Below are positions 1 through 64,000 of a stretch of DNA of 64,000 nt, in pieces. Origin of the DNA: a virus (taxonomy: Duplodnaviria; Caudoviricetes). The stretch's first letter is position 1, and each line of letters begins with the position of its first letter. A program made the position numbers and the translations under genes. The DNA is taken from positions 1 through 64,000 of IMG/VR virus record IMGVR_UViG_3300032234_000392; one strand, 5' to 3'. The notes below the pieces were generated by a model, which had not been told where the DNA came from, did not search any database, and saw only the letters and a program-made list of their open reading frames with translations.

Positions 1-6
1 AATCCG

Positions 7-696
7 TTGCCTAACTTAGAACTTAACATTAACACAAACTTTGGTGTAAAACCTGTTCTTATAGATCGACTTGTGGAAAAAGTAAACAATCTAATTGCTA
101 AGGGTGCTATCAAAGATTTTAAAGTTTTCACTAGTATGGATACTTGGGGTAAACCTGCGGAGTATATTCGTACCGGATTAGATCTAGAAGTATGGGAACG
201 TAATTTAGATACCTATCTAACTAAAACAACGTTGCCAATAACCTTTATGTGTACTTTTAATATACTAACAGTGACAAACTTTCAAAGTTTACTAGAAAAG
301 ATTTTAGAATGGCGCATTAAGTATAACGGCACAGAGCAAAACAAATGGCAGCGTGTACGCTTTGACACCCCATTCTTGAAAGAACCTTTGCAGTATGATA
401 TGAATTTATTGCCTAAAGAAGAATTTATGCCATACATGATTAGTCACCTAGACTTCATTCTAGCCAATCTAGACGATAAAAACCGCAGCAAATTCAGTGA
501 GTTAGAATACGAAAAATTCCTAAGAGTAGTAAAATACATGGAATCTAGTATCTATACCCCAGAAAAGCTAAAAGAAGGCAAAAGAGACTTCTTTAATTGG
601 TTTACGGAATATGATCGTAGAAGAGGTACAGATTTTCAAAATACCTTTCCAAATCTTGTGAAGTTTTATAATGACTGTAAACAACAAAGCAAATAA
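7..696 (+). CDS. Radical SAM-type protein, C-terminal part (5' end lies outside the window)
   Basis: NINTN...FTSMDTWG...EYIRTGLD and C-terminal YDRRRGTDF..TFP resemble phage radical SAM/twitch proteins; the CxxxCxxC motif is not in the window. Confidence 0.55.
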   Translation: MPNLELNINTNFGVKPVLIDRLVEKVNNLIAKGAIKDFKVFTSMDTWGKPAEYIRTGLDLEVWERNLDTYLTKTTLPITFMCTFNILTVTNFQSLLEKILEWRIKYNGTEQNKWQRVRFDTPFLKEPLQYDMNLLPKEEFMPYMISHLDFILANLDDKNRSKFSELEYEKFLRVVKYMESSIYTPEKLKEGKRDFFNWFTEYDRRRGTDFQNTFPNLVKFYNDCKQQSK

Positions 697-2029
697 ACTT
701 ACATTTAGATTTGAATTATTAAAGCCTAAATATACCAGAGGGGATATTACAAATCCACCTTTTGCAGATGTTTATAAATCAGACAGGTCGTCTATAGGTA
801 ATTTTTTAAAAGACTCTCGTTTTAGATTTTCACAATTAGTAGATATTATTTTTTATTATCATGCTCGTATTGAAACAAATGCCGAATATACAATAAACAT
901 TGAATCTATCGACAGCTCACACACCAGTAATTATATTATTCCTATAGCAGTGGCATATCATCCAAACGATTGGACAGATTTATTCAACGGCAACCCAGTA
1001 GAAAAACAATCAATATTTGAATGCATTAATCCTATATACTTAAAAGATTTACAAAATGGACAGGCAATGCTAATGATTGATCAAAGTGTTGAGGGGTATC
1101 ATACTGATTGGTTATGGCAGTGGTTTCATAAAAAATGTGCAGACTACAATATAACCCCACAGGCAATTATGTATGTTACAGGTGATCAATCATCGTCAGA
1201 TAATTATAATCAGTGGGCGGTGGATAATAATGTTGTTAATAAATTAAACATACTGCCATCTACAACTTTATCTTTTTACATAAACCAAACTTATGTTAAT
1301 CGTGGACTTGATATCAAATTTGATCAAGTATTAAATTATAAGAAAGAACATTCTTCTAAAATTTATCTATATGATTGTACTAATTTTAGACCAAGGCCTC
1401 AGAGAATTTTTAATTATCTACATCTCGAAAATGCAGGATTGATACCCTACGGACTTATTAGTATAGGAACACATCCAGAATGGGGAACTAAACTGACTAA
1501 AGAACAGTTAGCAGAATACCATTTACCAACAAATCTAAATACCACAATTACGCCTAAAAGTATTAATCAAGTAAAACCAACCGATGCTACTCAGTATTAC
1601 GAATTTGTTGAACGCATATTAGATGAAGTTTATCTAAACAGCTGGGTATCAGTGATTACAGAATCTAGTTATTTTAAACACGAACATAGTATTTTTATTA
1701 GTGAAAAAACTTTTAAACCTATTGCCTGTATGCAACCGTTTATTATTGTTGGCAGTAAACATACCTTAAAATATTTAAGAAAGCTAGGGTACAAAACCTT
1801 TGACGGGTTTATAGACGAATCATATGACGAGCTAGACGACAACAAAAGATTTTTAGGGATTGTTAATGCTTTAGAAAAAATTAAAAATATTGAAGATAAA
1901 GCAGCCTGGTACGAATCAATGAAAGATATATTAGAACATAATCATAAATTGTTTTTATCAATTCATACTCGACAATTTCAAGAACATAAATCTCTTGTTA
2001 AATATTATTTTGATTATTTTAAGGAATAA
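671..2029 (+). CDS. Putative glycosyltransferase-like protein (GT10/GT-B-like C-terminal domain)
   Basis: SVITES...SEKTFKPI..QPFIIVG..LRKLGYKTF..IDESYD motif; paralogous to 3867..5027; sugar-gene context. Confidence 0.5.
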   Translation: MTVNNKANKLTFRFELLKPKYTRGDITNPPFADVYKSDRSSIGNFLKDSRFRFSQLVDIIFYYHARIETNAEYTINIESIDSSHTSNYIIPIAVAYHPNDWTDLFNGNPVEKQSIFECINPIYLKDLQNGQAMLMIDQSVEGYHTDWLWQWFHKKCADYNITPQAIMYVTGDQSSSDNYNQWAVDNNVVNKLNILPSTTLSFYINQTYVNRGLDIKFDQVLNYKKEHSSKIYLYDCTNFRPRPQRIFNYLHLENAGLIPYGLISIGTHPEWGTKLTKEQLAEYHLPTNLNTTITPKSINQVKPTDATQYYEFVERILDEVYLNSWVSVITESSYFKHEHSIFISEKTFKPIACMQPFIIVGSKHTLKYLRKLGYKTFDGFIDESYDELDDNKRFLGIVNALEKIKNIEDKAAWYESMKDILEHNHKLFLSIHTRQFQEHKSLVKYYFDYFKE

Positions 2030-2030
2030 G

Positions 2031-2897
2031 ATGCTTCCAACACATTGCGATGATATAAAAGAAGGCGATAACGTTATCATAGGGTTAGGTGACAGCTTTA
2101 CCCAAGGGGTGGGTGCGTATTCTTTAGAAACATGGAAATCAATTCCCAAGGATCCATCTACCTATAATATTTCTGGAACATATTTTTTAGAAGAACAATC
2201 ACAAAATAATTGGGTAAGACAATTAGCTAACAAATTAAATTATAAAACATTTAATCTTGGTGTTAACGGCGGCGGTAATAGAGGAACAATCAGAGAAATG
2301 TTTTTAAATAAATTGCCTGATAATTTGGGTAATGTGATTGTAATACTGTTAGCTACTGGAATGGAACGATACGATTTTATAAAACAGTCAGACCAAACCG
2401 CTGGAATAAATTGGCATCAAAAGTGGCAAACTATATGGCCTAATCCAAACAGTGATCGTGGCGCTATTTCAAAATTTGAAAAAGAATACTTTAAAGAAGT
2501 ATGGTCTCCTAGAAATGATGCCATAGAATTTCTTTTTAACATCAATGATGCTAAAAATTATTGTCAAAGTCGTGGATATAAATTTTTATTTTCTACAGTA
2601 TTCGACGAAAGAATTAGTAGAGAAAATATAAAAAAAGATTTAGAAGATAAAGATCATCTTATAGATCTAATAGATTGGAATGATTTTGTATCTCCAGCTC
2701 CATATTCGTCATTAATGGATATGATATATCGTTCAGATGGCAACGAGTATAAAAGCATGCACGATTTATTTTCACTAGGAAGAACGATATCAGTTCCTAC
2801 AAAATATATTACTCCATGCGCTCACTGGTCTATTGAAGGACAGTATAAAGTATCGGAGTATTTTTATGAAGAAATTAAAAAACGAAATTTAGTATGA
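2031..2897 (+). CDS. SGNH/GDSL-type hydrolase or acyltransferase
   Basis: GLGDSFTQG block I, NLGVNGGGN block II, late HWS; start moved to the ATG right after the previous stop. Confidence 0.6.
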   Translation: MLPTHCDDIKEGDNVIIGLGDSFTQGVGAYSLETWKSIPKDPSTYNISGTYFLEEQSQNNWVRQLANKLNYKTFNLGVNGGGNRGTIREMFLNKLPDNLGNVIVILLATGMERYDFIKQSDQTAGINWHQKWQTIWPNPNSDRGAISKFEKEYFKEVWSPRNDAIEFLFNINDAKNYCQSRGYKFLFSTVFDERISRENIKKDLEDKDHLIDLIDWNDFVSPAPYSSLMDMIYRSDGNEYKSMHDLFSLGRTISVPTKYITPCAHWSIEGQYKVSEYFYEEIKKRNLV

Positions 2898-3895
2898 AAA
2901 TTTTTATAACAGGCATCGCAGGATTTTTAGGCAGTCATTTAGCTGACAGAATGATTGCTCTAGGACACACAGTTGCAGGCAACGATACACTAATTGGCGG
3001 ATACATTGACAATGTTCCTGAGCAGGCACAATTCTTTCAGATTGATTGCTGTGATATCGAAGCAATGACCCAAGCCATGCAGGGAAGTGATATAGTCTAT
3101 CACTGTGCGGCTACTGCACACGAAGGACTGAGCATATTCAGTCCTAGTTTTATAACACGAAATATTTTTCAAGCCAGTGTATCTACTATCAGTGCCGCTA
3201 TACAAAACAAAGTTAAAAGATTTGTCTACTGTTCTAGTATGGCACGCTACGGTAATCAGGAATATCCATTTAAAGAAACTCAAACACCTAGACCTGTTGA
3301 TCCTTATGCTATTGCTAAAGTAGCCGGAGAAGATGTACTAAAATGTCTAGCAGAATTAAACAACATGGAATGGGTTATAGCAGTCCCTCATAATATTGTA
3401 GGACCCCGTCAACGCTATGACGATCCGTTTCGTAATGTTATGAGCATAATGATCAATCGTGTGCTACAGAATAAACCGCCGATTATCTATGGTGATGGCA
3501 GTCAAATGCGCTGTTTTAGTTTTATAGACGACTGTATTTTTTGTTTAGAAAAACTAGCCTTTGATCAGACAATTAAAAATGATATTTTTAATATTGGCCC
3601 AGACGAAGAGTTCATCACAATTAAAAATCTTGCCAATATAATTATTCAAGAATTAGATTTCAACGGTGAGCCAATCTATATAGCAGACAGACCTAATGAA
3701 GTAAAATATGCTACCTGCGATGCTACCAAAGCTAGAACTCAACTAGGCTACACTACGTCAACAACATTAATTGATGGAATTAAAAGCACTATACAGTATA
3801 TCAAAGAAAAGGGACCTAAACCGTTTGACTATTCTTACCCTTTAGAAATAGTCAATGAACAAACTCCTAAGACCTGGTCTGAAAAATCGATGTAA
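2894..3895 (+). CDS. NAD-dependent NDP-sugar epimerase/dehydratase (extended SDR)
   Basis: ITGIAGFLG Rossmann motif, YAIAK catalytic YxxxK, SSMARYG, GDGSQMRCF. Confidence 0.9.
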   Translation: MKIFITGIAGFLGSHLADRMIALGHTVAGNDTLIGGYIDNVPEQAQFFQIDCCDIEAMTQAMQGSDIVYHCAATAHEGLSIFSPSFITRNIFQASVSTISAAIQNKVKRFVYCSSMARYGNQEYPFKETQTPRPVDPYAIAKVAGEDVLKCLAELNNMEWVIAVPHNIVGPRQRYDDPFRNVMSIMINRVLQNKPPIIYGDGSQMRCFSFIDDCIFCLEKLAFDQTIKNDIFNIGPDEEFITIKNLANIIIQELDFNGEPIYIADRPNEVKYATCDATKARTQLGYTTSTTLIDGIKSTIQYIKEKGPKPFDYSYPLEIVNEQTPKTWSEKSM

Positions 3896-5027
3896 GTTTT
3901 TCTGAAAATACACCTAATTGTTTCATGGTGTTTTCTTTGCGTACAAACACTTCTCGATTATGGATTAATAACTTCTTTTCTTTAAACCGCCAAGCAATTT
4001 GTTCGTCTCGAGACAACGACTTTAAATGTTTTACAGTACTTTCAATAGACGCTAATAATTTTTTATATCTTAGAACATCGTTGGGTTCGTCGTCAAAGCT
4101 CAAATCAAAATAGTCTTCGTAGGTTTTAAATCCTAGCATTTGAATTTTGCGATTGATTCCTGGCTGTCCGTAGAGTATCATTGGTTGATAGTTGATAATT
4201 GGTTTTAATAGCTTTTCCGAAAAGAATAACGAAGTATTATTATAATTACTGATTAGGGTTTCATTAACAATACTAAACACTGTTTTAGAGTGCAGATCGG
4301 GTAAATGATCAAACGGAGCATTAATATGAAAGTTATTACCGTCTGCTAACAGCGGAAGTGCATTTTTAAACTCCAGCCAGTCATCCACAGTGAGATCTAA
4401 TTTTTCTAAAATATCTTTAGATATTGTAGCTGTGTTGTTTATAACATCTTGGCTAATAATAGAATCTTGCTTTAATTGAGATTTCCATAATGCAAAATGA
4501 GCCACAACACGAGGAAATCGATTTCTTCGAGATAAACTTAGAATTATTTTTTCTAAATTTTCAAAACATTTTATTTTGGTATTTTTAAAATTTGCCGTTG
4601 CACTACAATCCCACCCAGTGTCTAACAAAAACACAGGAATTACATTAATACTGTCGTCTGTATCTAAAAAATTTCCTGTAAATAAGAAAATCTTAGCCGG
4701 GTCAATATTATATAAAAATGCATTATAGCATAAACAAGTTTTTAAAGGCAATTCTGTTTCGCTGTAGCCTTCGAGGGTAGCATCAAAAATTAAAACAGTG
4801 CGACCGTTTCTTAACTCATTAATTGATTCAGCATCTATGAATTTAAACAAGTCCGTAGTCGCAGTAATTTTTTGTTCATAGCCTAATAGTAAATTAATAT
4901 AATTAACGCCACGATGTCTACTAAACAAATGTCGATATTCCTTAAATCTAAAATAATGAGTTAAAGTAGTTATCTCTGGACTAGAACAAAATGGATTGTC
5001 TTCAAGTGTAATTTTTAATTTCTGCAT
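3867..5027 (-). CDS. Putative glycosyltransferase-like protein, paralog of 671..2029
   Basis: SIVNET...SEKLLKPI..QPMILYG...LGFKTY..FDLSFD. Confidence 0.5.
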   Translation of the reverse strand: MQKLKITLEDNPFCSSPEITTLTHYFRFKEYRHLFSRHRGVNYINLLLGYEQKITATTDLFKFIDAESINELRNGRTVLIFDATLEGYSETELPLKTCLCYNAFLYNIDPAKIFLFTGNFLDTDDSINVIPVFLLDTGWDCSATANFKNTKIKCFENLEKIILSLSRRNRFPRVVAHFALWKSQLKQDSIISQDVINNTATISKDILEKLDLTVDDWLEFKNALPLLADGNNFHINAPFDHLPDLHSKTVFSIVNETLISNYNNTSLFFSEKLLKPIINYQPMILYGQPGINRKIQMLGFKTYEDYFDLSFDDEPNDVLRYKKLLASIESTVKHLKSLSRDEQIAWRFKEKKLLIHNREVFVRKENTMKQLGVFSEKLTSIFQTRS

Positions 5028-5057
5028 GACATATTTATTCGGTTAAATACACACATA
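5028..5057. promoter_or_regulatory. Divergent pair of late-type TAAATA promoter elements
   Basis: TAAATA on minus (5032-5037) and plus (5044-5049) strands, 4 and 8 nt before the two divergent ATGs; T4 late consensus is TATAAATA. Confidence 0.6.
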
Positions 5058-6980
5058 ATGAAAATAAGTCTCGTCCAACCAAATTTTCAACAAGGTCCAA
5101 AAGAATTTAACGCACACTACCTTCCATATAGTGTAGGAGTGTTATGGGCTTATGTTAATCAATTTGAATCGATTAAATCTAATTATCAATTAGAAGATAT
5201 AATCTGGCGACGTGACAATATTGATAAAACTGTAGCCAAACTGTCTAAGTGTGATATAGTCGGCTTTAGCACCTATGTTTGGAACAAGAATTATAACTAT
5301 GCACTAGCACGTAGACTCAAAGAACTTAATCCTAATTGCATTACTATTTTTGGCGGACCAGAGATACCTATTACAAAGAAAGATATCTTTGACAAATTAC
5401 CATTTGCCGATGTAGTAATTAAATCCGAAGGAGAGATTATTCTACGGCAACTATTAGATGCTATTACTGATAATACTCCATGGGAAGATATTCGCGGACT
5501 AGTAATTAATCGCGACGGCCTAGCAGTAGATACCGGAGACGGGGAACGTATCAGCAGTTTAGAAGATATGCCAAGTCCATACCTTACAGGTGTATTTGAT
5601 AAGATAATGGCAGAAACCACAGACGTAGAGTGGAACGCTACAGTTGAAACAAATAGAGGATGTCCGTATGCCTGCACATTCTGCGATTGGGGTAGCCTAA
5701 CCTACAATAAAGTTAAAAAGTTTAACCTAGAAAAAGTGTTTGCTGAACTAGAATGGATCGGTGCTAACGGCTGCGGATTCGTCACCATTACTGATGCTAA
5801 CTTTGGTATGTTTGTCGAGCGTGATAATGCTATTGCTGATAAACTAATTGAAGTACAAGAAAAATATGGTTGTCCTAATAGTTTTAGTATGAGCTGGGCC
5901 AAAGATCAAAAGCCCGAAGTATTTGACATTGTATTCAAACTAATTAAGAATCCTAAATTTAATCAGGGTCTAACTGTTAGTGTACAAAGTATGGACCTAG
6001 ATGTTTTAGAAAACATCAAACGTAGAAATTTAGCACAACATAAAATTGAAAATATTTTTGCACTATGCGATAAAAACAATGTTCCTGTTTATACAGAAAT
6101 TATTCTAGGACTTCCAGGCGAAACAAAAGACACATGGAAGGAAGGATTCTATAAGATATATCGTGCAGGCAATCATACTGGTATTAACATATTACATGCA
6201 CAGCTACTTGAAAACGCTGAAATGAATTTGCTGCAAAAAAAATTGTACGGAATTACCAGTGTACCAGTGTATGATTACATGAGCGGCAGTTACAATTATA
6301 ACGAACTCCAAGAGTGTGTAGAAGTAGTGACCGGAACCAAAGATATGCCAACTGAAGAAATGTTAGACAGTCAGGCATTTAGTTGGTTTATGCAAACATT
6401 TCATATTAACGGACTTACTACATACATCAGCAGATTCTTACACAAAAACGCAGGTATAGATTATTCTGTATTCTATGATAAACTATGGGATTACTTACAA
6501 TCTGATCCTTGGTTTATTAAAGAGCGTGACGAGCTTAGACACTATTATCGTAATTGGATGACAGATGGCAAAATTAATCATCCTAATATATCTAACATTG
6601 AAGTTCACGGGTGGAACATTATACATAGAACTACTTTAAATATGCATTTAGATAGAAAATATAATTATGTATTTGATCTAATAGAGAAGTTTGTGACTAG
6701 CGAGTTTTCTTTAAATGATAATTGTTTAACACAGTTATTACAGTTTCAACGTAATTATGTAATTAACTACGACAACATAGAACAATTTCCGTATGTAATG
6801 AAATTTGATTATGACTTCCTTGGGTACATATTAGACAATGCACCACTAGAAAATACTGTAAAATATAAGTTTGAGTTTCACGAAAGTAAAGATATTAGTT
6901 TAGATAGATTTTTAGAAAACATCTATTTTGGAAGAAAAAGAAACTTTGGCAAAGCTCTAATAACAAAGGAACAAAAATGA
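5058..6980 (+). CDS. Cobalamin (B12)-binding radical SAM enzyme
   Basis: N-terminal B12 domain (IVGFSTYVWN, IFGGPE, EGE); RGCPYACTFCDW CxxxCxxC; DANFG. Confidence 0.9.
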   Translation: MKISLVQPNFQQGPKEFNAHYLPYSVGVLWAYVNQFESIKSNYQLEDIIWRRDNIDKTVAKLSKCDIVGFSTYVWNKNYNYALARRLKELNPNCITIFGGPEIPITKKDIFDKLPFADVVIKSEGEIILRQLLDAITDNTPWEDIRGLVINRDGLAVDTGDGERISSLEDMPSPYLTGVFDKIMAETTDVEWNATVETNRGCPYACTFCDWGSLTYNKVKKFNLEKVFAELEWIGANGCGFVTITDANFGMFVERDNAIADKLIEVQEKYGCPNSFSMSWAKDQKPEVFDIVFKLIKNPKFNQGLTVSVQSMDLDVLENIKRRNLAQHKIENIFALCDKNNVPVYTEIILGLPGETKDTWKEGFYKIYRAGNHTGINILHAQLLENAEMNLLQKKLYGITSVPVYDYMSGSYNYNELQECVEVVTGTKDMPTEEMLDSQAFSWFMQTFHINGLTTYISRFLHKNAGIDYSVFYDKLWDYLQSDPWFIKERDELRHYYRNWMTDGKINHPNISNIEVHGWNIIHRTTLNMHLDRKYNYVFDLIEKFVTSEFSLNDNCLTQLLQFQRNYVINYDNIEQFPYVMKFDYDFLGYILDNAPLENTVKYKFEFHESKDISLDRFLENIYFGRKRNFGKALITKEQK

Positions 6981-8203
6981 ATATAGGATTTATTGGACTT
7001 GGCAAATTAGGACTACCTTGTGCCGAAGCAATAGCAAAGAAAGGACACAGCGTTGCGGGCTATGATGTTCGAACAGTCGATCCAACTATGCTAGTCGACA
7101 TAAAGCCAACTATCAAAGAAGCAGTGCAGAATAGAAACATTGTGTTTATTGCTGTGCCTACTCCGCATGATCCCGCATACGACGGCCAAAAACCTACCGC
7201 TCATTTAGAACCTAAGGATTTTGACTACTCAATAGTTAAACAATGTTTAATAGAAGCAAACAAATACATGACTAAAGATCAACTATTGGTCCTTATATCT
7301 ACAGTATTGCCTGGTACTACTCGAAGAGAGTTCGCTCCATTACTAACCAATACTAGATTTGTATATAATCCGTATCTTATTGCTATGGGAAGTGTTGCAT
7401 GGGATATGGTTAACCCAGAAATGATAATGATAGGTACTGAGAACGGAAGCCTAACGGGCGATGCTAAATTGCTCACAGACTTTTATAAAACAATCATGGA
7501 AAATTCGCCTCGTTATGAAATAGGTACCTGGGACGAGTGTGAATGTATTAAAGTGTTTTATAATACATTCATCAGTGCTAAGATTGGACTTGTTAATATG
7601 ATACAAGACGTAGCGGTCAAACAAGGCAACATTAATGTTGATGTAGTTACCGCAGCACTTGCTAATAGCACTATGCGTATTATGGGTCCGCAATATATGA
7701 AGGCCGGCATGGGGGACGGCGGAGCATGTCATCCGAGAGATAATATTGCTTTGCGATATCTAGCAGAAGAGTTGGATTTAGGCTACGACCTGTTTGATGC
7801 AATAATGACAGCTAGAGAAATACAGGCTAGAAATCTAGCTAAAGAATTAGTCAAGCATGCCAAACAAAATAAGATGAGTATTTTTATTCACGGTAAAGCC
7901 TATAAGCCGGGTGTCGAATACTGTGACGGTAGTTATAGTTTGTTAATCGGTCACTATTGTAAAGAATTAGGATATGAGCCAACTTATATTGACCCGTTGA
8001 CTGGAGATGAAGTTAAAGGTTGTTATGGAGTTGTGCTGTTAGCACACAACAGAAAAGTCACTTACGAGTATCGAGGATTTGAAGAACTACAGAGTTTATA
8101 TTGTACAATAGAAAAAGGGTCAATTGTTGTTGACCCTTGGAGAACATTTAAATCAGACAACCATACAGTAATACATTATGGTAATACTAGAGAATTGATT
8201 TAG
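6977..8203 (+). CDS. UDP-glucose/GDP-mannose dehydrogenase family protein
   Basis: GFIGLGKLG, FIAVPTP, STVLPGT, KVFYNTF, GGACHPRD with catalytic Cys. Confidence 0.85.
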   Translation: MNIGFIGLGKLGLPCAEAIAKKGHSVAGYDVRTVDPTMLVDIKPTIKEAVQNRNIVFIAVPTPHDPAYDGQKPTAHLEPKDFDYSIVKQCLIEANKYMTKDQLLVLISTVLPGTTRREFAPLLTNTRFVYNPYLIAMGSVAWDMVNPEMIMIGTENGSLTGDAKLLTDFYKTIMENSPRYEIGTWDECECIKVFYNTFISAKIGLVNMIQDVAVKQGNINVDVVTAALANSTMRIMGPQYMKAGMGDGGACHPRDNIALRYLAEELDLGYDLFDAIMTAREIQARNLAKELVKHAKQNKMSIFIHGKAYKPGVEYCDGSYSLLIGHYCKELGYEPTYIDPLTGDEVKGCYGVVLLAHNRKVTYEYRGFEELQSLYCTIEKGSIVVDPWRTFKSDNHTVIHYGNTRELI

Positions 8204-8492
8204 TTGAATCGCCTATATCTTTTTTAAGCCTGTCAATATCCACTTTAAAATCTATTTTTTTAATTTCATCTTTGTATTCGGATAGTGTTTCTAGTAATCG
8301 ATCTGCAATAGCATCTGGCTTTTCTTCTTTTAACTGATCTTTAATATCTATCTGCCATACCCTGCCATCGGCAAATTCTAGATGAATGGTATCTAGATAA
8401 GCCACAGGCATGGTATTCATATACAGATCTTCAAATACTTCTGGCCACTCTTTAACAAGATGTCTCGGTGGTCTAAACAAAGGATTAGGCAT
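8187..8492 (-). CDS. Hypothetical protein
   Basis: 101 aa ORF in a tightly packed minus-strand run. Confidence 0.6.
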   Translation of the reverse strand: MPNPLFRPPRHLVKEWPEVFEDLYMNTMPVAYLDTIHLEFADGRVWQIDIKDQLKEEKPDAIADRLLETLSEYKDEIKKIDFKVDIDRLKKDIGDSTKSIL

Positions 8493-9144
8493 TAGCTGAT
8501 TCTTCTACCTTCTTTGTAGTTTTCTTCTGAGGCGGATCTAATTCATCTGCTTCTTTGCGTAATCTTGCAGCTTCTTTATACATAGCATCTGCCTGACTAC
8601 GATAGCTCTTAGCAATGTCTTTGTCAGACAACGCTTCTGTATTAGCTGCCTGTGCTCTTACTGGCGCAGGAATGTCTGGATCTACGCTAGGCGCAAGATC
8701 CTTAACTTTGGCGATGTCTTCCACAGTAGCATCAGATTTTTTAGGAGCACCTGATACAAAAGTATATAAATCATCTACTGAGCAATTGCGTTGTTCTGCA
8801 ATTAACACATTTAACTGATCTAACTGGATAGAGTCGTTAGTAGTCGGAGACATTATAACTAAATCTGTTGCAACTTTTTGCAATTTTCCATCTGCTTGTA
8901 GCGCCTGCAACATTGGACGACCGTCTGGAAATGTGCGAGTAAACAAAATTTCACCAAGTTCAAAAGATTCTTGAGCTTGATCTGTTTCTACTACAGTCAT
9001 GATACTGTCGTGATATGAGTCTGATAAACTTGATACAGGCAATACCAAGGCCATGTTTGATTCGCCAGGTAGTGTTCTAAAAACTGTAAGAAGTTTAACT
9101 CCTGTATTCTTCATGCGACCGATGTGTTTTAATGGCTGTGCCAT
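8485..9144 (-). CDS. Hypothetical protein with C-terminal coiled coil
   Basis: 219 aa ORF with AGGAG SD. Confidence 0.7.
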   Translation of the reverse strand: MAQPLKHIGRMKNTGVKLLTVFRTLPGESNMALVLPVSSLSDSYHDSIMTVVETDQAQESFELGEILFTRTFPDGRPMLQALQADGKLQKVATDLVIMSPTTNDSIQLDQLNVLIAEQRNCSVDDLYTFVSGAPKKSDATVEDIAKVKDLAPSVDPDIPAPVRAQAANTEALSDKDIAKSYRSQADAMYKEAARLRKEADELDPPQKKTTKKVEESANA

Positions 9145-9145
9145 A

Positions 9146-9376
9146 TTAGCTCTCCTTTTTAGCTACAGCTTCTAGAAATGAGTTTAACTTGTTAAAAGTT
9201 TTACCTACCGCCTCTAGTTCTGTTGCTTTGAACGCTCCTCTTGTTGTTGCTACTTCGATAATATTTTTAAGTGCCAACAGATCGCTGACATTTAAATCAG
9301 GACCTTGAGCCTGTTGTGCTTCTGAGTTAACAGCTTCAGCAGCTGGTGCTTCTTGTTTTTGAACTTCGTCTGACAT
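9146..9376 (-). CDS. Hypothetical protein
   Basis: Start reassigned to MSDEV after the AGGAG SD. Confidence 0.65.
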   Translation of the reverse strand: MSDEVQKQEAPAAEAVNSEAQQAQGPDLNVSDLLALKNIIEVATTRGAFKATELEAVGKTFNKLNSFLEAVAKKES

Positions 9377-9645
9377 TAGTTTCTCCTTAAATTTGGACAT
9401 GCTAGCATAAAATATGTTAGTTCTTTTTGCTGCTCAAAACCTATATATGTAGAAGATTTTAAATTACCACTTTCGTCGATACCTGGTGATCTAACTAAAC
9501 AATACCGACCTTTAAGTTTAGTTTTAACCCAATCTTCAATACCTTCGAATAATTCAAAATCTGAAATTTTCATCTTTGAAAAATGTGGAGGTAGTGTTTT
9601 TAATTTTCTTTGTTTTAAAACATCTATAGGATTCAAGTCAAACAT
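9376..9645 (-). CDS. Hypothetical protein
   Basis: 89 aa ORF preceded by TATAAATA. Confidence 0.65.
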   Translation of the reverse strand: MFDLNPIDVLKQRKLKTLPPHFSKMKISDFELFEGIEDWVKTKLKGRYCLVRSPGIDESGNLKSSTYIGFEQQKELTYFMLACPNLRRN

Positions 9646-9669
9646 AGTGAAAATATTTATAAGGGTAGT

Positions 9670-10071
9670 TTATTCTGGTACCGATTCTTGGCTTAATCTT
9701 TTGGCTAGGGCTTTGTTATAGCCTAGTTTACGAATATCTCCTGAGAACAGATAAAGTTCAAAGGCTGCTTTTTCTTTCAAAACCACAATAAACTTTTTAG
9801 TTATGTAAAAGGGTGAATCGATAAAGTTGTCTAACCAAACCAGAACCTGCGGAGTAAATGCAAACTCTTTAGGAAACTCTATTTTGTATGTTTTTATTTT
9901 AGCATCTTTCTGAATGAAAGTCATGGCTTCTTCTGTCAATCTTAATCCGCCGGAATCTTTTGATCTAAAATTCCACCACCATAAAGATTTATATTTTTTT
10001 ACAGTTTCTAGATCAGCGTCTTGATCTGCAGCCTGTAAGAATACCCTAGTATAGGTATCCTTGATGTCCAT
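9670..10071 (-). CDS. Hypothetical protein
   Basis: 133 aa ORF in operon context. Confidence 0.65.
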   Translation of the reverse strand: MDIKDTYTRVFLQAADQDADLETVKKYKSLWWWNFRSKDSGGLRLTEEAMTFIQKDAKIKTYKIEFPKEFAFTPQVLVWLDNFIDSPFYITKKFIVVLKEKAAFELYLFSGDIRKLGYNKALAKRLSQESVPE

Positions 10072-10072
10072 A

Positions 10073-10357
10073 TTATTTTACCTCTTCGCCTGTAGTCAGT
10101 TTATAAACTGCAAAGTTTGAAGTTTTGAAAAGTCGATTTAATTTTTTTGCTAGATTGTGAGCGTGACCGGGATTACTAAAACTTACTTTTTTATATTTAG
10201 GTCCGGGGTAGCTGGCAACTAGACTGCCACTCTTAAGGTTGAATGGTTGACCTTGATAGAAAACTGCCCAAATGGCTTCCGAATCGAGGATCTGCTCAAT
10301 TTTAAAAGTTTCTTTGTTGGCATATTCTAAAAGTATCTTTGGTTTTGGTCTACTCAT
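10073..10357 (-). CDS. Hypothetical protein
   Basis: 94 aa basic ORF in operon context. Confidence 0.65.
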   Translation of the reverse strand: MSRPKPKILLEYANKETFKIEQILDSEAIWAVFYQGQPFNLKSGSLVASYPGPKYKKVSFSNPGHAHNLAKKLNRLFKTSNFAVYKLTTGEEVK

Positions 10358-10400
10358 TATATACGTGTTTCCTAATTAACCACGTATATATTTATGCCTT

Positions 10401-10649
10401 TTAGAAGCCGCCGCCGTCAAACTTAACATCAATTTTGGTTGTTGATTCGCGAATTTCTGCTAGAGTTTGATGTATTTCCTGCACTGTACGGCCTAATTTG
10501 GATGTTAAAATAGCTAATTCAGCAGTTAGATCACGTGCTTCTTGTATAGTGATTCGTATTTCTTTCTGTTGACTCTTTTCGGCGATATTAACTCGTTGAA
10601 CTAATTTTTCAACCGTAGGTAATGTTGCGGGTATATTATTTTGAGACAT
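10401..10649 (-). CDS. Hypothetical coiled-coil protein
   Basis: 82 aa ORF. Confidence 0.6.
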   Translation of the reverse strand: MSQNNIPATLPTVEKLVQRVNIAEKSQQKEIRITIQEARDLTAELAILTSKLGRTVQEIHQTLAEIRESTTKIDVKFDGGGF

Positions 10650-11112
10650 TTGATAATACCTGTTTCATTTCTAATTCTGTTTTAAACGGCCCTTTATATG
10701 GATAGCGTTCAAGAGTAATCTTTTTAGGACAAAAACTTTTAACCCAACCCTTTTCAAACTTAATTGTATAGTAGCCAGCGCAATATAAACTTTTTGAATC
10801 ATCACTCTTGGTAAACAATGGAAGTTTTTTTCGAATGTCGAACATAGCATTGTAGGGAGAAGTGCTGGTTGGATATCCGTGAACTTCATTAGGCAAAGCA
10901 TCTTCAGATTCTTTAACAATCTTTACAGTAAAGAATTTTTTACCAAATTCTCTTGTTAAACTTTCTTTGGTATCGTATATTTTAATACCACCTTCGTTGC
11001 TCATAACAAATCGATTGTCTTCATTTTTTCGAAGAGTAGCAACCTTCTCTCCATCTTGTTCGACAATCCAAAACTTATTATCAATAATTGGTTTGGCGTG
11101 TAATTCGGTCAT
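10636..11112 (-). CDS. Hypothetical protein
   Basis: 158 aa ORF with ATGA overlap to the RNase H gene. Confidence 0.65.
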   Translation of the reverse strand: MTELHAKPIIDNKFWIVEQDGEKVATLRKNEDNRFVMSNEGGIKIYDTKESLTREFGKKFFTVKIVKESEDALPNEVHGYPTSTSPYNAMFDIRKKLPLFTKSDDSKSLYCAGYYTIKFEKGWVKSFCPKKITLERYPYKGPFKTELEMKQVLSNVSK

Positions 11113-12095
11113 AATGTATACCTCGCATTTAATGGTTCTGCATAACTAGCTGCCTGTTCAGAAATTTTCTTTAGGTCATATAGTCCGCAGAATTTCATTA
11201 GTCTGATACCCACTTGACTAATGTCTTTGTTAGCAGATGTTGCAGTGCTAATTGTTTCTGCAATAATTTTTTTAATATCGTCGGGCTGTTGTGTAAGATC
11301 GATCAGTTTACGATTACGTTCGTAATCCTCTAACACTCGATGTTCTTTGCCCTCATGATCAGTCCAACGTTGAAGCATTAGATTATTCCAGTTAAATCCT
11401 TTTGAGTTGCGATCTTCAAATGCTTCTGTAAGGCCAACTTTCTTACTAGTGCCTTTAGTACGAACACCCGGATAAGCAGAAAATACATTATCACTAGTAT
11501 CACCACGCATACATTTTTCAAACAACAACCATTCTGGATTAGGTGCAGGCTTGGGCAACTGTGTTTTTTTATCGATAATTGGCTTACCTTTATCGTCAAA
11601 GTGTCCTTCGTGTGTAATTGTACATTCCATAACACCGTTGTATTGTTTTACATTGGGTGCAATTAACTGTACAAAATCAGTGTCTGTTGAAATAATAACA
11701 TGATTATCGTGCGGATGACTCTGTATCCAACCTGCAATTAAATCATCAGCTTCTAACTGACCGTGTTGTAGCACCGTACAATTAGTTTTTTCTGTAATAA
11801 AATCTTTAAAAGTATCAAACGCTTCCCAAAACACTTTTTCTTCTTCTTGCTCTTTTTCAGTATGTGCTGCACGAGCATCTGATCGATTGCGTTTGTAAGG
11901 AGCATAGTAGTCTTTACGCCAGCTACGACCTTCTAAACAGAAAATAACATGACTGCCTTCAAATTGTTGCCATGCCTTTCTAATAGAATTAAGTGTAATA
12001 TGAAATGCCATGCCGAGTTTAATATCAGCATCGCCGTTGATTACATGCCTAGCACGAAAAAACGTGTTAGCAGTATCGACTAAAATATATGTCAT
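11109..12095 (-). CDS. rnh: T4-type RNase H / 5'-3' flap exonuclease
   Basis: ILVDTAN, SWRK..Y..YKRNR, EADDLIA, ISTDTDFVQL, GDTSDNV. Confidence 0.9.
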   Translation of the reverse strand: MTYILVDTANTFFRARHVINGDADIKLGMAFHITLNSIRKAWQQFEGSHVIFCLEGRSWRKDYYAPYKRNRSDARAAHTEKEQEEEKVFWEAFDTFKDFITEKTNCTVLQHGQLEADDLIAGWIQSHPHDNHVIISTDTDFVQLIAPNVKQYNGVMECTITHEGHFDDKGKPIIDKKTQLPKPAPNPEWLLFEKCMRGDTSDNVFSAYPGVRTKGTSKKVGLTEAFEDRNSKGFNWNNLMLQRWTDHEGKEHRVLEDYERNRKLIDLTQQPDDIKKIIAETISTATSANKDISQVGIRLMKFCGLYDLKKISEQAASYAEPLNARYTL

Positions 12096-12535
12096 TGTGA
12101 TTGATTCTTTCTTTTAACTTCATTAATGTCAATAACACCGGTATTAACAGGACCACCGTAATCGCCGTCTACTACAACTCCAGCACATAGTTCACGGAAC
12201 CAACGATCAACAATTTCTTCATCCTTGTCGCCATCAAAACCGTAGCCCTCTTGCTTTAATTTTAACACAAATGGTTCATTCCAGTCAAGTTCAAAAAATC
12301 CGTTTCGAACATTATCTTTATTAACATGTGTGTTCAAAACACCAACCCAGGGTTCTTTCTTACGTGTAGCACGCTCTTTTGGTGTTAGCTTGGCCAACTC
12401 TTCTTGTTCTTGAACAACCTTTAATGCTTGTTCCGCTTCATCTTTTTTAGCAGTAGCTTCTTCTAATAGTTTATTAGCTATTGCAATGTTTGCTTCAATT
12501 TTATCAAAGCCTAGTAATTTTTTAATAAAGTTCAT
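12092..12535 (-). CDS. Hypothetical protein
   Basis: Start MNFIKK overlaps the queE stop. Confidence 0.65.
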   Translation of the reverse strand: MNFIKKLLGFDKIEANIAIANKLLEEATAKKDEAEQALKVVQEQEELAKLTPKERATRKKEPWVGVLNTHVNKDNVRNGFFELDWNEPFVLKLKQEGYGFDGDKDEEIVDRWFRELCAGVVVDGDYGGPVNTGVIDINEVKRKNQSQ

Positions 12536-13389
12536 TAAGTTCCCCACTCATTTTTAAACAACGGCACTTGCAATCTGTCACTGTATCGTAAACCGTTCTT
12601 CATTGCTAGTTCAGCAACACGGCGATTATTTAGTGCGTATACACTTTCGACTCCGCCCACAGGCATTAAGTATACCGGACCTTTAAATCCAGCGGCACGA
12701 TAAATGTCAACTGCTTCTAATGCTTCTTCTGCATCTTCTTCGGATGCAATGACAAATTTTAAATAGGTATAACCTGCTTCTTCGTACTCGCAGACAATCT
12801 CAGGACATATTGCTTCGTCTGGATGTTCGCCGCTGACACTTAGTTTAGCACTAACTGAAAATGTGACTTCTCTAGAAGCAAATGGCGGATTTTGACTCCA
12901 CAGTTGTAAGAATGTTTTAAATTCAGGACTAAGTTTTTGAGTACCGTTAGTTTCAAAAGTAATTTCTTTAAGACCAATCATACTAGGATGACTTAGCAAA
13001 TCTGGATAAGCACGTTGCCATCCTAGTAAAGGTTCGCCGCCTGTAATTACAAGATGCTCGTCCTCCCAACGTTTGAACGGTAATATCTCCATTGTACGTT
13101 CTACAATAGCATCTGTAGTTAATAATGGACTTAAATGTTTGAAGCGAGGATCCCAACTGGCATAGCTATCGCAGCCTGTACTAACCAAAGGCAACTCTTC
13201 ATATTTGGTAAACATATGTGCAACTTGTGCAATTTCATCTACTTCTTTGCTTGATTCGCCTTTAGACATACCAAATCCTGCACATTTAAAATTACAGCCA
13301 AATGTACGTAAGAAAACAGAAGGAACACCCATATAGCGTCCTTCACCTTGTATGCTGTAAAACAGCTCTGCAATTTTTATTTTACTCAT
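12535..13389 (-). CDS. queE: 7-carboxy-7-deazaguanine synthase (radical SAM)
   Basis: ELFYSIQGEG..G.PSVFLRTFGCN, ITGGEP, ETNGT, SVSAKL, RLQV. Confidence 0.9.
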   Translation of the reverse strand: MSKIKIAELFYSIQGEGRYMGVPSVFLRTFGCNFKCAGFGMSKGESSKEVDEIAQVAHMFTKYEELPLVSTGCDSYASWDPRFKHLSPLLTTDAIVERTMEILPFKRWEDEHLVITGGEPLLGWQRAYPDLLSHPSMIGLKEITFETNGTQKLSPEFKTFLQLWSQNPPFASREVTFSVSAKLSVSGEHPDEAICPEIVCEYEEAGYTYLKFVIASEEDAEEALEAVDIYRAAGFKGPVYLMPVGGVESVYALNNRRVAELAMKNGLRYSDRLQVPLFKNEWGT

Positions 13390-13394
13390 ACTTT

Positions 13395-13423
13395 ATTATA
13401 CACTCTTTTTGTTATGTTTGCAA
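13395..13423 (-). promoter_or_regulatory. Sigma70-type promoter for queE (probably leaderless)
   Basis: TTGCAA-17 nt-TATAAT with extended TG, 5 nt before the ATG; no SD. Confidence 0.7.
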
Positions 13424-13615
13424 CCGATTTTCTTTATCATTATATTCTTTTAGTAGTCTGCGACATTCTTGTTTAATTTCAATTGGATAATCTGGACTAA
13501 TCTCTGCCAAAGTACAATCATATACTTTGCCTTCTGGATAGTAATCAGAAAATACTGCCGCTGCTGCTACCAGCGATAGTCCAATGATTATGATTGTAGA
13601 ATCTTTCATATACAT
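13412..13615 (-). CDS. Small membrane-anchored hypothetical protein
   Basis: N-terminal hydrophobic helix. Confidence 0.55.
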   Translation of the reverse strand: MYMKDSTIIIIGLSLVAAAAVFSDYYPEGKVYDCTLAEISPDYPIEIKQECRRLLKEYNDKENRLQT

Positions 13616-13800
13616 TCGCTGATTAAAATTCTACACATAAGTGCATCTCGATCATCTTTAAAAAAGAATCGCATGTCGTCTGCAGACACTTCTGTAGTAT
13701 ATTTGCCGCCCGGTAATCCAAAATGTTCTATAATATTGGCACAGGTTTCATTCCACCACGTGTTGCTTTGACTTTCCCACGGTACTCGTATTTCTGTCAT
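13606..13800 (-). CDS. Hypothetical protein
   Basis: 64 aa ORF with ATGA coupling. Confidence 0.6.
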   Translation of the reverse strand: MTEIRVPWESQSNTWWNETCANIIEHFGLPGGKYTTEVSADDMRFFFKDDRDALMCRILISECI

Positions 13801-14174
13801 TTACGATAGTTGCCTTTTTCTGGTATTACATGACGAACTCCCCCTGTAGGATCAGCCATGTCGCCTTTTCTACGAGGTATTAAATGCACATGAGGATATG
13901 GTACAGTTTGTCCTGCAGCTTCGCCCCAATTAAGTCCGATGTTAAAACCATCCCATTCACCTGCTTTAACCTTTTCCTGACCTATTTTAAGAGCATCTGC
14001 AAAACAGTCTTCAATAACACCGTTGGCAGAGTATTTAGGCACAAACAACATGTGCCCATCAGTTACCGGATATTTGTCTTTAAAGATTATCACATGAAAG
14101 TCTTCTCTTACTACATCGTCCCAGGGTGCTTGACCTGCTTCGCGAGCATCGTCCAACGAATAATGTAAATTCAT
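13797..14174 (-). CDS. HIT family nucleotide hydrolase
   Basis: DKYPVTDGH.L, GFNIG.N.GEAAGQTV..PHVHLIPR; start reassigned to MNLHY. Confidence 0.85.
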   Translation of the reverse strand: MNLHYSLDDAREAGQAPWDDVVREDFHVIIFKDKYPVTDGHMLFVPKYSANGVIEDCFADALKIGQEKVKAGEWDGFNIGLNWGEAAGQTVPYPHVHLIPRRKGDMADPTGGVRHVIPEKGNYRK

Positions 14175-14175
14175 A

Positions 14176-14415
14176 CTAACCTCTTGTTCCCGTTTGTGTT
14201 CTTGTAATACTAGGACCATCACTTTCAAAGTCCATGCCAGCCGAACGACCTTCATATTTCTGGCCATTCCACTTCATTGAAATTTTAATGGCTTTATTAA
14301 TAATAATATTGAGCTTGACATGCTCTTCAAAACTTTCTACAACAGCTTCGGTGTTCTTAGAACTCTTAGCCATTTTTACCATACAAGTTTCGCTGTGTCT
14401 AGATATTGTACCCAT
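14176..14415 (-). CDS. Hypothetical protein
   Basis: Start reassigned to MGTISRH. Confidence 0.6.
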   Translation of the reverse strand: MGTISRHSETCMVKMAKSSKNTEAVVESFEEHVKLNIIINKAIKISMKWNGQKYEGRSAGMDFESDGPSITRTQTGTRG

Positions 14416-14416
14416 A

Positions 14417-14557
14417 TTATTTTTTCTTTTGATGTTTTGCCATTGCGTCGGCACTACGCTGTTGAAAATCTACCATACTATGATATCCCATTTGATAACA
14501 AGGACAATGGTTGCCTAAAATCCAACGAGCTAATTTAATTCGTATTTTTTTAATCAT
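14417..14557 (-). CDS. Small hypothetical protein (46 aa, MIKKIRIKLARWILGNHCPCY...), not in the ORF track
   Basis: ATGA overlap with the PRTase stop; fills the gap exactly. Confidence 0.55.
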   Translation of the reverse strand: MIKKIRIKLARWILGNHCPCYQMGYHSMVDFQQRSADAMAKHQKKK

Positions 14558-15120
14558 TTAGTCCACCAATCTTCCCAAGGGAAATCTACCCAAACATCGT
14601 TTTCAGCTTTGTTAACTTCCATACCAACGTAATCCATGTTTGCTGTACATTGGCTGGCAAGATTATCCACTAGCACTGCAAATTTAACATTTTGATTCCA
14701 TACATCGTTTTCCCATGTCGGGTCGCCCGGAAAACAACCGCTAGCCCAATCTTTCATAATCCAATTAAAGGTAGCTCCTGTATCGTTGATGTCGTCAACA
14801 ATAAGAATGTCCTTGGCACGTCCTTCCTGTAGTAAAGACATCGGATCGTCTAACATAGGATCAATAGTTTTATCAGTATGTCCTAGTGCATCCTGTGCCA
14901 TCCACAGATTACTTTCAGGTCCAGTTTCACTGTCACGTAGGCTAACACTCAATGAATACATTGGTACATTAAGATAATGACTAATCATAACTGCAGGAAT
15001 CAACCCGCCGCGGGTTAATCCTACAATATAATCTGGATGCCATCCGCTTAGGATAATATCTCGACACAGTTTAGCAACTAATCCGTTGAGCTGCTGATTA
15101 TTAATAATTAATTTATTCAT
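14554..15120 (-). CDS. Purine phosphoribosyltransferase (XGPRT/HGPRT-like)
   Basis: IVGLTRGGLIPA, PRPP-binding ILIVDDINDTGAT, C-terminal WVDFPWE. Confidence 0.85.
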   Translation of the reverse strand: MNKLIINNQQLNGLVAKLCRDIILSGWHPDYIVGLTRGGLIPAVMISHYLNVPMYSLSVSLRDSETGPESNLWMAQDALGHTDKTIDPMLDDPMSLLQEGRAKDILIVDDINDTGATFNWIMKDWASGCFPGDPTWENDVWNQNVKFAVLVDNLASQCTANMDYVGMEVNKAENDVWVDFPWEDWWTK

Positions 15121-15337
15121 ATTCTGTTTGACCCTTTAACCATACATCAACTTGATTCTCTGCTTCTTGTTGACTAACGGCTAACACTTTAAACCAAATA
15201 CATTCTTGATTTGCACGAATATCAAATGGAATTCTACCGCCTCTAAGTTCTAGTGGCTCGTCTAACATACGTTTAACTTCAAACTCTGTTAATGACATTA
15301 CTCGGTTAAGTACTTCTGCAGTAGTATTATTAATCAT
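15113..15337 (-). CDS. Hypothetical protein
   Basis: 74 aa ORF, coupled to neighbours. Confidence 0.55.
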   Translation of the reverse strand: MINNTTAEVLNRVMSLTEFEVKRMLDEPLELRGGRIPFDIRANQECIWFKVLAVSQQEAENQVDVWLKGQTEYE

Positions 15338-15537
15338 GATTGAGACCTTGGACTAGTGCAACTGTCATTCCATAATTCTTGAGCTTGTTTTTTATACTCG
15401 TTTAAATCCCACTCTGCTTGTTTGGCTTGATATTGTTCTTCGGTCAATCCATGCCAACCGATGCACTTACCTGTAGGTGAACGACCGCAGCCGCAGGCTG
15501 CTCCGCCTTGTTGTATTTGATCTGCTTTAATCTGCAT
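15334..15537 (-). CDS. CDGSH-like [2Fe-2S] small protein
   Basis: CGCGRSPTGKCIGWH matches the CxCxxS...CxGxH spacing. Confidence 0.6.
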   Translation of the reverse strand: MQIKADQIQQGGAACGCGRSPTGKCIGWHGLTEEQYQAKQAEWDLNEYKKQAQELWNDSCTSPRSQS

Positions 15538-15546
15538 AATTATTCC

Positions 15547-16317
15547 TTATCTAGGAGCAAAGTCCTGTTGTAGTTTAATGTTATCAAAAAATTCTTTCTT
15601 GGTACTTTGATCTTCTTTGAAAGCACCTTTAAGCACTGTAGTCTGTGTTAAAGAACTATGTGCCATAATACCACGATTCTCACAACAACCGTGTACCGCT
15701 TGAATATAAACACCTACATCCTTAGCACCTGTTGCCTTCATAATTTCACGTGCTATATCATTGGCTAATTCTTCTTGAAGTGTACCACGGCGAGCGCACC
15801 ACTGAGCAATACGAGTATACTTACTAAGACCGATAAGTTTGTTAGCAGCAATAATGCCAATGTAAGCGACACCACTAACAGGCTGGTGATGATGACTACA
15901 CAGACTGCGTAGTTCACTACGGACGACCAACATACCTTCATATCTATCCTCACTGTCATTAGGGAAAGCAGTGGCATCTGGGTTAGGATCATAACGACCG
16001 CTCATAATTTCGTTAAAATACATTTTAGCTAGTCGTCGTGCAGTACCGTGACTGTTAGGATCGTTTTCCCGATCGATCAGCAAACGATCAAGAACTAATT
16101 CAAAAGCTTCTGTAGCTTCATCGATTAGTTTATGTTTCATTTCTTCAGTGACATATTCTGAAATATTGTCACCTGCCCAGAACCGTTTTTGATCACGTTT
16201 CATTTTAAAACGAATAGCATCAGCTAGATACGTTTCTTTATAGTCCTTGTTAGTGTCATCCTGCTGTTCTGCTCCGGCAAGAACATTTTTTAAATCTTCT
16301 GATGTAAATGTTGTCAA
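15547..16317 (-). CDS. folE: GTP cyclohydrolase I
   Basis: SLCSHHHQP, IGLSKYTR, LQEEL, HGCCENRG. Confidence 0.95.
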   Translation of the reverse strand: MTTFTSEDLKNVLAGAEQQDDTNKDYKETYLADAIRFKMKRDQKRFWAGDNISEYVTEEMKHKLIDEATEAFELVLDRLLIDRENDPNSHGTARRLAKMYFNEIMSGRYDPNPDATAFPNDSEDRYEGMLVVRSELRSLCSHHHQPVSGVAYIGIIAANKLIGLSKYTRIAQWCARRGTLQEELANDIAREIMKATGAKDVGVYIQAVHGCCENRGIMAHSSLTQTTVLKGAFKEDQSTKKEFFDNIKLQQDFAPR

Positions 16318-16355
16318 CTTATTTCTCCGAGTTTATGACGTGGATGTCATTTTAA

Positions 16356-17450
16356 TTATTTTAACATCTTTAACAGTTGACTGCAACTGAAAAAGTTTTC
16401 TGTAAGTATATCTGTTTGTGTATTTAGGCGAGGTAAGAATTTTTGGTAATTTTCCATATAATTTATAATATGCTCTACAACCAAATGTCTACGTTTCATA
16501 TATGATTCAAATGATTCAGTCCATTCTGAAGGATATTTAAATTCGTCTAAGGCCATTTCACTGTAGCTTAATCTATCTGGAACCATAGGAATTGCATCCA
16601 CTACAGCACCTTCATACCAGCTAATGCCTAGAGTTTCTTGCAAGTTAGCACTGAATACTAGTTTTGCTTCACCTAATAAATTATGATATTCATTCTTTGA
16701 AAGTTGTTGATCCTGACAAACAACAAATTCATACTGCGGTAGTTGTTCTTTTAAGTCTCGGAAGATTTCAACTTGCTTTTCTGGAGCGATACGATGCGGG
16801 AATAAAATAAGATCACGCTTGGGCATATTCTTATACATTGACAGAGTATCTGGCATATATTCCATAGGCCATCCACTACGTACAATTTTCTTGGTTGAAA
16901 TGTAATCCTGCATATCTTCATGACGCCATGGATTTTCAGCCATGCCATCGTTAAGTAAATTAGCATCGAACATATCTATGTGAAACTGTGTAGCAAAATA
17001 GTTATGATCAATAGCTGCAAAGAATGACTTTTCAGCGTGTCTAACCCAACCAGCATTGCCAATAAGACGTCCTAGGAAATCTTGCGGATCATATGAACCA
17101 GCATGCCACAGTGCGTGAATAGTCACAGGTATCTGCAACAGTTCACTCATGTACTTTAAGTTTATAATGCCCGGATGCCAAGCATCAGTAAAAATAAAAT
17201 GGTCGCCAGCGCGAATGCGTCCATTGCAAAATAACCGACCCATTTGTTCAACCTGACTAGCCTTGTATATATTGGTACCACCAAAATTAAGAAAAGCGCC
17301 AGGAGTAGTGGCTGTAGGAATGTCCGTAGGCCCAGATATAATTTCGACATGATGTCCTTTTGATCGTAGTAACGCAGGCAAGTGGGATTTCCACTCACCT
17401 GTGTATCTAGTTTCTACTGCTTCGAGATCAACGAGAAAAACGTTGCTCAT
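16356..17450 (-). CDS. GT-B glycosyltransferase (GT4-like; resembles the GTDC1/QTMAN family)
   Basis: FPHRIAPEK, SKNEYHNLL, SANLQETLGISWYEG (ExxGxxxxE donor motif), PDRLSYSE. Confidence 0.75.
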   Translation of the reverse strand: MSNVFLVDLEAVETRYTGEWKSHLPALLRSKGHHVEIISGPTDIPTATTPGAFLNFGGTNIYKASQVEQMGRLFCNGRIRAGDHFIFTDAWHPGIINLKYMSELLQIPVTIHALWHAGSYDPQDFLGRLIGNAGWVRHAEKSFFAAIDHNYFATQFHIDMFDANLLNDGMAENPWRHEDMQDYISTKKIVRSGWPMEYMPDTLSMYKNMPKRDLILFPHRIAPEKQVEIFRDLKEQLPQYEFVVCQDQQLSKNEYHNLLGEAKLVFSANLQETLGISWYEGAVVDAIPMVPDRLSYSEMALDEFKYPSEWTESFESYMKRRHLVVEHIINYMENYQKFLPRLNTQTDILTENFFSCSQLLKMLK

Positions 17451-17682
17451 TCTTTCTGCCATTGTTATCCCAACGTGGATTTTTACCCATATAAGGTCTG
17501 CGAGGACGTTTGCTAGCTAAGTATGCAGCATAGTTTGCAGATTCTTTGCGATACAAGTCCGCAGGGTTGAACTCACAGAGTTCAATACGACAGTAGTCGT
17601 GATATGCTTCGAGGTCGTCGAATACACGAACAACATCTGGGCGATTTTCAAAATAAGCGTAATCTTTATAGTTCTTAGCCAT
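17428..17682 (-). CDS. Hypothetical protein
   Basis: 84 aa ORF with GAGG SD. Confidence 0.6.
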   Translation of the reverse strand: MAKNYKDYAYFENRPDVVRVFDDLEAYHDYCRIELCEFNPADLYRKESANYAAYLASKRPRRPYMGKNPRWDNNGRKNEQRFSR

Positions 17683-17694
17683 TATAGCCTCTTG

Positions 17695-18084
17695 TTAATA
17701 TTTGATAAAACTACCATTTTCTCCATCTTCGGAGACCTCAATCCAAACCTCACGGTCTGGATACTTTTGTGAGATTTGAGCATATAAATCATCACTCATC
17801 ATCTCGCAACTTTTAAAATCTAAACTTAGTGTAGCATCTTTATAAAGATTTTCTAACCAACGTTTAAATTGTATAAATTCTACATCACGATCGTTATGCG
17901 TAACTCCTAGCCAAACACGAAAGTGAAAGATATGACGATGTTCGTTTGCAAGAAACGATACATCATATTCATCGCCTGTGGCTAGATTAGGATCAGTTGC
18001 TGCCGCAGGGTATTTGTGAATACCTTCTTTACGAAAAGTGACCCAAATCATTTTATTTGGTCTAATATCTTGTTTAATGTTCAT
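17695..18084 (-). CDS. dpdL: QueD-like T-fold protein, probable DpdL (CDG decarboxylase) family
   Basis: LANEHRHIFHFRV fits the LxxxHRHxF signature as I recall it; also EFIQFK, SCEM, VSEDGENG; lacks the QueD CxxxHGH motif. Confidence 0.65.
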   Translation of the reverse strand: MNIKQDIRPNKMIWVTFRKEGIHKYPAAATDPNLATGDEYDVSFLANEHRHIFHFRVWLGVTHNDRDVEFIQFKRWLENLYKDATLSLDFKSCEMMSDDLYAQISQKYPDREVWIEVSEDGENGSFIKY

Positions 18085-18129
18085 ATTTGTAAATCCAATG
18101 TGTAATTTTTAAAAAGGCAGTTTTATAGA

Positions 18130-18137
18130 TATAAATA
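18130..18137 (+). promoter_or_regulatory. T4-type late promoter for the tRNA-like gene
   Basis: Exact TATAAATA 6 nt upstream of the tRNA 5' end. Confidence 0.65.
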
Positions 18138-18143
18138 TTTTAT

Positions 18144-18217
18144 GCGGTTAGTAGCATAGTGGTTATGCGCTAGGTGTCCAACTTAGAGACGGAGGTTCGA
18201 TCCCCCCAACCGCTCCA
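18144..18217 (+). tRNA. Atypical tRNA-Gly(UCC)-like gene, possibly non-translational or a pseudo-tRNA
   Basis: Cloverleaf: GCGGTT/AACCGC acceptor, GCAT/ATGC D-stem, CTAGG/CTTAG anticodon stem with loop TGTCCAA, GGTTCGAT, U73 and encoded CCA; G33 and irregular stems. Confidence 0.75.
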
Positions 18218-18246
18218 ACAATTTGATTGATAATCATTTTGCAGGT

Positions 18247-18591
18247 TCATCCTCGGAGATTCTCCATAGTAATAATTTTTCCAAGTTCTGCACCTAGATC
18301 TTTGTCTTCAGTGATTACATATAAACTGTTGTAATTTTCATCTTTACGTCGATCGTAGGTTCGAGTTTCAACAACAACACCGCCGTTGGCTTTATAGACC
18401 TGCAATCGAAATCCGTTGCTATCAATTGAAGGCGATTCGTCAACACTAATTGAACACGGATAGTCATCATCCGGATCATTCATTAGCCAATTGCGAAGTT
18501 TTTGTTTTAGCGTAAGTTTCATTTTTTTCTTTATCAGTGACGATCGTGTACTTCTTATTCGTGGAATTTGTGCTACAGTTCCGTAATTCAT
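18247..18591 (-). CDS. Hypothetical protein
   Basis: 114 aa ORF with ATGA coupling. Confidence 0.6.
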   Translation of the reverse strand: MNYGTVAQIPRIRSTRSSLIKKKMKLTLKQKLRNWLMNDPDDDYPCSISVDESPSIDSNGFRLQVYKANGGVVVETRTYDRRKDENYNSLYVITEDKDLGAELGKIITMENLRG

Positions 18592-19112
18592 TTAACAATC
18601 TCATCATTCTTGTATTGTGCCCAGTCTGTAAACTTGCTACGATCCATTAGTGTGTGTAGACTGTGCGACCACACTCCGGGATTGGTTGCTTTAAAATCTT
18701 TATCATCGATCTTTAACATTGTATTGTAGTTCCACAACTTAATGTATGGGATAGGTACACGAATCTGCGGAATAAAGTTGTTGTATTCGTTTAATCCGCC
18801 GTCGTTGAATTGATCTACAGCACTTAATGGAATATCGAGACTGCATAAAAAATCATTTTCTAAACAAGAAATAACCATGTCTTCCCATTGTTTCCAATCG
18901 TCGTAGTCGTTATGTTTAGGATTGAAACTGTGATTAGCACCAAAAAAGATATGTTTACAGTTATTATTTCTAGCTAATTCGATGATAACTTGCTCGTTGT
19001 GAACTCCGACTACAAACAAAGTTTTCATTCCGAATGCAGGAGTGTGTTCTACTTCAGTACCAACAAAAAAGTTGATATCATTTTCTACACCTGTACTATA
19101 ATCTCTTTTCAT
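18588..19112 (-). CDS. Hypothetical alpha/beta protein in the deazaguanine cluster
   Basis: 174 aa, enzyme-like motifs (GTEVEHTP, HIFFGANHSF, KIDD..F.ATNPGVW). Confidence 0.7.
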   Translation of the reverse strand: MKRDYSTGVENDINFFVGTEVEHTPAFGMKTLFVVGVHNEQVIIELARNNNCKHIFFGANHSFNPKHNDYDDWKQWEDMVISCLENDFLCSLDIPLSAVDQFNDGGLNEYNNFIPQIRVPIPYIKLWNYNTMLKIDDKDFKATNPGVWSHSLHTLMDRSKFTDWAQYKNDEIVK

Positions 19113-19279
19113 TTGTTGCCTGAATTAAATAGATTTTTGATGGTTTTTAAAAGATTGTAAAATCGCATATAATAAAGAGATGACTTGATCTGATCGAATA
19201 AAGAGGGAATGTGGGGGCAACGGCCTTGACGCCAATTGCAGTTAACTCTAACTTCTTCCCCACAATGTTTACATTTCAT
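19109..19279 (-). CDS. Small Cys-rich (zinc-finger-like) protein, 56 aa, not in the ORF track
   Basis: MKCKHCGEEVRVNCNWRQGRCPH...; ATGA overlaps at both ends. Confidence 0.6.
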   Translation of the reverse strand: MKCKHCGEEVRVNCNWRQGRCPHIPSLFDQIKSSLYYMRFYNLLKTIKNLFNSGNK

Positions 19280-19503
19280 TCTTCAAATCCACTGGCCTTC
19301 ATTTCTCGTATGCGTTGCTGTTCTTGATTGTGTATTTCTTGCTTCTGTTTAAGTATAACAGTTTCATCACGCAAATGCAACCGTTGTTTCTTCAAAACTT
19401 CTAAAGTAGTATCATCAAATACACCGGTACTTTCCAAACCGTCGATGCGTTTGTCCAAAACGCGGTGTAATTCTTCTAAATGTTTAATACGCTGTTCGTA
19501 CAT
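19276..19503 (-). CDS. DUF465/YdcH-like coiled-coil protein
   Basis: LEELHRVLDKRI...LKKQRLHLRDE. Confidence 0.6.
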   Translation of the reverse strand: MYEQRIKHLEELHRVLDKRIDGLESTGVFDDTTLEVLKKQRLHLRDETVILKQKQEIHNQEQQRIREMKASGFEE

Positions 19504-19513
19504 TTTGAACTCC

Positions 19514-21052
19514 TTAAGCAGCTACGATCTCTTCTTCTAAAGCACGTAGTTCGTCGTCGTCTGGATTACTAAAGTCAATTTCATCTTGACGAATTTCTTC
19601 TACTTCAAACAAACTACCAAATGTATTTTGTGCAGGACCACCTTGTAAGCGTGAGCCTTCCAAACTCTTTAAGAATCCAGCAGCATCAGAAATTAATTGG
19701 AATGCTTCTGCTTTAGTTTTAGTATTGAATAGTTCTTCAACAAAGGTAGCAAAGTAAAGAATTCTATTAGGAACCCAGTCGCTGTATTCAATCTCTTTCT
19801 TGCCTTCAACACCTTTCATGCGCCAATCAGGTTTATGTTTAGCAGTTTCAATGTCCATGAGTTGTTGAGCACGTTGTACCGCAACAATATGACATTCAAC
19901 ATTATGACCCATCATTAGTGCATAGGCAAAACTATCCCAACTAGTTTTTCCTTCTTTGTTGATTTTATTCAACATACCCGGAGCATACCAACAGATATCG
20001 CCCATAGTTAATCGACTAGCGGTTTCGCTAGCAAACGGGAATGGAATATCACTCTTAGCCAATGCTTTATTATCAGGAGCCTTGTCCATGATAACTGACC
20101 AACGCTTGTTAGTATGAACAGCATTGGTATAAACAAGTCCGTGGGCAGTAGCAATAAAAGGACTTGCACAGTCAAAGCTAATTGTAATCTCTGGATTGAT
20201 ATGTTTACGGATCTGACGTTGTATCAAAGTCAAGTAGCAAGACCAGTCTAACTGTGCAGTACCTAAGAAGTGCATCCAGTTCTTGCCAGTAAGCATTCCT
20301 TCGTCACGCATGGTCATTAAACGTTTAAGTGTAATGTCCATCTTGCACATATTAGCGCCGCCCATAGCCCAACCTTCGGCCTCACGTCCTGCATATTTGC
20401 CTTTGGAGTCTGAAAACTCTTTGACACCTTCGTACCATTTCTCAGCAGTATCCCAGTCTGAACCTTGTAGAACATTTAACCACTTAGTTTGACCTAAACG
20501 ATTCATTAAGAAATAATCATTGTTATAGCGAGTCTTTTCTAAACAATCTTCAAACGTCTTTAATCCGGTCTTTGGACTGTGAATGTGATCGCAGGCCCAT
20601 GTAGGAACGTCCAACATCATGGACCAATCAGCAGTAAGTTCTAACCATTCAAGAATCTTTTGACGAGTCTTAGTAGCTTCTGCTCCTTCGAAGTTTAACC
20701 AGTCAAACTTTAGTACACCTTTACCAATCTGATAACCACCGGAGTCACCCAAGATCATAGTCTTTGAACGATCACGATCTTGAATCATTGACTCTTGTGT
20801 TAGACTTTTTTGTAGATCTAATTGCGCATGACCTGCTGAATACAAACCGTACTTGTAATAAAAGTAGCCTTGTTCTGGATTTAGAAAGTTCATACCTTCA
20901 ATTCCACGATCGAATCCTGCAGGAATACGATCGTCGGGAATAAATTTTTCTAAACGCTGTTTAGCAATATATGTGCTATAGAAACTACTAATTGCAGGCA
21001 AATAGACTGCGTAGTCTTTCTGTAGTGGTGTTAGATCAACTGGTTGTTTCAT
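19514..21052 (-). CDS. dpdA: TGT-fold DNA 7-deazaguanine transglycosylase (DpdA-like)
   Basis: ILGDSGGYQ, MMLDVP, NVLQG, GWAMGG, MHFLG, SFDCASP match TGT catalytic motifs; clusters with folE and queE. Confidence 0.8.
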   Translation of the reverse strand: MKQPVDLTPLQKDYAVYLPAISSFYSTYIAKQRLEKFIPDDRIPAGFDRGIEGMNFLNPEQGYFYYKYGLYSAGHAQLDLQKSLTQESMIQDRDRSKTMILGDSGGYQIGKGVLKFDWLNFEGAEATKTRQKILEWLELTADWSMMLDVPTWACDHIHSPKTGLKTFEDCLEKTRYNNDYFLMNRLGQTKWLNVLQGSDWDTAEKWYEGVKEFSDSKGKYAGREAEGWAMGGANMCKMDITLKRLMTMRDEGMLTGKNWMHFLGTAQLDWSCYLTLIQRQIRKHINPEITISFDCASPFIATAHGLVYTNAVHTNKRWSVIMDKAPDNKALAKSDIPFPFASETASRLTMGDICWYAPGMLNKINKEGKTSWDSFAYALMMGHNVECHIVAVQRAQQLMDIETAKHKPDWRMKGVEGKKEIEYSDWVPNRILYFATFVEELFNTKTKAEAFQLISDAAGFLKSLEGSRLQGGPAQNTFGSLFEVEEIRQDEIDFSNPDDDELRALEEEIVAA

Positions 21053-21054
21053 AT

Positions 21055-21792
21055 TTAGGCTGCCTGAGCTGGAATAATGTATTTGTAAGTAGCAAGTCCG
21101 CTGTCTAAAGTAATTTGAATAGCACCTTCATTACTTAATGACATTTTTGTATTGTTTACATCTGCAATCTTAAGAATACTCAAGATTGGCAGCACTGGCC
21201 AAGTCCAGCCTCGATCAAGTTTACCTGCAACATTCTGTGCAAAAATAAACTCACCACCGTGTGTACTAGCATCACCGAAGATAAACTTCAAGTTGCCACC
21301 ATCTGTCTTTGCTAAGAATGTTGGATGTTCATTGTTAGCACCAGCTTGAAAGTTAAAACGTTGAACAGCACTAACGCTAGGCTCAATCTCTACATCCCAC
21401 TTAACACCACGAAACTTAACAGTCTTCATCTTTTCGTTGATAATTTCTGTATTCATAAAACGATAGTCGTTTTTAAAGTCGCCGTCTTTGTTTTCAAAAT
21501 GTAGACCTACTGGCAAAGTTTCACCATTGCGTTCTGCAGTAGTAATAGTAATTTTTGCATCGTCTTTGTATTCAGAACCATCCAACAAATATTTCAACTT
21601 GTTTAACTGCGGCATACCAAACACACCGATCATATCTGCATAAGGAGCAGCAGTTTCTGCCTCCATAATAACTGAACGATCGTCAGCCATAGAGTTGATG
21701 GTTGTGCCTTTGTCTGTGCCAGTAACTTTAACTGTGGTTAAGAAACCAAGGTTTTGTGTATGGCTTACAATGTCTTGTAGAATATCTTTCAT
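21055..21792 (-). CDS. DNA polymerase sliding clamp (gp45/PCNA-like)
   Basis: 245 aa beta-rich protein next to the polymerase; PCNA-like N-terminus and YKYIIPA end; clamp loader also in the window. Confidence 0.7.
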   Translation of the reverse strand: MKDILQDIVSHTQNLGFLTTVKVTGTDKGTTINSMADDRSVIMEAETAAPYADMIGVFGMPQLNKLKYLLDGSEYKDDAKITITTAERNGETLPVGLHFENKDGDFKNDYRFMNTEIINEKMKTVKFRGVKWDVEIEPSVSAVQRFNFQAGANNEHPTFLAKTDGGNLKFIFGDASTHGGEFIFAQNVAGKLDRGWTWPVLPILSILKIADVNNTKMSLSNEGAIQITLDSGLATYKYIIPAQAA

Positions 21793-21815
21793 GTTAATTT
21801 CCTTTGTATAATAAG

Positions 21816-21844
21816 ATTATATTTAGATCGTGAGCGAAAAGCAA
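21816..21844 (-). promoter_or_regulatory. Promoter for the clamp-dpdA transcription unit
   Basis: TTGCTT-17 nt-TATAAT with an overlapping TAAATA. Confidence 0.6.
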
Positions 21845-21851
21845 ATATATT

Positions 21852-24518
21852 TTACTCAAAATCAAACAGCTTGCTGAATGTATTGTCCGACCTTGTTGAA
21901 CTGATGTCCCATTCCAAAACACCAATTAAGTTTTCTAGCTTTTCATCAATAACGGTATTTTCCATTTCGCTATCGTTAAAAGGTAAGTCTTTAAACCATT
22001 GCGGTAAACGCAATTCGTCTACAGGATATGCCACAGACGTATAGCCCATTGGGTTATCTTTGACCTTGCAAACAATAACCTTGGCACCGTCTGTGACTGC
22101 CATCGAGTATTTGTCATCCATCATCCGTTTGAGCGTATTCCAATTAAGACTTGCTCTAACATGACCAGGCATATTAGTCTTGCCAGCTTTCTTCTCTTTT
22201 GCGGCGTATTCTGTAATGTTGTTTGCACGTTTAGGTGATCCTTTCTCCCAACCTGGGCGAGTTTTAAATTCAGTACGGAAGTTGGTAATATATTCTAGTA
22301 CTTGTTCTTTCTCAGCACCGTTTAGTACCTGTGTTAGTACTTCACTTAAGAAGTCTTGGATAACAACCGGGGTATCTGAACGCTTGAGGTCGAGCCCCAT
22401 GGCCTTGATCTTGCCGCCCTTTCCGTCTGTGTCTGCTCGTTTTCCTTCTTTGTCGTAGTAGAGAACGGCATATCTTTTCTTAGTAATAAACAGACCTTTT
22501 GATGCGACGATCTCTCTTCCTGCTTTGATAACATCTCCCCTTGTTTTAGGGCAGTGGAAGCTGTCTTGCATGAATTTGACGAATGTGTCATTTACAGTTT
22601 CTCCTATGGTATCGTAAAGTTCAACTACAGATTCTCTAGTCCACGGTAATGCACCAGAGTCAATATCTTTTTTAAGTGTTTTATAAGCTGAAAAATAACA
22701 ACTGTCTGTATCGCCATATATAATAGCTTTACCTATGTGATCATACTCGCCAGTGACAATTTCATTTACCTTAGCAGCCATGTGCTTGGCAATTTGACGG
22801 CCAGTGAGTGTAGTGGACTGACCAATACGATTGTCAAAGAACCTACAACCAGGATTAAGAATAGCGCCATAGAGACTGTTGAGGTTAATCTTTTTAACCA
22901 GTTGACGTTTATCCCAATATTCTTCTTCAATTTTATTTCCTGCCTTTATACATTCTTTAAGTTTGGCCTGCATCTCTTTGCGTTCAGCATACCAACGTTT
23001 TAACAGTCCGGGAATAATACCTTCTTTTTCATAGGTAAAGATAGTACCATTAGCTGAAATCATCCAAGGTTGATTGCTTTCAAATATTAAATCATATATC
23101 TGTGCAGCACTTAGAGTATCTTCACCGCCGTCTTCCCAGTCAATAGTAATCTCACGACCAACTTCTTTGTTCATCACAGCAGTGTATTCTAAACTACCAA
23201 ACACACCTTCCCATGCACCTGCAAATGATCTACCTTTGGCAATTTCAGCAGCAATGAAGTCTTTGGTGCCGTCTTGGCGCAACTGCCCAACAATAGTTTC
23301 AGGCCCCATGTTTAGTGCTCTAATTGCACTAGGATATAGTGAGTTAATATCTAGAGAACCAATCCATTCGTGAATGCCTTTTTTAGGAAATGCAACATAT
23401 GCACCAGCAGCTTGTGTGTCAAGCCCTTCTCGATTAACACGATTAGGAACAATCATGCCACGCTTGTGAGCTTCGTTAATAATAGCTTGTTCAGTCACAG
23501 CCACGGCACCCATAGTAGTCTGTAGCAGTACAGTACATTCATGTGCCAGTGTATTGGCAAGATCCATAAACTTTAGTTTTTTGTCAAGGTCGTCAAGCAG
23601 TTGACAGTCGTTGATGTTGTACTGAACAAACGTTTTAAAATCGTTGTTATATAATTGATCCAGTGTACCTTCATACTGTGTTTTTCTTTGACCTAATTCA
23701 TATTCGGCAATAGCATCTAATCGATATGTATGACGTTCTTCATATGTATACTTACGATAAAGTTCAAGACTGTCTAGATGAACACGTCCAATGAAGTCAT
23801 AGGTAATTGCAGTCTTGCCGTATTTTTCGTATTCACGCTTTTTAGGAAATTGATTCCACAAACAAAATCGTCTAGTATCCTCTTTGCTTAATACCTTGGT
23901 CACACGATTAACTGTGTAAGGTATATCAAAGCCTTCTGAGTTCCAACCGCTTAGTACATCGGCTTCTTGTATTAGATCGAGAAACGTATCTAACATGTCT
24001 GCTTCGTTGTCAAACAGCATGACATTTTTAAAGTCTGACACTTGTCGTTGAGCTTCTTCCATGTTAATTGTTTTAGGAGGAATCGCTAAACATACCATAG
24101 TGTCTAACCATTGTAGGTGAACAGCAATCGCAGTGATCGGCATGAACGCATCTTCTGGAGATGCATAGCCACGTTCTGGATCAAAGTCCACCTCAATGTC
24201 GAAGAACGCTACATTTAGTTTTGGAGCATCTTGATTTAGATAGTGATCTTCAAGGCAGCGATAAATTGGGTTAATATCGCTTTCGTATAATTTTTTGTTT
24301 GAATGAATGGCAAGTTCTTTGCGATGTTCTTTGACATTCTTACTAGAAACTCTGCTTAACGGTTCGCCTTTAATTGAAAGGAACTTGCCTTTAGGATCAT
24401 TGTAATAAAAAATATGCCGTGCTGGATATTCTTTATAATGCCTTTGGCCTTTGTCGTCTCGTTCGACGACATTGATAATATCTTGCTCTCTATCATAGAA
24501 AGCGTCTACATAACTCAA
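21852..24518 (-). CDS. Family B DNA polymerase (T4 gp43-like)
   Basis: Exo motifs FDIEV and GWNSEGFDIPY; pol motifs DINSLYPS, KINLNSLYG, YGDTDS, KKRY; TTG start with AGGAG SD. Confidence 0.97.
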   Translation of the reverse strand: MSYVDAFYDREQDIINVVERDDKGQRHYKEYPARHIFYYNDPKGKFLSIKGEPLSRVSSKNVKEHRKELAIHSNKKLYESDINPIYRCLEDHYLNQDAPKLNVAFFDIEVDFDPERGYASPEDAFMPITAIAVHLQWLDTMVCLAIPPKTINMEEAQRQVSDFKNVMLFDNEADMLDTFLDLIQEADVLSGWNSEGFDIPYTVNRVTKVLSKEDTRRFCLWNQFPKKREYEKYGKTAITYDFIGRVHLDSLELYRKYTYEERHTYRLDAIAEYELGQRKTQYEGTLDQLYNNDFKTFVQYNINDCQLLDDLDKKLKFMDLANTLAHECTVLLQTTMGAVAVTEQAIINEAHKRGMIVPNRVNREGLDTQAAGAYVAFPKKGIHEWIGSLDINSLYPSAIRALNMGPETIVGQLRQDGTKDFIAAEIAKGRSFAGAWEGVFGSLEYTAVMNKEVGREITIDWEDGGEDTLSAAQIYDLIFESNQPWMISANGTIFTYEKEGIIPGLLKRWYAERKEMQAKLKECIKAGNKIEEEYWDKRQLVKKINLNSLYGAILNPGCRFFDNRIGQSTTLTGRQIAKHMAAKVNEIVTGEYDHIGKAIIYGDTDSCYFSAYKTLKKDIDSGALPWTRESVVELYDTIGETVNDTFVKFMQDSFHCPKTRGDVIKAGREIVASKGLFITKKRYAVLYYDKEGKRADTDGKGGKIKAMGLDLKRSDTPVVIQDFLSEVLTQVLNGAEKEQVLEYITNFRTEFKTRPGWEKGSPKRANNITEYAAKEKKAGKTNMPGHVRASLNWNTLKRMMDDKYSMAVTDGAKVIVCKVKDNPMGYTSVAYPVDELRLPQWFKDLPFNDSEMENTVIDEKLENLIGVLEWDISSTRSDNTFSKLFDFE

Positions 24519-24530
24519 ATTGTTCTCCTA

Positions 24531-24575
24531 TGCAATTTACGGCTTGCAAATACCAACATGCGGTTTATGGCCCGC
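24531..24575 (-). promoter_or_regulatory. Twin-hairpin leader, putative translational operator of the polymerase
   Basis: GCGG-GCCATAAA-CCGC and TGCAA-GCCGTAAA-TTGCA directly 5' of the SD. Confidence 0.6.
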
Positions 24576-24584
24576 CGACCTTGC

Positions 24585-24884
24585 TTATGAATTACTTATC
24601 ATTCTAGTTATAGCTATGATATCGATAGTGGCTATTAAGGCATAGTTAGCAATCATGCCGGTGCTTCCACGTGTCCATGCTGCCCACGCAAAAATAACAC
24701 ATTGAATAATAAACAGTGGATACAAATATATAAACGGAGGAGTAGGCAATGTATAACCCATCCATATTGTACAGCCAATGCTCATAAACCATGCTAACAA
24801 CTCTAAGAAAAATCTTATAGGATGTGTAGCATAGTCCTCTTTAATCCAATCTATAGTTGGCTTAAACACTTTAGTAAGCATCAA
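24585..24884 (-). CDS. Small multi-pass membrane protein
   Basis: Three hydrophobic segments. Confidence 0.65.
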   Translation of the reverse strand: MMLTKVFKPTIDWIKEDYATHPIRFFLELLAWFMSIGCTIWMGYTLPTPPFIYLYPLFIIQCVIFAWAAWTRGSTGMIANYALIATIDIIAITRMISNS

Positions 24885-25138
24885 TCAATACGCTTAGTGA
24901 TATCAAGAATGGCTTCGACTTCTTTCCAATCTTCGTCGTGTGCTTTAAAATCACCCTTGTGAGCAATCTTGATTGCTTTATTAATTACACTAGGTTTAAT
25001 TTGTAGTTCTTCTGCAACTGCTTTAACAGTTTCTTTAAGGCCTTCGTTGAGATCTTCTACTTCACGTAGCACATTAGAACCTTCGTTGATCAAACGCTCA
25101 AGTTTTGCTTTTTCTTCTGGACCATACATCTTTGGCAT
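24881..25138 (-). CDS. dsDNA-binding protein (T4 DsbA / GapR-like)
   Basis: LERLINE...EDLNEGLKETVKAVAEELQIKPSVINKAIKI helical pattern. Confidence 0.65.
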   Translation of the reverse strand: MPKMYGPEEKAKLERLINEGSNVLREVEDLNEGLKETVKAVAEELQIKPSVINKAIKIAHKGDFKAHDEDWKEVEAILDITKRID

Positions 25139-25159
25139 AATAGTTTCTCCTATACGACT

Positions 25160-25188
25160 ATTATACAGCCATAAAAAAAGCCAGTCAA
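25160..25188 (-). promoter_or_regulatory. Consensus sigma70 promoter for the dsbA-like/polymerase unit
   Basis: TTGACT-17 nt-TATAAT with extended TG. Confidence 0.8.
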
Positions 25189-25204
25189 CCTATGACTGGC
25201 TTTT
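25173..25204 (-). terminator. Intrinsic terminator (possibly bidirectional)
   Basis: GCCAGTCA/TGACTGGC stem flanked by A7 and T4. Confidence 0.8.
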
Positions 25205-25221
25205 GTTTACCAAAAAGATTA

Positions 25222-25713
25222 TTATGATCCGTCTGTGTCGTCGTCTACTATACGACCAATATCAACTTCCATAGTTGTAAAACCAAATTCTGCATTTAGA
25301 GCATCAGTAAGTTTGGTAATTGAGTCGCCTTCATTTAAAAAAGATTGTCCATCATTGTAAGGAACACTTGATTCTCTAACCATAATTGTTATCATCTGAT
25401 TGCCCGAATTACCACCTATTTCAAAAACTTCGCAGTATTGTTGAATAACTTTAACTGCTCGAGCAATATCACTGTTAGAATCATTAAACTCGCTGGTAGA
25501 TAAAAAATTGTCGTTATCGTTGCTGTCTGTAGTCCAATTTGTACTACCACTGCCGGGCAATGTATTATCTCCGGTTCTTACATTCAGGGGAAGATTTGTA
25601 GGTGTAGCAAGATCTGATCTAGGCTTTCCAATCTTACGAGTGTTATCACCTAGTCTCGATGCTACACTACCATCGGCATTGTAGGCGTTTATTAAATTAT
25701 AGAGATCTGCCAT
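25222..25713 (-). CDS. Hypothetical protein (possibly virion)
   Basis: 163 aa N/D/S/T-rich ORF. Confidence 0.6.
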   Translation of the reverse strand: MADLYNLINAYNADGSVASRLGDNTRKIGKPRSDLATPTNLPLNVRTGDNTLPGSGSTNWTTDSNDNDNFLSTSEFNDSNSDIARAVKVIQQYCEVFEIGGNSGNQMITIMVRESSVPYNDGQSFLNEGDSITKLTDALNAEFGFTTMEVDIGRIVDDDTDGS

Positions 25714-26593
25714 CGTCGTTTCCTTCGCTTAGTACATCGTACATTTCGAACACGCCACCGTTGCGCTCATAGATTAGACCAGCATAAAGTTCTGCCTTCA
25801 TACCTTCGCCTAATTTACTAGCAGCAACACGTGATGCCCAATTAAACAATTCTTTGTCTTTAGGATCAATCTGTTGTTGTCCACCGCTTTCCTGAACTAG
25901 CTGTACCATCTGTTTGAAAGATAGTTTTGTTTCAACTGACTCAGCAACTACTTTCTTAGAAGTTGCTACTGACTCATTCTTCTTACCAAAAAACTTTTCT
26001 TGCTTGGCTGACATACCTTTCTTGCCATCTTTCTTGTCGCCACCTTTTTCGCCAGCAGCTTTTTTCATTGGCTCTTTCTTGTCGCCATCTTTGTCGAGGT
26101 CTAAGAAGTCTGGCTTAGCACCTTCCTTCATTGGCTTTTTCTTTTTGTCGTCTTTTTTATCGTCTTTCTTGGCTTCTACCATTTTGGCAAACTTGCCTTT
26201 AAAAGCTTCTGCGTCGATAGCTTCGTTGCTGCGCTTACGACCTTTTTTGCCCTTAGGTGCTTCATCGTCAGCATCTGGGTCCGTATCTTTATCGTCGGAC
26301 CCGCCATAGCTACCTGGACCGGCTTTGTGAACAATACCTTTTTCAGTTTTAGTAACTGTACCACCTTTTGAAGTAGTCTTCTTATCGCCTACTTTCATTT
26401 CTTCTTTAACTTCTTCGTCTTTCTTTTCTTCAGCTTTTTTCTTAGCTTCTGTAACGTAAGAAGAAGTACCAGCTAAAACACGCAGTTGTGCATCTTCGTT
26501 AAGTTGCACACTCTGTGGTAGTTCTGGGGCAGCAATAGTTTTAACTTCGTCGTTTAAACTGCTGATCTTGCTAATAATTGATTTAAAGTCCAT
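25697..26593 (-). CDS. Lys/Glu-rich putative head internal protein
   Basis: Low-complexity charged sequence; DLDKDGD (DxDxDG) motif; TAAATA upstream. Confidence 0.6.
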   Translation of the reverse strand: MDFKSIISKISSLNDEVKTIAAPELPQSVQLNEDAQLRVLAGTSSYVTEAKKKAEEKKDEEVKEEMKVGDKKTTSKGGTVTKTEKGIVHKAGPGSYGGSDDKDTDPDADDEAPKGKKGRKRSNEAIDAEAFKGKFAKMVEAKKDDKKDDKKKKPMKEGAKPDFLDLDKDGDKKEPMKKAAGEKGGDKKDGKKGMSAKQEKFFGKKNESVATSKKVVAESVETKLSFKQMVQLVQESGGQQQIDPKDKELFNWASRVAASKLGEGMKAELYAGLIYERNGGVFEMYDVLSEGNDDGRSL

Positions 26594-26622
26594 GTTCGAG
26601 TCCTTGGGGTTCGTATTGTTAT

Positions 26623-26871
26623 TTATCTTTTAATTGCGTTGCCTTCACCGAATAAGCTAGTCTTCATATCTAGTGCATTATCAGTGGGTTTGACTTTTTT
26701 AGGCTTAGGTTGCGGAGGAGCTTTTGTGCCTCCTGGGCCACCTGGTTTGCCCAAATAGCTGGTTTTACCGCGAGCTTTTCCTGGGCTAAGATGTGGATTA
26801 ACTACAGTGCCTATATTACCTGCTGAAGTAGCACCTGCTGTAGCCGATTCTAAAATTTCTTTAATTTTCAT
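26623..26871 (-). CDS. Putative head internal protein
   Basis: N-terminus MKIKEILE; TAAATA 7 nt upstream. Confidence 0.6.
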   Translation of the reverse strand: MKIKEILESATAGATSAGNIGTVVNPHLSPGKARGKTSYLGKPGGPGGTKAPPQPKPKKVKPTDNALDMKTSLFGEGNAIKR

Positions 26872-26877
26872 AATATA

Positions 26878-27198
26878 CTATTTATTCTTTTTAGCACGAC
26901 CAGCTTTCATATTAGCTAACCAGTGTGCCATACGTTGTTTTTCACCTGACGAATTTTTAGCTGTTTTGCGCAGGCTGCTAACACTGGCTTTGGTATTAAC
27001 TCCACTGCGTTTAGCCAGTCCTTTACGGCCAGGCTTTTTACCATCTGCAAAGTTTTCACCAACGCCACCGCCAACGCCACCGTCTCCGCTATATCCTACG
27101 GCTGTTCCGTACATGCCATAAGGACCTGGACCGTAGGCAGCCCAACGAGGCTTCTTACGTTTCTTTTTTCTTTCAGTGATAAACTCACTAGCCCTCAT
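26878..27198 (-). CDS. Basic putative head internal protein
   Basis: GGAGG SD before MRASEFITE; ENFADGKKPGRKG module. Confidence 0.6.
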   Translation of the reverse strand: MRASEFITERKKKRKKPRWAAYGPGPYGMYGTAVGYSGDGGVGGGVGENFADGKKPGRKGLAKRSGVNTKASVSSLRKTAKNSSGEKQRMAHWLANMKAGRAKKNK

Positions 27199-27239
27199 AA
27201 GGTAGTCCTCCAAGTCCGCATCCAAAGCGGGCTAAAGAT

Positions 27240-27317
27240 TCATACAGGGCTGTAAGGATTCTTTGGAGTGTCATAGCCATCATCTTCTGGATATACCGGA
27301 TAATCGTTTGGGTTCAT
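27240..27317 (-). CDS. Micro-ORF, 25 aa ([25 protein letters not shown])
   Basis: ATGA overlap with the iscA-like stop. Confidence 0.4.
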
Positions 27318-27637
27318 ATTGAAAAACTACTTCCGCATCCGCAGGTTGATTGAGCATTCGGATTTTGTATAACAAATTGACTGCCCATAACTTCTTCTTT
27401 GTAATCAATAACTGCGCCTTGTAGATACTGCATACTCATAGCGTCAACTAAAATTTTCCAAGCCCCAATGTCAATTTTAAAATCGTCTTCATTCGTTACA
27501 TCGTCAAAAGTAAATCCGTAGCTAAACCCGCTACAGCCACCGCCTTGAACAAATGTGCGCAGTGATAATTTTGGATTACCTTCTTCTGATAAAAGATCTT
27601 GTATTTTAATTTTTGCTGATGGTGTAATTTCGATCAT
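27314..27637 (-). CDS. A-type Fe-S carrier (ErpA/IscA/HesB)
   Basis: [23 protein letters not shown]. Confidence 0.92.
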
Positions 27638-27837
27638 ACTGGTCGTTCCCCGGTCAGATACGGCAAACTAAACCATAACTTAAACCATTCGTCGGTTCCG
27701 GGTTTAATATTATGTTTTTTTTGAAGTTCGCCTTTTTCGTTGCCAGTAATACTTATGTTACTGCCGCCGTAAGGTTGATAACCCCGAAATTCATTAATGC
27801 CTGCCAACTTCTTGATTTGATCTAACTCATCCATCAT
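27634..27837 (-). CDS. Hypothetical protein
   Basis: 67 aa; [12 protein letters not shown] resembles the LRVLAG segment of 25697..26593. Confidence 0.6.
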
Positions 27838-28340
27838 TTATTATTTACGTGTTTTTCTAAACGATCGATACTGCCTTTCATATCTTCTTCGCCACGAGCG
27901 TGTCTAGCCTTCATTTCTTTCTCAGCAGCATCGTGTTTTTTTTCACGCTCGTCTGCGGCCTTGCGAAACTTTTCCAAAGCAGTTGCTTCGCCGGTAATAA
28001 TTTCTGTAGGAGCAATGGTAATAACACTAGGATCACGACCGTCTGCCTTAAACTTGGCCTTTAATTTATTTGCCACCGCTTCTGCATGATCGTCATTTTC
28101 AAAGTCTTTCCACTTCTTGCCCTTGATATAAACTGAATAAGGTGTGCGTGGCGTGCCTGTTCTTCGAGCAACCATTGCGTCACTCCACCCTTCCATAGGG
28201 ATTAAATCTTTTTTATGTTTAACGTCGCCTTGCTTTTCAGCACGCTTCATGTCTTTGTGTGCGCCAGCTCCCGCGGTCTTTTGATTTTTAACTACAAAAT
28301 TACGTGGCTTAGAGGCTGGTATAAATTCTTTAGCTTTCAT
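27834..28340 (-). CDS. Putative head internal protein
   Basis: Start reassigned to MKAKEFI; charged and modular. Confidence 0.55.
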   Translation of the reverse strand: MKAKEFIPASKPRNFVVKNQKTAGAGAHKDMKRAEKQGDVKHKKDLIPMEGWSDAMVARRTGTPRTPYSVYIKGKKWKDFENDDHAEAVANKLKAKFKADGRDPSVITIAPTEIITGEATALEKFRKAADEREKKHDAAEKEMKARHARGEEDMKGSIDRLEKHVNNK

Positions 28341-28923
28341 TAATTCCCATTCCTTGTCTAACTGCGGCAAACATTTTGCCAGCTATCTCTCCAGCACCAG
28401 TGGCTTCTTTAAATTCTTCTAAATTATTGTTAGCTGCGGCAGCACGAGCTTTACTTGCTGATACTCCGCTAACACCTTCGCTGTCTGGATCGCGTTCTCC
28501 AGCACTGACAAAATCTAACACGTCAAACTTGTAAAAACCGTGTGCTTTGCCTTCCATGCCGTTGTACTGTGACAATAGTTTTTTAAATGAATCTAATCTA
28601 TCTGAACCTGCTACAAATGTAGCATTACGATAACCTTGTTCATAAAGATACGAAGCAACTTTTACCACAGTATTCAATGCTGTGTTTTCTACTATAGAAT
28701 CAGCATATTGTGGATGTATAGCTCTGATAAATTTAATTTTATCTGAATAGCTTAGAGGATTATCTTTTTTATCCTGACTTTGACTGACGAAAATTTTATA
28801 GTCGCCGCCTTGACTAGCCATAGTTTTGAAAACTTGTTCGTGACCGATTGTAGGAGGATTCATCCTTCCAAAACAGAAAGTGACGTGTTTGCCTTCTTGT
28901 TCGAATAACTCGTTAAGAAGCAT
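28330..28923 (-). CDS. Cytidylyltransferase-like (HIGH-type) nucleotidyltransferase
   Basis: FGRMNPPTIGH, NPLSY, VAGSDR, VSASKAR. Confidence 0.8.
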   Translation of the reverse strand: MLLNELFEQEGKHVTFCFGRMNPPTIGHEQVFKTMASQGGDYKIFVSQSQDKKDNPLSYSDKIKFIRAIHPQYADSIVENTALNTVVKVASYLYEQGYRNATFVAGSDRLDSFKKLLSQYNGMEGKAHGFYKFDVLDFVSAGERDPDSEGVSGVSASKARAAAANNNLEEFKEATGAGEIAGKMFAAVRQGMGINES

Positions 28924-29251
28924 AGTCACCTTTTTCTAAAAACTTTGTTTGCTCTTCGGCAAATCTTTTAGCTAACTCAATGATTTTTTCTTTAGGAAAT
29001 TTTTCTGCACGATCTTCAATATCATATTTTTCACAATAATGATCTAGACAACGCTCAACTGGTCTAATGTAAACTTTAAAAACATTTGGATTACCGAGAT
29101 GCTCTTTGTGTCTCTTTACTGCAGGAAAGAAATATTGATTCAACATTTTATCATTGTTGTCAATAAAAAAATGAAGATCGTCTAACCAATCAACTTCACC
29201 TTGATCGTCTTTGGGAGCCCCAATAGGACTAAACATCTCGTGTAATAACAT
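28913..29251 (-). CDS. Hypothetical protein
   Basis: 112 aa; N-terminus MLLHEMF. Confidence 0.6.
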   Translation of the reverse strand: MLLHEMFSPIGAPKDDQGEVDWLDDLHFFIDNNDKMLNQYFFPAVKRHKEHLGNPNVFKVYIRPVERCLDHYCEKYDIEDRAEKFPKEKIIELAKRFAEEQTKFLEKGDYAS

Positions 29252-30363
29252 TACCAGCTCCTGCAGCTCCAGTACCTGGCTTTATGGCGAGGACCTGGGT
29301 TTTTACAATTATGTCTAGCACGGAAACTCTTTCTACGTGCCGGATTAGATTTTTTAATACGCATTTTCTTGTCGCCAAAGTTTACCTTGACAACACGACC
29401 TTGCGGATTCTTTACATATACTTTTGATTTCTTTACATCGCCTGGAAGTTTTTTACCTAACGGTACTTCCTTGCCTTGGTACTTGGCTTCGTCAACATCG
29501 AAGTCTTCAGCGTATTTGTTAGACTTCATGTAATCGCGGGCTGTGTCTAAGTAGTCCATGGCCTTGGTGATCTTAGCCTGCACCCACTCTGGAAGATTTT
29601 CATCAGCAGCGATAATACTGTATAATTCTTTGGCAGCATCATTTACGGTGCGTAATTGATCCTTGGCCATATCACCTTCACGATCATACTCGCCTACATT
29701 ATAATCTGCTTCTGGGTTCTCAGGACCGTGATCTTCTTTTTTATATTTGTCTTTGATTTTGCCTAGTTCTTCTTCTGAGGCACCGTCACGACCTGCTTGT
29801 GCAAGAGCAGCCATACCGTCTTTACCGTATTTCTTTTTACCGGTATAATATTGTAAACCGCTTTCTTCGATATCTTCACCAACCTTAACACAGTTGTCTA
29901 CACGCTTGCCACCTTTCATCTTGGTGCCCATGCGTTTGTATCCTTTCCAGCAGGCCTTACCATCTAAACCTTTTTGTTTTTCTTCGTTGACAACTTCACC
30001 TTCTAAGAATGTTAGACCTTCATTGGCCAACATTTCTAAGGCAACATCATCTAACTCAATAACAATACCGTCTTCTAGGATGTCTACAATTGTGGTAGAA
30101 ATTTCGTGATCTTCTGAAAAGCTAATGCCAAACTCGTCACCGATTTCAAACGATTCTGTAAATCCTTTTGCTTTGGCTTCTTTTTCAAGATCAGCTTTGC
30201 GTTGCATGATTGCTTGTTTAATTTCCGGATCGCTAGAATTAGGATCCATTTGTAGATCTTGTAGAGCTTTACGTTTAGCATCTAAGTCATCTTGACTTTG
30301 TAATGCTGTTTCGCTAACAATGCTGTCTAATTTTGATAAAAGGTCTCTCATAGTATCTCTCAT
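29251..30363 (-). CDS. Modular putative head internal polyprotein
   Basis: Acidic linkers separate modules (CWKGYK...NCV; EGDMAK...LPEWVQAKIT; basic C-terminal RKSFRARHNC...YWSC). Confidence 0.6.
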   Translation of the reverse strand: MRDTMRDLLSKLDSIVSETALQSQDDLDAKRKALQDLQMDPNSSDPEIKQAIMQRKADLEKEAKAKGFTESFEIGDEFGISFSEDHEISTTIVDILEDGIVIELDDVALEMLANEGLTFLEGEVVNEEKQKGLDGKACWKGYKRMGTKMKGGKRVDNCVKVGEDIEESGLQYYTGKKKYGKDGMAALAQAGRDGASEEELGKIKDKYKKEDHGPENPEADYNVGEYDREGDMAKDQLRTVNDAAKELYSIIAADENLPEWVQAKITKAMDYLDTARDYMKSNKYAEDFDVDEAKYQGKEVPLGKKLPGDVKKSKVYVKNPQGRVVKVNFGDKKMRIKKSNPARRKSFRARHNCKNPGPRHKARYWSCRSW

Positions 30364-30395
30364 AGATTGATACTATATTTATCGTTGATTACAAC

Positions 30396-30749
30396 TTAGT
30401 GATTATAACGGATTTCGGTAATAGTGCCGTTCTGCACGTTGTATGCAGCACGTATATACACAAACTTACCAATAAATGTGCGAGTTTCGTCGTTGGTTAA
30501 AGCAGAACTATCTTCTACAGTGATAGTAGTTCCGTCAATATCTACCCAGTCTGTATCATTAGGATATAATTCTAAGGTTCCCTGTATTTTAACAGTGCCT
30601 ACAAAATTATTAAATTGAAATACTGCGGTATGTACACCGTTATTACTTTTGTGATAGCCAGCACCTTTACGCTTTTCTCCATATGAAAAACCTGCAGTAG
30701 CAGCTTCTGTAGATATGTTTTCTAATAATACGATAGTTTCTATGGACAT
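30396..30749 (-). CDS. Hypothetical beta-rich protein (likely virion)
   Basis: 117 aa; TAAATA 4 nt upstream. Confidence 0.6.
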   Translation of the reverse strand: MSIETIVLLENISTEAATAGFSYGEKRKGAGYHKSNNGVHTAVFQFNNFVGTVKIQGTLELYPNDTDWVDIDGTTITVEDSSALTNDETRTFIGKFVYIRAAYNVQNGTITEIRYNH

Positions 30750-30752
30750 CTC

Positions 30753-31433
30753 TTATTTATCGCTTAATACATAATTGTAAATTCGGCCTACTACTTCAGA
30801 ATTACGCAATTTAAGCATCAATAGCATTGATTCGTTTTCTACTAGGATATATCTACGATCCCAATTCCAGTCAGTTCGAATAAACCAATTTTCTACAGCA
30901 GGAGTACAAGTAACTTGTTTGCCTTGATTTTTTAACCAATCGACATATCGTTGTTTGCCCTCTCGATCACCTGCCATTTTATGGGGTAATAGATAGACTT
31001 TGTATTGATATCTGTTGTGCGGCAGTTTTTTAACAGCCACAGAAGATGCAGAACTGGTCAGTAAATCAACAGTAGCAGGATCCGGTTCAAATTGATGAAC
31101 TACAATGTCTTGGAATTCTTGAGATAAATCTTGATAAAACGTAGGATCGTTAGTATATAAATCTAGATTACTGTTTTCAATACGTTTAGTCCAGATTTTG
31201 CTATCATATTTTTCTAACACTTCACAAAGTCTAAGAATATTTTCTCGATTATTATAGGCTCGTTGATGTGTAGAGTATGGTCGTACTGTTGAAGCATCGC
31301 TTTGACACAACTCTTTAATATAGTCAAAATTATAATTTCGAAAGATCACACAGCCTGCTTGTCGCAGACTGATCTTATACAACCATTTGCCGTAGAACTT
31401 TCTACTGGTTAGTTTGATTTTCTGTGATGTCAT
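30753..31433 (-). CDS. Hypothetical protein
   Basis: 226 aa ORF. Confidence 0.65.
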   Translation of the reverse strand: MTSQKIKLTSRKFYGKWLYKISLRQAGCVIFRNYNFDYIKELCQSDASTVRPYSTHQRAYNNRENILRLCEVLEKYDSKIWTKRIENSNLDLYTNDPTFYQDLSQEFQDIVVHQFEPDPATVDLLTSSASSVAVKKLPHNRYQYKVYLLPHKMAGDREGKQRYVDWLKNQGKQVTCTPAVENWFIRTDWNWDRRYILVENESMLLMLKLRNSEVVGRIYNYVLSDK

Positions 31434-33750
31434 CTGTTTTTTCTGCAGCTCGCTGAGCTCGTAATACTTTTTTTTCTTCTTTAGTCAAAGGTTTAGGAAT
31501 TTCAGTGACTGTAAATGTTAAATCATTATCTGCAATATCTATATTAACACGACCACCGTCGACTAAATCACCAAATAGTACTCTGCGACTCAGCGGGCTT
31601 TTAATCTTATTATCGATTAATCGTGCTAACGGTCTTGCGCCCATCTTACGATCGTAGCCTTTATCAGCTAACCATTTGGCTGCTGCATTGTTTAATACTA
31701 TTTCAATGCCTTTGTCTTTAAGCTGTGTGTTTAGTTCTCCTACAAATTTCTTAACAATTTGTATAACAGTGTTTTGATCAAGACTTGAAAACTTAATAAC
31801 AGCATCTAAACGATTTCGAAATTCCGGAGCAAAAAACTTTTTAACTGCTTTGTCATCTTCTCCATCTTTGGCTAAATCTCCAAATCCAATCGTGTTGTTT
31901 TCGTTATCACGAGCACCTAGGTTCGAAGTCATTAACAAAATAGTATTGCGACCGTCAGCCTGTTTGCCATTAGATCCAGTGATAAATCCGTTGTCCATGA
32001 ATGCCAATAAGATATTCATAACATCGGGATGTGCTTTTTCAACTTCGTCTAACAACAAGATAGCATTTGGATGTTCTTGTAGTTTAGTAATTAATTGACC
32101 TGCATTATCTTCATAGCCCACATATCCCGGAGGAGCACCAATTAATCGAGCAACACTATGTTTCTCTTGATATTCGCCCATATCAAAACGTATCAACTCC
32201 ATGCTCATTCTGTCAGCTAATGCCCGAGCGGTTTCTGTTTTGCCTGTACCGGTTGGTCCTAGGAACAAGAAGCTACCAATAGGTTTATTAGGATGTTTCA
32301 TTCCAGCCTGTGCCACAAAGATTTTATCAAGTAGAGTCTCAACAGCTTTATCTTGTCCGTATACTGCAGATTTCATTCCACCTTCGAGATCAGCTAAGTT
32401 TTTACTTTCTTTCTGAGCTACAGTTTCTAAAGGCATGTTAATCATCTTAGACAGTTCATAGGTGACTTGTTCAATGTCTACAATCTGTTCAACGCCCTCC
32501 ATACCTTCGTCGTCTTTTAACTTATAACGAGCGGCAGCACAATCTAAAATATCAATAGCTTTATCCGGCAGTTTTTTATCCGCCATATACTTAACACTTA
32601 GTTTAACTGCTTGATCAATAGCTGCATCTGAAATTTTAACATTATGATGTTTTTCATAATACTTTTTAATACCCTTGAGAATCTTAACACTCATTTCAGC
32701 ACTAGGTTCATCGATAGTCACACGTTGGAATCGACGCATTAAAGCACGATCGCTTTCAAAGTGTTTGCGATATTCTTCCCAGGTAGTTGACGCCATTAGT
32801 TTAATAATACCCTTGGTAAGAATAGGCTTAAGCATATTGCTCATATCGTTTGAGCTTTGACTTGAAGCACCTGCACCCTGCATCATATGAGCTTCGTCAA
32901 TGAAAAGAATAATCTTGCCTTTCTTTTCTAATGCAGTCAACACAGCCTTAAGACGTTCTTCAAAGTCACCTCGATATTTACTACCGGCAAGCAAAGCACT
33001 GATGTCTAAGGTGTAGACCTGGTGATCTTGAATAAACTTAGGAACTTTCTTTTCAAAAATCTTTCGAGCAAGCCCTTCTGCAATAGCTGTCTTACCAACA
33101 CCAGGATCACCAACCATAAGCACGTTGCACTTGTTGCGACGAGCAAGTACCAGTTGAATTTTTTCGATCTCGTCGTCACGTCCGATAACAGGATCTATAG
33201 TTCTTTGTTTTGCTTTTAATGATAAATTAGTACAGAATTGATTCAAAATACGATCCGTTTGGCCAGAGTTAACAACACGATGCTCTTCAGCATCCTCAAC
33301 TTCTTCAGTTACAACATGTTCTTGAAAATACTTGACAAATTTTTCTTTGGTCACTCCGCCCTTTTGCAAAAAGTAAAATCCAAAGCTGTTCTTTTCTGAC
33401 AGTACACTAATAACAACATCAGCAACTTCCATGCGCTGACGACCACTAAACAGCACTTGTGTAAAGCACCGATTAAGCACACGTTCAACTGAATTGGTTT
33501 TTTTAGGTTTAAATCCTGCTGCAGGTTTTTCAATCTTAATATCGTTGAGATTGTTTTTTAGATAATGTTCTAGATTGGCTTTGATAAATTTAGCATCCGC
33601 CCCAAAACTTTCTAGTAGAGTGTACGAATCAGTGTCACAGAGAATACCATAGACAATATGTTCTATAGTAATATACTCATGATGAAGTTCTTTGGCAGTG
33701 TTTACAGAACTTTCAAAAATGTCCTGTAGGCTTTGGCTTGGTTCAATCAT
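31402..33750 (-). CDS. clpA: ATP-dependent Clp protease ATPase subunit ClpA
   Basis: Clp N-domain; Walker A GDPGVGKT and GPTGTGKT; KYRGDFEER; GAPPGYVGY; IGF loop; no ClpB middle domain. Confidence 0.92.
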   Translation of the reverse strand: MIEPSQSLQDIFESSVNTAKELHHEYITIEHIVYGILCDTDSYTLLESFGADAKFIKANLEHYLKNNLNDIKIEKPAAGFKPKKTNSVERVLNRCFTQVLFSGRQRMEVADVVISVLSEKNSFGFYFLQKGGVTKEKFVKYFQEHVVTEEVEDAEEHRVVNSGQTDRILNQFCTNLSLKAKQRTIDPVIGRDDEIEKIQLVLARRNKCNVLMVGDPGVGKTAIAEGLARKIFEKKVPKFIQDHQVYTLDISALLAGSKYRGDFEERLKAVLTALEKKGKIILFIDEAHMMQGAGASSQSSNDMSNMLKPILTKGIIKLMASTTWEEYRKHFESDRALMRRFQRVTIDEPSAEMSVKILKGIKKYYEKHHNVKISDAAIDQAVKLSVKYMADKKLPDKAIDILDCAAARYKLKDDEGMEGVEQIVDIEQVTYELSKMINMPLETVAQKESKNLADLEGGMKSAVYGQDKAVETLLDKIFVAQAGMKHPNKPIGSFLFLGPTGTGKTETARALADRMSMELIRFDMGEYQEKHSVARLIGAPPGYVGYEDNAGQLITKLQEHPNAILLLDEVEKAHPDVMNILLAFMDNGFITGSNGKQADGRNTILLMTSNLGARDNENNTIGFGDLAKDGEDDKAVKKFFAPEFRNRLDAVIKFSSLDQNTVIQIVKKFVGELNTQLKDKGIEIVLNNAAAKWLADKGYDRKMGARPLARLIDNKIKSPLSRRVLFGDLVDGGRVNIDIADNDLTFTVTEIPKPLTKEEKKVLRAQRAAEKTDDITENQTNQ

Positions 33751-34244
33751 TATTTTATTTTCCTAAGTTTCTTCATAGCTAAGTTTAACTTCAACGGTGA
33801 TACTTTGTCAACAAAACATATACCATCTAAATGATCTAGCTCGTGTTGAAAACATTTAGCTAGATATCCTTCAAATCGTGCTTCGATTGTATCTCCTCTT
33901 GTATTTTGATATTCTGCAACAATCCAGCTAGGTCTTTTTACAGTTAAGAACAATCCAGGATAGCTTAGACACCCTTCTTGATCTAATATTATTTCTGTGC
34001 TGGCTTCTACAATCCGAGGATTGAATACGGCAAATGGTGCAGGAAATCCTGGTATATTATTACTGCCCATAACAAAAACTCGTTTGACTATGTTAATTTG
34101 ATTTGCGGCTAGTCCGATGCCGTTGCTGGCAATCATAAATTCACACATTTCTTTTTCAAGAGATTCGCCATTGCCGTCTAGTAAAAAGTCCCATGGTTCA
34201 CTTTTTTGAACTAGGGCATCGTGCGGCCCAAGTTTAAATTCCAT
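33750..34244 (-). CDS. def: Peptide deformylase
   Basis: GIGLAANQ, EGCLS, QHELDH. Confidence 0.95.
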   Translation of the reverse strand: MEFKLGPHDALVQKSEPWDFLLDGNGESLEKEMCEFMIASNGIGLAANQINIVKRVFVMGSNNIPGFPAPFAVFNPRIVEASTEIILDQEGCLSYPGLFLTVKRPSWIVAEYQNTRGDTIEARFEGYLAKCFQHELDHLDGICFVDKVSPLKLNLAMKKLRKIK

Positions 34245-35073
34245 GATTTTTAAATTCTTGAATTAATTCTAGTTGTTTAGGGCTAAGATTCTTTGGAATT
34301 TTAACTTTGATCTTTATTAATAAATTTCCTCTTTGACGTGTTCGCATGTGAGGTAATCCTTCTCCTTTACAACTAAAAACAGTTTCCGGTTGAGTTCCTG
34401 GGGGAATGTTTATAGACAGTGTTTTATTATCTAGAGTTTTTATTTCTAAAAATGAACCCAGAATAGCATCGTACACTGGAACTTCTTTTTCTAAAATTAA
34501 ACTTGTGCCTTCTCTTCTAAATGTTGGATGAGGTTTAATAATAACATTGACTATTAAGTCACCTGGACGTAAATTAGGAATAGAGTTGTCGCCCATCCCC
34601 TCATATCTAATTTGTTGACCGTTTTCGATACCGGGAGGAATAGCAATATTAATTATTTTATTTTTTCCTCCTGGTATACCTATTTCAGCATTGATGTCTT
34701 TGCCATTGAGAATATCTTCTAATGAAATTTCTACGTTGATATTTAGAGATTTGTTACGTCTTTGAGGTTGACTTCCAAATCCTCCAAATCCAAAATTGCC
34801 AAATATATCATTTATGTTACCGGTGTTAAAATGAAATTCAAACGGACTTTGGCCAAATCCAGCGCCGGGCTGAGCATTAGGATCACCGCCCATGTCTATA
34901 ATATGTTTTTTATCTGGGTCTGTTAATGCTTCGTAGGCTGTGGAAATTTCTTTAAATTTATTTTGATCACCACCGCGATCAGGGTGATGTTTCATAGCCA
35001 TGCTGCGATAAGCCTTTTTGATTTCGGCATCGCTAGCACCTCGTTTTAAACCTAGTGTAGAGTAATAATCCAT
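34234..35073 (-). CDS. dnaJ: DnaJ-class chaperone (no zinc finger; CbpA-like)
   Basis: J-domain with HPD, G/F-rich linker, C-terminal domain. Confidence 0.9.
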   Translation of the reverse strand: MDYYSTLGLKRGASDAEIKKAYRSMAMKHHPDRGGDQNKFKEISTAYEALTDPDKKHIIDMGGDPNAQPGAGFGQSPFEFHFNTGNINDIFGNFGFGGFGSQPQRRNKSLNINVEISLEDILNGKDINAEIGIPGGKNKIINIAIPPGIENGQQIRYEGMGDNSIPNLRPGDLIVNVIIKPHPTFRREGTSLILEKEVPVYDAILGSFLEIKTLDNKTLSINIPPGTQPETVFSCKGEGLPHMRTRQRGNLLIKIKVKIPKNLSPKQLELIQEFKNHGI

Positions 35074-35078
35074 AGTAT

Positions 35079-35107
35079 ATTATATAATAAAAAAAGGACT
35101 ACGTCAA
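35079..35107 (-). promoter_or_regulatory. Consensus sigma70 promoter for dnaJ-def-clpA (leaderless)
   Basis: TTGACG-17 nt-TATAAT, 5 nt before the ATG. Confidence 0.75.
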
Positions 35108-35118
35108 GCAGTCCTTTT
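35089..35118 (-). terminator. Intrinsic terminator of the lysis operon
   Basis: Minus strand AAAAGGACTGC-TTGAC-GTAGTCCTTTTTTT. Confidence 0.75.
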
Positions 35119-35142
35119 ATTTAATACAGATTTACTGAGCTA

Positions 35143-35373
35143 TTATTTTTTCTTAGCGTCTTCGATCTTTGTACCTTCATGCTTTTGACGAACTTTTACT
35201 TTGGTACAGTTTTGTTTTGGCTTATTGGTTTTAGGATCGATTACTGCTTTACCGTCTTTACCTTGCACATCAACACAAACTGTTTTAATTTCTGGTGCTT
35301 TCTTTTCTTCAGCAGCATAAGCAGTACCTGTGGCTAAAAATCCTGCAATAATTAATGATGATAAAAATTTCAT
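35143..35373 (-). CDS. Small secreted/periplasmic protein
   Basis: Signal peptide ending AYA; two Cys. Confidence 0.65.
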   Translation of the reverse strand: MKFLSSLIIAGFLATGTAYAAEEKKAPEIKTVCVDVQGKDGKAVIDPKTNKPKQNCTKVKVRQKHEGTKIEDAKKK

Positions 35374-35384
35374 TTTAAAGTTCC

Positions 35385-35873
35385 TTATAGTTCTGGTTGA
35401 TCAGGCTGCATTGGCATAGGTTTACCTGTGCTGCTTGTTGTTGGTGCTGCCGCAAACGGACTTGCTGCTGGAGCCGGTGCACTAAAACTTGGTGTAGGTT
35501 TTGGTGCTGAGAAACTTGGAGCAGGTGCTGCCATTGGTGCCGGCGGTGTATAAGTTGTTCCAACTTGAGCTCCACCGTTATTTGCACCGCCTAACTTCTC
35601 TTGTGTACGACCAAATGCCGCAATACCTAGCACAGCACCCATAGCAATATGGAATAATCCTGCACCTTGTAGAGTAATTGGTTGCCATTGTGTATGAACT
35701 TGTCCACCACCAATAGCCTGTATCATACTCCATAATATTGGAAATAATACAAAGTCTGCCATACAGACAATCATATACATCCAACCCATCATTGGACGCC
35801 ATTTACTGTTCATCCAATCTTCTTTTTTCTTTTCGCTTTCGCTCATCTCAGCATAGCTTTTTTGTTCGCTCAC
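35385..35873 (-). CDS. Putative holin-like membrane protein
   Basis: WRPMMGW, two TM segments, Pro/Ala-rich tail; in the lysis cassette. Confidence 0.55.
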   Translation of the reverse strand: MSEQKSYAEMSESEKKKEDWMNSKWRPMMGWMYMIVCMADFVLFPILWSMIQAIGGGQVHTQWQPITLQGAGLFHIAMGAVLGIAAFGRTQEKLGGANNGGAQVGTTYTPPAPMAAPAPSFSAPKPTPSFSAPAPAASPFAAAPTTSSTGKPMPMQPDQPEL

Positions 35874-35883
35874 GTTCCGCTCC

Positions 35884-36000
35884 TTACTTTTTAGAAATCA
35901 TAGTTTGAATCTTTCCCTGAATAATCTTAGCCCAGAATGGCTGTGGAAAATTCCAACCTACAAATGCTCCTACTGCTACCCAAAATAATGTATCTAACAT
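35884..36000 (-). CDS. Small membrane peptide, 38 aa (MLDTLFWVAVGAFVGWNFPQPFWAK...), not in the ORF track
   Basis: AGGAG SD; single TM helix. Confidence 0.6.
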   Translation of the reverse strand: MLDTLFWVAVGAFVGWNFPQPFWAKIIQGKIQTMISKK

Positions 36001-36026
36001 GCTGTCGCTCCTAGTTATGTGTACTA

Positions 36027-36287
36027 CTATTTAACTGCTTTGTCAAAAATCTCTTTCTGTTCTTTATGCCATTGTAACCAAGCATCTACTTTTACACGGC
36101 ATTCGTAATAGGTGCTGTAATTAACTACTACAACATCTAATAATTTGCTTAATTCTTGCGTATTTTGTACAGCTTCTTTTAATTCTGGACAGGCTGTTTT
36201 TAACTCTGGCGGAATATCGGGAAACTTGGGTGCTGTTGTTAAACAACCAGTTAAAAACAATGCAGGTACTATTGCTAATAATCTCAT
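36027..36287 (-). CDS. Outer-membrane spanin (o-spanin) lipoprotein
   Basis: Lipobox LTGC, Pro-rich segment, follows the i-spanin. Confidence 0.75.
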   Translation of the reverse strand: MRLLAIVPALFLTGCLTTAPKFPDIPPELKTACPELKEAVQNTQELSKLLDVVVVNYSTYYECRVKVDAWLQWHKEQKEIFDKAVK

Positions 36288-36754
36288 TGTTTTTTCTCCA
36301 ACGATTTATTTTTGGCAGCGGCATTATGAATATCTATAGCTTCTGGGGCTACCTTGCATTCTTTATCCATAATTACCGCAACTTCTTTAATACGATCACG
36401 ATAGACAATGGTATTTTCTTTAACTACTCGTTGCTTCTTTTTAATTTCAGCATCTAGTTTTACATTGGCTTCTTTAGCCTGTTGTTCAGCTAATGCTGCT
36501 TTTTCCTGAGCTACTCGAATTTTGTCTCGCCAACTGGCTTCAACATCGTAGCCACCTTTGAAATAGATACCTGCTACAAGCAACGCAGCACTTACTACTT
36601 GAATTAACAAATAATAAGGAGCAAGTGCTGGAATTTTGTTTAGTAGTCTATGTAATACAAAAAATGAAAGAAAGCTACCAACCGCACCGATAACTAGAAT
36701 AGTATTAACTATCCAAATTAATAAACTGTCAGGTACGAATGATAACATCCACAT
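36284..36754 (-). CDS. Inner-membrane spanin (i-spanin)
   Basis: N-terminal TM segments then coiled coil; lies between endolysin and lipoprotein. Confidence 0.7.
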   Translation of the reverse strand: MWMLSFVPDSLLIWIVNTILVIGAVGSFLSFFVLHRLLNKIPALAPYYLLIQVVSAALLVAGIYFKGGYDVEASWRDKIRVAQEKAALAEQQAKEANVKLDAEIKKKQRVVKENTIVYRDRIKEVAVIMDKECKVAPEAIDIHNAAAKNKSLEKKQ

Positions 36755-36755
36755 A

Positions 36756-37394
36756 TTAGTGTCCTACAAACAGATGCACTGCGTGATTATAATGCTTGAT
36801 ACGATCTTCTAGACCAATAGTACCACCGTTAATACGCTTAGTTAGTGTAAGGATGTCGCCCTTGTCTGCCCACTGGTTGAGATTGTTCTGTTCCCAAAAC
36901 CAGCAAGCTGATTGTACAGCACCTTCAAATGTCTGCAGGTACTCTGGAATATCTTCCAACGGTGTGTCAATACTAGCAGCAAAAATTGTGTAATTGTTTT
37001 TGCCAGTCAACTGAATGAGTCCACGACCTAGGTACTTAAATCCGTCACCACTAGCCTCGTCGCCATTGCCCATGCGATTAGCATAGATACGGCTAGCAAT
37101 AGCTTCTTGCTTGTTAGGATGATTAGCATACTGATTAGCTGTAGCATCATCTGGGAAATACTTAGGAAATACCTTGCGTAGGCTAGCTGCCTTGTAATTT
37201 AAATTTTCTTTAAGGAATTTGAACCCGCCTGACTCATGAGCGCACTGTGCTACAAATGCTGCTACACGTTCTGGTGTGTTAATTTCATATTCAGGAAGAA
37301 TTTCACACAACGCATGATACCAATTATCGATGTAAGGATTCTTACCGATAATTTCATGTAAGTGTTCTTTTTTAAAATCGAATGTAAAACTCAT
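36756..37394 (-). CDS. Endolysin, glycoside hydrolase family 19
   Basis: AQCAHESGGF, ENLNY, YANRMGNG, GRGLIQLTGKNNY, TKRINGG..GLEDR. Confidence 0.9.
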   Translation of the reverse strand: MSFTFDFKKEHLHEIIGKNPYIDNWYHALCEILPEYEINTPERVAAFVAQCAHESGGFKFLKENLNYKAASLRKVFPKYFPDDATANQYANHPNKQEAIASRIYANRMGNGDEASGDGFKYLGRGLIQLTGKNNYTIFAASIDTPLEDIPEYLQTFEGAVQSACWFWEQNNLNQWADKGDILTLTKRINGGTIGLEDRIKHYNHAVHLFVGH

Positions 37395-37396
37395 TG

Positions 37397-38137
37397 TTAG
37401 ATCCTCTTTAATAACATACTACGACTGCCATTGTTGAAAACAAAGTTGTCTCCAATCTTATTAATGCTGTAGTCGCCTAATACTTTAGTTAGCCAAAATA
37501 CTTCGCTGGTTGCTGCTTGATCAACTGAATATCCATCGTCGATGCCTTCTAAGATAGATTCAGTCGCTCCGTCTTTGATCATTTCAAGTTGAACTTTTTT
37601 ATCAAAGTGTTTGTGAATAGTAATAACATTACCGTCTAATGTTAAGTCGTCCATCAGCGTTTTGTTAAAGAAACTCTTAACATTTTCAACCTGTACTCTG
37701 CTCATAAAGTTAGCATATGCTTCTGGAGAAGGAGGTATGTGTGACTTTAGATTTTCTTCAGTAGCTTCGTGTACTGCCGATTCTTTATGATATTTAAATT
37801 TAAAATCATCTAGCCCTGTGAGCTTGCGAACACCGTAGGTAAGTTCTTTAATTTGTTCTGCTAGTTTAGAACTGCGTGATAATTCAACAAATACTGAGTA
37901 TTCTCCGTTGTTGTCTTCACCTGAACTAATGTCAGAGTCTAGAACAAAGTCATAACCTTTTTCAATAAACTCCATTAGGTCTTTGGCTGGACTGCGGTCT
38001 TTAACTTTAAAACTTACAACGCAAACATCTTGATCCTCGCCCATTTTTGAACTAAAAGTATCTACTTCAAAAATAGGGTGTACCATTTCTTGAAGGTCGT
38101 CTGGTCTTAGGCCTTCGTTAAGCTGCTGGTTGCTCAT
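37397..38137 (-). CDS. Hypothetical protein
   Basis: Start reassigned to MSNQQLNE. Confidence 0.65.
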   Translation of the reverse strand: MSNQQLNEGLRPDDLQEMVHPIFEVDTFSSKMGEDQDVCVVSFKVKDRSPAKDLMEFIEKGYDFVLDSDISSGEDNNGEYSVFVELSRSSKLAEQIKELTYGVRKLTGLDDFKFKYHKESAVHEATEENLKSHIPPSPEAYANFMSRVQVENVKSFFNKTLMDDLTLDGNVITIHKHFDKKVQLEMIKDGATESILEGIDDGYSVDQAATSEVFWLTKVLGDYSINKIGDNFVFNNGSRSMLLKRI

Positions 38138-38645
38138 TTGCCATTTCCTGTGCTTGTTGTTCTGCTGGATCAATACTAGCGTTAACACCACTAGCTCCGA
38201 CTATGTCTTCAATTTTGTTTCGATCTAATTCTGTGTACCCACGATTGATGTCGTGCATTAATTTCTTTGGCATGGCAATCTTAACCATCCATATAGGTTC
38301 ATGATCGATTTTGCCTTTACGTGTACCTGGACGAATATCATCGGGTGTTTTAATCTTGCGGACTTTGGCAATTGAGCTTTCAGCTACCTGTACCTTGCAA
38401 CCGTACTCTAGTAAACGCTTTCCGCCTCTAGGTTCTGGCATCTTATCTTCCGGCCACATAAATGTACACTCTACAAAATAGCGTGATTCTTTAGGGCCAC
38501 TAACTAGCTCACCGTCGATCCAGTTTTCAAAAACATAGACATCTAGTTCATCAATAACACGCTCAAAGTCCTTGAGCAAACTAAGGCTATTGTTAGAACC
38601 GTAAATTTGTTCTATATTCTGTATAATATCTTTAATATCAGCCAT
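38118..38645 (-). CDS. Hypothetical protein
   Basis: TAAATA and AGGAG SD upstream. Confidence 0.7.
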   Translation of the reverse strand: MADIKDIIQNIEQIYGSNNSLSLLKDFERVIDELDVYVFENWIDGELVSGPKESRYFVECTFMWPEDKMPEPRGGKRLLEYGCKVQVAESSIAKVRKIKTPDDIRPGTRKGKIDHEPIWMVKIAMPKKLMHDINRGYTELDRNKIEDIVGASGVNASIDPAEQQAQEMANEQPAA

Positions 38646-38721
38646 GATTTCTCCTAATTGTATTTATCGTCAAAATACAAACATAACATATAACTTTTTT
38701 CAGTTATCGTTAAATACTTTT

Positions 38722-38766
38722 GTGTTCGGTCACGGACACTACGGTTTATAGGTCCGTGCCTAACAC
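38722..38766 (+). promoter_or_regulatory. Structured 5' leader of phoH
   Basis: GTGTT..CACGGAC / GTCCGTG..AACAC long hairpin between TAAATA and AGGAGG. Confidence 0.5.
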
Positions 38767-38788
38767 TTACAGGAGGGCTAACCTTAAT

Positions 38789-39529
38789 ATGAAGCGAAAG
38801 AGAGCGCAACAGCAGCAAATTCAGCATTATGATGCTCGGTTTCAGAGCAATGTTATAAATATTGACCATCGATTAAACGAAAAACGTAAACGAGTTCAAA
38901 TATATCCCAAAAACCTAAGTCAGGAAACTTACTTACTAAAACTAAACAATCCCCAGACAATGATTACTTTTGCTATCGGTCCTGCCGGTACAGGTAAAAC
39001 CATGCTGGCTGTGCAGTGGGCCATTGATCAACTCAAGTACAGTGATGTCGATAAGATTATTGTAACCAGACCTGCTGTATCAGTAGACGAGGAACACGGT
39101 TTCCTCCCAGGTGACCTAAATGAAAAAATGGCACCGTGGACCAAGCCTATTTTTGATGTATTTTCCGAAAACTTTTGTGCTAGAGAAATTGAAAATTTTG
39201 TGAGAGAGGGGGTGATCGAAACCAGTCCTTTAGCATACATGAGAGGTCGTACATTTAAAAATGCTATAGTCATTGCTGACGAAATGCAGAATGCAACTCC
39301 AAGTCAGATGAAAATGCTCTTAACAAGACTAGGACAGGGAAGTAAAATGGTAGTTACGGGAGACCTACAACAAGCCGATCGTCCTAGCAACAATGGCCTA
39401 TTAGAATTCTTAGGATTGTTCAACGATTTTAAAGATCATCGATATGTAGATGTCTGTCACTTTACAGTGGAAGATGTTGAACGTCACGAAGCAGTCAAGG
39501 AGATCTTAGCAATCTACGGCGACAATTAA
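38789..39529 (+). CDS. phoH: PhoH-family ATPase
   Basis: GPAGTGKT, TRPAV, GFLPG, YMRGRTF, DEMQN, TRLG, GDLQQ. Confidence 0.95.
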   Translation: MKRKRAQQQQIQHYDARFQSNVINIDHRLNEKRKRVQIYPKNLSQETYLLKLNNPQTMITFAIGPAGTGKTMLAVQWAIDQLKYSDVDKIIVTRPAVSVDEEHGFLPGDLNEKMAPWTKPIFDVFSENFCAREIENFVREGVIETSPLAYMRGRTFKNAIVIADEMQNATPSQMKMLLTRLGQGSKMVVTGDLQQADRPSNNGLLEFLGLFNDFKDHRYVDVCHFTVEDVERHEAVKEILAIYGDN

Positions 39530-39768
39530 TCTTTAGGAAGGTAGGGGGTCAAACGATCCCCTAACATTCTCTTATAAAATTCAATCATGTCATCATAGCC
39601 GGCTTCGGGATTAAGTCCATTTTTGACAACTTTCTTGTCCGCAAGATCTAAAATTACCTTAGCGGACTGTATGTGCTTCATACGGTAATGTCTCTTAAAT
39701 TCAGTAACTTCGTCGTACTTGCCGTTAGGCTTTTGTACGTAGCTAACAATCATATAACGTTCATTCAT
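39526..39768 (-). CDS. Hypothetical protein
   Basis: 80 aa ORF. Confidence 0.6.
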   Translation of the reverse strand: MNERYMIVSYVQKPNGKYDEVTEFKRHYRMKHIQSAKVILDLADKKVVKNGLNPEAGYDDMIEFYKRMLGDRLTPYLPKD

Positions 39769-40279
39769 CTAACTGTTCTACCTCTATTCCTGACTTTCGT
39801 AAAAATTCTGTGCCAGTGCTATCACGGTACTGAGCACCATACCACACACGCTTAATGCCAGACTGGTAAATGAGTTTGGCGCAATCCAAGCAGGGAGCAT
39901 GAGTAATAAACATATCAGCACCCAAGCCACTATCGCTACTTCTAGCCAATTTTGCAATAGCATTCGTTTCAGCATGTAATACCTCTGGTTTTGTTTTTAA
40001 TCTATATCTTTTAGTAAACGCTTGATCAGTGTCGTTCCACTCTGTAAAAGGCCATTGTTCTTCAATCTCGTTAGGGCTTAACCAACCTCCAGCGTCTCTA
40101 CTCATATACTCTTTATCTTCGCAGTTGTTATCCCAACCAGCTGGCATACCATTGTAGCCAATAGAAATAATTCTATCATCCTTGACCACAATAGCACCTA
40201 CATGTAGTCGCTTGGCATGACTAAGTTCTGCGAATGTCTCTGCAGTTTTTATGTATGCTTGTTTAAGTTTTGCTTTCAT
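39761..40279 (-). CDS. dCMP deaminase
   Basis: IGYNG, HAETNAI, PCLDC zinc motifs. Confidence 0.9.
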   Translation of the reverse strand: MKAKLKQAYIKTAETFAELSHAKRLHVGAIVVKDDRIISIGYNGMPAGWDNNCEDKEYMSRDAGGWLSPNEIEEQWPFTEWNDTDQAFTKRYRLKTKPEVLHAETNAIAKLARSSDSGLGADMFITHAPCLDCAKLIYQSGIKRVWYGAQYRDSTGTEFLRKSGIEVEQLDE

Positions 40280-40745
40280 CTATTTCCATCCAAGTGTGAT
40301 CGCCCATGTATTTTACCTGAGCTTGATACTCGTAATCTTCGGGAGCAGAGCTAGACCAATCGTTTGGGCCATTTTGTGTTAACAACGTATGCTGTTTTCG
40401 TTGATCCCAAACCAACCAATACACATTTCCCATCACTGGTTGAAACTGATATACCGCAGCATGAACAGCATCTGTGATTTCTAATCTACGTTTAATAGCC
40501 TGTGCTTGTTTTTCCAACACACTAACTAGTTCTACAATACGATCGTATTCTTGCTGGGCATACATCCTAGCATGATTAATCATCAAATCTTTTTGTTTGG
40601 TTACAGGAACTAGATCAAATTTAACTCCGCCCGCTTCTGTAGGATACTCTGATACATTTCTATTAAAGAATGGTATTAGAGTTCCGTCTATATCAGCATC
40701 AAAACTTTTTCTACCTTTAGCTAAGTTAGATTTTTTATCAGCCAT
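40263..40745 (-). CDS. Hypothetical protein (DUF2452-like)
   Basis: Coiled coil followed by FQPVMG.VY.L...W. Confidence 0.55.
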   Translation of the reverse strand: MADKKSNLAKGRKSFDADIDGTLIPFFNRNVSEYPTEAGGVKFDLVPVTKQKDLMINHARMYAQQEYDRIVELVSVLEKQAQAIKRRLEITDAVHAAVYQFQPVMGNVYWLVWDQRKQHTLLTQNGPNDWSSSAPEDYEYQAQVKYMGDHTWMEIDESKT

Positions 40746-41658
40746 TTAATCTAGATAATCTTACCAGTGTAGCTGAAAGATTAATTTCTGGGTCAGAAAT
40801 TAACGTATGATCTACTAATCCTTGTTTAACAATCATGATAGCCTTGTACTGATTTTCATCGTTGCCAAAAATATCTAAATTATCATAGAGCCACCGATAG
40901 ACATCTTCCATTTCTTCTGCACGTAGTTTACCGCATAACATCTTGCGAGCTTCTGTAATCTTGCCTGCTTTAAATAGCTCTACCATATCAAACTTCCAGT
41001 CAGCGGAACCTGCGTCTCCTTGATTAGGAGAAACTAACCGACCATCTTGAGCATTTTGCTGAAGCATCTGAAGACATTTACGAAGATCAGGATAGGTCAC
41101 TTTAACATAAAGATCTAAAGTGTCAAGATCAAACTCGATATTTTCTTCAACTAAAATTGTTGCAGCTCTAGCGGTAAATTCTGTTTGATCTGTTTTTTCT
41201 ACATGGAATCCCTGACAGCGACTGTGTATTGCTGGAATAATCTTATTAGGGTAGTTACAGGTTAAAATAAATCTACTAGTTGCATGATACTCTTCCATAA
41301 CACCACGCAAGGCTGCTTGAGCATTAGGAGATAAAAAATCAGCCTCGTCAAGTAGTACAACTTTAAATGGACCAAACGGAATCATCTGCACAAAGTTAGT
41401 AATTGGAATACGAACTTCATCTACACCGTTATTACGACTACCGTTTAACTCTAATACATCATAGTCCTCAATACCTATTTCATTAATAAGAATTTTAGCC
41501 AATGTTGTTTTACCAATACCAGCACTACCACTCAAGAGCAGATGAGGAATACTTTTATCTTTAACCCATGTTTCAACTTGTTTGCGTTGATGTGCATCTC
41601 TAAATACATAGCCGTCTATGCTTTTAGGACGATATTTTTCTACCCATAGTTCTTTCAT
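40738..41658 (-). CDS. Clamp loader AAA+ subunit (gp44/RFC small subunit-like)
   Basis: LWVEKYRP, GSAGIGKTT, LDEAD, SRC. Confidence 0.92.
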   Translation of the reverse strand: MKELWVEKYRPKSIDGYVFRDAHQRKQVETWVKDKSIPHLLLSGSAGIGKTTLAKILINEIGIEDYDVLELNGSRNNGVDEVRIPITNFVQMIPFGPFKVVLLDEADFLSPNAQAALRGVMEEYHATSRFILTCNYPNKIIPAIHSRCQGFHVEKTDQTEFTARAATILVEENIEFDLDTLDLYVKVTYPDLRKCLQMLQQNAQDGRLVSPNQGDAGSADWKFDMVELFKAGKITEARKMLCGKLRAEEMEDVYRWLYDNLDIFGNDENQYKAIMIVKQGLVDHTLISDPEINLSATLVRLSRLNG

Positions 41659-41846
41659 TCTTTTACCTGTTTAATAAATTCTTGTGTTATCGAATTTGCT
41701 CGATCGTCTTGAATTGAATATTGGTGTAGTTGATCAGCATTGGATCTAATAGCATCACTTAGACTGCCTACTCCGATTTCTTGTTCAACTAATCGAGCAA
41801 TGTCGTGCAACTGTATTACAGCATCAACTAATTTAAGATTTCTCAT
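41655..41846 (-). CDS. Hypothetical protein
   Basis: 63 aa ORF, coupled to neighbours. Confidence 0.55.
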   Translation of the reverse strand: MRNLKLVDAVIQLHDIARLVEQEIGVGSLSDAIRSNADQLHQYSIQDDRANSITQEFIKQVKE

Positions 41847-42208
41847 TTTATAAAAGGTCCTAGATTAGGCGGTTCCCAACCCAAGGGTTTAAGTACCTTA
41901 CCATCTTCACGCTTCCGGACCTTACCGGTGTCTTTGTCAATCTTAGCAAAGTTGGTACGCATAACTTCTTTCCATGCCCCCTCTGCATCAAACCCAGCAC
42001 TGTGAATAGCACCTATAGTGACAACCAACATGTCAATTAAGGCATCGAGCATTTCTACTCTGTCTTTGGCTATAATTGCTTGATTTAATTCTTCTGCTTC
42101 TTCTTCGATCAATTTAAGATACATATTGAATTGATCTGTATTACCACGATCTACAGTTTGATCGCAAGCTGTCATAAACTTCGCTTGATCGCGAAAGGGG
42201 TTAGTCAT
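41843..42208 (-). CDS. MazG-like / PRA-PH NTP pyrophosphohydrolase
   Basis: EEAEEL...DALID, EVMRTNFAK, REDGKVLKP. Confidence 0.8.
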   Translation of the reverse strand: MTNPFRDQAKFMTACDQTVDRGNTDQFNMYLKLIEEEAEELNQAIIAKDRVEMLDALIDMLVVTIGAIHSAGFDAEGAWKEVMRTNFAKIDKDTGKVRKREDGKVLKPLGWEPPNLGPFIK

Positions 42209-42217
42209 GGTATCTCC

Positions 42218-42460
42218 TTAAGACTTTAATATCTTAATGATACGCTTTTGTTCTTGAGTTGTCAACCACTCTTGTTCCAATTCTCCAAAATTAGGAGAAT
42301 TGCTTAGAGCATGGTCTACTAGTTCTTTAATTTGATATAGGTCTTTTTTAAGTTCAAAGGCAGTGAACCCGTCATTATAGGGACTAGCACACTCTCTGGA
42401 CAGAGCACGAAGTTGCGTGGCAACATCTTCAATGCTCCATGATTTCTTTTTAAGATGCAT
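42218..42460 (-). CDS. Hypothetical protein
   Basis: 80 aa ORF. Confidence 0.55.
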   Translation of the reverse strand: MHLKKKSWSIEDVATQLRALSRECASPYNDGFTAFELKKDLYQIKELVDHALSNSPNFGELEQEWLTTQEQKRIIKILKS

Positions 42461-42879
42461 TAACCTACTCTAGATAAGTTTTGAGGTAAAAAATCTTCTG
42501 GATTAATATTTAGGCTAGAACCGTTTGAAAATTCTTGCCCGATATAAAAGTCATTCGGTCTTTGATCAGCCACGGCCATAATAGATTTAACCTCTACCTT
42601 TTGAAATTCTTTTTCACCTTCGCCGTCGTCAATTTTAATTTTACGAGTCCAGCGACCGTGTTCAATCAAAACCCACTGTCCTGGCTTAACTGCAATTTCG
42701 CAACTTTCGCCAACTTTATAAACTTGTGCCCAACGAGGTTTAACACCGTGTGCCTTACCGTCGTCGCTGGCAATAACAATACCCGCGGCAGTGGTCTGTT
42801 CACCCATATCCATGTTAATAACTAGTATGTCCTTGGACAAGGGTCGAACATTGATTTTTTTGGCTTGAATTCCAAACAT
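42460..42879 (-). CDS. GroES-like co-chaperonin
   Basis: VRPLSKDILV, TAAGIVI, KVG..VKPGQWVLI. Confidence 0.75.
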   Translation of the reverse strand: MFGIQAKKINVRPLSKDILVINMDMGEQTTAAGIVIASDDGKAHGVKPRWAQVYKVGESCEIAVKPGQWVLIEHGRWTRKIKIDDGEGEKEFQKVEVKSIMAVADQRPNDFYIGQEFSNGSSLNINPEDFLPQNLSRVG

Positions 42880-42888
42880 TGTTAGTCC

Positions 42889-43119
42889 TTATTTCTTATT
42901 GCCACGAGACGACACTTCTTCACGAAGTGCATTTGGATTTTGAGCATAATAGTCTTGTAAAACTTGTTCTCTGGTACGAACAATTTTACCGCCCGGTCCT
43001 AGTTCATCTCCTCGAGCATTAACTCGTACATTTCCTACTGCTGGTGTTTTTTCATTACGTAGAGATAATTTCTCCATGTCAATTTCTTTACCTCTTACGC
43101 TAGTGTAAACTCTACCCAT
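42889..43119 (-). CDS. Hypothetical protein
   Basis: 76 aa ORF with AGGAG SD. Confidence 0.65.
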   Translation of the reverse strand: MGRVYTSVRGKEIDMEKLSLRNEKTPAVGNVRVNARGDELGPGGKIVRTREQVLQDYYAQNPNALREEVSSRGNKK

Positions 43120-43588
43120 GTTGTTCTCCTTTGAAGAATTCTTCTATTGGTATATTGTATTTAACGCTGTCTATCTTATGGACCCCAATAAGATGAAGCA
43201 CATAACTTGCTACCGAACTGCCTCGTCCTACACCCCAAACTACGTTATTTTCTCTAAGAGTATCAACAACATATTTCATAACATGTAGTAGATCATACAT
43301 ACCGTTTTTAATAAACAGCTCTAATTCTTGATCTACACGTTGAGTTTGTTCTGTAGTTGTGCATTGAGCATATAAAAATTCTACTAAATTAGGGCAGTAT
43401 TCATTAGGTATAAACCAATGCTTAGAGTTTATTTCTGTTGGAGGGGTTGGGTAGTTTAGTCTTTCACTGTCTATGCGATCTAGATATTTGCTTAAATCGT
43501 CTGAAGTTAGGCAGTGATTCAGTATTTCTGGACCATGCCTTAAAACACCTTGTACTAGTTCTTCAGTAGTGTTAGTTTCAGTCCACAT
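43112..43588 (-). CDS. Stand-alone fragment of DNA polymerase III alpha (DnaE) palm region
   Basis: RVDQEL...WGVGRGSSVASYVLHLIGVHKIDS..Y.I..EEF. Confidence 0.7.
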   Translation of the reverse strand: MWTETNTTEELVQGVLRHGPEILNHCLTSDDLSKYLDRIDSERLNYPTPPTEINSKHWFIPNEYCPNLVEFLYAQCTTTEQTQRVDQELELFIKNGMYDLLHVMKYVVDTLRENNVVWGVGRGSSVASYVLHLIGVHKIDSVKYNIPIEEFFKGEQHG

Positions 43589-43808
43589 TAATCAATTGAT
43601 CCAAGTCGTCATCATTCTGTTTTAGTTTTCGAGCATATCTATTACTGAGCTCGTCTCTATATATTGTAATGAATGTTGACAGTTGTGTCAAGAGATCTCT
43701 ACTGCCCATTCGAGCAGCCGCATAGTATTTTTTGTTCAATTCGATTAATTTTTGCTCAATCTCTGTATCTTTAAGCAAAGATAGATCGCCTTCGAGCGGA
43801 TGAAACAT
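43578..43808 (-). CDS. Hypothetical protein
   Basis: 76 aa ORF. Confidence 0.6.
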   Translation of the reverse strand: MFHPLEGDLSLLKDTEIEQKLIELNKKYYAAARMGSRDLLTQLSTFITIYRDELSNRYARKLKQNDDDLDQLINVD

Positions 43809-44413
43809 TATGAACTAAATTGACCTAAATAATTTAAAAAGACTGTGTTAGCATCGTGTTGCCAAACTTCGATAAAGATTGGGTTGGTAGGAGAAAGTAC
43901 TTTTAACGTTGCTGGAAAATTAGAAGATTTTTTAAACAATGTAGATCCGGATGGTGTAAAATTAATAGTCCACCCAGCAGTTTCTCCTACAGGGCTAAGA
44001 CCATTGCCGTATAATTCCAAAGTAATTTTTCCACAACTGCCAACACCTAGTGCATCAACTTCTGCTGTGGGGAAATCGATTAATTGTATAGCACAGTTGG
44101 TACCAAATTTTATAATATGGTATAACGCCTGTTTAAATGAAACTTCTTGAGTTGCCGCTACAATTGCTGCTCCGTAGTCTCTTTTTAACAGCACTGCATC
44201 TTGTAAAGTGACTGTGGCAACTATATTATAATTAAAATCGCTGGTTGTATCTGTACGAGCTGCATTGTCCTGTAGATCTTCAATTTCAGTTTTTGCTTCT
44301 CTAAAATTGTTTTTAATGGTGTCAAAGTTATCACGAAACACCTGTGTGTCGTTATCCTGCCCAGCTACAGGAAAGTTTTCGTTAATTGCTGCGAAATTAA
44401 TAAGGCTTGTCAA
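43808..44413 (-). CDS. Virion structural protein (tail/baseplate)
   Basis: FPVAGQDND.Q.FRDNF..IK N-terminal motif and coiled coil. Confidence 0.6.
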   Translation of the reverse strand: MTSLINFAAINENFPVAGQDNDTQVFRDNFDTIKNNFREAKTEIEDLQDNAARTDTTSDFNYNIVATVTLQDAVLLKRDYGAAIVAATQEVSFKQALYHIIKFGTNCAIQLIDFPTAEVDALGVGSCGKITLELYGNGLSPVGETAGWTINFTPSGSTLFKKSSNFPATLKVLSPTNPIFIEVWQHDANTVFLNYLGQFSS

Positions 44414-44481
44414 AGTATTTTCTCCACATTACAGGAATACAAGGTATTTATCCTTTATATTACTGCTTAAAATATTTATTT

Positions 44482-47121
44482 TTATCGTCTAATTCGTACC
44501 CTAGGCCAAACCTGTCCGGTAGTTGGTCTAAATTTATTATTAAATTTTGGGAACACATTACCAGCAATTTCGCGTTCTCGTTTGTAAAAAAGGAATAAAT
44601 TTGGAGCACCTTGTAGATCCTGTCCAGCTGTAGGACCACCGCTTGATGCTGTTAATTGATTAGATTTAGCATATGCTGTAATATACGCTTTGGCCTGCTC
44701 TTGAGTCATTTCTGGATATGTTTCTAATGCGCAGGCCAGCACCCCACATACCTGTGGACTTGCCATACTAGTACCGCTAAGTTTACCAATAGAAAAGCTG
44801 GCATTTCTAGGATCAACAACTCCAGACGGTAATGCACTAATAATGTCTGTTCCCGGTGACCATATATCAACCCCAGGGCCGCAATCACTAAATGTTACCT
44901 TTTGATCTATTTGTGCTGTATCTACCGCACCTACGCAGATATTTGGAATATCAAACCCTCCGTTGGCTGTAGTGTCGTTGGCGGTTGGGCTAGTGCCTCT
45001 CATATAATAATAAGGTTGACCGACACTACCTGGGTATCTATTAGCCATTTCAAAAGTATTATCCCAGTCTGGCCCACCTGGTACATCGTGTTTCCATCGT
45101 CCATTGCCAGCGGCACCAACATAGAGAATTCCTTCGTCTATGGCATCTTCAATATCTGAATCTAACGCTGCTACTCTTACAGGAATTCGCTGGCTGGCAA
45201 TAAATCCCCAAGCATTTAATTGTTGAGTAGTGAATCCACCACCAACAAGTTTTCTAGCATTAGTTCCTAATTGTAAATCTATTTGGGCAGGAATAGCTTC
45301 ATAAAACACATATTCGTTAACCATAGTTGGACTGCCGACATTACCAAACGTACTTGCAGCTCCTTCAACTCGAACTCTGTAGGTTCTATTAGGAGCCGTA
45401 CCTTCAACACCGTAGTAAATTCGTTGCACACTGTTGTCTGCACACGACCACATGATTTTTGGAAGATTAGGGTTTGAAGGTCCAAGGTTAGTATAGACAC
45501 TGGACCCGGCAGTAAATGTTAGATAGTGATTGGTACCAACATATATGGTATTATAACTGTTGCCTAGAAAAGAAATGTTAAATGGTAAATTAAGAGTCCA
45601 GAAGCCGTCGTCGTTGTTGCCAACAGTTGGAGTGAGGGAAAAAACAAGAGAACCAGGACCCAACAATGAATTAGTTATTGTAGTAACAGACGCAGTTGCA
45701 GGAGTTGATTCTGTAACTACAGTTAGACTCATAGCTACAGCTATAACAGGGGATGGTGCGTCTACAACATCTAAATTTGTAGTAAATGTAATGGTGTACA
45801 CTGCATTGTTTAACAAATCTACAGTTTGTCTAATATCAGTTTCAATAGTACCGCCTTGAGTTGTTTCGTCTGTGGCACTAAAAGTTTCTATAACAGTTGA
45901 GTCTTGACTAATAGTAATTCCGCTAAGTATACTCATAACCCCAGAAATAGCATCAACTGCAATATTTTTAATTAAATCGATCCTAGCTGGACCTTGCACA
46001 GTTATTGCATAACTAGATAGTGGTTCTGCAAAAATATTTAAAGATGTCTGTTGACCTTGTTGATCCCAAGATGCAGGTTTAGTAAGAATACTGCCTCCAG
46101 GAGGCACATACGGACCGGCTGTGGTAATTCTATTTCCGTGATTTTCAAGCCCAGCTAATTCTGCTAATCTTGCATTAGAAGTACACACACCGCTGTATCC
46201 AGTATAGACAGGCGCTCCAACATTAGGGGTGTATCTTGTTCCTCTATAGGTTACAGCAGTAATGTCACTTAAAGACCATTCTCCTGGAAATATACTCATG
46301 CCCCAACTGTTGTTAGTAATGGTTGGATTCTTTCTGCCGGTAGCAGGATTTATTGATTTAGTTCTATGAAATTCTCTTACGTAGTCCATTACAAAGGGAA
46401 ATGTATTGTTTCCAACAGCACCAGCATAGTAAAAGATATTATATATGTTGGCTTTTCTTGCCCATCCCTGTGTATTACCGGCAACAGTGCCGGCTACGTG
46501 AGTAGCATGATCGCTAGTGCCATATGTATAAGTACCGGCAGCTCCGCCAGTAACTTGCGGGTTATGTTGCGCCCAATTGTATTGAATGGCTCTACTTCCG
46601 CCGGTGCCGTCCGCATTAACTGCATATTCTGGATGAGCGAACCTAATGCCGTCACCGTCAACGATAACCACATCGACGTTTTTGCCAGTTTGTGTTAGAT
46701 TAATAGTTCCAGTCTGTGATGGAGTACCATTGGCCCCCCAACCTGTTCGTTGAACTCCTTCAACACAACGCAATAGTCCCCAATTTTTCATATCACTAGT
46801 AGCGTTAACAGATTTATCCCATGCTGTTGAAGTTTGGGTTATGGTAGAAGTGCCTGCTTGAATTCCCAGTTCTGACGGTATTAACTCTACAGATCGAATT
46901 CTAGGATCATTTTTTAATTCTTGAGCTTCCCAGTTAGTTAATCGATAAACTGTATTTCTACTAGAGGGTCTACGATCAGTACATTCAACTGCTCGATCAA
47001 TATCAGTGTTAGCTGGTGCATATCCCTTGGTTTCTAAATCTTCGTATATTGACAGCAAATCGTCGCGATTATATACAGTAACAATATATTCTTTTGTTTG
47101 AACGTAGTCTGCTAACGACAT
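44482..47121 (-). CDS. Subtilisin-like (S8) serine protease with a large beta-rich insertion
   Basis: VVIVDGDG (Asp), HATHVAGTVAG (His), AAGN, SGTSMASPQV (Ser); N-terminal prodomain. Confidence 0.85.
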   Translation of the reverse strand: MSLADYVQTKEYIVTVYNRDDLLSIYEDLETKGYAPANTDIDRAVECTDRRPSSRNTVYRLTNWEAQELKNDPRIRSVELIPSELGIQAGTSTITQTSTAWDKSVNATSDMKNWGLLRCVEGVQRTGWGANGTPSQTGTINLTQTGKNVDVVIVDGDGIRFAHPEYAVNADGTGGSRAIQYNWAQHNPQVTGGAAGTYTYGTSDHATHVAGTVAGNTQGWARKANIYNIFYYAGAVGNNTFPFVMDYVREFHRTKSINPATGRKNPTITNNSWGMSIFPGEWSLSDITAVTYRGTRYTPNVGAPVYTGYSGVCTSNARLAELAGLENHGNRITTAGPYVPPGGSILTKPASWDQQGQQTSLNIFAEPLSSYAITVQGPARIDLIKNIAVDAISGVMSILSGITISQDSTVIETFSATDETTQGGTIETDIRQTVDLLNNAVYTITFTTNLDVVDAPSPVIAVAMSLTVVTESTPATASVTTITNSLLGPGSLVFSLTPTVGNNDDGFWTLNLPFNISFLGNSYNTIYVGTNHYLTFTAGSSVYTNLGPSNPNLPKIMWSCADNSVQRIYYGVEGTAPNRTYRVRVEGAASTFGNVGSPTMVNEYVFYEAIPAQIDLQLGTNARKLVGGGFTTQQLNAWGFIASQRIPVRVAALDSDIEDAIDEGILYVGAAGNGRWKHDVPGGPDWDNTFEMANRYPGSVGQPYYYMRGTSPTANDTTANGGFDIPNICVGAVDTAQIDQKVTFSDCGPGVDIWSPGTDIISALPSGVVDPRNASFSIGKLSGTSMASPQVCGVLACALETYPEMTQEQAKAYITAYAKSNQLTASSGGPTAGQDLQGAPNLFLFYKREREIAGNVFPKFNNKFRPTTGQVWPRVRIRR

Positions 47122-47124
47122 TAA

Positions 47125-48312
47125 TTAGACCTCTAACTGTAAAATTGACAATGTTACAGTAATTGCTGCTGAACCGCCGCTTTTATTAACCACAGCTACA
47201 AAGATATCTGTAGTAGGACTATCATCTGAATTAAATCCTATAGTTCCAGGAGTAATTAAAATTGTTTGAGATCCAGTAGTGATAACTTCAGCAATAACGC
47301 CTGCTCCTGGTAATGGATCCTCTCCCTCTAATCTCGATGCATCGTTTGTTCTAGCACTAGAGCTAGAATATAATCTTATCCACGCGGCATGAGTAGAAGT
47401 AATTTTATAAAGTACGTATCCTTTAAAACCAGCAATTGTAATATTTCCTCTGGCTCCATTTGCTAAACTGCTTGTAGTTGCGTTTCTACTCACACGTGAA
47501 GATGCTAATCCATCTGCTCCGGCAGGACCAGCAGGGCCAGTAGCGCCAGCAGGACCAGTAGGACCAGTAGGACCAGCAGGACCAGTAGCGCCAGCAGGGC
47601 CAGTAGCGCCAGCAGCACCAGCAGGACCAACAATTCGACCAGCATTATCCCATCCACCTGCTACCGAACGTACATATAAATTACCGCCACCCTCTGTAAC
47701 AATCCAAGCATCGCCTGGTTGCGGGTTAGGCACTGTTTCTAAATTTGCTATAAGTTCAAGAGTACCTTGAAACCTAATACTAACCCCCTGTGGTCCAGCA
47801 GGTCCGGTATTACCTTGTGGCCCAGCAGGTCCGGTAGGTCCAGCAGGACCAGTAGGTCCAGGTACAGTTGATGCTGCCCCCTGTGGCCCAGCAGGTCCTT
47901 GTGGTCCAGCAGGTCCCTGTGGTCCAGCTGGTCCTGGTACAGTAGATGCCGCCCCCTGTGGTCCAGCTGGTCCTGGTACAGTAGATGCCGCCCCCTGTGG
48001 TCCAGCAGGCCCCTGTGGTCCAGCAGGTCCAGTGGGTCCAGCAGGCCCCGGTGCCCCGCGTTCGCCAGCACGCCCTTGAGGTCCGGGCGTTCCGTCAGCT
48101 GGAATAAATCGTCCAATTGATGAAATATATTGTAGAGTCTGTCCGTTTGTTGGTGGATTAGAAAAATCTATTGAAAACAATATATTTTGAGTATTTCCTA
48201 ACTGTGAATAAATTTCATCAAAGTTTGAATTAATTTTACCGGCACCTTGTCGTAGAGAATCTCCACTTCCAGTATTTGCTCCGGTACCTACATTAAGATT
48301 TTGTTTTGCCAT
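47125..48312 (-). CDS. Collagen-like tail fibre protein
   Basis: gp9/gp10-like N-terminus (GDSLR..KINSNF); two Gly-X-Y tracts. Confidence 0.85.
47921..48006. repeat. Perfect 39-bp tandem repeat inside the collagen tract
   Basis: ggtccagctggtcctggtacagtagatgccgccccctgt twice, plus 8 nt of a third copy. Confidence 0.9.
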
Positions 48313-48320
48313 ACTGCTTA

Positions 48321-50930
48321 TTATCCTTGATCAAATGTTATAAAACTGTTATCAAAAAATATTGAATTACTATCAAAAGAATTTATTAATACCGGAGCTG
48401 AGTCAATTATTGGACTAGGTGCTGCAAGATTATTAATTATATTACGTTGCGGAAATGCAAGGTATTTATCTTCTATGGTATTGTCTAAAATGTCTATCAC
48501 GTATCGATCTGCGTGAAAGTCAATGGTTTTAAAATCAAATGCACTAGCTTTAATTCTTGCTAAAACTGCAGGAGAACTGTTAGGATTACAATAGCATAAA
48601 GGTAATGCGCTGACATATCCCGATTCTACAAAATTGTTGGGCTGAATACTACGCATCCACAGCGGTAAAAATTCACGATCTCTATCTCCTACGGTGGTAA
48701 TTCTTTTACGCATATTTTTCAAACTATTAGGAAATACTCTTTGATGATCGCTGTCGCTGACAAAAGGAATGTCACTGTCAACTCGAATAGAGTCGTAACT
48801 AATTAAAACCTTGCTGTTAATGTTGTTTGATAATTCAACAGTTTGACTAATACTTTTTGATTTTTTTTCATATTCATCCATAACATCAACATAGATAACT
48901 TCGTAAATTACTTCCTGTGTTAACGGATCTTTGGCCTGCGCAACTTTTACGTCCCCAAAATATATTCTTTTTCGATAGTGATTTCTGCTCATGGCCTGTA
49001 CATATTTCACAGCATCTGTGCTTTCAATGCCTGCAAACACTAAAATTTTAAGTCCAGTCTGTATGCCAAAGTTTGGATCGCCGTATCGATACAGATCGCT
49101 GGATCTAAAAATAGTAGCATCTGTGATAAAATCGTACCAGTCTAATCTTTTGGTTTTAGTTTGAAATGCTTTGATATAAAGATTAGCAAAAGTTTTTGTA
49201 TTGTCTGCTACTACAGTAAGAAAGAATGTTTGATTCACACTGGCAAAATTAATCGAATCTCTAGCCTTAACTGTAAACGTAAACTTCTTATCAAACGATG
49301 TGCTATTACCGTCAAAGTTGTCTGTAAAGTTTCTTGACGGAGTAGATGAATCCTCTTCTGGAGCAAGACTGTCTGTGCGTTCAAAAAATCTAGTTAGACC
49401 AGGTCCTGCATCGTCGGCAAATTGTTTGACCTTGCCTTGTACAAGACCTGTAGGCAAAAATTCTAGACCAGGCGGCAGTTTTCCGCTAACAAACTCATAA
49501 CTAACTCGTCCACCGTAGAGAAGACTTTCTGCTTCTAGATATTTCTGGCTGGCTTGATTTGGCTTGATGGTGCCTAGATCACTATCAGTGATCCAGGTTA
49601 TGGCGCTTTCGATTTCACCAATAATTTCTACAGTAAATGTTTTGCTAGCAGATGATGTACCAACTGTCCAAAATTCAGTGTCGGTAGGTAATCTATTTCT
49701 GTGATCTACGGTACATATATAAATTAAACCGTCAAATATTACCGCATCATTTTTAAAATAATTTATGGTAGTGTTCCACGAACCTCTAAAAGAATATAGA
49801 GTGTAGGCTAGACTACTGGGAAAATTTACAGCCCTCATAGTAAACGTATAAGTTCTACTAACACGAGATTGATATGGTACAGAGCCAGCAATTTCTCCAG
49901 TAATATTATCTAAAGTCATGCCGGGTGGAATTTCGCTGGCACTGCCGTCTGGGTTTGTAGGTAGTAGGAAGTAAGTAATAGTTCCAGTTAAAGTAGGCGG
50001 ATCATATACATCTAAAAATATTGTTACGTAATTATTAGCTCTAAATCTACCCAAGTTGCTCTCAGTAATCCAAATTGGTAATCTTGCACTGCTGGCATCA
50101 GAAGTAAACAGATTAGTGTCAACCTGTACTATTGAGTTGTCGGCTTGTAAGAATTCTTCAGTGACCACATAGATTTTAAATAATCTAGTTTCTGTATACA
50201 CACCGTCCGTGACTGCTACAATAAATGTATAGATTCTGCTGAGTCTTCTAGGGGTACGACTAGGTTCATTATAGTCATAGGTTTGATTGTCATAGAAAAA
50301 TGTATCAAAACCGTTGGAGCGGACTTCGACAAAATCTAAAGGTGTAACATCTAAAGGAGTGGTATCATAGCCGCCAAACGGATCTCTTAGATATTCTAGG
50401 GCAAATATAGGATCTGTAAATCCTGAAATAACACCGTCTATGCTAAGACTTAGTCCCGGCGGTAGTAATCCGCCGTTGGGTAGTAGATAAAATTCTAATT
50501 TACCGCCTGCCGACAGATCTGAATCTCGAGCTTCTAATTGAAAATTAACCTGTGCATTATCTAATACAAAGAAGGCCTCGGCCGGTCCTACATTTAGGAA
50601 TCCTTCTTGAGTTATCCACGCAGGAACGTCGCTGCCATCAACAGCAATAGTGAATGTACGATCCTCTATGTCAACGCCGTCGCTGGCTCGAATAACAAAT
50701 TTACTTTCAGTGTAAACTTTAACTTCTGTAGGAGAACCTTTGATAAAACCGTTAGTCTGTGAACTATCATAGGTATATTCGTTGGTTAATCGAAGTCCTC
50801 GAGGTAAACTTCCAGCAATTAAAGAATAGGTTATTGTTCCGGTGTCGGATGAAGCTTCTAACGGTATGTCAACAATGACACGTTCTGTTAGTAAACCTAG
50901 GCTGCCTGCAGGAGTGATCCAGGTAATCAT
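48321..50930 (-). CDS. Baseplate/virion structural protein with Ig-like (He_PIG-type) repeats
   Basis: Repeated WIT..G.LG and G.LPPGL.L...G.I.G motifs. Confidence 0.7.
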
Positions 50931-50942
50931 CTGGACTGCTCC

Positions 50943-51518
50943 TTAGACAATGCCACCACAATCGAGATCGATTCTGCCCGGAAGAGTGATAGTACCAAAG
51001 TCCATGTTTGAAGCTGCATACAATGTTTGCATCGAATTGTTAAACTGTCCGTTAATAACTCCAAAGTCGTAGGATTCTAAAATATCTGTAATAGGAATAA
51101 TTGTTTTAAACGATACTGTAGAACCAAAAGCAGTTACTTCGATATCTTTTCTACTGGTAATTGAACCTGGAGCTGCCGTGCCACCAAATGTTATGTTTTG
51201 ATTTGTACTGGCCTGTACACTACCAGAATCTGTGGAAATTCTAACAAATGCATCAGGAGCAGTGCTGTTAACTACAATAGTGTTACCGGTATCATCTAAT
51301 AACATTTTGGTTCCTGACACTAGTTTTTTAAACTGTAATTCAGCACCTACTTTGTCTTTAAAAACGCCTGTACCGTTAACTCCTAGATTAACTGCAGTAA
51401 TAGTTAACTGTGCAGATAAATTACTGAAGTTTGCGTTTACCTTTTGAAACGCGGTGCGTAGATCATCGCCTAAGCCGTCGTTTACTTGATTACCGATATT
51501 GATTGTTTGAACTGTCAT
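50943..51518 (-). CDS. Tail/baseplate protein with gp9/gp10-like N-terminus
   Basis: INIGNQVNDGLGDDLRTAFQKVNANF. Confidence 0.7.
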   Translation of the reverse strand: MTVQTINIGNQVNDGLGDDLRTAFQKVNANFSNLSAQLTITAVNLGVNGTGVFKDKVGAELQFKKLVSGTKMLLDDTGNTIVVNSTAPDAFVRISTDSGSVQASTNQNITFGGTAAPGSITSRKDIEVTAFGSTVSFKTIIPITDILESYDFGVINGQFNNSMQTLYAASNMDFGTITLPGRIDLDCGGIV

Positions 51519-51545
51519 AATACGCTCTCTTTAGTATATTTACCG

Positions 51546-52901
51546 TTAATCGTTGGTCTGTATCTGCTTCCAGCCACCCGAACCTAGTGACATCAATATT
51601 ACTACACCGTTAGCACTATTGCTAACATTTACATAAGAGTATACATTGCCCGGCCAACGATATCGATCAACATAAGTTTCGTGTGCAGCGGATGATGTTA
51701 GGATAACCACTTTTCCAATGCTTGTAATATTTGGTAAAGTTGCTCGACCAACACCACCTAAACTATTAGAAATACTGACACTTTCTGTTTGATGATTGTC
51801 TGTAATTGCTATCAAACTTCCGTCACCGGCAGAGGTTGCTACAACTAGAACATTTGCTGTATGCGTGATTAATTTTGTAGTTCGATATGCTGTGGTCTGT
51901 GTAGTTGCATCCCCGAATACAATACTACTATTTTCTGCACTGTCTAAAATAAATCTTCCTAGAGTATTGACATCTCCACCAAACTTACCACCACTCTGAA
52001 CAACTAACCATCCGCCAAAGTCGGTGTTTACTCCACTGTTATTGTTAGGCAAGGTATTTCCTACAAACATACTGCCTTCTATTTGTACACTCATTGTTCC
52101 TGTGCCGTTGGCACCAAATGTGAACAAGGCATTATTTGTATCTGGATTAGATTTGTAAATACCAGCTTTGTGTATAGTTCCAGTACCATCTGCAGATGTT
52201 GGTTTCCAATAGTAGTTGCCAGTGCCACCATCTATAGTAAGACTACTGTTGTTTACATTTATTCCGTTGAGCGTTGGAAGATTAGTCAATGCCACAACCG
52301 CTCCGCTGCCTGAATATGATGTAATACTATTTCCTTGGATTTGGAAAGTGTTTCCTTGACCAAAGGCTATGTTAATAGTTTTGTTGGTAAAAGAAGTTGA
52401 GCTTGATGCAGTAACACTACTACCTAATAAGTTTGTGTTGTCTGTTAGATCAGAGATATCTGTAGGAGCATTAGGAATGTCAGTGTAGGTTATGCGTTGA
52501 CTGATAGGTAGGTTATTAACTTTTAATGTATTAGTTCCTGGATCTAAACTCAAAGGTACATTGTTAATATAAATTGTGTTGGTACTTACATACAAACTTT
52601 TGAATTGTCGTGTTGGAGTTCCAAGACTAGCACCTAAATTAGTTTTAGGGACAATGTCCCCGTCTACTACAATTTCACCATTCACAGTGATAGGCTTATC
52701 AATAACAATATTGGTACTGTCATCAGTACTCATCGTGCTACCGGTAAATGTGAACGCACCTAAATTTAGTGTTGTATCATTTAACCCCAGTGCTGTATAA
52801 AGTTCTGTAAAGTTAGAATTTACTTTTTGGAACGCGGCTCGTAGGCTATCGCCTTTTTTATCATTAGCTGTTGTGCCTACGTTTATTGATTGTTTTGCCA
52901 T
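51546..52901 (-). CDS. Tail fibre protein with gp9/gp10-like N-terminus
   Basis: INVGTTANDKKGDSLRAAFQKVNSNFTELY; G/T/N/S-rich. Confidence 0.75.
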   Translation of the reverse strand: MAKQSINVGTTANDKKGDSLRAAFQKVNSNFTELYTALGLNDTTLNLGAFTFTGSTMSTDDSTNIVIDKPITVNGEIVVDGDIVPKTNLGASLGTPTRQFKSLYVSTNTIYINNVPLSLDPGTNTLKVNNLPISQRITYTDIPNAPTDISDLTDNTNLLGSSVTASSSTSFTNKTINIAFGQGNTFQIQGNSITSYSGSGAVVALTNLPTLNGINVNNSSLTIDGGTGNYYWKPTSADGTGTIHKAGIYKSNPDTNNALFTFGANGTGTMSVQIEGSMFVGNTLPNNNSGVNTDFGGWLVVQSGGKFGGDVNTLGRFILDSAENSSIVFGDATTQTTAYRTTKLITHTANVLVVATSAGDGSLIAITDNHQTESVSISNSLGGVGRATLPNITSIGKVVILTSSAAHETYVDRYRWPGNVYSYVNVSNSANGVVILMSLGSGGWKQIQTND

Positions 52902-52913
52902 TTATTCGCTCCG

Positions 52914-54524
52914 TTATACCGTTGCTGCTATTTTTGCTTGGAAGTCGCTGAAACTAGTGCTTGCCGCTACGATTGATTGCAGTTCTGTGAGATTAATTAC
53001 TCTGCTACCACGCAATAGGAATGTCTGCCCAACATTTAAATCGTTTTCTACATTAACATCTGAACTGAATATTGCTGAAGGAGTTATAGTAATATTCGAA
53101 CTGTCCGGTGAATCAATTAAACTGGTAAACAATCTTACAGCAGTGATGTCATTTTCTACAGTGACATCGCTGCTAAAAATTGTCAACGGAGTTATTGTAA
53201 TTGCTGACGAATCTGCCGAATCAATTAGGTTAGTAAATATATTTCCAGTAACTGTTCCAGTTAAGTTTCCGCTAAATGATGGTGCAGTTAAGGTGTTGGT
53301 ATCTGTTCTATATGACAAATCAACATCTGCTCTAACAGTTTGACCAGTAGTTCTATTCTCAACAAATGTTGGATAAAACACAGTTGTTAGTCCGTTGGTA
53401 TTTGTAATATTTAATGTAGACGAAACTGTTGCCGAGCTAGCATTACCAGTAACATTACCTGTCACGTTTCCTGTTAAATTGCCAAAAAATTCTGCATATA
53501 CTTTGTTTTCTACGGCATCAACAATCTTAGTTGAATTGTCTCCAAACACGCTACCTTTAATATCATGTTCTGGATTTACAGCTATAGTTAAAGTATCTGT
53601 ACCAGTAACTTTACTCAAACTGATAGCATAACCGCTGTTAATATTCAATGTATCACTAACAGAATCAGCTACAAGTCTGTTGGCAACATCGCCATCAACT
53701 TGAACTACTGCAAAAGAATTCTGTGCAGGCGCAGCATTGGTAACTTGAAATTCGCCAGTGGCCACATCGACCGACACAGTAATACCAAGACCTGCAGTAA
53801 CTGAAATTACTCCAGTGTTAGTGATTCTTAAATTATCACCAGTAGTGCCGCTGATATTAATACCTGTGCCTGCACTTCTGCCTAAAGGTAATGCAGTGGT
53901 ACTTTGTAGACTACGGACACCAGTATTAGAAACAGTAGCAGCACCGCTGACTGTAGACACACTTATTCCATTTCCCGCAGCTACACTTAATATACCAGTA
54001 TTGTCAATTTCAATACTATCGCTACCGGAATTGACTGCAAGACTAATACCAGAACCAGACATTAGATTTACAGTACTACCAAACTCAGTAGCCTCTACAC
54101 TAAGATTGTTATCAACCTGAATAGTTTTAAAGAATGTTTTGTTAGGATCGATAATCAAACTGGTGCCGATTCCTGTAAGTGGATCTCCGCCTATAGTTGA
54201 ACCAGCTGGAAGATTTACTGCAAATCCGATACCTTTAATCTGTGCATTGCCTAAGAACACACCGTTAGTTGGATTAGACAGAGTATGTTCGCCGGTATAT
54301 ACTGACTTCCATCGATTTGTAATACTTCCTAGACTGCGTAAATTATTTGTGGTTGGGGTAACATCAGTATCCAATGATGAAAAATCTATAGGAGTTAGTC
54401 CTGATCCATCACCTACTGTAGCCACCAATATATCAAAATTTTCATTGACCTTGATAAATGCTTCTTGAACTTCACTCCACAGTAAGGGAGGACTGCCTGG
54501 TGTAATATTTGAATTAAATGACAT
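52914..54524 (-). CDS. Tail fibre / virion structural protein
   Basis: EAFIKVNENF, GNVT repeats, duplicated IDS.DSS.ITITP...SSDV.VEND unit. Confidence 0.7.
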   Translation of the reverse strand: MSFNSNITPGSPPLLWSEVQEAFIKVNENFDILVATVGDGSGLTPIDFSSLDTDVTPTTNNLRSLGSITNRWKSVYTGEHTLSNPTNGVFLGNAQIKGIGFAVNLPAGSTIGGDPLTGIGTSLIIDPNKTFFKTIQVDNNLSVEATEFGSTVNLMSGSGISLAVNSGSDSIEIDNTGILSVAAGNGISVSTVSGAATVSNTGVRSLQSTTALPLGRSAGTGINISGTTGDNLRITNTGVISVTAGLGITVSVDVATGEFQVTNAAPAQNSFAVVQVDGDVANRLVADSVSDTLNINSGYAISLSKVTGTDTLTIAVNPEHDIKGSVFGDNSTKIVDAVENKVYAEFFGNLTGNVTGNVTGNASSATVSSTLNITNTNGLTTVFYPTFVENRTTGQTVRADVDLSYRTDTNTLTAPSFSGNLTGTVTGNIFTNLIDSADSSAITITPLTIFSSDVTVENDITAVRLFTSLIDSPDSSNITITPSAIFSSDVNVENDLNVGQTFLLRGSRVINLTELQSIVAASTSFSDFQAKIAATV

Positions 54525-57500
54525 TATGTTCTCCCTACCGCTATTTCAATTGTACCAATATGATCATTGTCGTAGTCTACTAGTGCTTTACCTACCACAG
54601 TTCCAACTTTGATGTCGTTACCTCCTGCTACTGCAACGCCTGGAATCCGTGATGTCACAAGCATCTCTCCTTTTGATATTTTTCCTACTACTCGACAAGG
54701 CACACGACCCTGTAGAGCTACAAGATTTTTAAGTCCTGGGCAACCTTCATACATGGCAAACGCAGCAGTGTTTGAAACAACACCCGCCACACGATTATCG
54801 CCTTGAATATTAGTTGTAGTAACTTCTTTGTCTCCACCGAATACCAACACAGTACCTACTTCGTATTCTTTATCGCCTTCGTAGTATTCTGCCAAGTCAG
54901 CGGAATAGGTTGCTTGCAATCTTGATTCGTTCGGTGATGTACCAGATAGCGTCCAGCGTCCTGTAATAGTACCTGCTGTGGTATTACCGCCTGTGGTCAA
55001 TGTTTGTGTCTGTACTGAAGTAGCTGTGACTGTAGAGCATGTTATTGGAGCATTAGACACACCGTTCTGTGTTTTAAATTCGTGTAGATCGTTCCAGTAC
55101 GCAGTTTTATTATCTGTAGGCAATGTTCCAGTTTGAATTAATACTCCGCCAGCTGTGTTAAATCCATAGAATCTATTATATCCGCCTGTTGCAAAAGATA
55201 ATGTATCTATGGCTAAGTTATTGTCAATTTTAATACTTTGTAAATCTGCAGTTCTTCCGCCAAAGTCACCAAAACTGTCTCTAATAATAATTTCACTAGC
55301 ACCTACAGTAGACGACGATCCCGCAGATCCTGCAACCACAGTGTAGTCACCGTCAGCACTAGAACTGATTGAGGATGTTCTTCTTAAGAAACCCACACTT
55401 GAATATTGTGATTTCTTTACAGCACCACCATCATCTACAACAGTTGTAAATGGTACAGCACTGACATTGGCAGTAGATAGTGTTGAATTACCTAAAACAG
55501 TTTTAGTAGCTATTTGTTGTAATTCGCCTAACGTAGTACCGTTATCTTTAAGTGTGACCCACCCGTTAACGACATCAAATCTTGCACTATCAAAGCTAGC
55601 CAATCCTCGGTCTGCCTGAGTAATTCCTGTAGCATCAGCTCTGGTAGTTGCTGCATTCATAGCCAGTTTACTCTGTGCTATAGCTGCAGCGGCATTAACG
55701 TCTGTATTGACAATTATTCCAGGTACCAGTTGAACATCAACCTGATTCAATGATGAGTCAACCCCTGTTCGTAATTCAAAGGTTACATCACCTATAACTT
55801 TAGCACTTACAGAATCATCACCACTTCCAGTAAACACAAGAATGTCAGCAGCATTCTTAGAGCCAGTAAAGTCCTGGAAGTTACTCCATGTTAGACTTCT
55901 TAGATTTACAGCATCTTGCGGATTAGTTGGATCTGCAAGTTGAATAATTGTATTCTGCCCTAGATCCATTGGAGCCTTCATGGCTAACTGACCGTCTAGA
56001 GACATAAATCCGCCTGTGACTAACGGAATAAGTTCTCCTGCAGGAACCAACGAGCCAGAATGGGTAATACCTAATCTACGTTCGATATATTTGCGTATGG
56101 CATTTTCTGTAGGTACAGTATCAACTGCGTTGTCTGTGAATGCACTATCTGTAGAAAATTCTGCTATTGGTACACCACGTTTAAAACCAATACCGTCTAG
56201 ATTACTTAAAGCAATTGACGCTGAGAACGTGACAGTACCAGTACCTTGGTCAACTTTGAAGAAAGGTCCAACTTTAAAATTACCAAATTGATCAGTGGTC
56301 ACATAGAAACAACGACCTACGTCTCTTTCTATTACCTCGCCTTCTTCATTAAGTGCATTTACCGACGGTCCATAAATTTCTTTTGGATAGTTAGTATCTG
56401 CATATGAACCAGTACCGATTTCAAGTAAGTCATGCCCTGTGACACGAGTCAACGCAATACGGATAGTTAGTGTGCCCAACGCACCGCTAACCCTGATAGG
56501 TACAGCAGATTTAATTGTATAACTTGTTTCAAATTGATTTAATGCATCTTCTAGAGGTCTATCAAGTGTGATTCTAGCATAGGTGTCTAAAGTTACAGCT
56601 TCACTTTCATAATTGCTAATTATGTATTCTTTGCCCAAGAACACAAACTTGCTACCTCCAATTCGAGATATCTCTTGTGCGCCAAGACCGACTACAGCAA
56701 CAGAAGTATCACCTACACCACCTGTGACTATTCCTACAGTCTGCACTCCACTTTGTGAACCACTTGTGTCTACTGCTGTTCCGCCCGGAGATTCACTAAA
56801 TCGGAAACTGTTTAGACCTAGGCCTGTGGATATGACAAAATATCTTGTTAACGCTGATATACCAGTAGGTAGACTGCCACCAGGGCTGGTAGTAAATTTT
56901 ATAACATCCCCAGCTACAAATCCGTGACTGTTTCGAGTTACTACTGCAGGTGATGCAATGCTAATGGTGCAGGTAGCTGCTGATCCGCTACGATACTCTC
57001 CTGGATTTGACACAGTTAAATCTATGTAGTTGTAGTTTTCACGTAGATTGGTCAGTGTTAGTCCTGCAATATTATATCGATGCGTACCACTACCGGCAGT
57101 AGTTATAGATACTGCGTTGCCTCCTTTGATTTCGCTAACAGAAAATTCAGTTTCTGAAAGATTTTCAGCAAGTACAAAATATGTAAATTCTGGGTTTAAC
57201 GGAGCAGGCAATGTACCTGTAGTAAAGAAATCTATGGTAAAACTTTCTTGTAGTCTATGAGTCTTAACCCCTTTAATAGTTAAGCCAGTGCCATTGCTTA
57301 ATGTTGGTGATACTCCTCCAGGACTTAAAGAAACTCTAAATTGATTGTATTCTGGAACTGCAGTAATATAGTAAATAGTACCAGAAATAAATCCGTTAGC
57401 AGTGCTAGTAGGAATAAATTGATCCCCCACTACCAATTTGTGATTTTGGCTAGTTGTACATAGGTTAGTAGCAATACTGGTTATTGTGGCCAATACTTTA

Positions 57501-60500
57501 AAGATGGTTGGCGTGGCAGTGTTTGCTAGAATTTCATAAGGTCCGTTAGTATCTGTGGTAGCAGTAAATTGCAGTACACGATATACTACGTCTAGAGTTT
57601 CCCGTAATTTTAAACCAGTTGACGGTCTTACTGCTACGTTTTCTAATGCCCCTGTAAGCAGTATTTGACCGTTGCTGCGTAGAGTCATTATTGTATCGTT
57701 TGGTACGATTGCAAATAATCCGTCGCCCCCGCCAGAGCCTGTACCAGCACCTAGATTGAGTCTTGCCACTCCTGGTACTATGTCATCTAACGCCACAGAA
57801 GTCACTGGATATCGATAAATTTCACCGCTATGATTAATTTCTAATTCTGAACCACCTAACGGTACATAATTATATTTGTAGACAAATATTGACAATCCGT
57901 TTACTACGTTTTCGTATGTCGAATTTGGAAAATAACATCTAACACCTTGACTGAGGTCTTCATACAATTCAGTTGGAGTAGGAACTTCTAGTGGATCGGC
58001 TCCCTCAGCTACCAATGCAAAATTACCATGAGCATTTGATCCTGATACTGATCGAATCTGTCCACCATTGATAGAATAATAAGCAATGTGACAGTAGTAG
58101 GTAAACATAGAAACTAGTTCTATCAGTCCACCATTTTGTGCTACGGCTCCGTATCCTAGGTCATTGATTTGTGTAAAGTCGTTGGCCAGCAATGATCTAT
58201 TTCCTGGCATTAACAGTTCATATCTATTACCATTAAAGTCTACATACTCAACTACTGCTGTTTGAATAGAAGTTTTATTAATCTGTACTAGATCTCTAGC
58301 TGCAATATTGTTGGCTGCATATCCGCTAGTACCTGGTAGAGACAATGTTATAGCTGCTTGAGCTGCAACATAATTTCCTGCTGAAATAGCACTAGCTACT
58401 GCTGTCATTAGGCTGTTAATTCTTGCAGCTTCAGTGGCAGTGGCTGCTGTGCCAGTGACTCGCGACAAAGAAGAATAGCTAACAACAGGCGCTAAATTCT
58501 GCACCACTCGCTGAGCAACAGTGCTAGCATAGGCTACAGCGGCTGCACAACGAGCCGGTTGCCCAGATAGCAATAATAATTCTCCTGTAAGATTATTATA
58601 ATATTTTAATGCAGCGTGTCTTGAAGCAGAGTTCCCACCATAGATTAAATCAAAAATAACAGATTCTAGAACTAGTCTAGTATCTCGTTGAGATTTAGTT
58701 GAATTGAAAGTATCACCAGTAGCCCAGGGACTAATATTTCCTGAAATCTGAGCAGCTATCCAACCTGCTACTTCAGCAACAATATAATTTCTATTGGCCA
58801 TCAGTAGGTTGTATGCACTAGTTATATTGACAGAAACACCTGGAGGCAGAGTGAATGTTAATGTTGGCGCTGCTGCTGCACCTCTATTAATTATCTCTGC
58901 AATCGTAGCATTACTAGCATCTACAATAGGTTGAATGGTAGGATAAGCACTAAGTTTATCATTTACTAGTTCATGAGCTAGTGAAATAGCTTCTAAAGTA
59001 ATAACTCTTTGATCTTCAATAACCGGAGCTGATTGACTCATACGGTAAGTTAATCCGTTTTGTCTAGTCCAGTAGTTAGTACCAAATACAATATCAAAAC
59101 TTAGACCATCAAGAATCAAACCTACATCTCTAAAACAGGCATCGTCGTTATAGACAAATACTGGAAACGGCCAGGGTGTAGTTTCATCTAAAATAAATGT
59201 AGCGGAAGATCCATCTTTATCGTAGATAAAATCTCTTACATAGTTGATTCGATATACACCATCTCCCACAATAAATGAACATGGTAATAACGGAAAGCGG
59301 TCAAGGTCACTAACTTCTAATCTTGTAGGATTAATTACTGCATCTATGTTAAATTCTAAATTACCAGCAAATCCGTCAACAAACATACCGCCGGCAAATA
59401 CCTGTCGATCCTTACTTCTTGAAAAGCTAGCACACTCTTGAAAGTACGGTGACTTAGCAAGTATTTGTGCTGTTGGATCAAGTACTCCCATAAATCCGCC
59501 ATGCCCTTGTGCAGTAAGAGCCTGCCAACGCACAGCATCGCCTGCTAAGAAAACGTCCATCTCTTGATTTTCTTTAGGATAGTTTACACTACCTGAACCA
59601 TCAATTACATCTTTTAAAGCCGCAAGTAAGTCTGTAATTACTGCATCTGCTCCGGGTTCTGAAGTATAAGCCGGATCTCGTACCTGCGGAAACAGAGACT
59701 GTTTTGGTCCCACAACTAACGTGTTATCAATAACAGCCTGCATTAGTGTTTCAAGATAGGTCAATACCGCAAGATACTGTGATAGCTGAGTAGTGATTGC
59801 TATTCTTGCACTGACACTTTCATAATATTTTAAACCGGCACTGATAGTTCTATTATATTCACCATATTTTAAATCGAATATAAATGCATCAGCTAATTGT
59901 CCTACATCTCTTTTGCATAGTGCTTGATTATATTCAAAAGTTGGTCCGAATGGTGCTATAGTATTTGTGATATTAAAATTCATCCAAGCAATAATTTCTT
60001 CTTGCAGGAATGATCTGTTTAATTCTAAAAGTGATGCGGCAGCGCGATAACCGCCTTTGTTCTGTATCTTAGGATAAACTGGTTGACTAGGATCTTGCAA
60101 ATAGTGATATGCGAACGGAGTTGTGGCATCTGTAGCCGGTATACCGTCTATTATAAGATCTCTACGGAATTTTTGAAACGCCCAAGGTGAACTAGAAGTT
60201 CCTGGTTTAGGTCTAAAAATAACTCGACGGAATTCATCACCAACAATAGAACAGTTATCGGGTACCTTTAGTGGATAATTTTCATAATATTCTCCCGATT
60301 CAACCAAAATACTGATCTGAATATTTTTTGCAACATCGCCATAGGAAAGAACTTCGCCGATTTCGAATGTACCAAACTTAATATCGACATCGAATATTTC
60401 TCTACCTTCGCTATCTAATGCTCCACTGTGAGCTAAAATTTGAGCCAGTGCTCCTGAATTTTCTCCACGCAAGAACAAGCCTTCTCGAATATCTCTGCCT

Positions 60501-61966
60501 CTTATAGATTCTGGAGTAGTTGTAAGAACATCACCTGTAAAGTCTGTACGGAATCCTTCAGTTTTAATTAAAAATCTTGGTAAATCTACTTCTAGGGTAG
60601 GAAACGAGGTAAACCCAGATCCTCGATCTGTTAAGGTAATGCCTGTGATCACTCCAGCTTCTGCTACAGCTGTACCAAAAGCTCCTGATCCGCCTCCACC
60701 CGAAATACGTACAGATACTAAAGTATAACCTGTTCCGCCATTAACAATTGACACAGAATTAATATTATAGGTTATATTAAATGTTGCTCCGACACCGATT
60801 GCACCTATTCCTGTAGGAGCACCAGATGATACTATTACAGTAGGTACTGCAGTTGCACCGGGTAATGTAGTATACGAACCAGACGAAATTATCCTAAAGG
60901 TTAAAATTCCTCCCGGGGTGCCTTGGGTTGACAAAACTTCAATTGTTGCATTAGCTGGAGCGACTCCAAATCCGCCTTGTAAACTTAAAATATCACCAGG
61001 ATAATAATTAGTACCAAGAGAATTAAGGGTGATGGTATCCACACTCATTCTTAATGCGCCTACAAATCCTGTTCCTGATGTAGGAGATGGGTCAACAGTT
61101 TCTAGGGTACATTCACGGGTACCGTTGTTATAGGTCAATACTTTTTTGTAAGGACCAATTTGTACTGGAGCTTCTAATACTAATTCTTCAGCACGTTTTA
61201 GTGCTGCTTCAAGTGTTCGATAAGCATAGGCCAATGCACGACCTTGTAGTACTTTCGATACTCCCGGACGATCATCAGCACCAGAAGTAGCCACGTAAAG
61301 ATTAACTGTAGATCCAAAACTCGAACTATCAACATACCTTTTAGTTGCAGCAATCAATCCACCGTAGGTTTCGTCGTCGTCTGGTTCAGGATCTCGAGAT
61401 AAAATTAAAGGCCCACTCATTCTTCCAAATGATTGATCGGGATTACCGGTTTCTGGATTGATAGCATTAACACCAGCACGAGAAATTTTACTGTCTGCAT
61501 ACGCCTTGTTAACTAATTCGTGTCTAAAAATTGGCAGTAGAGGTTCATTTGTAGTTCCAGAATCGATAACTCTAAATTGTTCCCCGCCTGATCGCAAAGA
61601 AAGATCGCCACCAAGTCTTGGAGTTGGGTCAGCTGAAATTGCTGCAAATTCTGCATTAATAGTAATTTCGTTAGGATTGGAGGTGAAATCGATACTGATT
61701 CCATTACCTGGAATTAGTTGTTTAAATGCTAGACCAGATTCTGTATTATTAACAGTTACAACTGGAGTTCCACCTGTGGTAGGATCGTTTTGACCTACAT
61801 AGCTGTCAGGAGTGTCATCTAGACCGATAAATTTTAATCTTTCTCCTAGCCCTAAAGAGCTGTATAGCTCTCGAAAATTATCGTTTACTTTTCTAAACGA
61901 ATCGCGAATACTATCGCCTGTGCCGTCGTTACCTATTGTACCGATGTCAATTTGTTTTCTTGCCAT
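54524..61966 (-). CDS. Giant tail/virion structural protein (2480 aa) with a putative C-terminal autocleaving chaperone
   Basis: gp9/gp10-like N-terminus, repeated helical RD.G..D...D..YG blocks, beta-helix-like segments, C-terminal ADLAEYY...GVVS...ALQGRVP. Confidence 0.75.
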   Translation of the reverse strand: MARKQIDIGTIGNDGTGDSIRDSFRKVNDNFRELYSSLGLGERLKFIGLDDTPDSYVGQNDPTTGGTPVVTVNNTESGLAFKQLIPGNGISIDFTSNPNEITINAEFAAISADPTPRLGGDLSLRSGGEQFRVIDSGTTNEPLLPIFRHELVNKAYADSKISRAGVNAINPETGNPDQSFGRMSGPLILSRDPEPDDDETYGGLIAATKRYVDSSSFGSTVNLYVATSGADDRPGVSKVLQGRALAYAYRTLEAALKRAEELVLEAPVQIGPYKKVLTYNNGTRECTLETVDPSPTSGTGFVGALRMSVDTITLNSLGTNYYPGDILSLQGGFGVAPANATIEVLSTQGTPGGILTFRIISSGSYTTLPGATAVPTVIVSSGAPTGIGAIGVGATFNITYNINSVSIVNGGTGYTLVSVRISGGGGSGAFGTAVAEAGVITGITLTDRGSGFTSFPTLEVDLPRFLIKTEGFRTDFTGDVLTTTPESIRGRDIREGLFLRGENSGALAQILAHSGALDSEGREIFDVDIKFGTFEIGEVLSYGDVAKNIQISILVESGEYYENYPLKVPDNCSIVGDEFRRVIFRPKPGTSSSPWAFQKFRRDLIIDGIPATDATTPFAYHYLQDPSQPVYPKIQNKGGYRAAASLLELNRSFLQEEIIAWMNFNITNTIAPFGPTFEYNQALCKRDVGQLADAFIFDLKYGEYNRTISAGLKYYESVSARIAITTQLSQYLAVLTYLETLMQAVIDNTLVVGPKQSLFPQVRDPAYTSEPGADAVITDLLAALKDVIDGSGSVNYPKENQEMDVFLAGDAVRWQALTAQGHGGFMGVLDPTAQILAKSPYFQECASFSRSKDRQVFAGGMFVDGFAGNLEFNIDAVINPTRLEVSDLDRFPLLPCSFIVGDGVYRINYVRDFIYDKDGSSATFILDETTPWPFPVFVYNDDACFRDVGLILDGLSFDIVFGTNYWTRQNGLTYRMSQSAPVIEDQRVITLEAISLAHELVNDKLSAYPTIQPIVDASNATIAEIINRGAAAAPTLTFTLPPGVSVNITSAYNLLMANRNYIVAEVAGWIAAQISGNISPWATGDTFNSTKSQRDTRLVLESVIFDLIYGGNSASRHAALKYYNNLTGELLLLSGQPARCAAAVAYASTVAQRVVQNLAPVVSYSSLSRVTGTAATATEAARINSLMTAVASAISAGNYVAAQAAITLSLPGTSGYAANNIAARDLVQINKTSIQTAVVEYVDFNGNRYELLMPGNRSLLANDFTQINDLGYGAVAQNGGLIELVSMFTYYCHIAYYSINGGQIRSVSGSNAHGNFALVAEGADPLEVPTPTELYEDLSQGVRCYFPNSTYENVVNGLSIFVYKYNYVPLGGSELEINHSGEIYRYPVTSVALDDIVPGVARLNLGAGTGSGGGDGLFAIVPNDTIMTLRSNGQILLTGALENVAVRPSTGLKLRETLDVVYRVLQFTATTDTNGPYEILANTATPTIFKVLATITSIATNLCTTSQNHKLVVGDQFIPTSTANGFISGTIYYITAVPEYNQFRVSLSPGGVSPTLSNGTGLTIKGVKTHRLQESFTIDFFTTGTLPAPLNPEFTYFVLAENLSETEFSVSEIKGGNAVSITTAGSGTHRYNIAGLTLTNLRENYNYIDLTVSNPGEYRSGSAATCTISIASPAVVTRNSHGFVAGDVIKFTTSPGGSLPTGISALTRYFVISTGLGLNSFRFSESPGGTAVDTSGSQSGVQTVGIVTGGVGDTSVAVVGLGAQEISRIGGSKFVFLGKEYIISNYESEAVTLDTYARITLDRPLEDALNQFETSYTIKSAVPIRVSGALGTLTIRIALTRVTGHDLLEIGTGSYADTNYPKEIYGPSVNALNEEGEVIERDVGRCFYVTTDQFGNFKVGPFFKVDQGTGTVTFSASIALSNLDGIGFKRGVPIAEFSTDSAFTDNAVDTVPTENAIRKYIERRLGITHSGSLVPAGELIPLVTGGFMSLDGQLAMKAPMDLGQNTIIQLADPTNPQDAVNLRSLTWSNFQDFTGSKNAADILVFTGSGDDSVSAKVIGDVTFELRTGVDSSLNQVDVQLVPGIIVNTDVNAAAAIAQSKLAMNAATTRADATGITQADRGLASFDSARFDVVNGWVTLKDNGTTLGELQQIATKTVLGNSTLSTANVSAVPFTTVVDDGGAVKKSQYSSVGFLRRTSSISSSADGDYTVVAGSAGSSSTVGASEIIIRDSFGDFGGRTADLQSIKIDNNLAIDTLSFATGGYNRFYGFNTAGGVLIQTGTLPTDNKTAYWNDLHEFKTQNGVSNAPITCSTVTATSVQTQTLTTGGNTTAGTITGRWTLSGTSPNESRLQATYSADLAEYYEGDKEYEVGTVLVFGGDKEVTTTNIQGDNRVAGVVSNTAAFAMYEGCPGLKNLVALQGRVPCRVVGKISKGEMLVTSRIPGVAVAGGNDIKVGTVVGKALVDYDNDHIGTIEIAVGRT

Positions 61967-62037
61967 GTTTTAATCCTAGAATGAGCAATTGCTCTAGTAT
62001 TTAGCCCAATATTTTAAAAGCCGGATGTAAATACGTT

Positions 62038-62325
62038 ATGTTCTTAAAAACAGAAACACAAGAAAATCAATACCTAAGACACAGTAAATGCGGTGTGGCT
62101 CACAGTTTTAGTAGAAAAAAAACTGTGGCAGTATTTTTATGCGACAACTGTGATCAAGAGTTTTCTAGAGATCTAAAACATATGGACCGTAAAAGATTAA
62201 GCAACAATTACTTTCATTGTTGCGCTGGCTGCGATCCTAAACGATTTGCTCAACGTAAAGGAGTCGAACAGAAAAAGATATGGGATATGCCTGCTAGTAC
62301 AGAATTACCAGTGGGTAAGTTTTAA
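62038..62325 (+). CDS. Small zinc-binding hypothetical protein
   Basis: CDNC...CCAGC; TAAATA 4 nt upstream. Confidence 0.6.
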
Positions 62326-62642
62326 ACTCTAAAACTTTCGCCGCAGCCGCAGCGGTCTTTTTCCTGTGGATTTTTAAAATCAAACCCTTCATTAAGGCCC
62401 TGTTTAATCCAATCCATTTCTACACCTTCAACATAGGCCAGACTTTTTGGATCTACAAAAACATGTACCCCATAGCTAACAAAGCTCATGTCTTCAATAG
62501 CAGGCTGATCTACGTATTCTATAACGTAAGCAAGTCCTGAGCAACCGGTGGTTTTTACACCAACTCTGATGCCCAATCCTTTGCCTCTACGCTCTAGATT
62601 AGTTTTAACCTTTTCTGCAGCTAGTTTAGTTAGTAGTATCAT
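62322..62642 (-). CDS. iscA: Fe-S assembly protein IscA
   Basis: [26 protein letters not shown]. Confidence 0.93.
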
Positions 62643-63012
62643 GTTTGGCTCTATAGTCTGCTATCGCTGCCTGAATTGCGTCTTCAGCAAGTATGCTGCA
62701 ATGGATCTTAACTGGCGGGAGAGCAAGTTCCTCTGCGATCTCAGAGTTCTTAATCGATCCTGCTTGCTCCAACGTTTTACCCTTGACCCACTCGGTAACG
62801 AGCGAGCTCGACGCAATAGCCGATCCGCAACCGTAAGTTTTAAATTTTGCATCTTGAATGATTCCGTCTTCAACACGTATTTGTAGCTTCATAACATCAC
62901 CGCAGGCAGGTGCTCCTACCATACCCGTGCCTACATTAACATCACCTGCGTCCATCTTGCCCACATTGCGGGGGTTTTCGTAGTGATCAATTACTTTATC
63001 AGAATATGCCAT
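62626..63012 (-). CDS. iscU: Fe-S scaffold protein IscU
   Basis: [41 protein letters not shown]. Confidence 0.96.
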
Positions 63013-63013
63013 A

Positions 63014-63571
63014 TTACACTCCTAGTCTAATATCTACAACATCCCAATTGATAATTCGCCAAATATTAGCAAGATACTTGGCTTTGTCCTGCTGATAATC
63101 TAAGGCCCAAGCATGTTCCCACCAATCTATCAGCAGTGCAATCTTCATCGATTTCTTATATTCGTGGTTAGGTATAACCTGTAGTTTACCTTCTGTGTCC
63201 ATGTAAACCCACCCGCTGCCCTGAATGCCCATAGCAGTCTTTTCTACCGCAGCTTTAAACTTATCAAAATCTCCATACTCTTGATCTATTACAGATTTAC
63301 TGAGCCCCGTGGGTTTATTAGCTGCTCTGGGTGGGGTAAGATTGGCAAACCAGATATTGTGCAGTACAGCACCGCCGTAGTTAAAATCGGGGTCACCCTC
63401 TCCTGCATTATATCGTTCGGAGTATTTGGCAGCAAGTCCGTCATAGTGATACTTGAGAGTATCTTCGCTCATTACAGGTGCAAGTTCGTCTTTACTAAAC
63501 GTAAGTTTTTCTTGGTAGATTTCTCTGCGATCTGCAGTTTCTGTTAGACTTTTAATAAAATGTAGTGCCAT
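63014..63571 (-). CDS. Fe/Mn superoxide dismutase
   Basis: YHY, GGAVLHNIW, GSGW, DWWEHAW. Confidence 0.88.
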   Translation of the reverse strand: MALHFIKSLTETADRREIYQEKLTFSKDELAPVMSEDTLKYHYDGLAAKYSERYNAGEGDPDFNYGGAVLHNIWFANLTPPRAANKPTGLSKSVIDQEYGDFDKFKAAVEKTAMGIQGSGWVYMDTEGKLQVIPNHEYKKSMKIALLIDWWEHAWALDYQQDKAKYLANIWRIINWDVVDIRLGV

Positions 63572-63612
63572 ACTGTATTTACCGTATAAATAAACCACAA
63601 GGAGATTTAACC

Positions 63613-63852
63613 ATGTTAGGATTTATTAAAAAAATATTTGGCGGTAAAGTAGAAGAAGCGGCAGCTCCAGTACCATATAAAGTTGAAGCACCTGAAGCAC
63701 CTAAATCAACTTCGGTTGTAGAACAGGCTTCTGAGACTATGGTCAAATCTGTAGCCAAAGCTCCAGCTAAACAGGCTCCAAAGAAGCAAGCAGCACCTAA
63801 GAAACCAGCTGGTGCCAAGAAAGGTCCTCGTAAGCCAAAATCAAAGGCCTAA
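63613..63852 (+). CDS. Ala/Lys/Pro-rich small protein
   Basis: TATAAATA and AGGAG SD; histone-H1-like tail. Confidence 0.65.
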   Translation: MLGFIKKIFGGKVEEAAAPVPYKVEAPEAPKSTSVVEQASETMVKSVAKAPAKQAPKKQAAPKKPAGAKKGPRKPKSKA

Positions 63853-64000
63853 TAGTTTAGCTTGTTCATAGAGTGCAAAGCTGGCCAAGTTCTTGGCCTT
63901 GCTCTCGCACATGATGTCTGCAACTGGTCTAAAACTCAGTGCCCATTCATTTACTGCTGAATTCCAGTAGAAATCAGAATGTGCTCTGAGTTTTGCTTTT
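63841..64000 (-). CDS. uvsE: UV damage endonuclease (UvsE/UVDE), C-terminal end (partial)
   Basis: Manual translation ...KLRAHSDFYWN...DIMCESKAKNLA...; RAHSD and DIMxExKxK are UVDE motifs. Confidence 0.7.
   Translation of the reverse strand, partial: KAKLRAHSDFYWNSAVNEWALSFRPVADIMCESKAKNLASFALYEQAKLLGL

Follow-up and report, generated by a model that had tools for sequence, protein, structure and literature searches.

What would a DNA polymerase and a putative base-modifying enzyme gain from carrying the same short peptide? The question arises from a 64,000-nucleotide stretch of viral DNA (hereafter the window), whose source is an uncultured giant phage with a 163-kb, 46%-complete genome. 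A reading of these letters alone (the sequence-only reading) had noticed the peptide in both proteins and proposed that the enzyme, taken to be a DpdA-type transglycosylase, rides the sliding clamp and modifies DNA directly behind the fork. Translation confirms both peptides: the 888-aa polymerase frame ends in NTFSKLFDFE followed by its stop codon, and NTFGSLFEVE forms residues 476-485 of a 512-aa frame. The gene order is also as described, running polymerase, clamp, transglycosylase (TGT)-like gene on the minus strand, with 2 nt (21053-21054) between the clamp stop and the TGT-like start. The features on which the argument draws are as follows.

21852..24518, minus strand: family B DNA polymerase of the RB69/T4 gp43 type, 888 aa, TTG start (Pfam DNA_pol_B and exo1; phrog_262, 3e-200)
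21855..21884, minus strand: polymerase C-terminal peptide NTFSKLFDFE, presumed clamp-binding epitope (translation)
21055..21792, minus strand: sliding clamp, PCNA/gp45 fold, 245 aa (AlphaFold model and structural matches)
19514..21052, minus strand: divergent TGT-fold enzyme, DpdA-like putative DNA 7-deazaguanine transglycosylase, 512 aa (model, structural matches, hhalign)
20729..20746, minus strand: DSGGYQ catalytic motif (D103-Q108), counterpart of TGT DSGGFQ (aligned to E. coli Tgt TDSGGFQ)
20171..20173, minus strand: D294, counterpart of the TGT nucleophile Asp (SFDCASP aligned to Tgt MFDCVMP)
19598..19627, minus strand: tail peptide NTFGSLFEVE, residues 476-485, proposed clamp-docking motif (translation, PSSM, conservation)
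19517..19597, minus strand: acidic distal tail, residues 486-512, containing another conserved element and ending in a predicted helix (conservation counts, AlphaFold)
40738..41658, minus strand: clamp-loader large subunit, gp44-like (phrog_168 'clamp loader of DNA polymerase', 2.6e-77)
15547..16317, minus strand: GTP cyclohydrolase I (FolE), first step of 7-deazaguanine synthesis (PF01227, 1.6e-39)
12535..13389, minus strand: radical-SAM enzyme, QueE-like by position and family (PF04055, 8.9e-7)

Identity of the replication proteins and the TGT-fold enzyme

Both replication proteins hold up under comparison with known ones. The nearest solved structures to the polymerase are RB69 and T4 gp43 (E 1.5e-63). 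At the sequence level the clamp has no Pfam match, falls in a PHROG family labelled 'unknown' (phrog_12062) and gives a BLAST E value of 7 against gp45. It is the fold that upholds its identity: the AlphaFold model (pLDDT 91.5) matches PCNAs with Foldseek probability 1.0 and TM 0.60-0.71, VIA-align scores it at Z 17.5 against PCNA and Z 16.7 against T4 gp45 (6drt), and every one of the 38 full-length VIA-align matches (Z at least 10.8) is either a clamp or a processivity factor resembling one. The modeled protomer has two domains in the PCNA/gp45 fold, predicting a trimeric-type clamp. Since a gp44-like loader is also encoded, the phage operates its own clamp system. Counting against tethering, the clamp homolog in PA5oct carries the annotation 'structural protein' of the virion, from mass spectrometry.

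The 512-aa protein is invisible to the family models that we searched. Pfam, PHROG, NCBIfam and PADLOC models gave no match (Pfam none even at E <= 10), and PF01702 has zero matches anywhere in the 163-kb genome. Its AlphaFold model (pLDDT 92.6) is nevertheless that of a TGT: the best structural matches are all tRNA-guanine or archaeosine transglycosylases (Z 17.4-18.6), superposition on TGTs of bacteria and archaea aligns about 305 residues (rmsd about 4.5 A), and the top Foldseek matches, all of them TGTs, have probability 1.0. Alignment with E. coli Tgt by hhalign (probability 86%, E 5e-6) pairs D103 (DSGGYQ), D148 (MLDVP), Q196-G197, G231-G232 and D294 (SFDCASP). Of these, D103, D148, Q196 and D294 are the retained catalytic residues. 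D294 corresponds to the nucleophile, D264 in E. coli and D280 in Z. mobilis numbering. Across 64 diverse homologs, D103, S104, G106 and D294 are invariant and Q108 and D148 nearly so. The Zn subdomain (CxCxxC...H) is not conserved: the protein has no CxCxxC, and in the alignment of the 64 homologs no column that is invariant or nearly so is a cysteine; a related TGT-domain protein, GR11A, retains CNCAVC, which aligns to a cysteine-free region of this family. On the strength of its modeled fold and intact catalytic residues, we place the protein in the tRNA-guanine transglycosylase superfamily, as a divergent member.

The narrower name DpdA fits less closely. Known DpdA enzymes (bDpdA and DpdA1-4) share with the window protein a TGT-superfamily catalytic core and FolE/QueD/QueE-type neighbor genes; they are proposed to replace G in DNA after replication, and the DNA of phages that carry them resists restriction at G sites (PMC6884629, PMC10516641). 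The window protein differs in having no PF01702 or PADLOC match and no conserved CxCxxC Zn cluster, and in its C-terminal extension of about 100 residues, where the clamp-type motif lies. Fold and catalytic residues support the label given by the sequence-only reading, but no Pfam or PADLOC model places the protein in a named DpdA subfamily. These subfamilies were compared through such models, and the direct sequence comparison was with a candidate DpdA3. The candidate, from Cellulophaga phage phi19:2 and identified by cluster position alone, is 259 aa long, lacks the tail and aligns weakly (probability 74%). The family profile found no match in Campylobacter phage CP220.

Gene context points to a DNA substrate. 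In the window, the FolE and QueE-like genes lie within 8 kb of the TGT-like gene, and the syntenic PA5oct counterpart of the radical-SAM gene is annotated as 7-carboxy-7-deazaguanine synthase. TGT homologs elsewhere have similar neighbors: QueE in PA5oct; QueF-like, QueC-like and FolE genes in Vibrio phage 2.275.O; and an adjoining FolE gene for homolog P0175. PA5oct DNA is resistant to restriction at G-containing sites (PMC12191111). We infer that the enzyme acts on DNA, exchanging guanine for another base, and that this base is a 7-deazaguanine.

The shared peptide in the genome and among relatives

In T4 and RB69, the polymerase terminus inserts into a hydrophobic pocket of trimeric gp45, an epitope that serves again in two late-transcription factors, gp33 and gp55; T4-type epitopes are terminal. 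The gp43 terminus is a gp45-binding epitope common to and interchangeable among T4 gp43, gp33 and gp55, each of which bears it on a variable, unstructured linker (PMC2988020). T4 gp43 ends ...SLDFLFG-stop, and in loci related to the window that have a complete polymerase, a terminus of the class ...F..LF[DST]F[ED]-stop recurs.

Within the phage genome, the enzyme's tail is the closest counterpart of this terminus. A PSSM built solely from the polymerase C-termini of related loci, scanned over every six-frame ORF of the 163-kb genome that reaches 60 aa, ranked the tail peptide as the best non-self match (12.2, next 8.8). The simpler pattern F..LF occurs within 45 residues of the ORF end in only four ORFs, two of which are the polymerase and the TGT-like gene. 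The motif is clearly present in no further protein of the 46%-complete genome, which counts against tethering. So does its internal position: 27 mostly acidic residues follow the window motif, whereas the T4 epitopes are terminal. The surrounding tail had been described as acidic and probably disordered. This is true of residues 469-484, motif included (pLDDT <50), and of the mostly acidic composition of the distal residues, but not of the last dozen or so, where a helix (500-511) is predicted at pLDDT ~80. The distal tail also holds a second conserved element (F494, L502, L505, E506).

Conservation in orthologs was the check set beforehand as able to refute the proposal, and the motif proved conserved. 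L481 is kept in 15 of 18 representatives and F482 in 17, within a linker that varies in length and is otherwise poorly conserved, so that the motif forms an island. Across the family, 49 of 109 tails contain an [LM]F motif, compared with 17.8 +/- 3.5 in shuffled tails (maximum 30 in 1000 shuffles), and 29 have it inside the last 8 residues. The P0135 clade, L084, Vibrio 2.275.O and Phosso-like phages have the motif at the very end of the tail or 1-3 residues short of it. In several relatives the tail bears a tandem pair of LF motifs, as expected of a multivalent clamp client. Against tethering, a few close relatives have degenerate versions (NILTFED, KLMIVED, QHFYEE), implying that a strict LF is dispensable. 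The TGT gene lies within the replication module in many lineages: it adjoins the clamp gene in the window clade and is close to it in PA5oct, Vibrio 2.275.O, L084, L086 and the P0135 clade, and in Phosso-like phages it sits between primase and DnaB-type helicase genes, not beside the clamp. P0209, a relative that lacks the tail, comes from a bacterial contig of 731 kb; integrase genes share its stretch of the contig, and no replisome genes are nearby.

The peptide also changes with the polymerase terminus from lineage to lineage, as these pairs illustrate (polymerase, then TGT).

NTFxKLFDFE; NTFGSLFEVE
TTFNDLFDF-stop; NNLFDF[SDE]-stop
STFFEF-stop; LSLFEF-stop
NNTDLFDW-stop; NNNDLFGW-stop
HFDSLFGW-stop; SFNSLFDVD
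TTFNDLFSF-stop; NNGLFDF-stop (TGT gene in another part of the genome than the polymerase-clamp pair)

Polymerase and TGT peptides of the same lineage are more alike than permuted pairings: with an identity score and three sets of eight lineage representatives, only 8, 217 and 67 of 40320 permutations reached the observed score (p 2e-4 to 5e-3), the outcome varying somewhat with the representative chosen per lineage. The expected co-variation is thus seen as tracking over eight lineages, but residue by residue it is modest. Recent gene conversion between the two peptides was considered and rejected because their codons differ at synonymous sites.

Proposed docking to the clamp and competing explanations

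The same peptide on the enzyme's tail and on the polymerase's end therefore most likely signifies docking to the phage clamp. We put at roughly 70% the probability that an epitope in the style of T4 gp43, gp33 and gp55 draws a DNA 7-deazaguanine transglycosylase onto phage DNA that is loaded with clamps. The transglycosylase would swap guanine in phage DNA for a 7-deazaguanine made by the neighboring FolE and QueE-type gene products. Its flexible linker, extending past the catalytic domain, would present NTFGSLFEVE as a mimic of the polymerase terminus, and the enzyme would dock in one of three pockets of the PCNA-like clamp encoded just upstream. Docking would concentrate it on clamp-loaded, and so replicating, phage DNA, along which the docked enzyme could scan, coupling modification to replication. 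In the window phage, clamp binding by either peptide is what these comparisons suggest. Action directly behind the fork, as the sequence-only reading had it, may occur, but a clamp remaining on the finished lagging strand would do equally well, as would any clamp loaded on DNA.

The peptide might instead bind some other partner common to both proteins, such as the host's DnaN (its beta clamp), an SSB of the gp32 type, the primase or helicase, or a scaffold of the replication factory, any of which would co-recruit polymerase and transglycosylase. The bacterial beta-clamp motif QL[SD]LF, found in polymerases I-V, MutS/L, Hda and phage Mu MuC (PMC12867686), is likewise an LF-centered pentapeptide and often C-terminal, and family tails often read xLSLF, xLDLF, DPDLFG or NNGLF, a resemblance that leaves the partner unfixed by sequence alone. 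The primase and helicase neighbors of the Phosso-like gene and the second acidic element in the tail fit such a partner as well. We nonetheless judge it unlikely: the polymerase belongs to the gp43-like family, whose terminus is a clamp epitope; clamp and loader are phage-encoded; the clamp and TGT genes keep company in the lineages named above; the clamp beside the TGT gene has a two-domain PCNA/gp45-type protomer, not that of DnaN; and the leading Q is usually missing in the family. A regulatory tail, either timing or throttling replication by competition with the polymerase for clamp pockets or folding back to autoinhibit the enzyme until released at the replisome, seems very unlikely. Competition is physically plausible, since motif and polymerase terminus are of one class, and the confidently predicted terminal helix hints at an intramolecular contact. 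Yet with three pockets on a trimeric clamp, co-occupancy (the 'toolbelt') is usual (PMC2988020), and the tails of many lineages stop 0-3 residues after the LF core, without any distal helix.

That the enzyme acts on tRNA, leaving the peptide likeness irrelevant to DNA modification, is highly improbable. The nearest solved folds are indeed all tRNA enzymes and the DpdA-specific models find no match, but a clamp-type motif would make no sense on a tRNA enzyme, the canonical tRNA-contacting Zn subdomain of TGT is not conserved, the gene belongs to the replication module in many lineages, and PA5oct DNA behaves as G-modified (PMC12191111). Chance likeness between two low-complexity tails is scarcely credible. 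Short hydrophobic-acidic peptides are common and the comparison spans 10 residues; the genome-wide PSSM rank, the enrichment over shuffled tails, the conservation within a variable linker and the lineage tracking all speak against it.

The known gp45 clients (gp43, gp55, gp33 and T4 ligase, the last with a solved peptide complex, 6drt) resemble the case here in that polymerase and non-polymerase proteins share a short hydrophobic-acidic peptide on a flexible linker, and the T4/RB69 system also has a PCNA-like clamp, of the trimeric type predicted here, with its own loader. They differ in being a polymerase, transcription factors and a ligase, whereas the client here is a putative DNA base-exchange enzyme, and the window clamp has no sequence similarity to gp45 detectable by BLAST. 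The concept itself has precedents, as DNMT1, UNG2 and archaeal UDG are tethered to PCNA via PIP boxes: there too, a clamp peptide in a disordered region brings a base-altering enzyme to new DNA. These eukaryotic and archaeal enzymes use a different grammar (Qxx[LIVM]xx[FY][FY]), methylate or excise bases where the window enzyme would exchange them, and belong to another domain of life. A literature search found no description of a DNA transglycosylase tethered to a clamp, and no clamp link came up in the DpdA papers that were searched.

We consider it somewhat more probable than a coin toss that the hypermodification enzyme is a bona fide sliding-clamp client, that clamp loading, as the mark of replicating phage DNA, both directs its wholesale swap of guanine for a 7-deazaguanine and makes the swap processive, and that its motif evolves with the polymerase epitope throughout a large group of jumbo phages, most of them uncultured. 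If so, the phage would gain complete modification of its DNA together with self/non-self targeting.

The polymerase locus and its transglycosylase-like enzyme

The window is part of a 163-kb IMG/VR virus record, estimated by CheckV to be ~46% complete. It encodes a DNA polymerase, a sliding clamp and a TGT-like enzyme in that order, with 2 nt between the 245-aa clamp ORF and the 512-aa TGT-like ORF. ORF translation placed the three genes, and the peptide shared by polymerase and enzyme, exactly where the sequence-only reading had put them.

21852-24518, minus strand: DNA polymerase, 888 aa, ending ...NTFSKLFDFE
21055-21792, minus strand: sliding-clamp ORF, 245 aa
19514-21052, minus strand: TGT-like enzyme, 512 aa, with NTFGSLFEVE at residues 476-485 followed by 27 mostly acidic residues
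40738-41658: gp44-like clamp loader

The polymerase has family-B polymerase and exonuclease domains, matches phrog_262, and has RB69 and T4 gp43 as its nearest solved relatives (E 1.5e-63). Its last 80 residues matched no PDB chain, so the T4 terminus was compared from the T4 record itself. Megablast of the locus against phage records gave no match. Interrupted polymerases occur among relatives: in PA5oct (L001:1605-6831) a 'Hef-like homing endonuclease' ORF divides the gene into two parts, and the polymerases of loci L089, L021 and L034 carry similar interruptions. Elsewhere in the window, a 158-aa protein (43112-43588, minus strand) matches phrog_11127 and phrog_405 ('DNA polymerase'). It probably represents one part of a split, minimal Pol III alpha-like protein of the type that PMC7824862 reports in group 2.2 jumbo phages; near its TGT gene, Sinorhizobium phage Phosso has a 'DnaE-like' fragment of 191 aa that resembles it. 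The window also encodes a B12-binding radical-SAM enzyme (640 aa) followed by a UDP-glucose/GDP-mannose dehydrogenase-family protein (5058-8203, plus strand), and a ClpB-like double-AAA+ chaperone of 782 aa (31402-33750, minus strand).

Sequence searches gave no informative match for the clamp, and its identity comes from structure. A model built with 24 homologues from related contigs (pLDDT 91.5) is a two-domain sliding-clamp protomer that matches PCNAs (Foldseek probability 1.0; VIA-align Z 17.5) and T4 gp45 (Z 16.7, rmsd 3.2 A over 211 residues). Sliding clamps and clamp-like processivity factors account for all 38 full-length VIA-align matches with Z of at least 10.8. The PA5oct homologue EST35_0314 (L001:6912-7658; HMM E 7.6e-88) is annotated 'structural protein, ESI-MS/MS', a virion detection; either the clamp is carried in or on particles, or replisome proteins were present in the preparation.

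The TGT-like enzyme was identified only through fold comparison and hhalign. Pfam (also at E 10), PHROGs, NCBIfam and PADLOC returned no match, nor did PDB sequences searched by phmmer and profile. The top structural matches of its model (pLDDT 92.6) are all tRNA-guanine or archaeosine transglycosylases (Z 17.4-18.6 over ~305 residues), and hhalign pairs the enzyme with E. coli Tgt (probability 86%, E 5e-6) across catalytic and substrate-binding motifs: DSGGYQ (D103), MLDVP (D148), LQG, GWAMGG, HFLG and SFDCASP (D294). D103 and D294 do not vary across 64 diverse homologues, and D148 is almost invariant; the enzyme lacks the canonical CxCxxC zinc cluster. The family comprises 896 clusters at 50% identity and is abundant in metagenomes. 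Isolated phages with homologues are PA5oct (EST35_0316) and relatives, Phosso and Vibrio phage 2.275.O, and in all of them the protein is annotated 'hypothetical'. The 64-homologue alignment was too diverse for pattern scanning, and single-protein scans with two family representatives (P0186 and P0194) found no viral loci.

From this enzyme's context we infer that DNA is its substrate. The label 'DpdA-like' given by the sequence-only reading is fair functionally because of the TGT fold and motifs, the GTP cyclohydrolase I (FolE) and QueE-like radical-SAM genes just downstream in the window, the Que genes near the homologues of PA5oct and Vibrio phage 2.275.O, and the resistance of PA5oct DNA to restriction at G-containing sites, reported in a preprint that names no transglycosylase (PMC12191111). 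Sequence-level membership of a named DpdA subfamily is not supported by the comparisons made: the 64-homologue profile had no match in Campylobacter phage CP220, a DpdA3 phage, and the enzyme aligns weakly with the candidate DpdA3 of phi19:2. Unlike the TGT-like enzyme, that candidate has no clamp-type tail, and a clamp tether would therefore not be general to DpdA. The deazaguanine cluster of the window also includes a phosphoribosyltransferase and a HIT-family protein (14554-15120 and 13797-14267, minus strand). A phosphoribosyltransferase recurs after FolE beside TGT homologue P0175 and in the dDG phage phi19:2 (L086:2846-3301; L125:22014-22442), which could mean that some steps of the pathway take place at the nucleotide level.

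The LF motif within the genome and across lineages

The LF motif, an NTFxxLF[DE]xE-type peptide, stands out from the rest of the genome. A PSSM derived from the polymerase C-termini of related loci alone was run against all ORFs of 60 aa or longer in the 163-kb genome; it scored the polymerase at 21.6, the TGT peptide at 12.2 and the next hit at 8.8. In the enzyme's model the peptide falls within the sole long low-confidence segment (residues 469-484, pLDDT <50). The linker differs in both length and sequence among 18 cluster representatives (36-52% identity), of which 15 keep L481 and 17 keep F482. More broadly, 49 of 109 full-length representatives have [LM]F in the tail, compared with 17.8 +/- 3.5 in composition-preserving shuffles (maximum 30), and in 29 it falls among the final eight residues. 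As the cause of the shared peptide, gene conversion was rejected because the coding stretches of the two motifs, identical at 20/30 bases, use different synonymous codons at F, L and E. A core-domain FVEELF considered as the tail motif in three loci was also rejected, the tails there being degenerate.

The tails carry further elements. In an alignment used for tail conservation, a second element lies downstream of the LF motif (window 19517-19597, minus strand), an F-x7-L-x2-L-E pattern in the acidic stretch (F494, L502, L505, E506) that is predicted to form a terminal helix (pLDDT about 80). The window clade, PA5oct and several 40-50% relatives have this element; proteins that stop at the LF motif or shortly behind it lack it. 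Four divergent homologues (P0131, P0138, P0139, P0141) have two tandem LF-type motifs, the first behind the catalytic domain and the second at the very C-terminus; a client that binds a trimeric clamp bivalently would be expected to have this form.

The TGT motif tracks the polymerase terminus across lineages. We recovered polymerase and TGT termini from 80 loci, and also from genomes where the genes are far from each other. Contigs of representatives P0155, P0179, P0185 and P0201 were too short for full polymerase context; the polymerase terminus of contig L084 was still recovered.

C-terminal motifs by lineage (polymerase; TGT-like enzyme). (end), C-terminus; dots, the protein continues.
Window clade: NTFxKLFDFE (end); NTFGSLFEVE...
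Clade of representative P0135: TTFNDLFDF (end); NNLFDF[SDE] (end)
Contig L084: STFFEF (end); LSLFEF (end)
Vibrio phage 2.275.O: NNTDLFDW (end); NNNDLFGW (end)
PA5oct: HFDSLFGW (end); SFNSLFDVD...
Loci L081-L083: NKLFEF (end) or NKLFELT (end); SSLFE(GG) (end)
Phosso-like 435-470-kb phages: TTFNDLF[ST]F (end); NNGLFDF (end), NNGLFA (end), EGLF (end)

In the window the TGT motif is internal. In the Phosso-like phages the clamp gene directly follows the polymerase and the TGT gene lies elsewhere in the genome. Co-variation of the motifs across related phages, a check suggested with the sequence-only reading, was addressed by exact permutation tests on eight lineage representatives under three alternative choices of representatives: own pairs were more similar than shuffled pairs, and 8, 217 and 67 of 40320 permutations reached the observed own-pair identity. 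The tracking signal is real, but at individual positions it is modest.

The LF motif is degenerate in a few close relatives. One clade of the family tree, that of P0209, consists of representatives that stop immediately behind the catalytic domain, and it serves as a natural control: among the loci sampled, the LF tail accompanies this polymerase-clamp pair in phages. P0209 itself (L110:10001-11407) is encoded on a 731-kb bacterial contig, together with two integrase genes and with no replisome genes nearby. It is divergently paired with a 527-aa protein (L110:8339-9922, minus strand) that has no Pfam or PADLOC match, and the pair recurs on a second contig (L111). The two may form a cellular or mobile-island DNA-modification or defence module.

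No convincing further motif-bearing clamp client emerged from the 163-kb genome. The EFLGLFNDF of a PhoH-like protein was rejected, as it is part of a folded domain family. A basic, Gly/Pro-rich ORF of 82 aa (26623-26871, minus strand), some 2 kb upstream of the polymerase, ends ...NALDMKTSLFGEGNAIKR. Its NALDxxxS[LI]FG[EG]G element is conserved in >20 related loci, its sole PHROG match is weak and to an unknown family, and it could be a further small LF-motif protein. More distant TGT-domain proteins of Vibrio phage GR11A (L108:3629-5218; probability 97.8% against the 64-homologue profile) and Pseudomonas phage Voja-6 (L109:3872-5242) both retain a CNC-x-VC cluster. Their catalytic domains are followed by ...STKTLFSKAEEE... 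and ...KTSSLFGAVPE..., then by a long lysine-rich tail; these may be analogous docking peptides in another subfamily.

Probable clamp docking and its possible consequences

T4 offers a precedent for such a peptide. Its gp43 ends in SLDFLFG, a hydrophobic-acidic terminus that is the gp45-binding epitope; gp55 and gp33 have interchangeable copies on variable unstructured linkers (PMC2988020), and a gp45-ligase peptide complex has been solved (6drt). By analogy, the TGT-like enzyme is most economically read as a further client of the phage clamp. It is unlikely that the shared peptide binds a different common partner instead of the phage clamp, a reading to which the resemblance of LF peptides to the bacterial beta-clamp motif lends some weight. 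Caution over clamp docking also comes from the internal position of the motif in the window and from the virion detection of the PA5oct clamp homologue.

If the enzyme is a clamp client, its tail would sit in one of the three pockets of the phage clamp. Docking would confine it to clamp-loaded, replicating phage DNA, which it would scan while exchanging G for 7-deazaguanine. A single ring might be common to polymerase and enzyme; alternatively, the enzyme could use clamps left behind on finished DNA, so that the place directly behind the fork given by the sequence-only reading is one of two candidates. According to PMC10516641, DpdA enzymes are thought to install 7-deazaguanine in DNA post-replication.

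Full-text searches on DpdA or deazaguanine and clamps found no account of a clamp-tethered DNA transglycosylase, and a term search of the DpdA subfamily paper (PMC10516641) found none either. The comparative paper PMC7824862 notes a 'deazaguanine synthesis/incorporation system' in PA5oct, and the passages matched by a term search give no clamp link for it. What would be new is the combination of two known things, clamp-binding peptides and DpdA-type base exchange, which the literature searched does not describe.

Because the family is large, abundant in metagenomes and unannotated in isolates such as PA5oct, it is a likely candidate for the missing transglycosylase of jumbo phages with DNA known to contain modified G. 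Clamp docking would add a base-exchange enzyme to the clamp 'toolbelt' clients, a phage counterpart of DNMT1-PCNA, and other enzymes could be steered to phage DNA during replication by the same motif-swap logic. The passages searched in PMC10516641 contain no explanation of the very high replacement levels of some phages or of how phage rather than host DNA is targeted. If the peptide does dock on the clamp, replisome coupling would be a concrete, testable answer to both.
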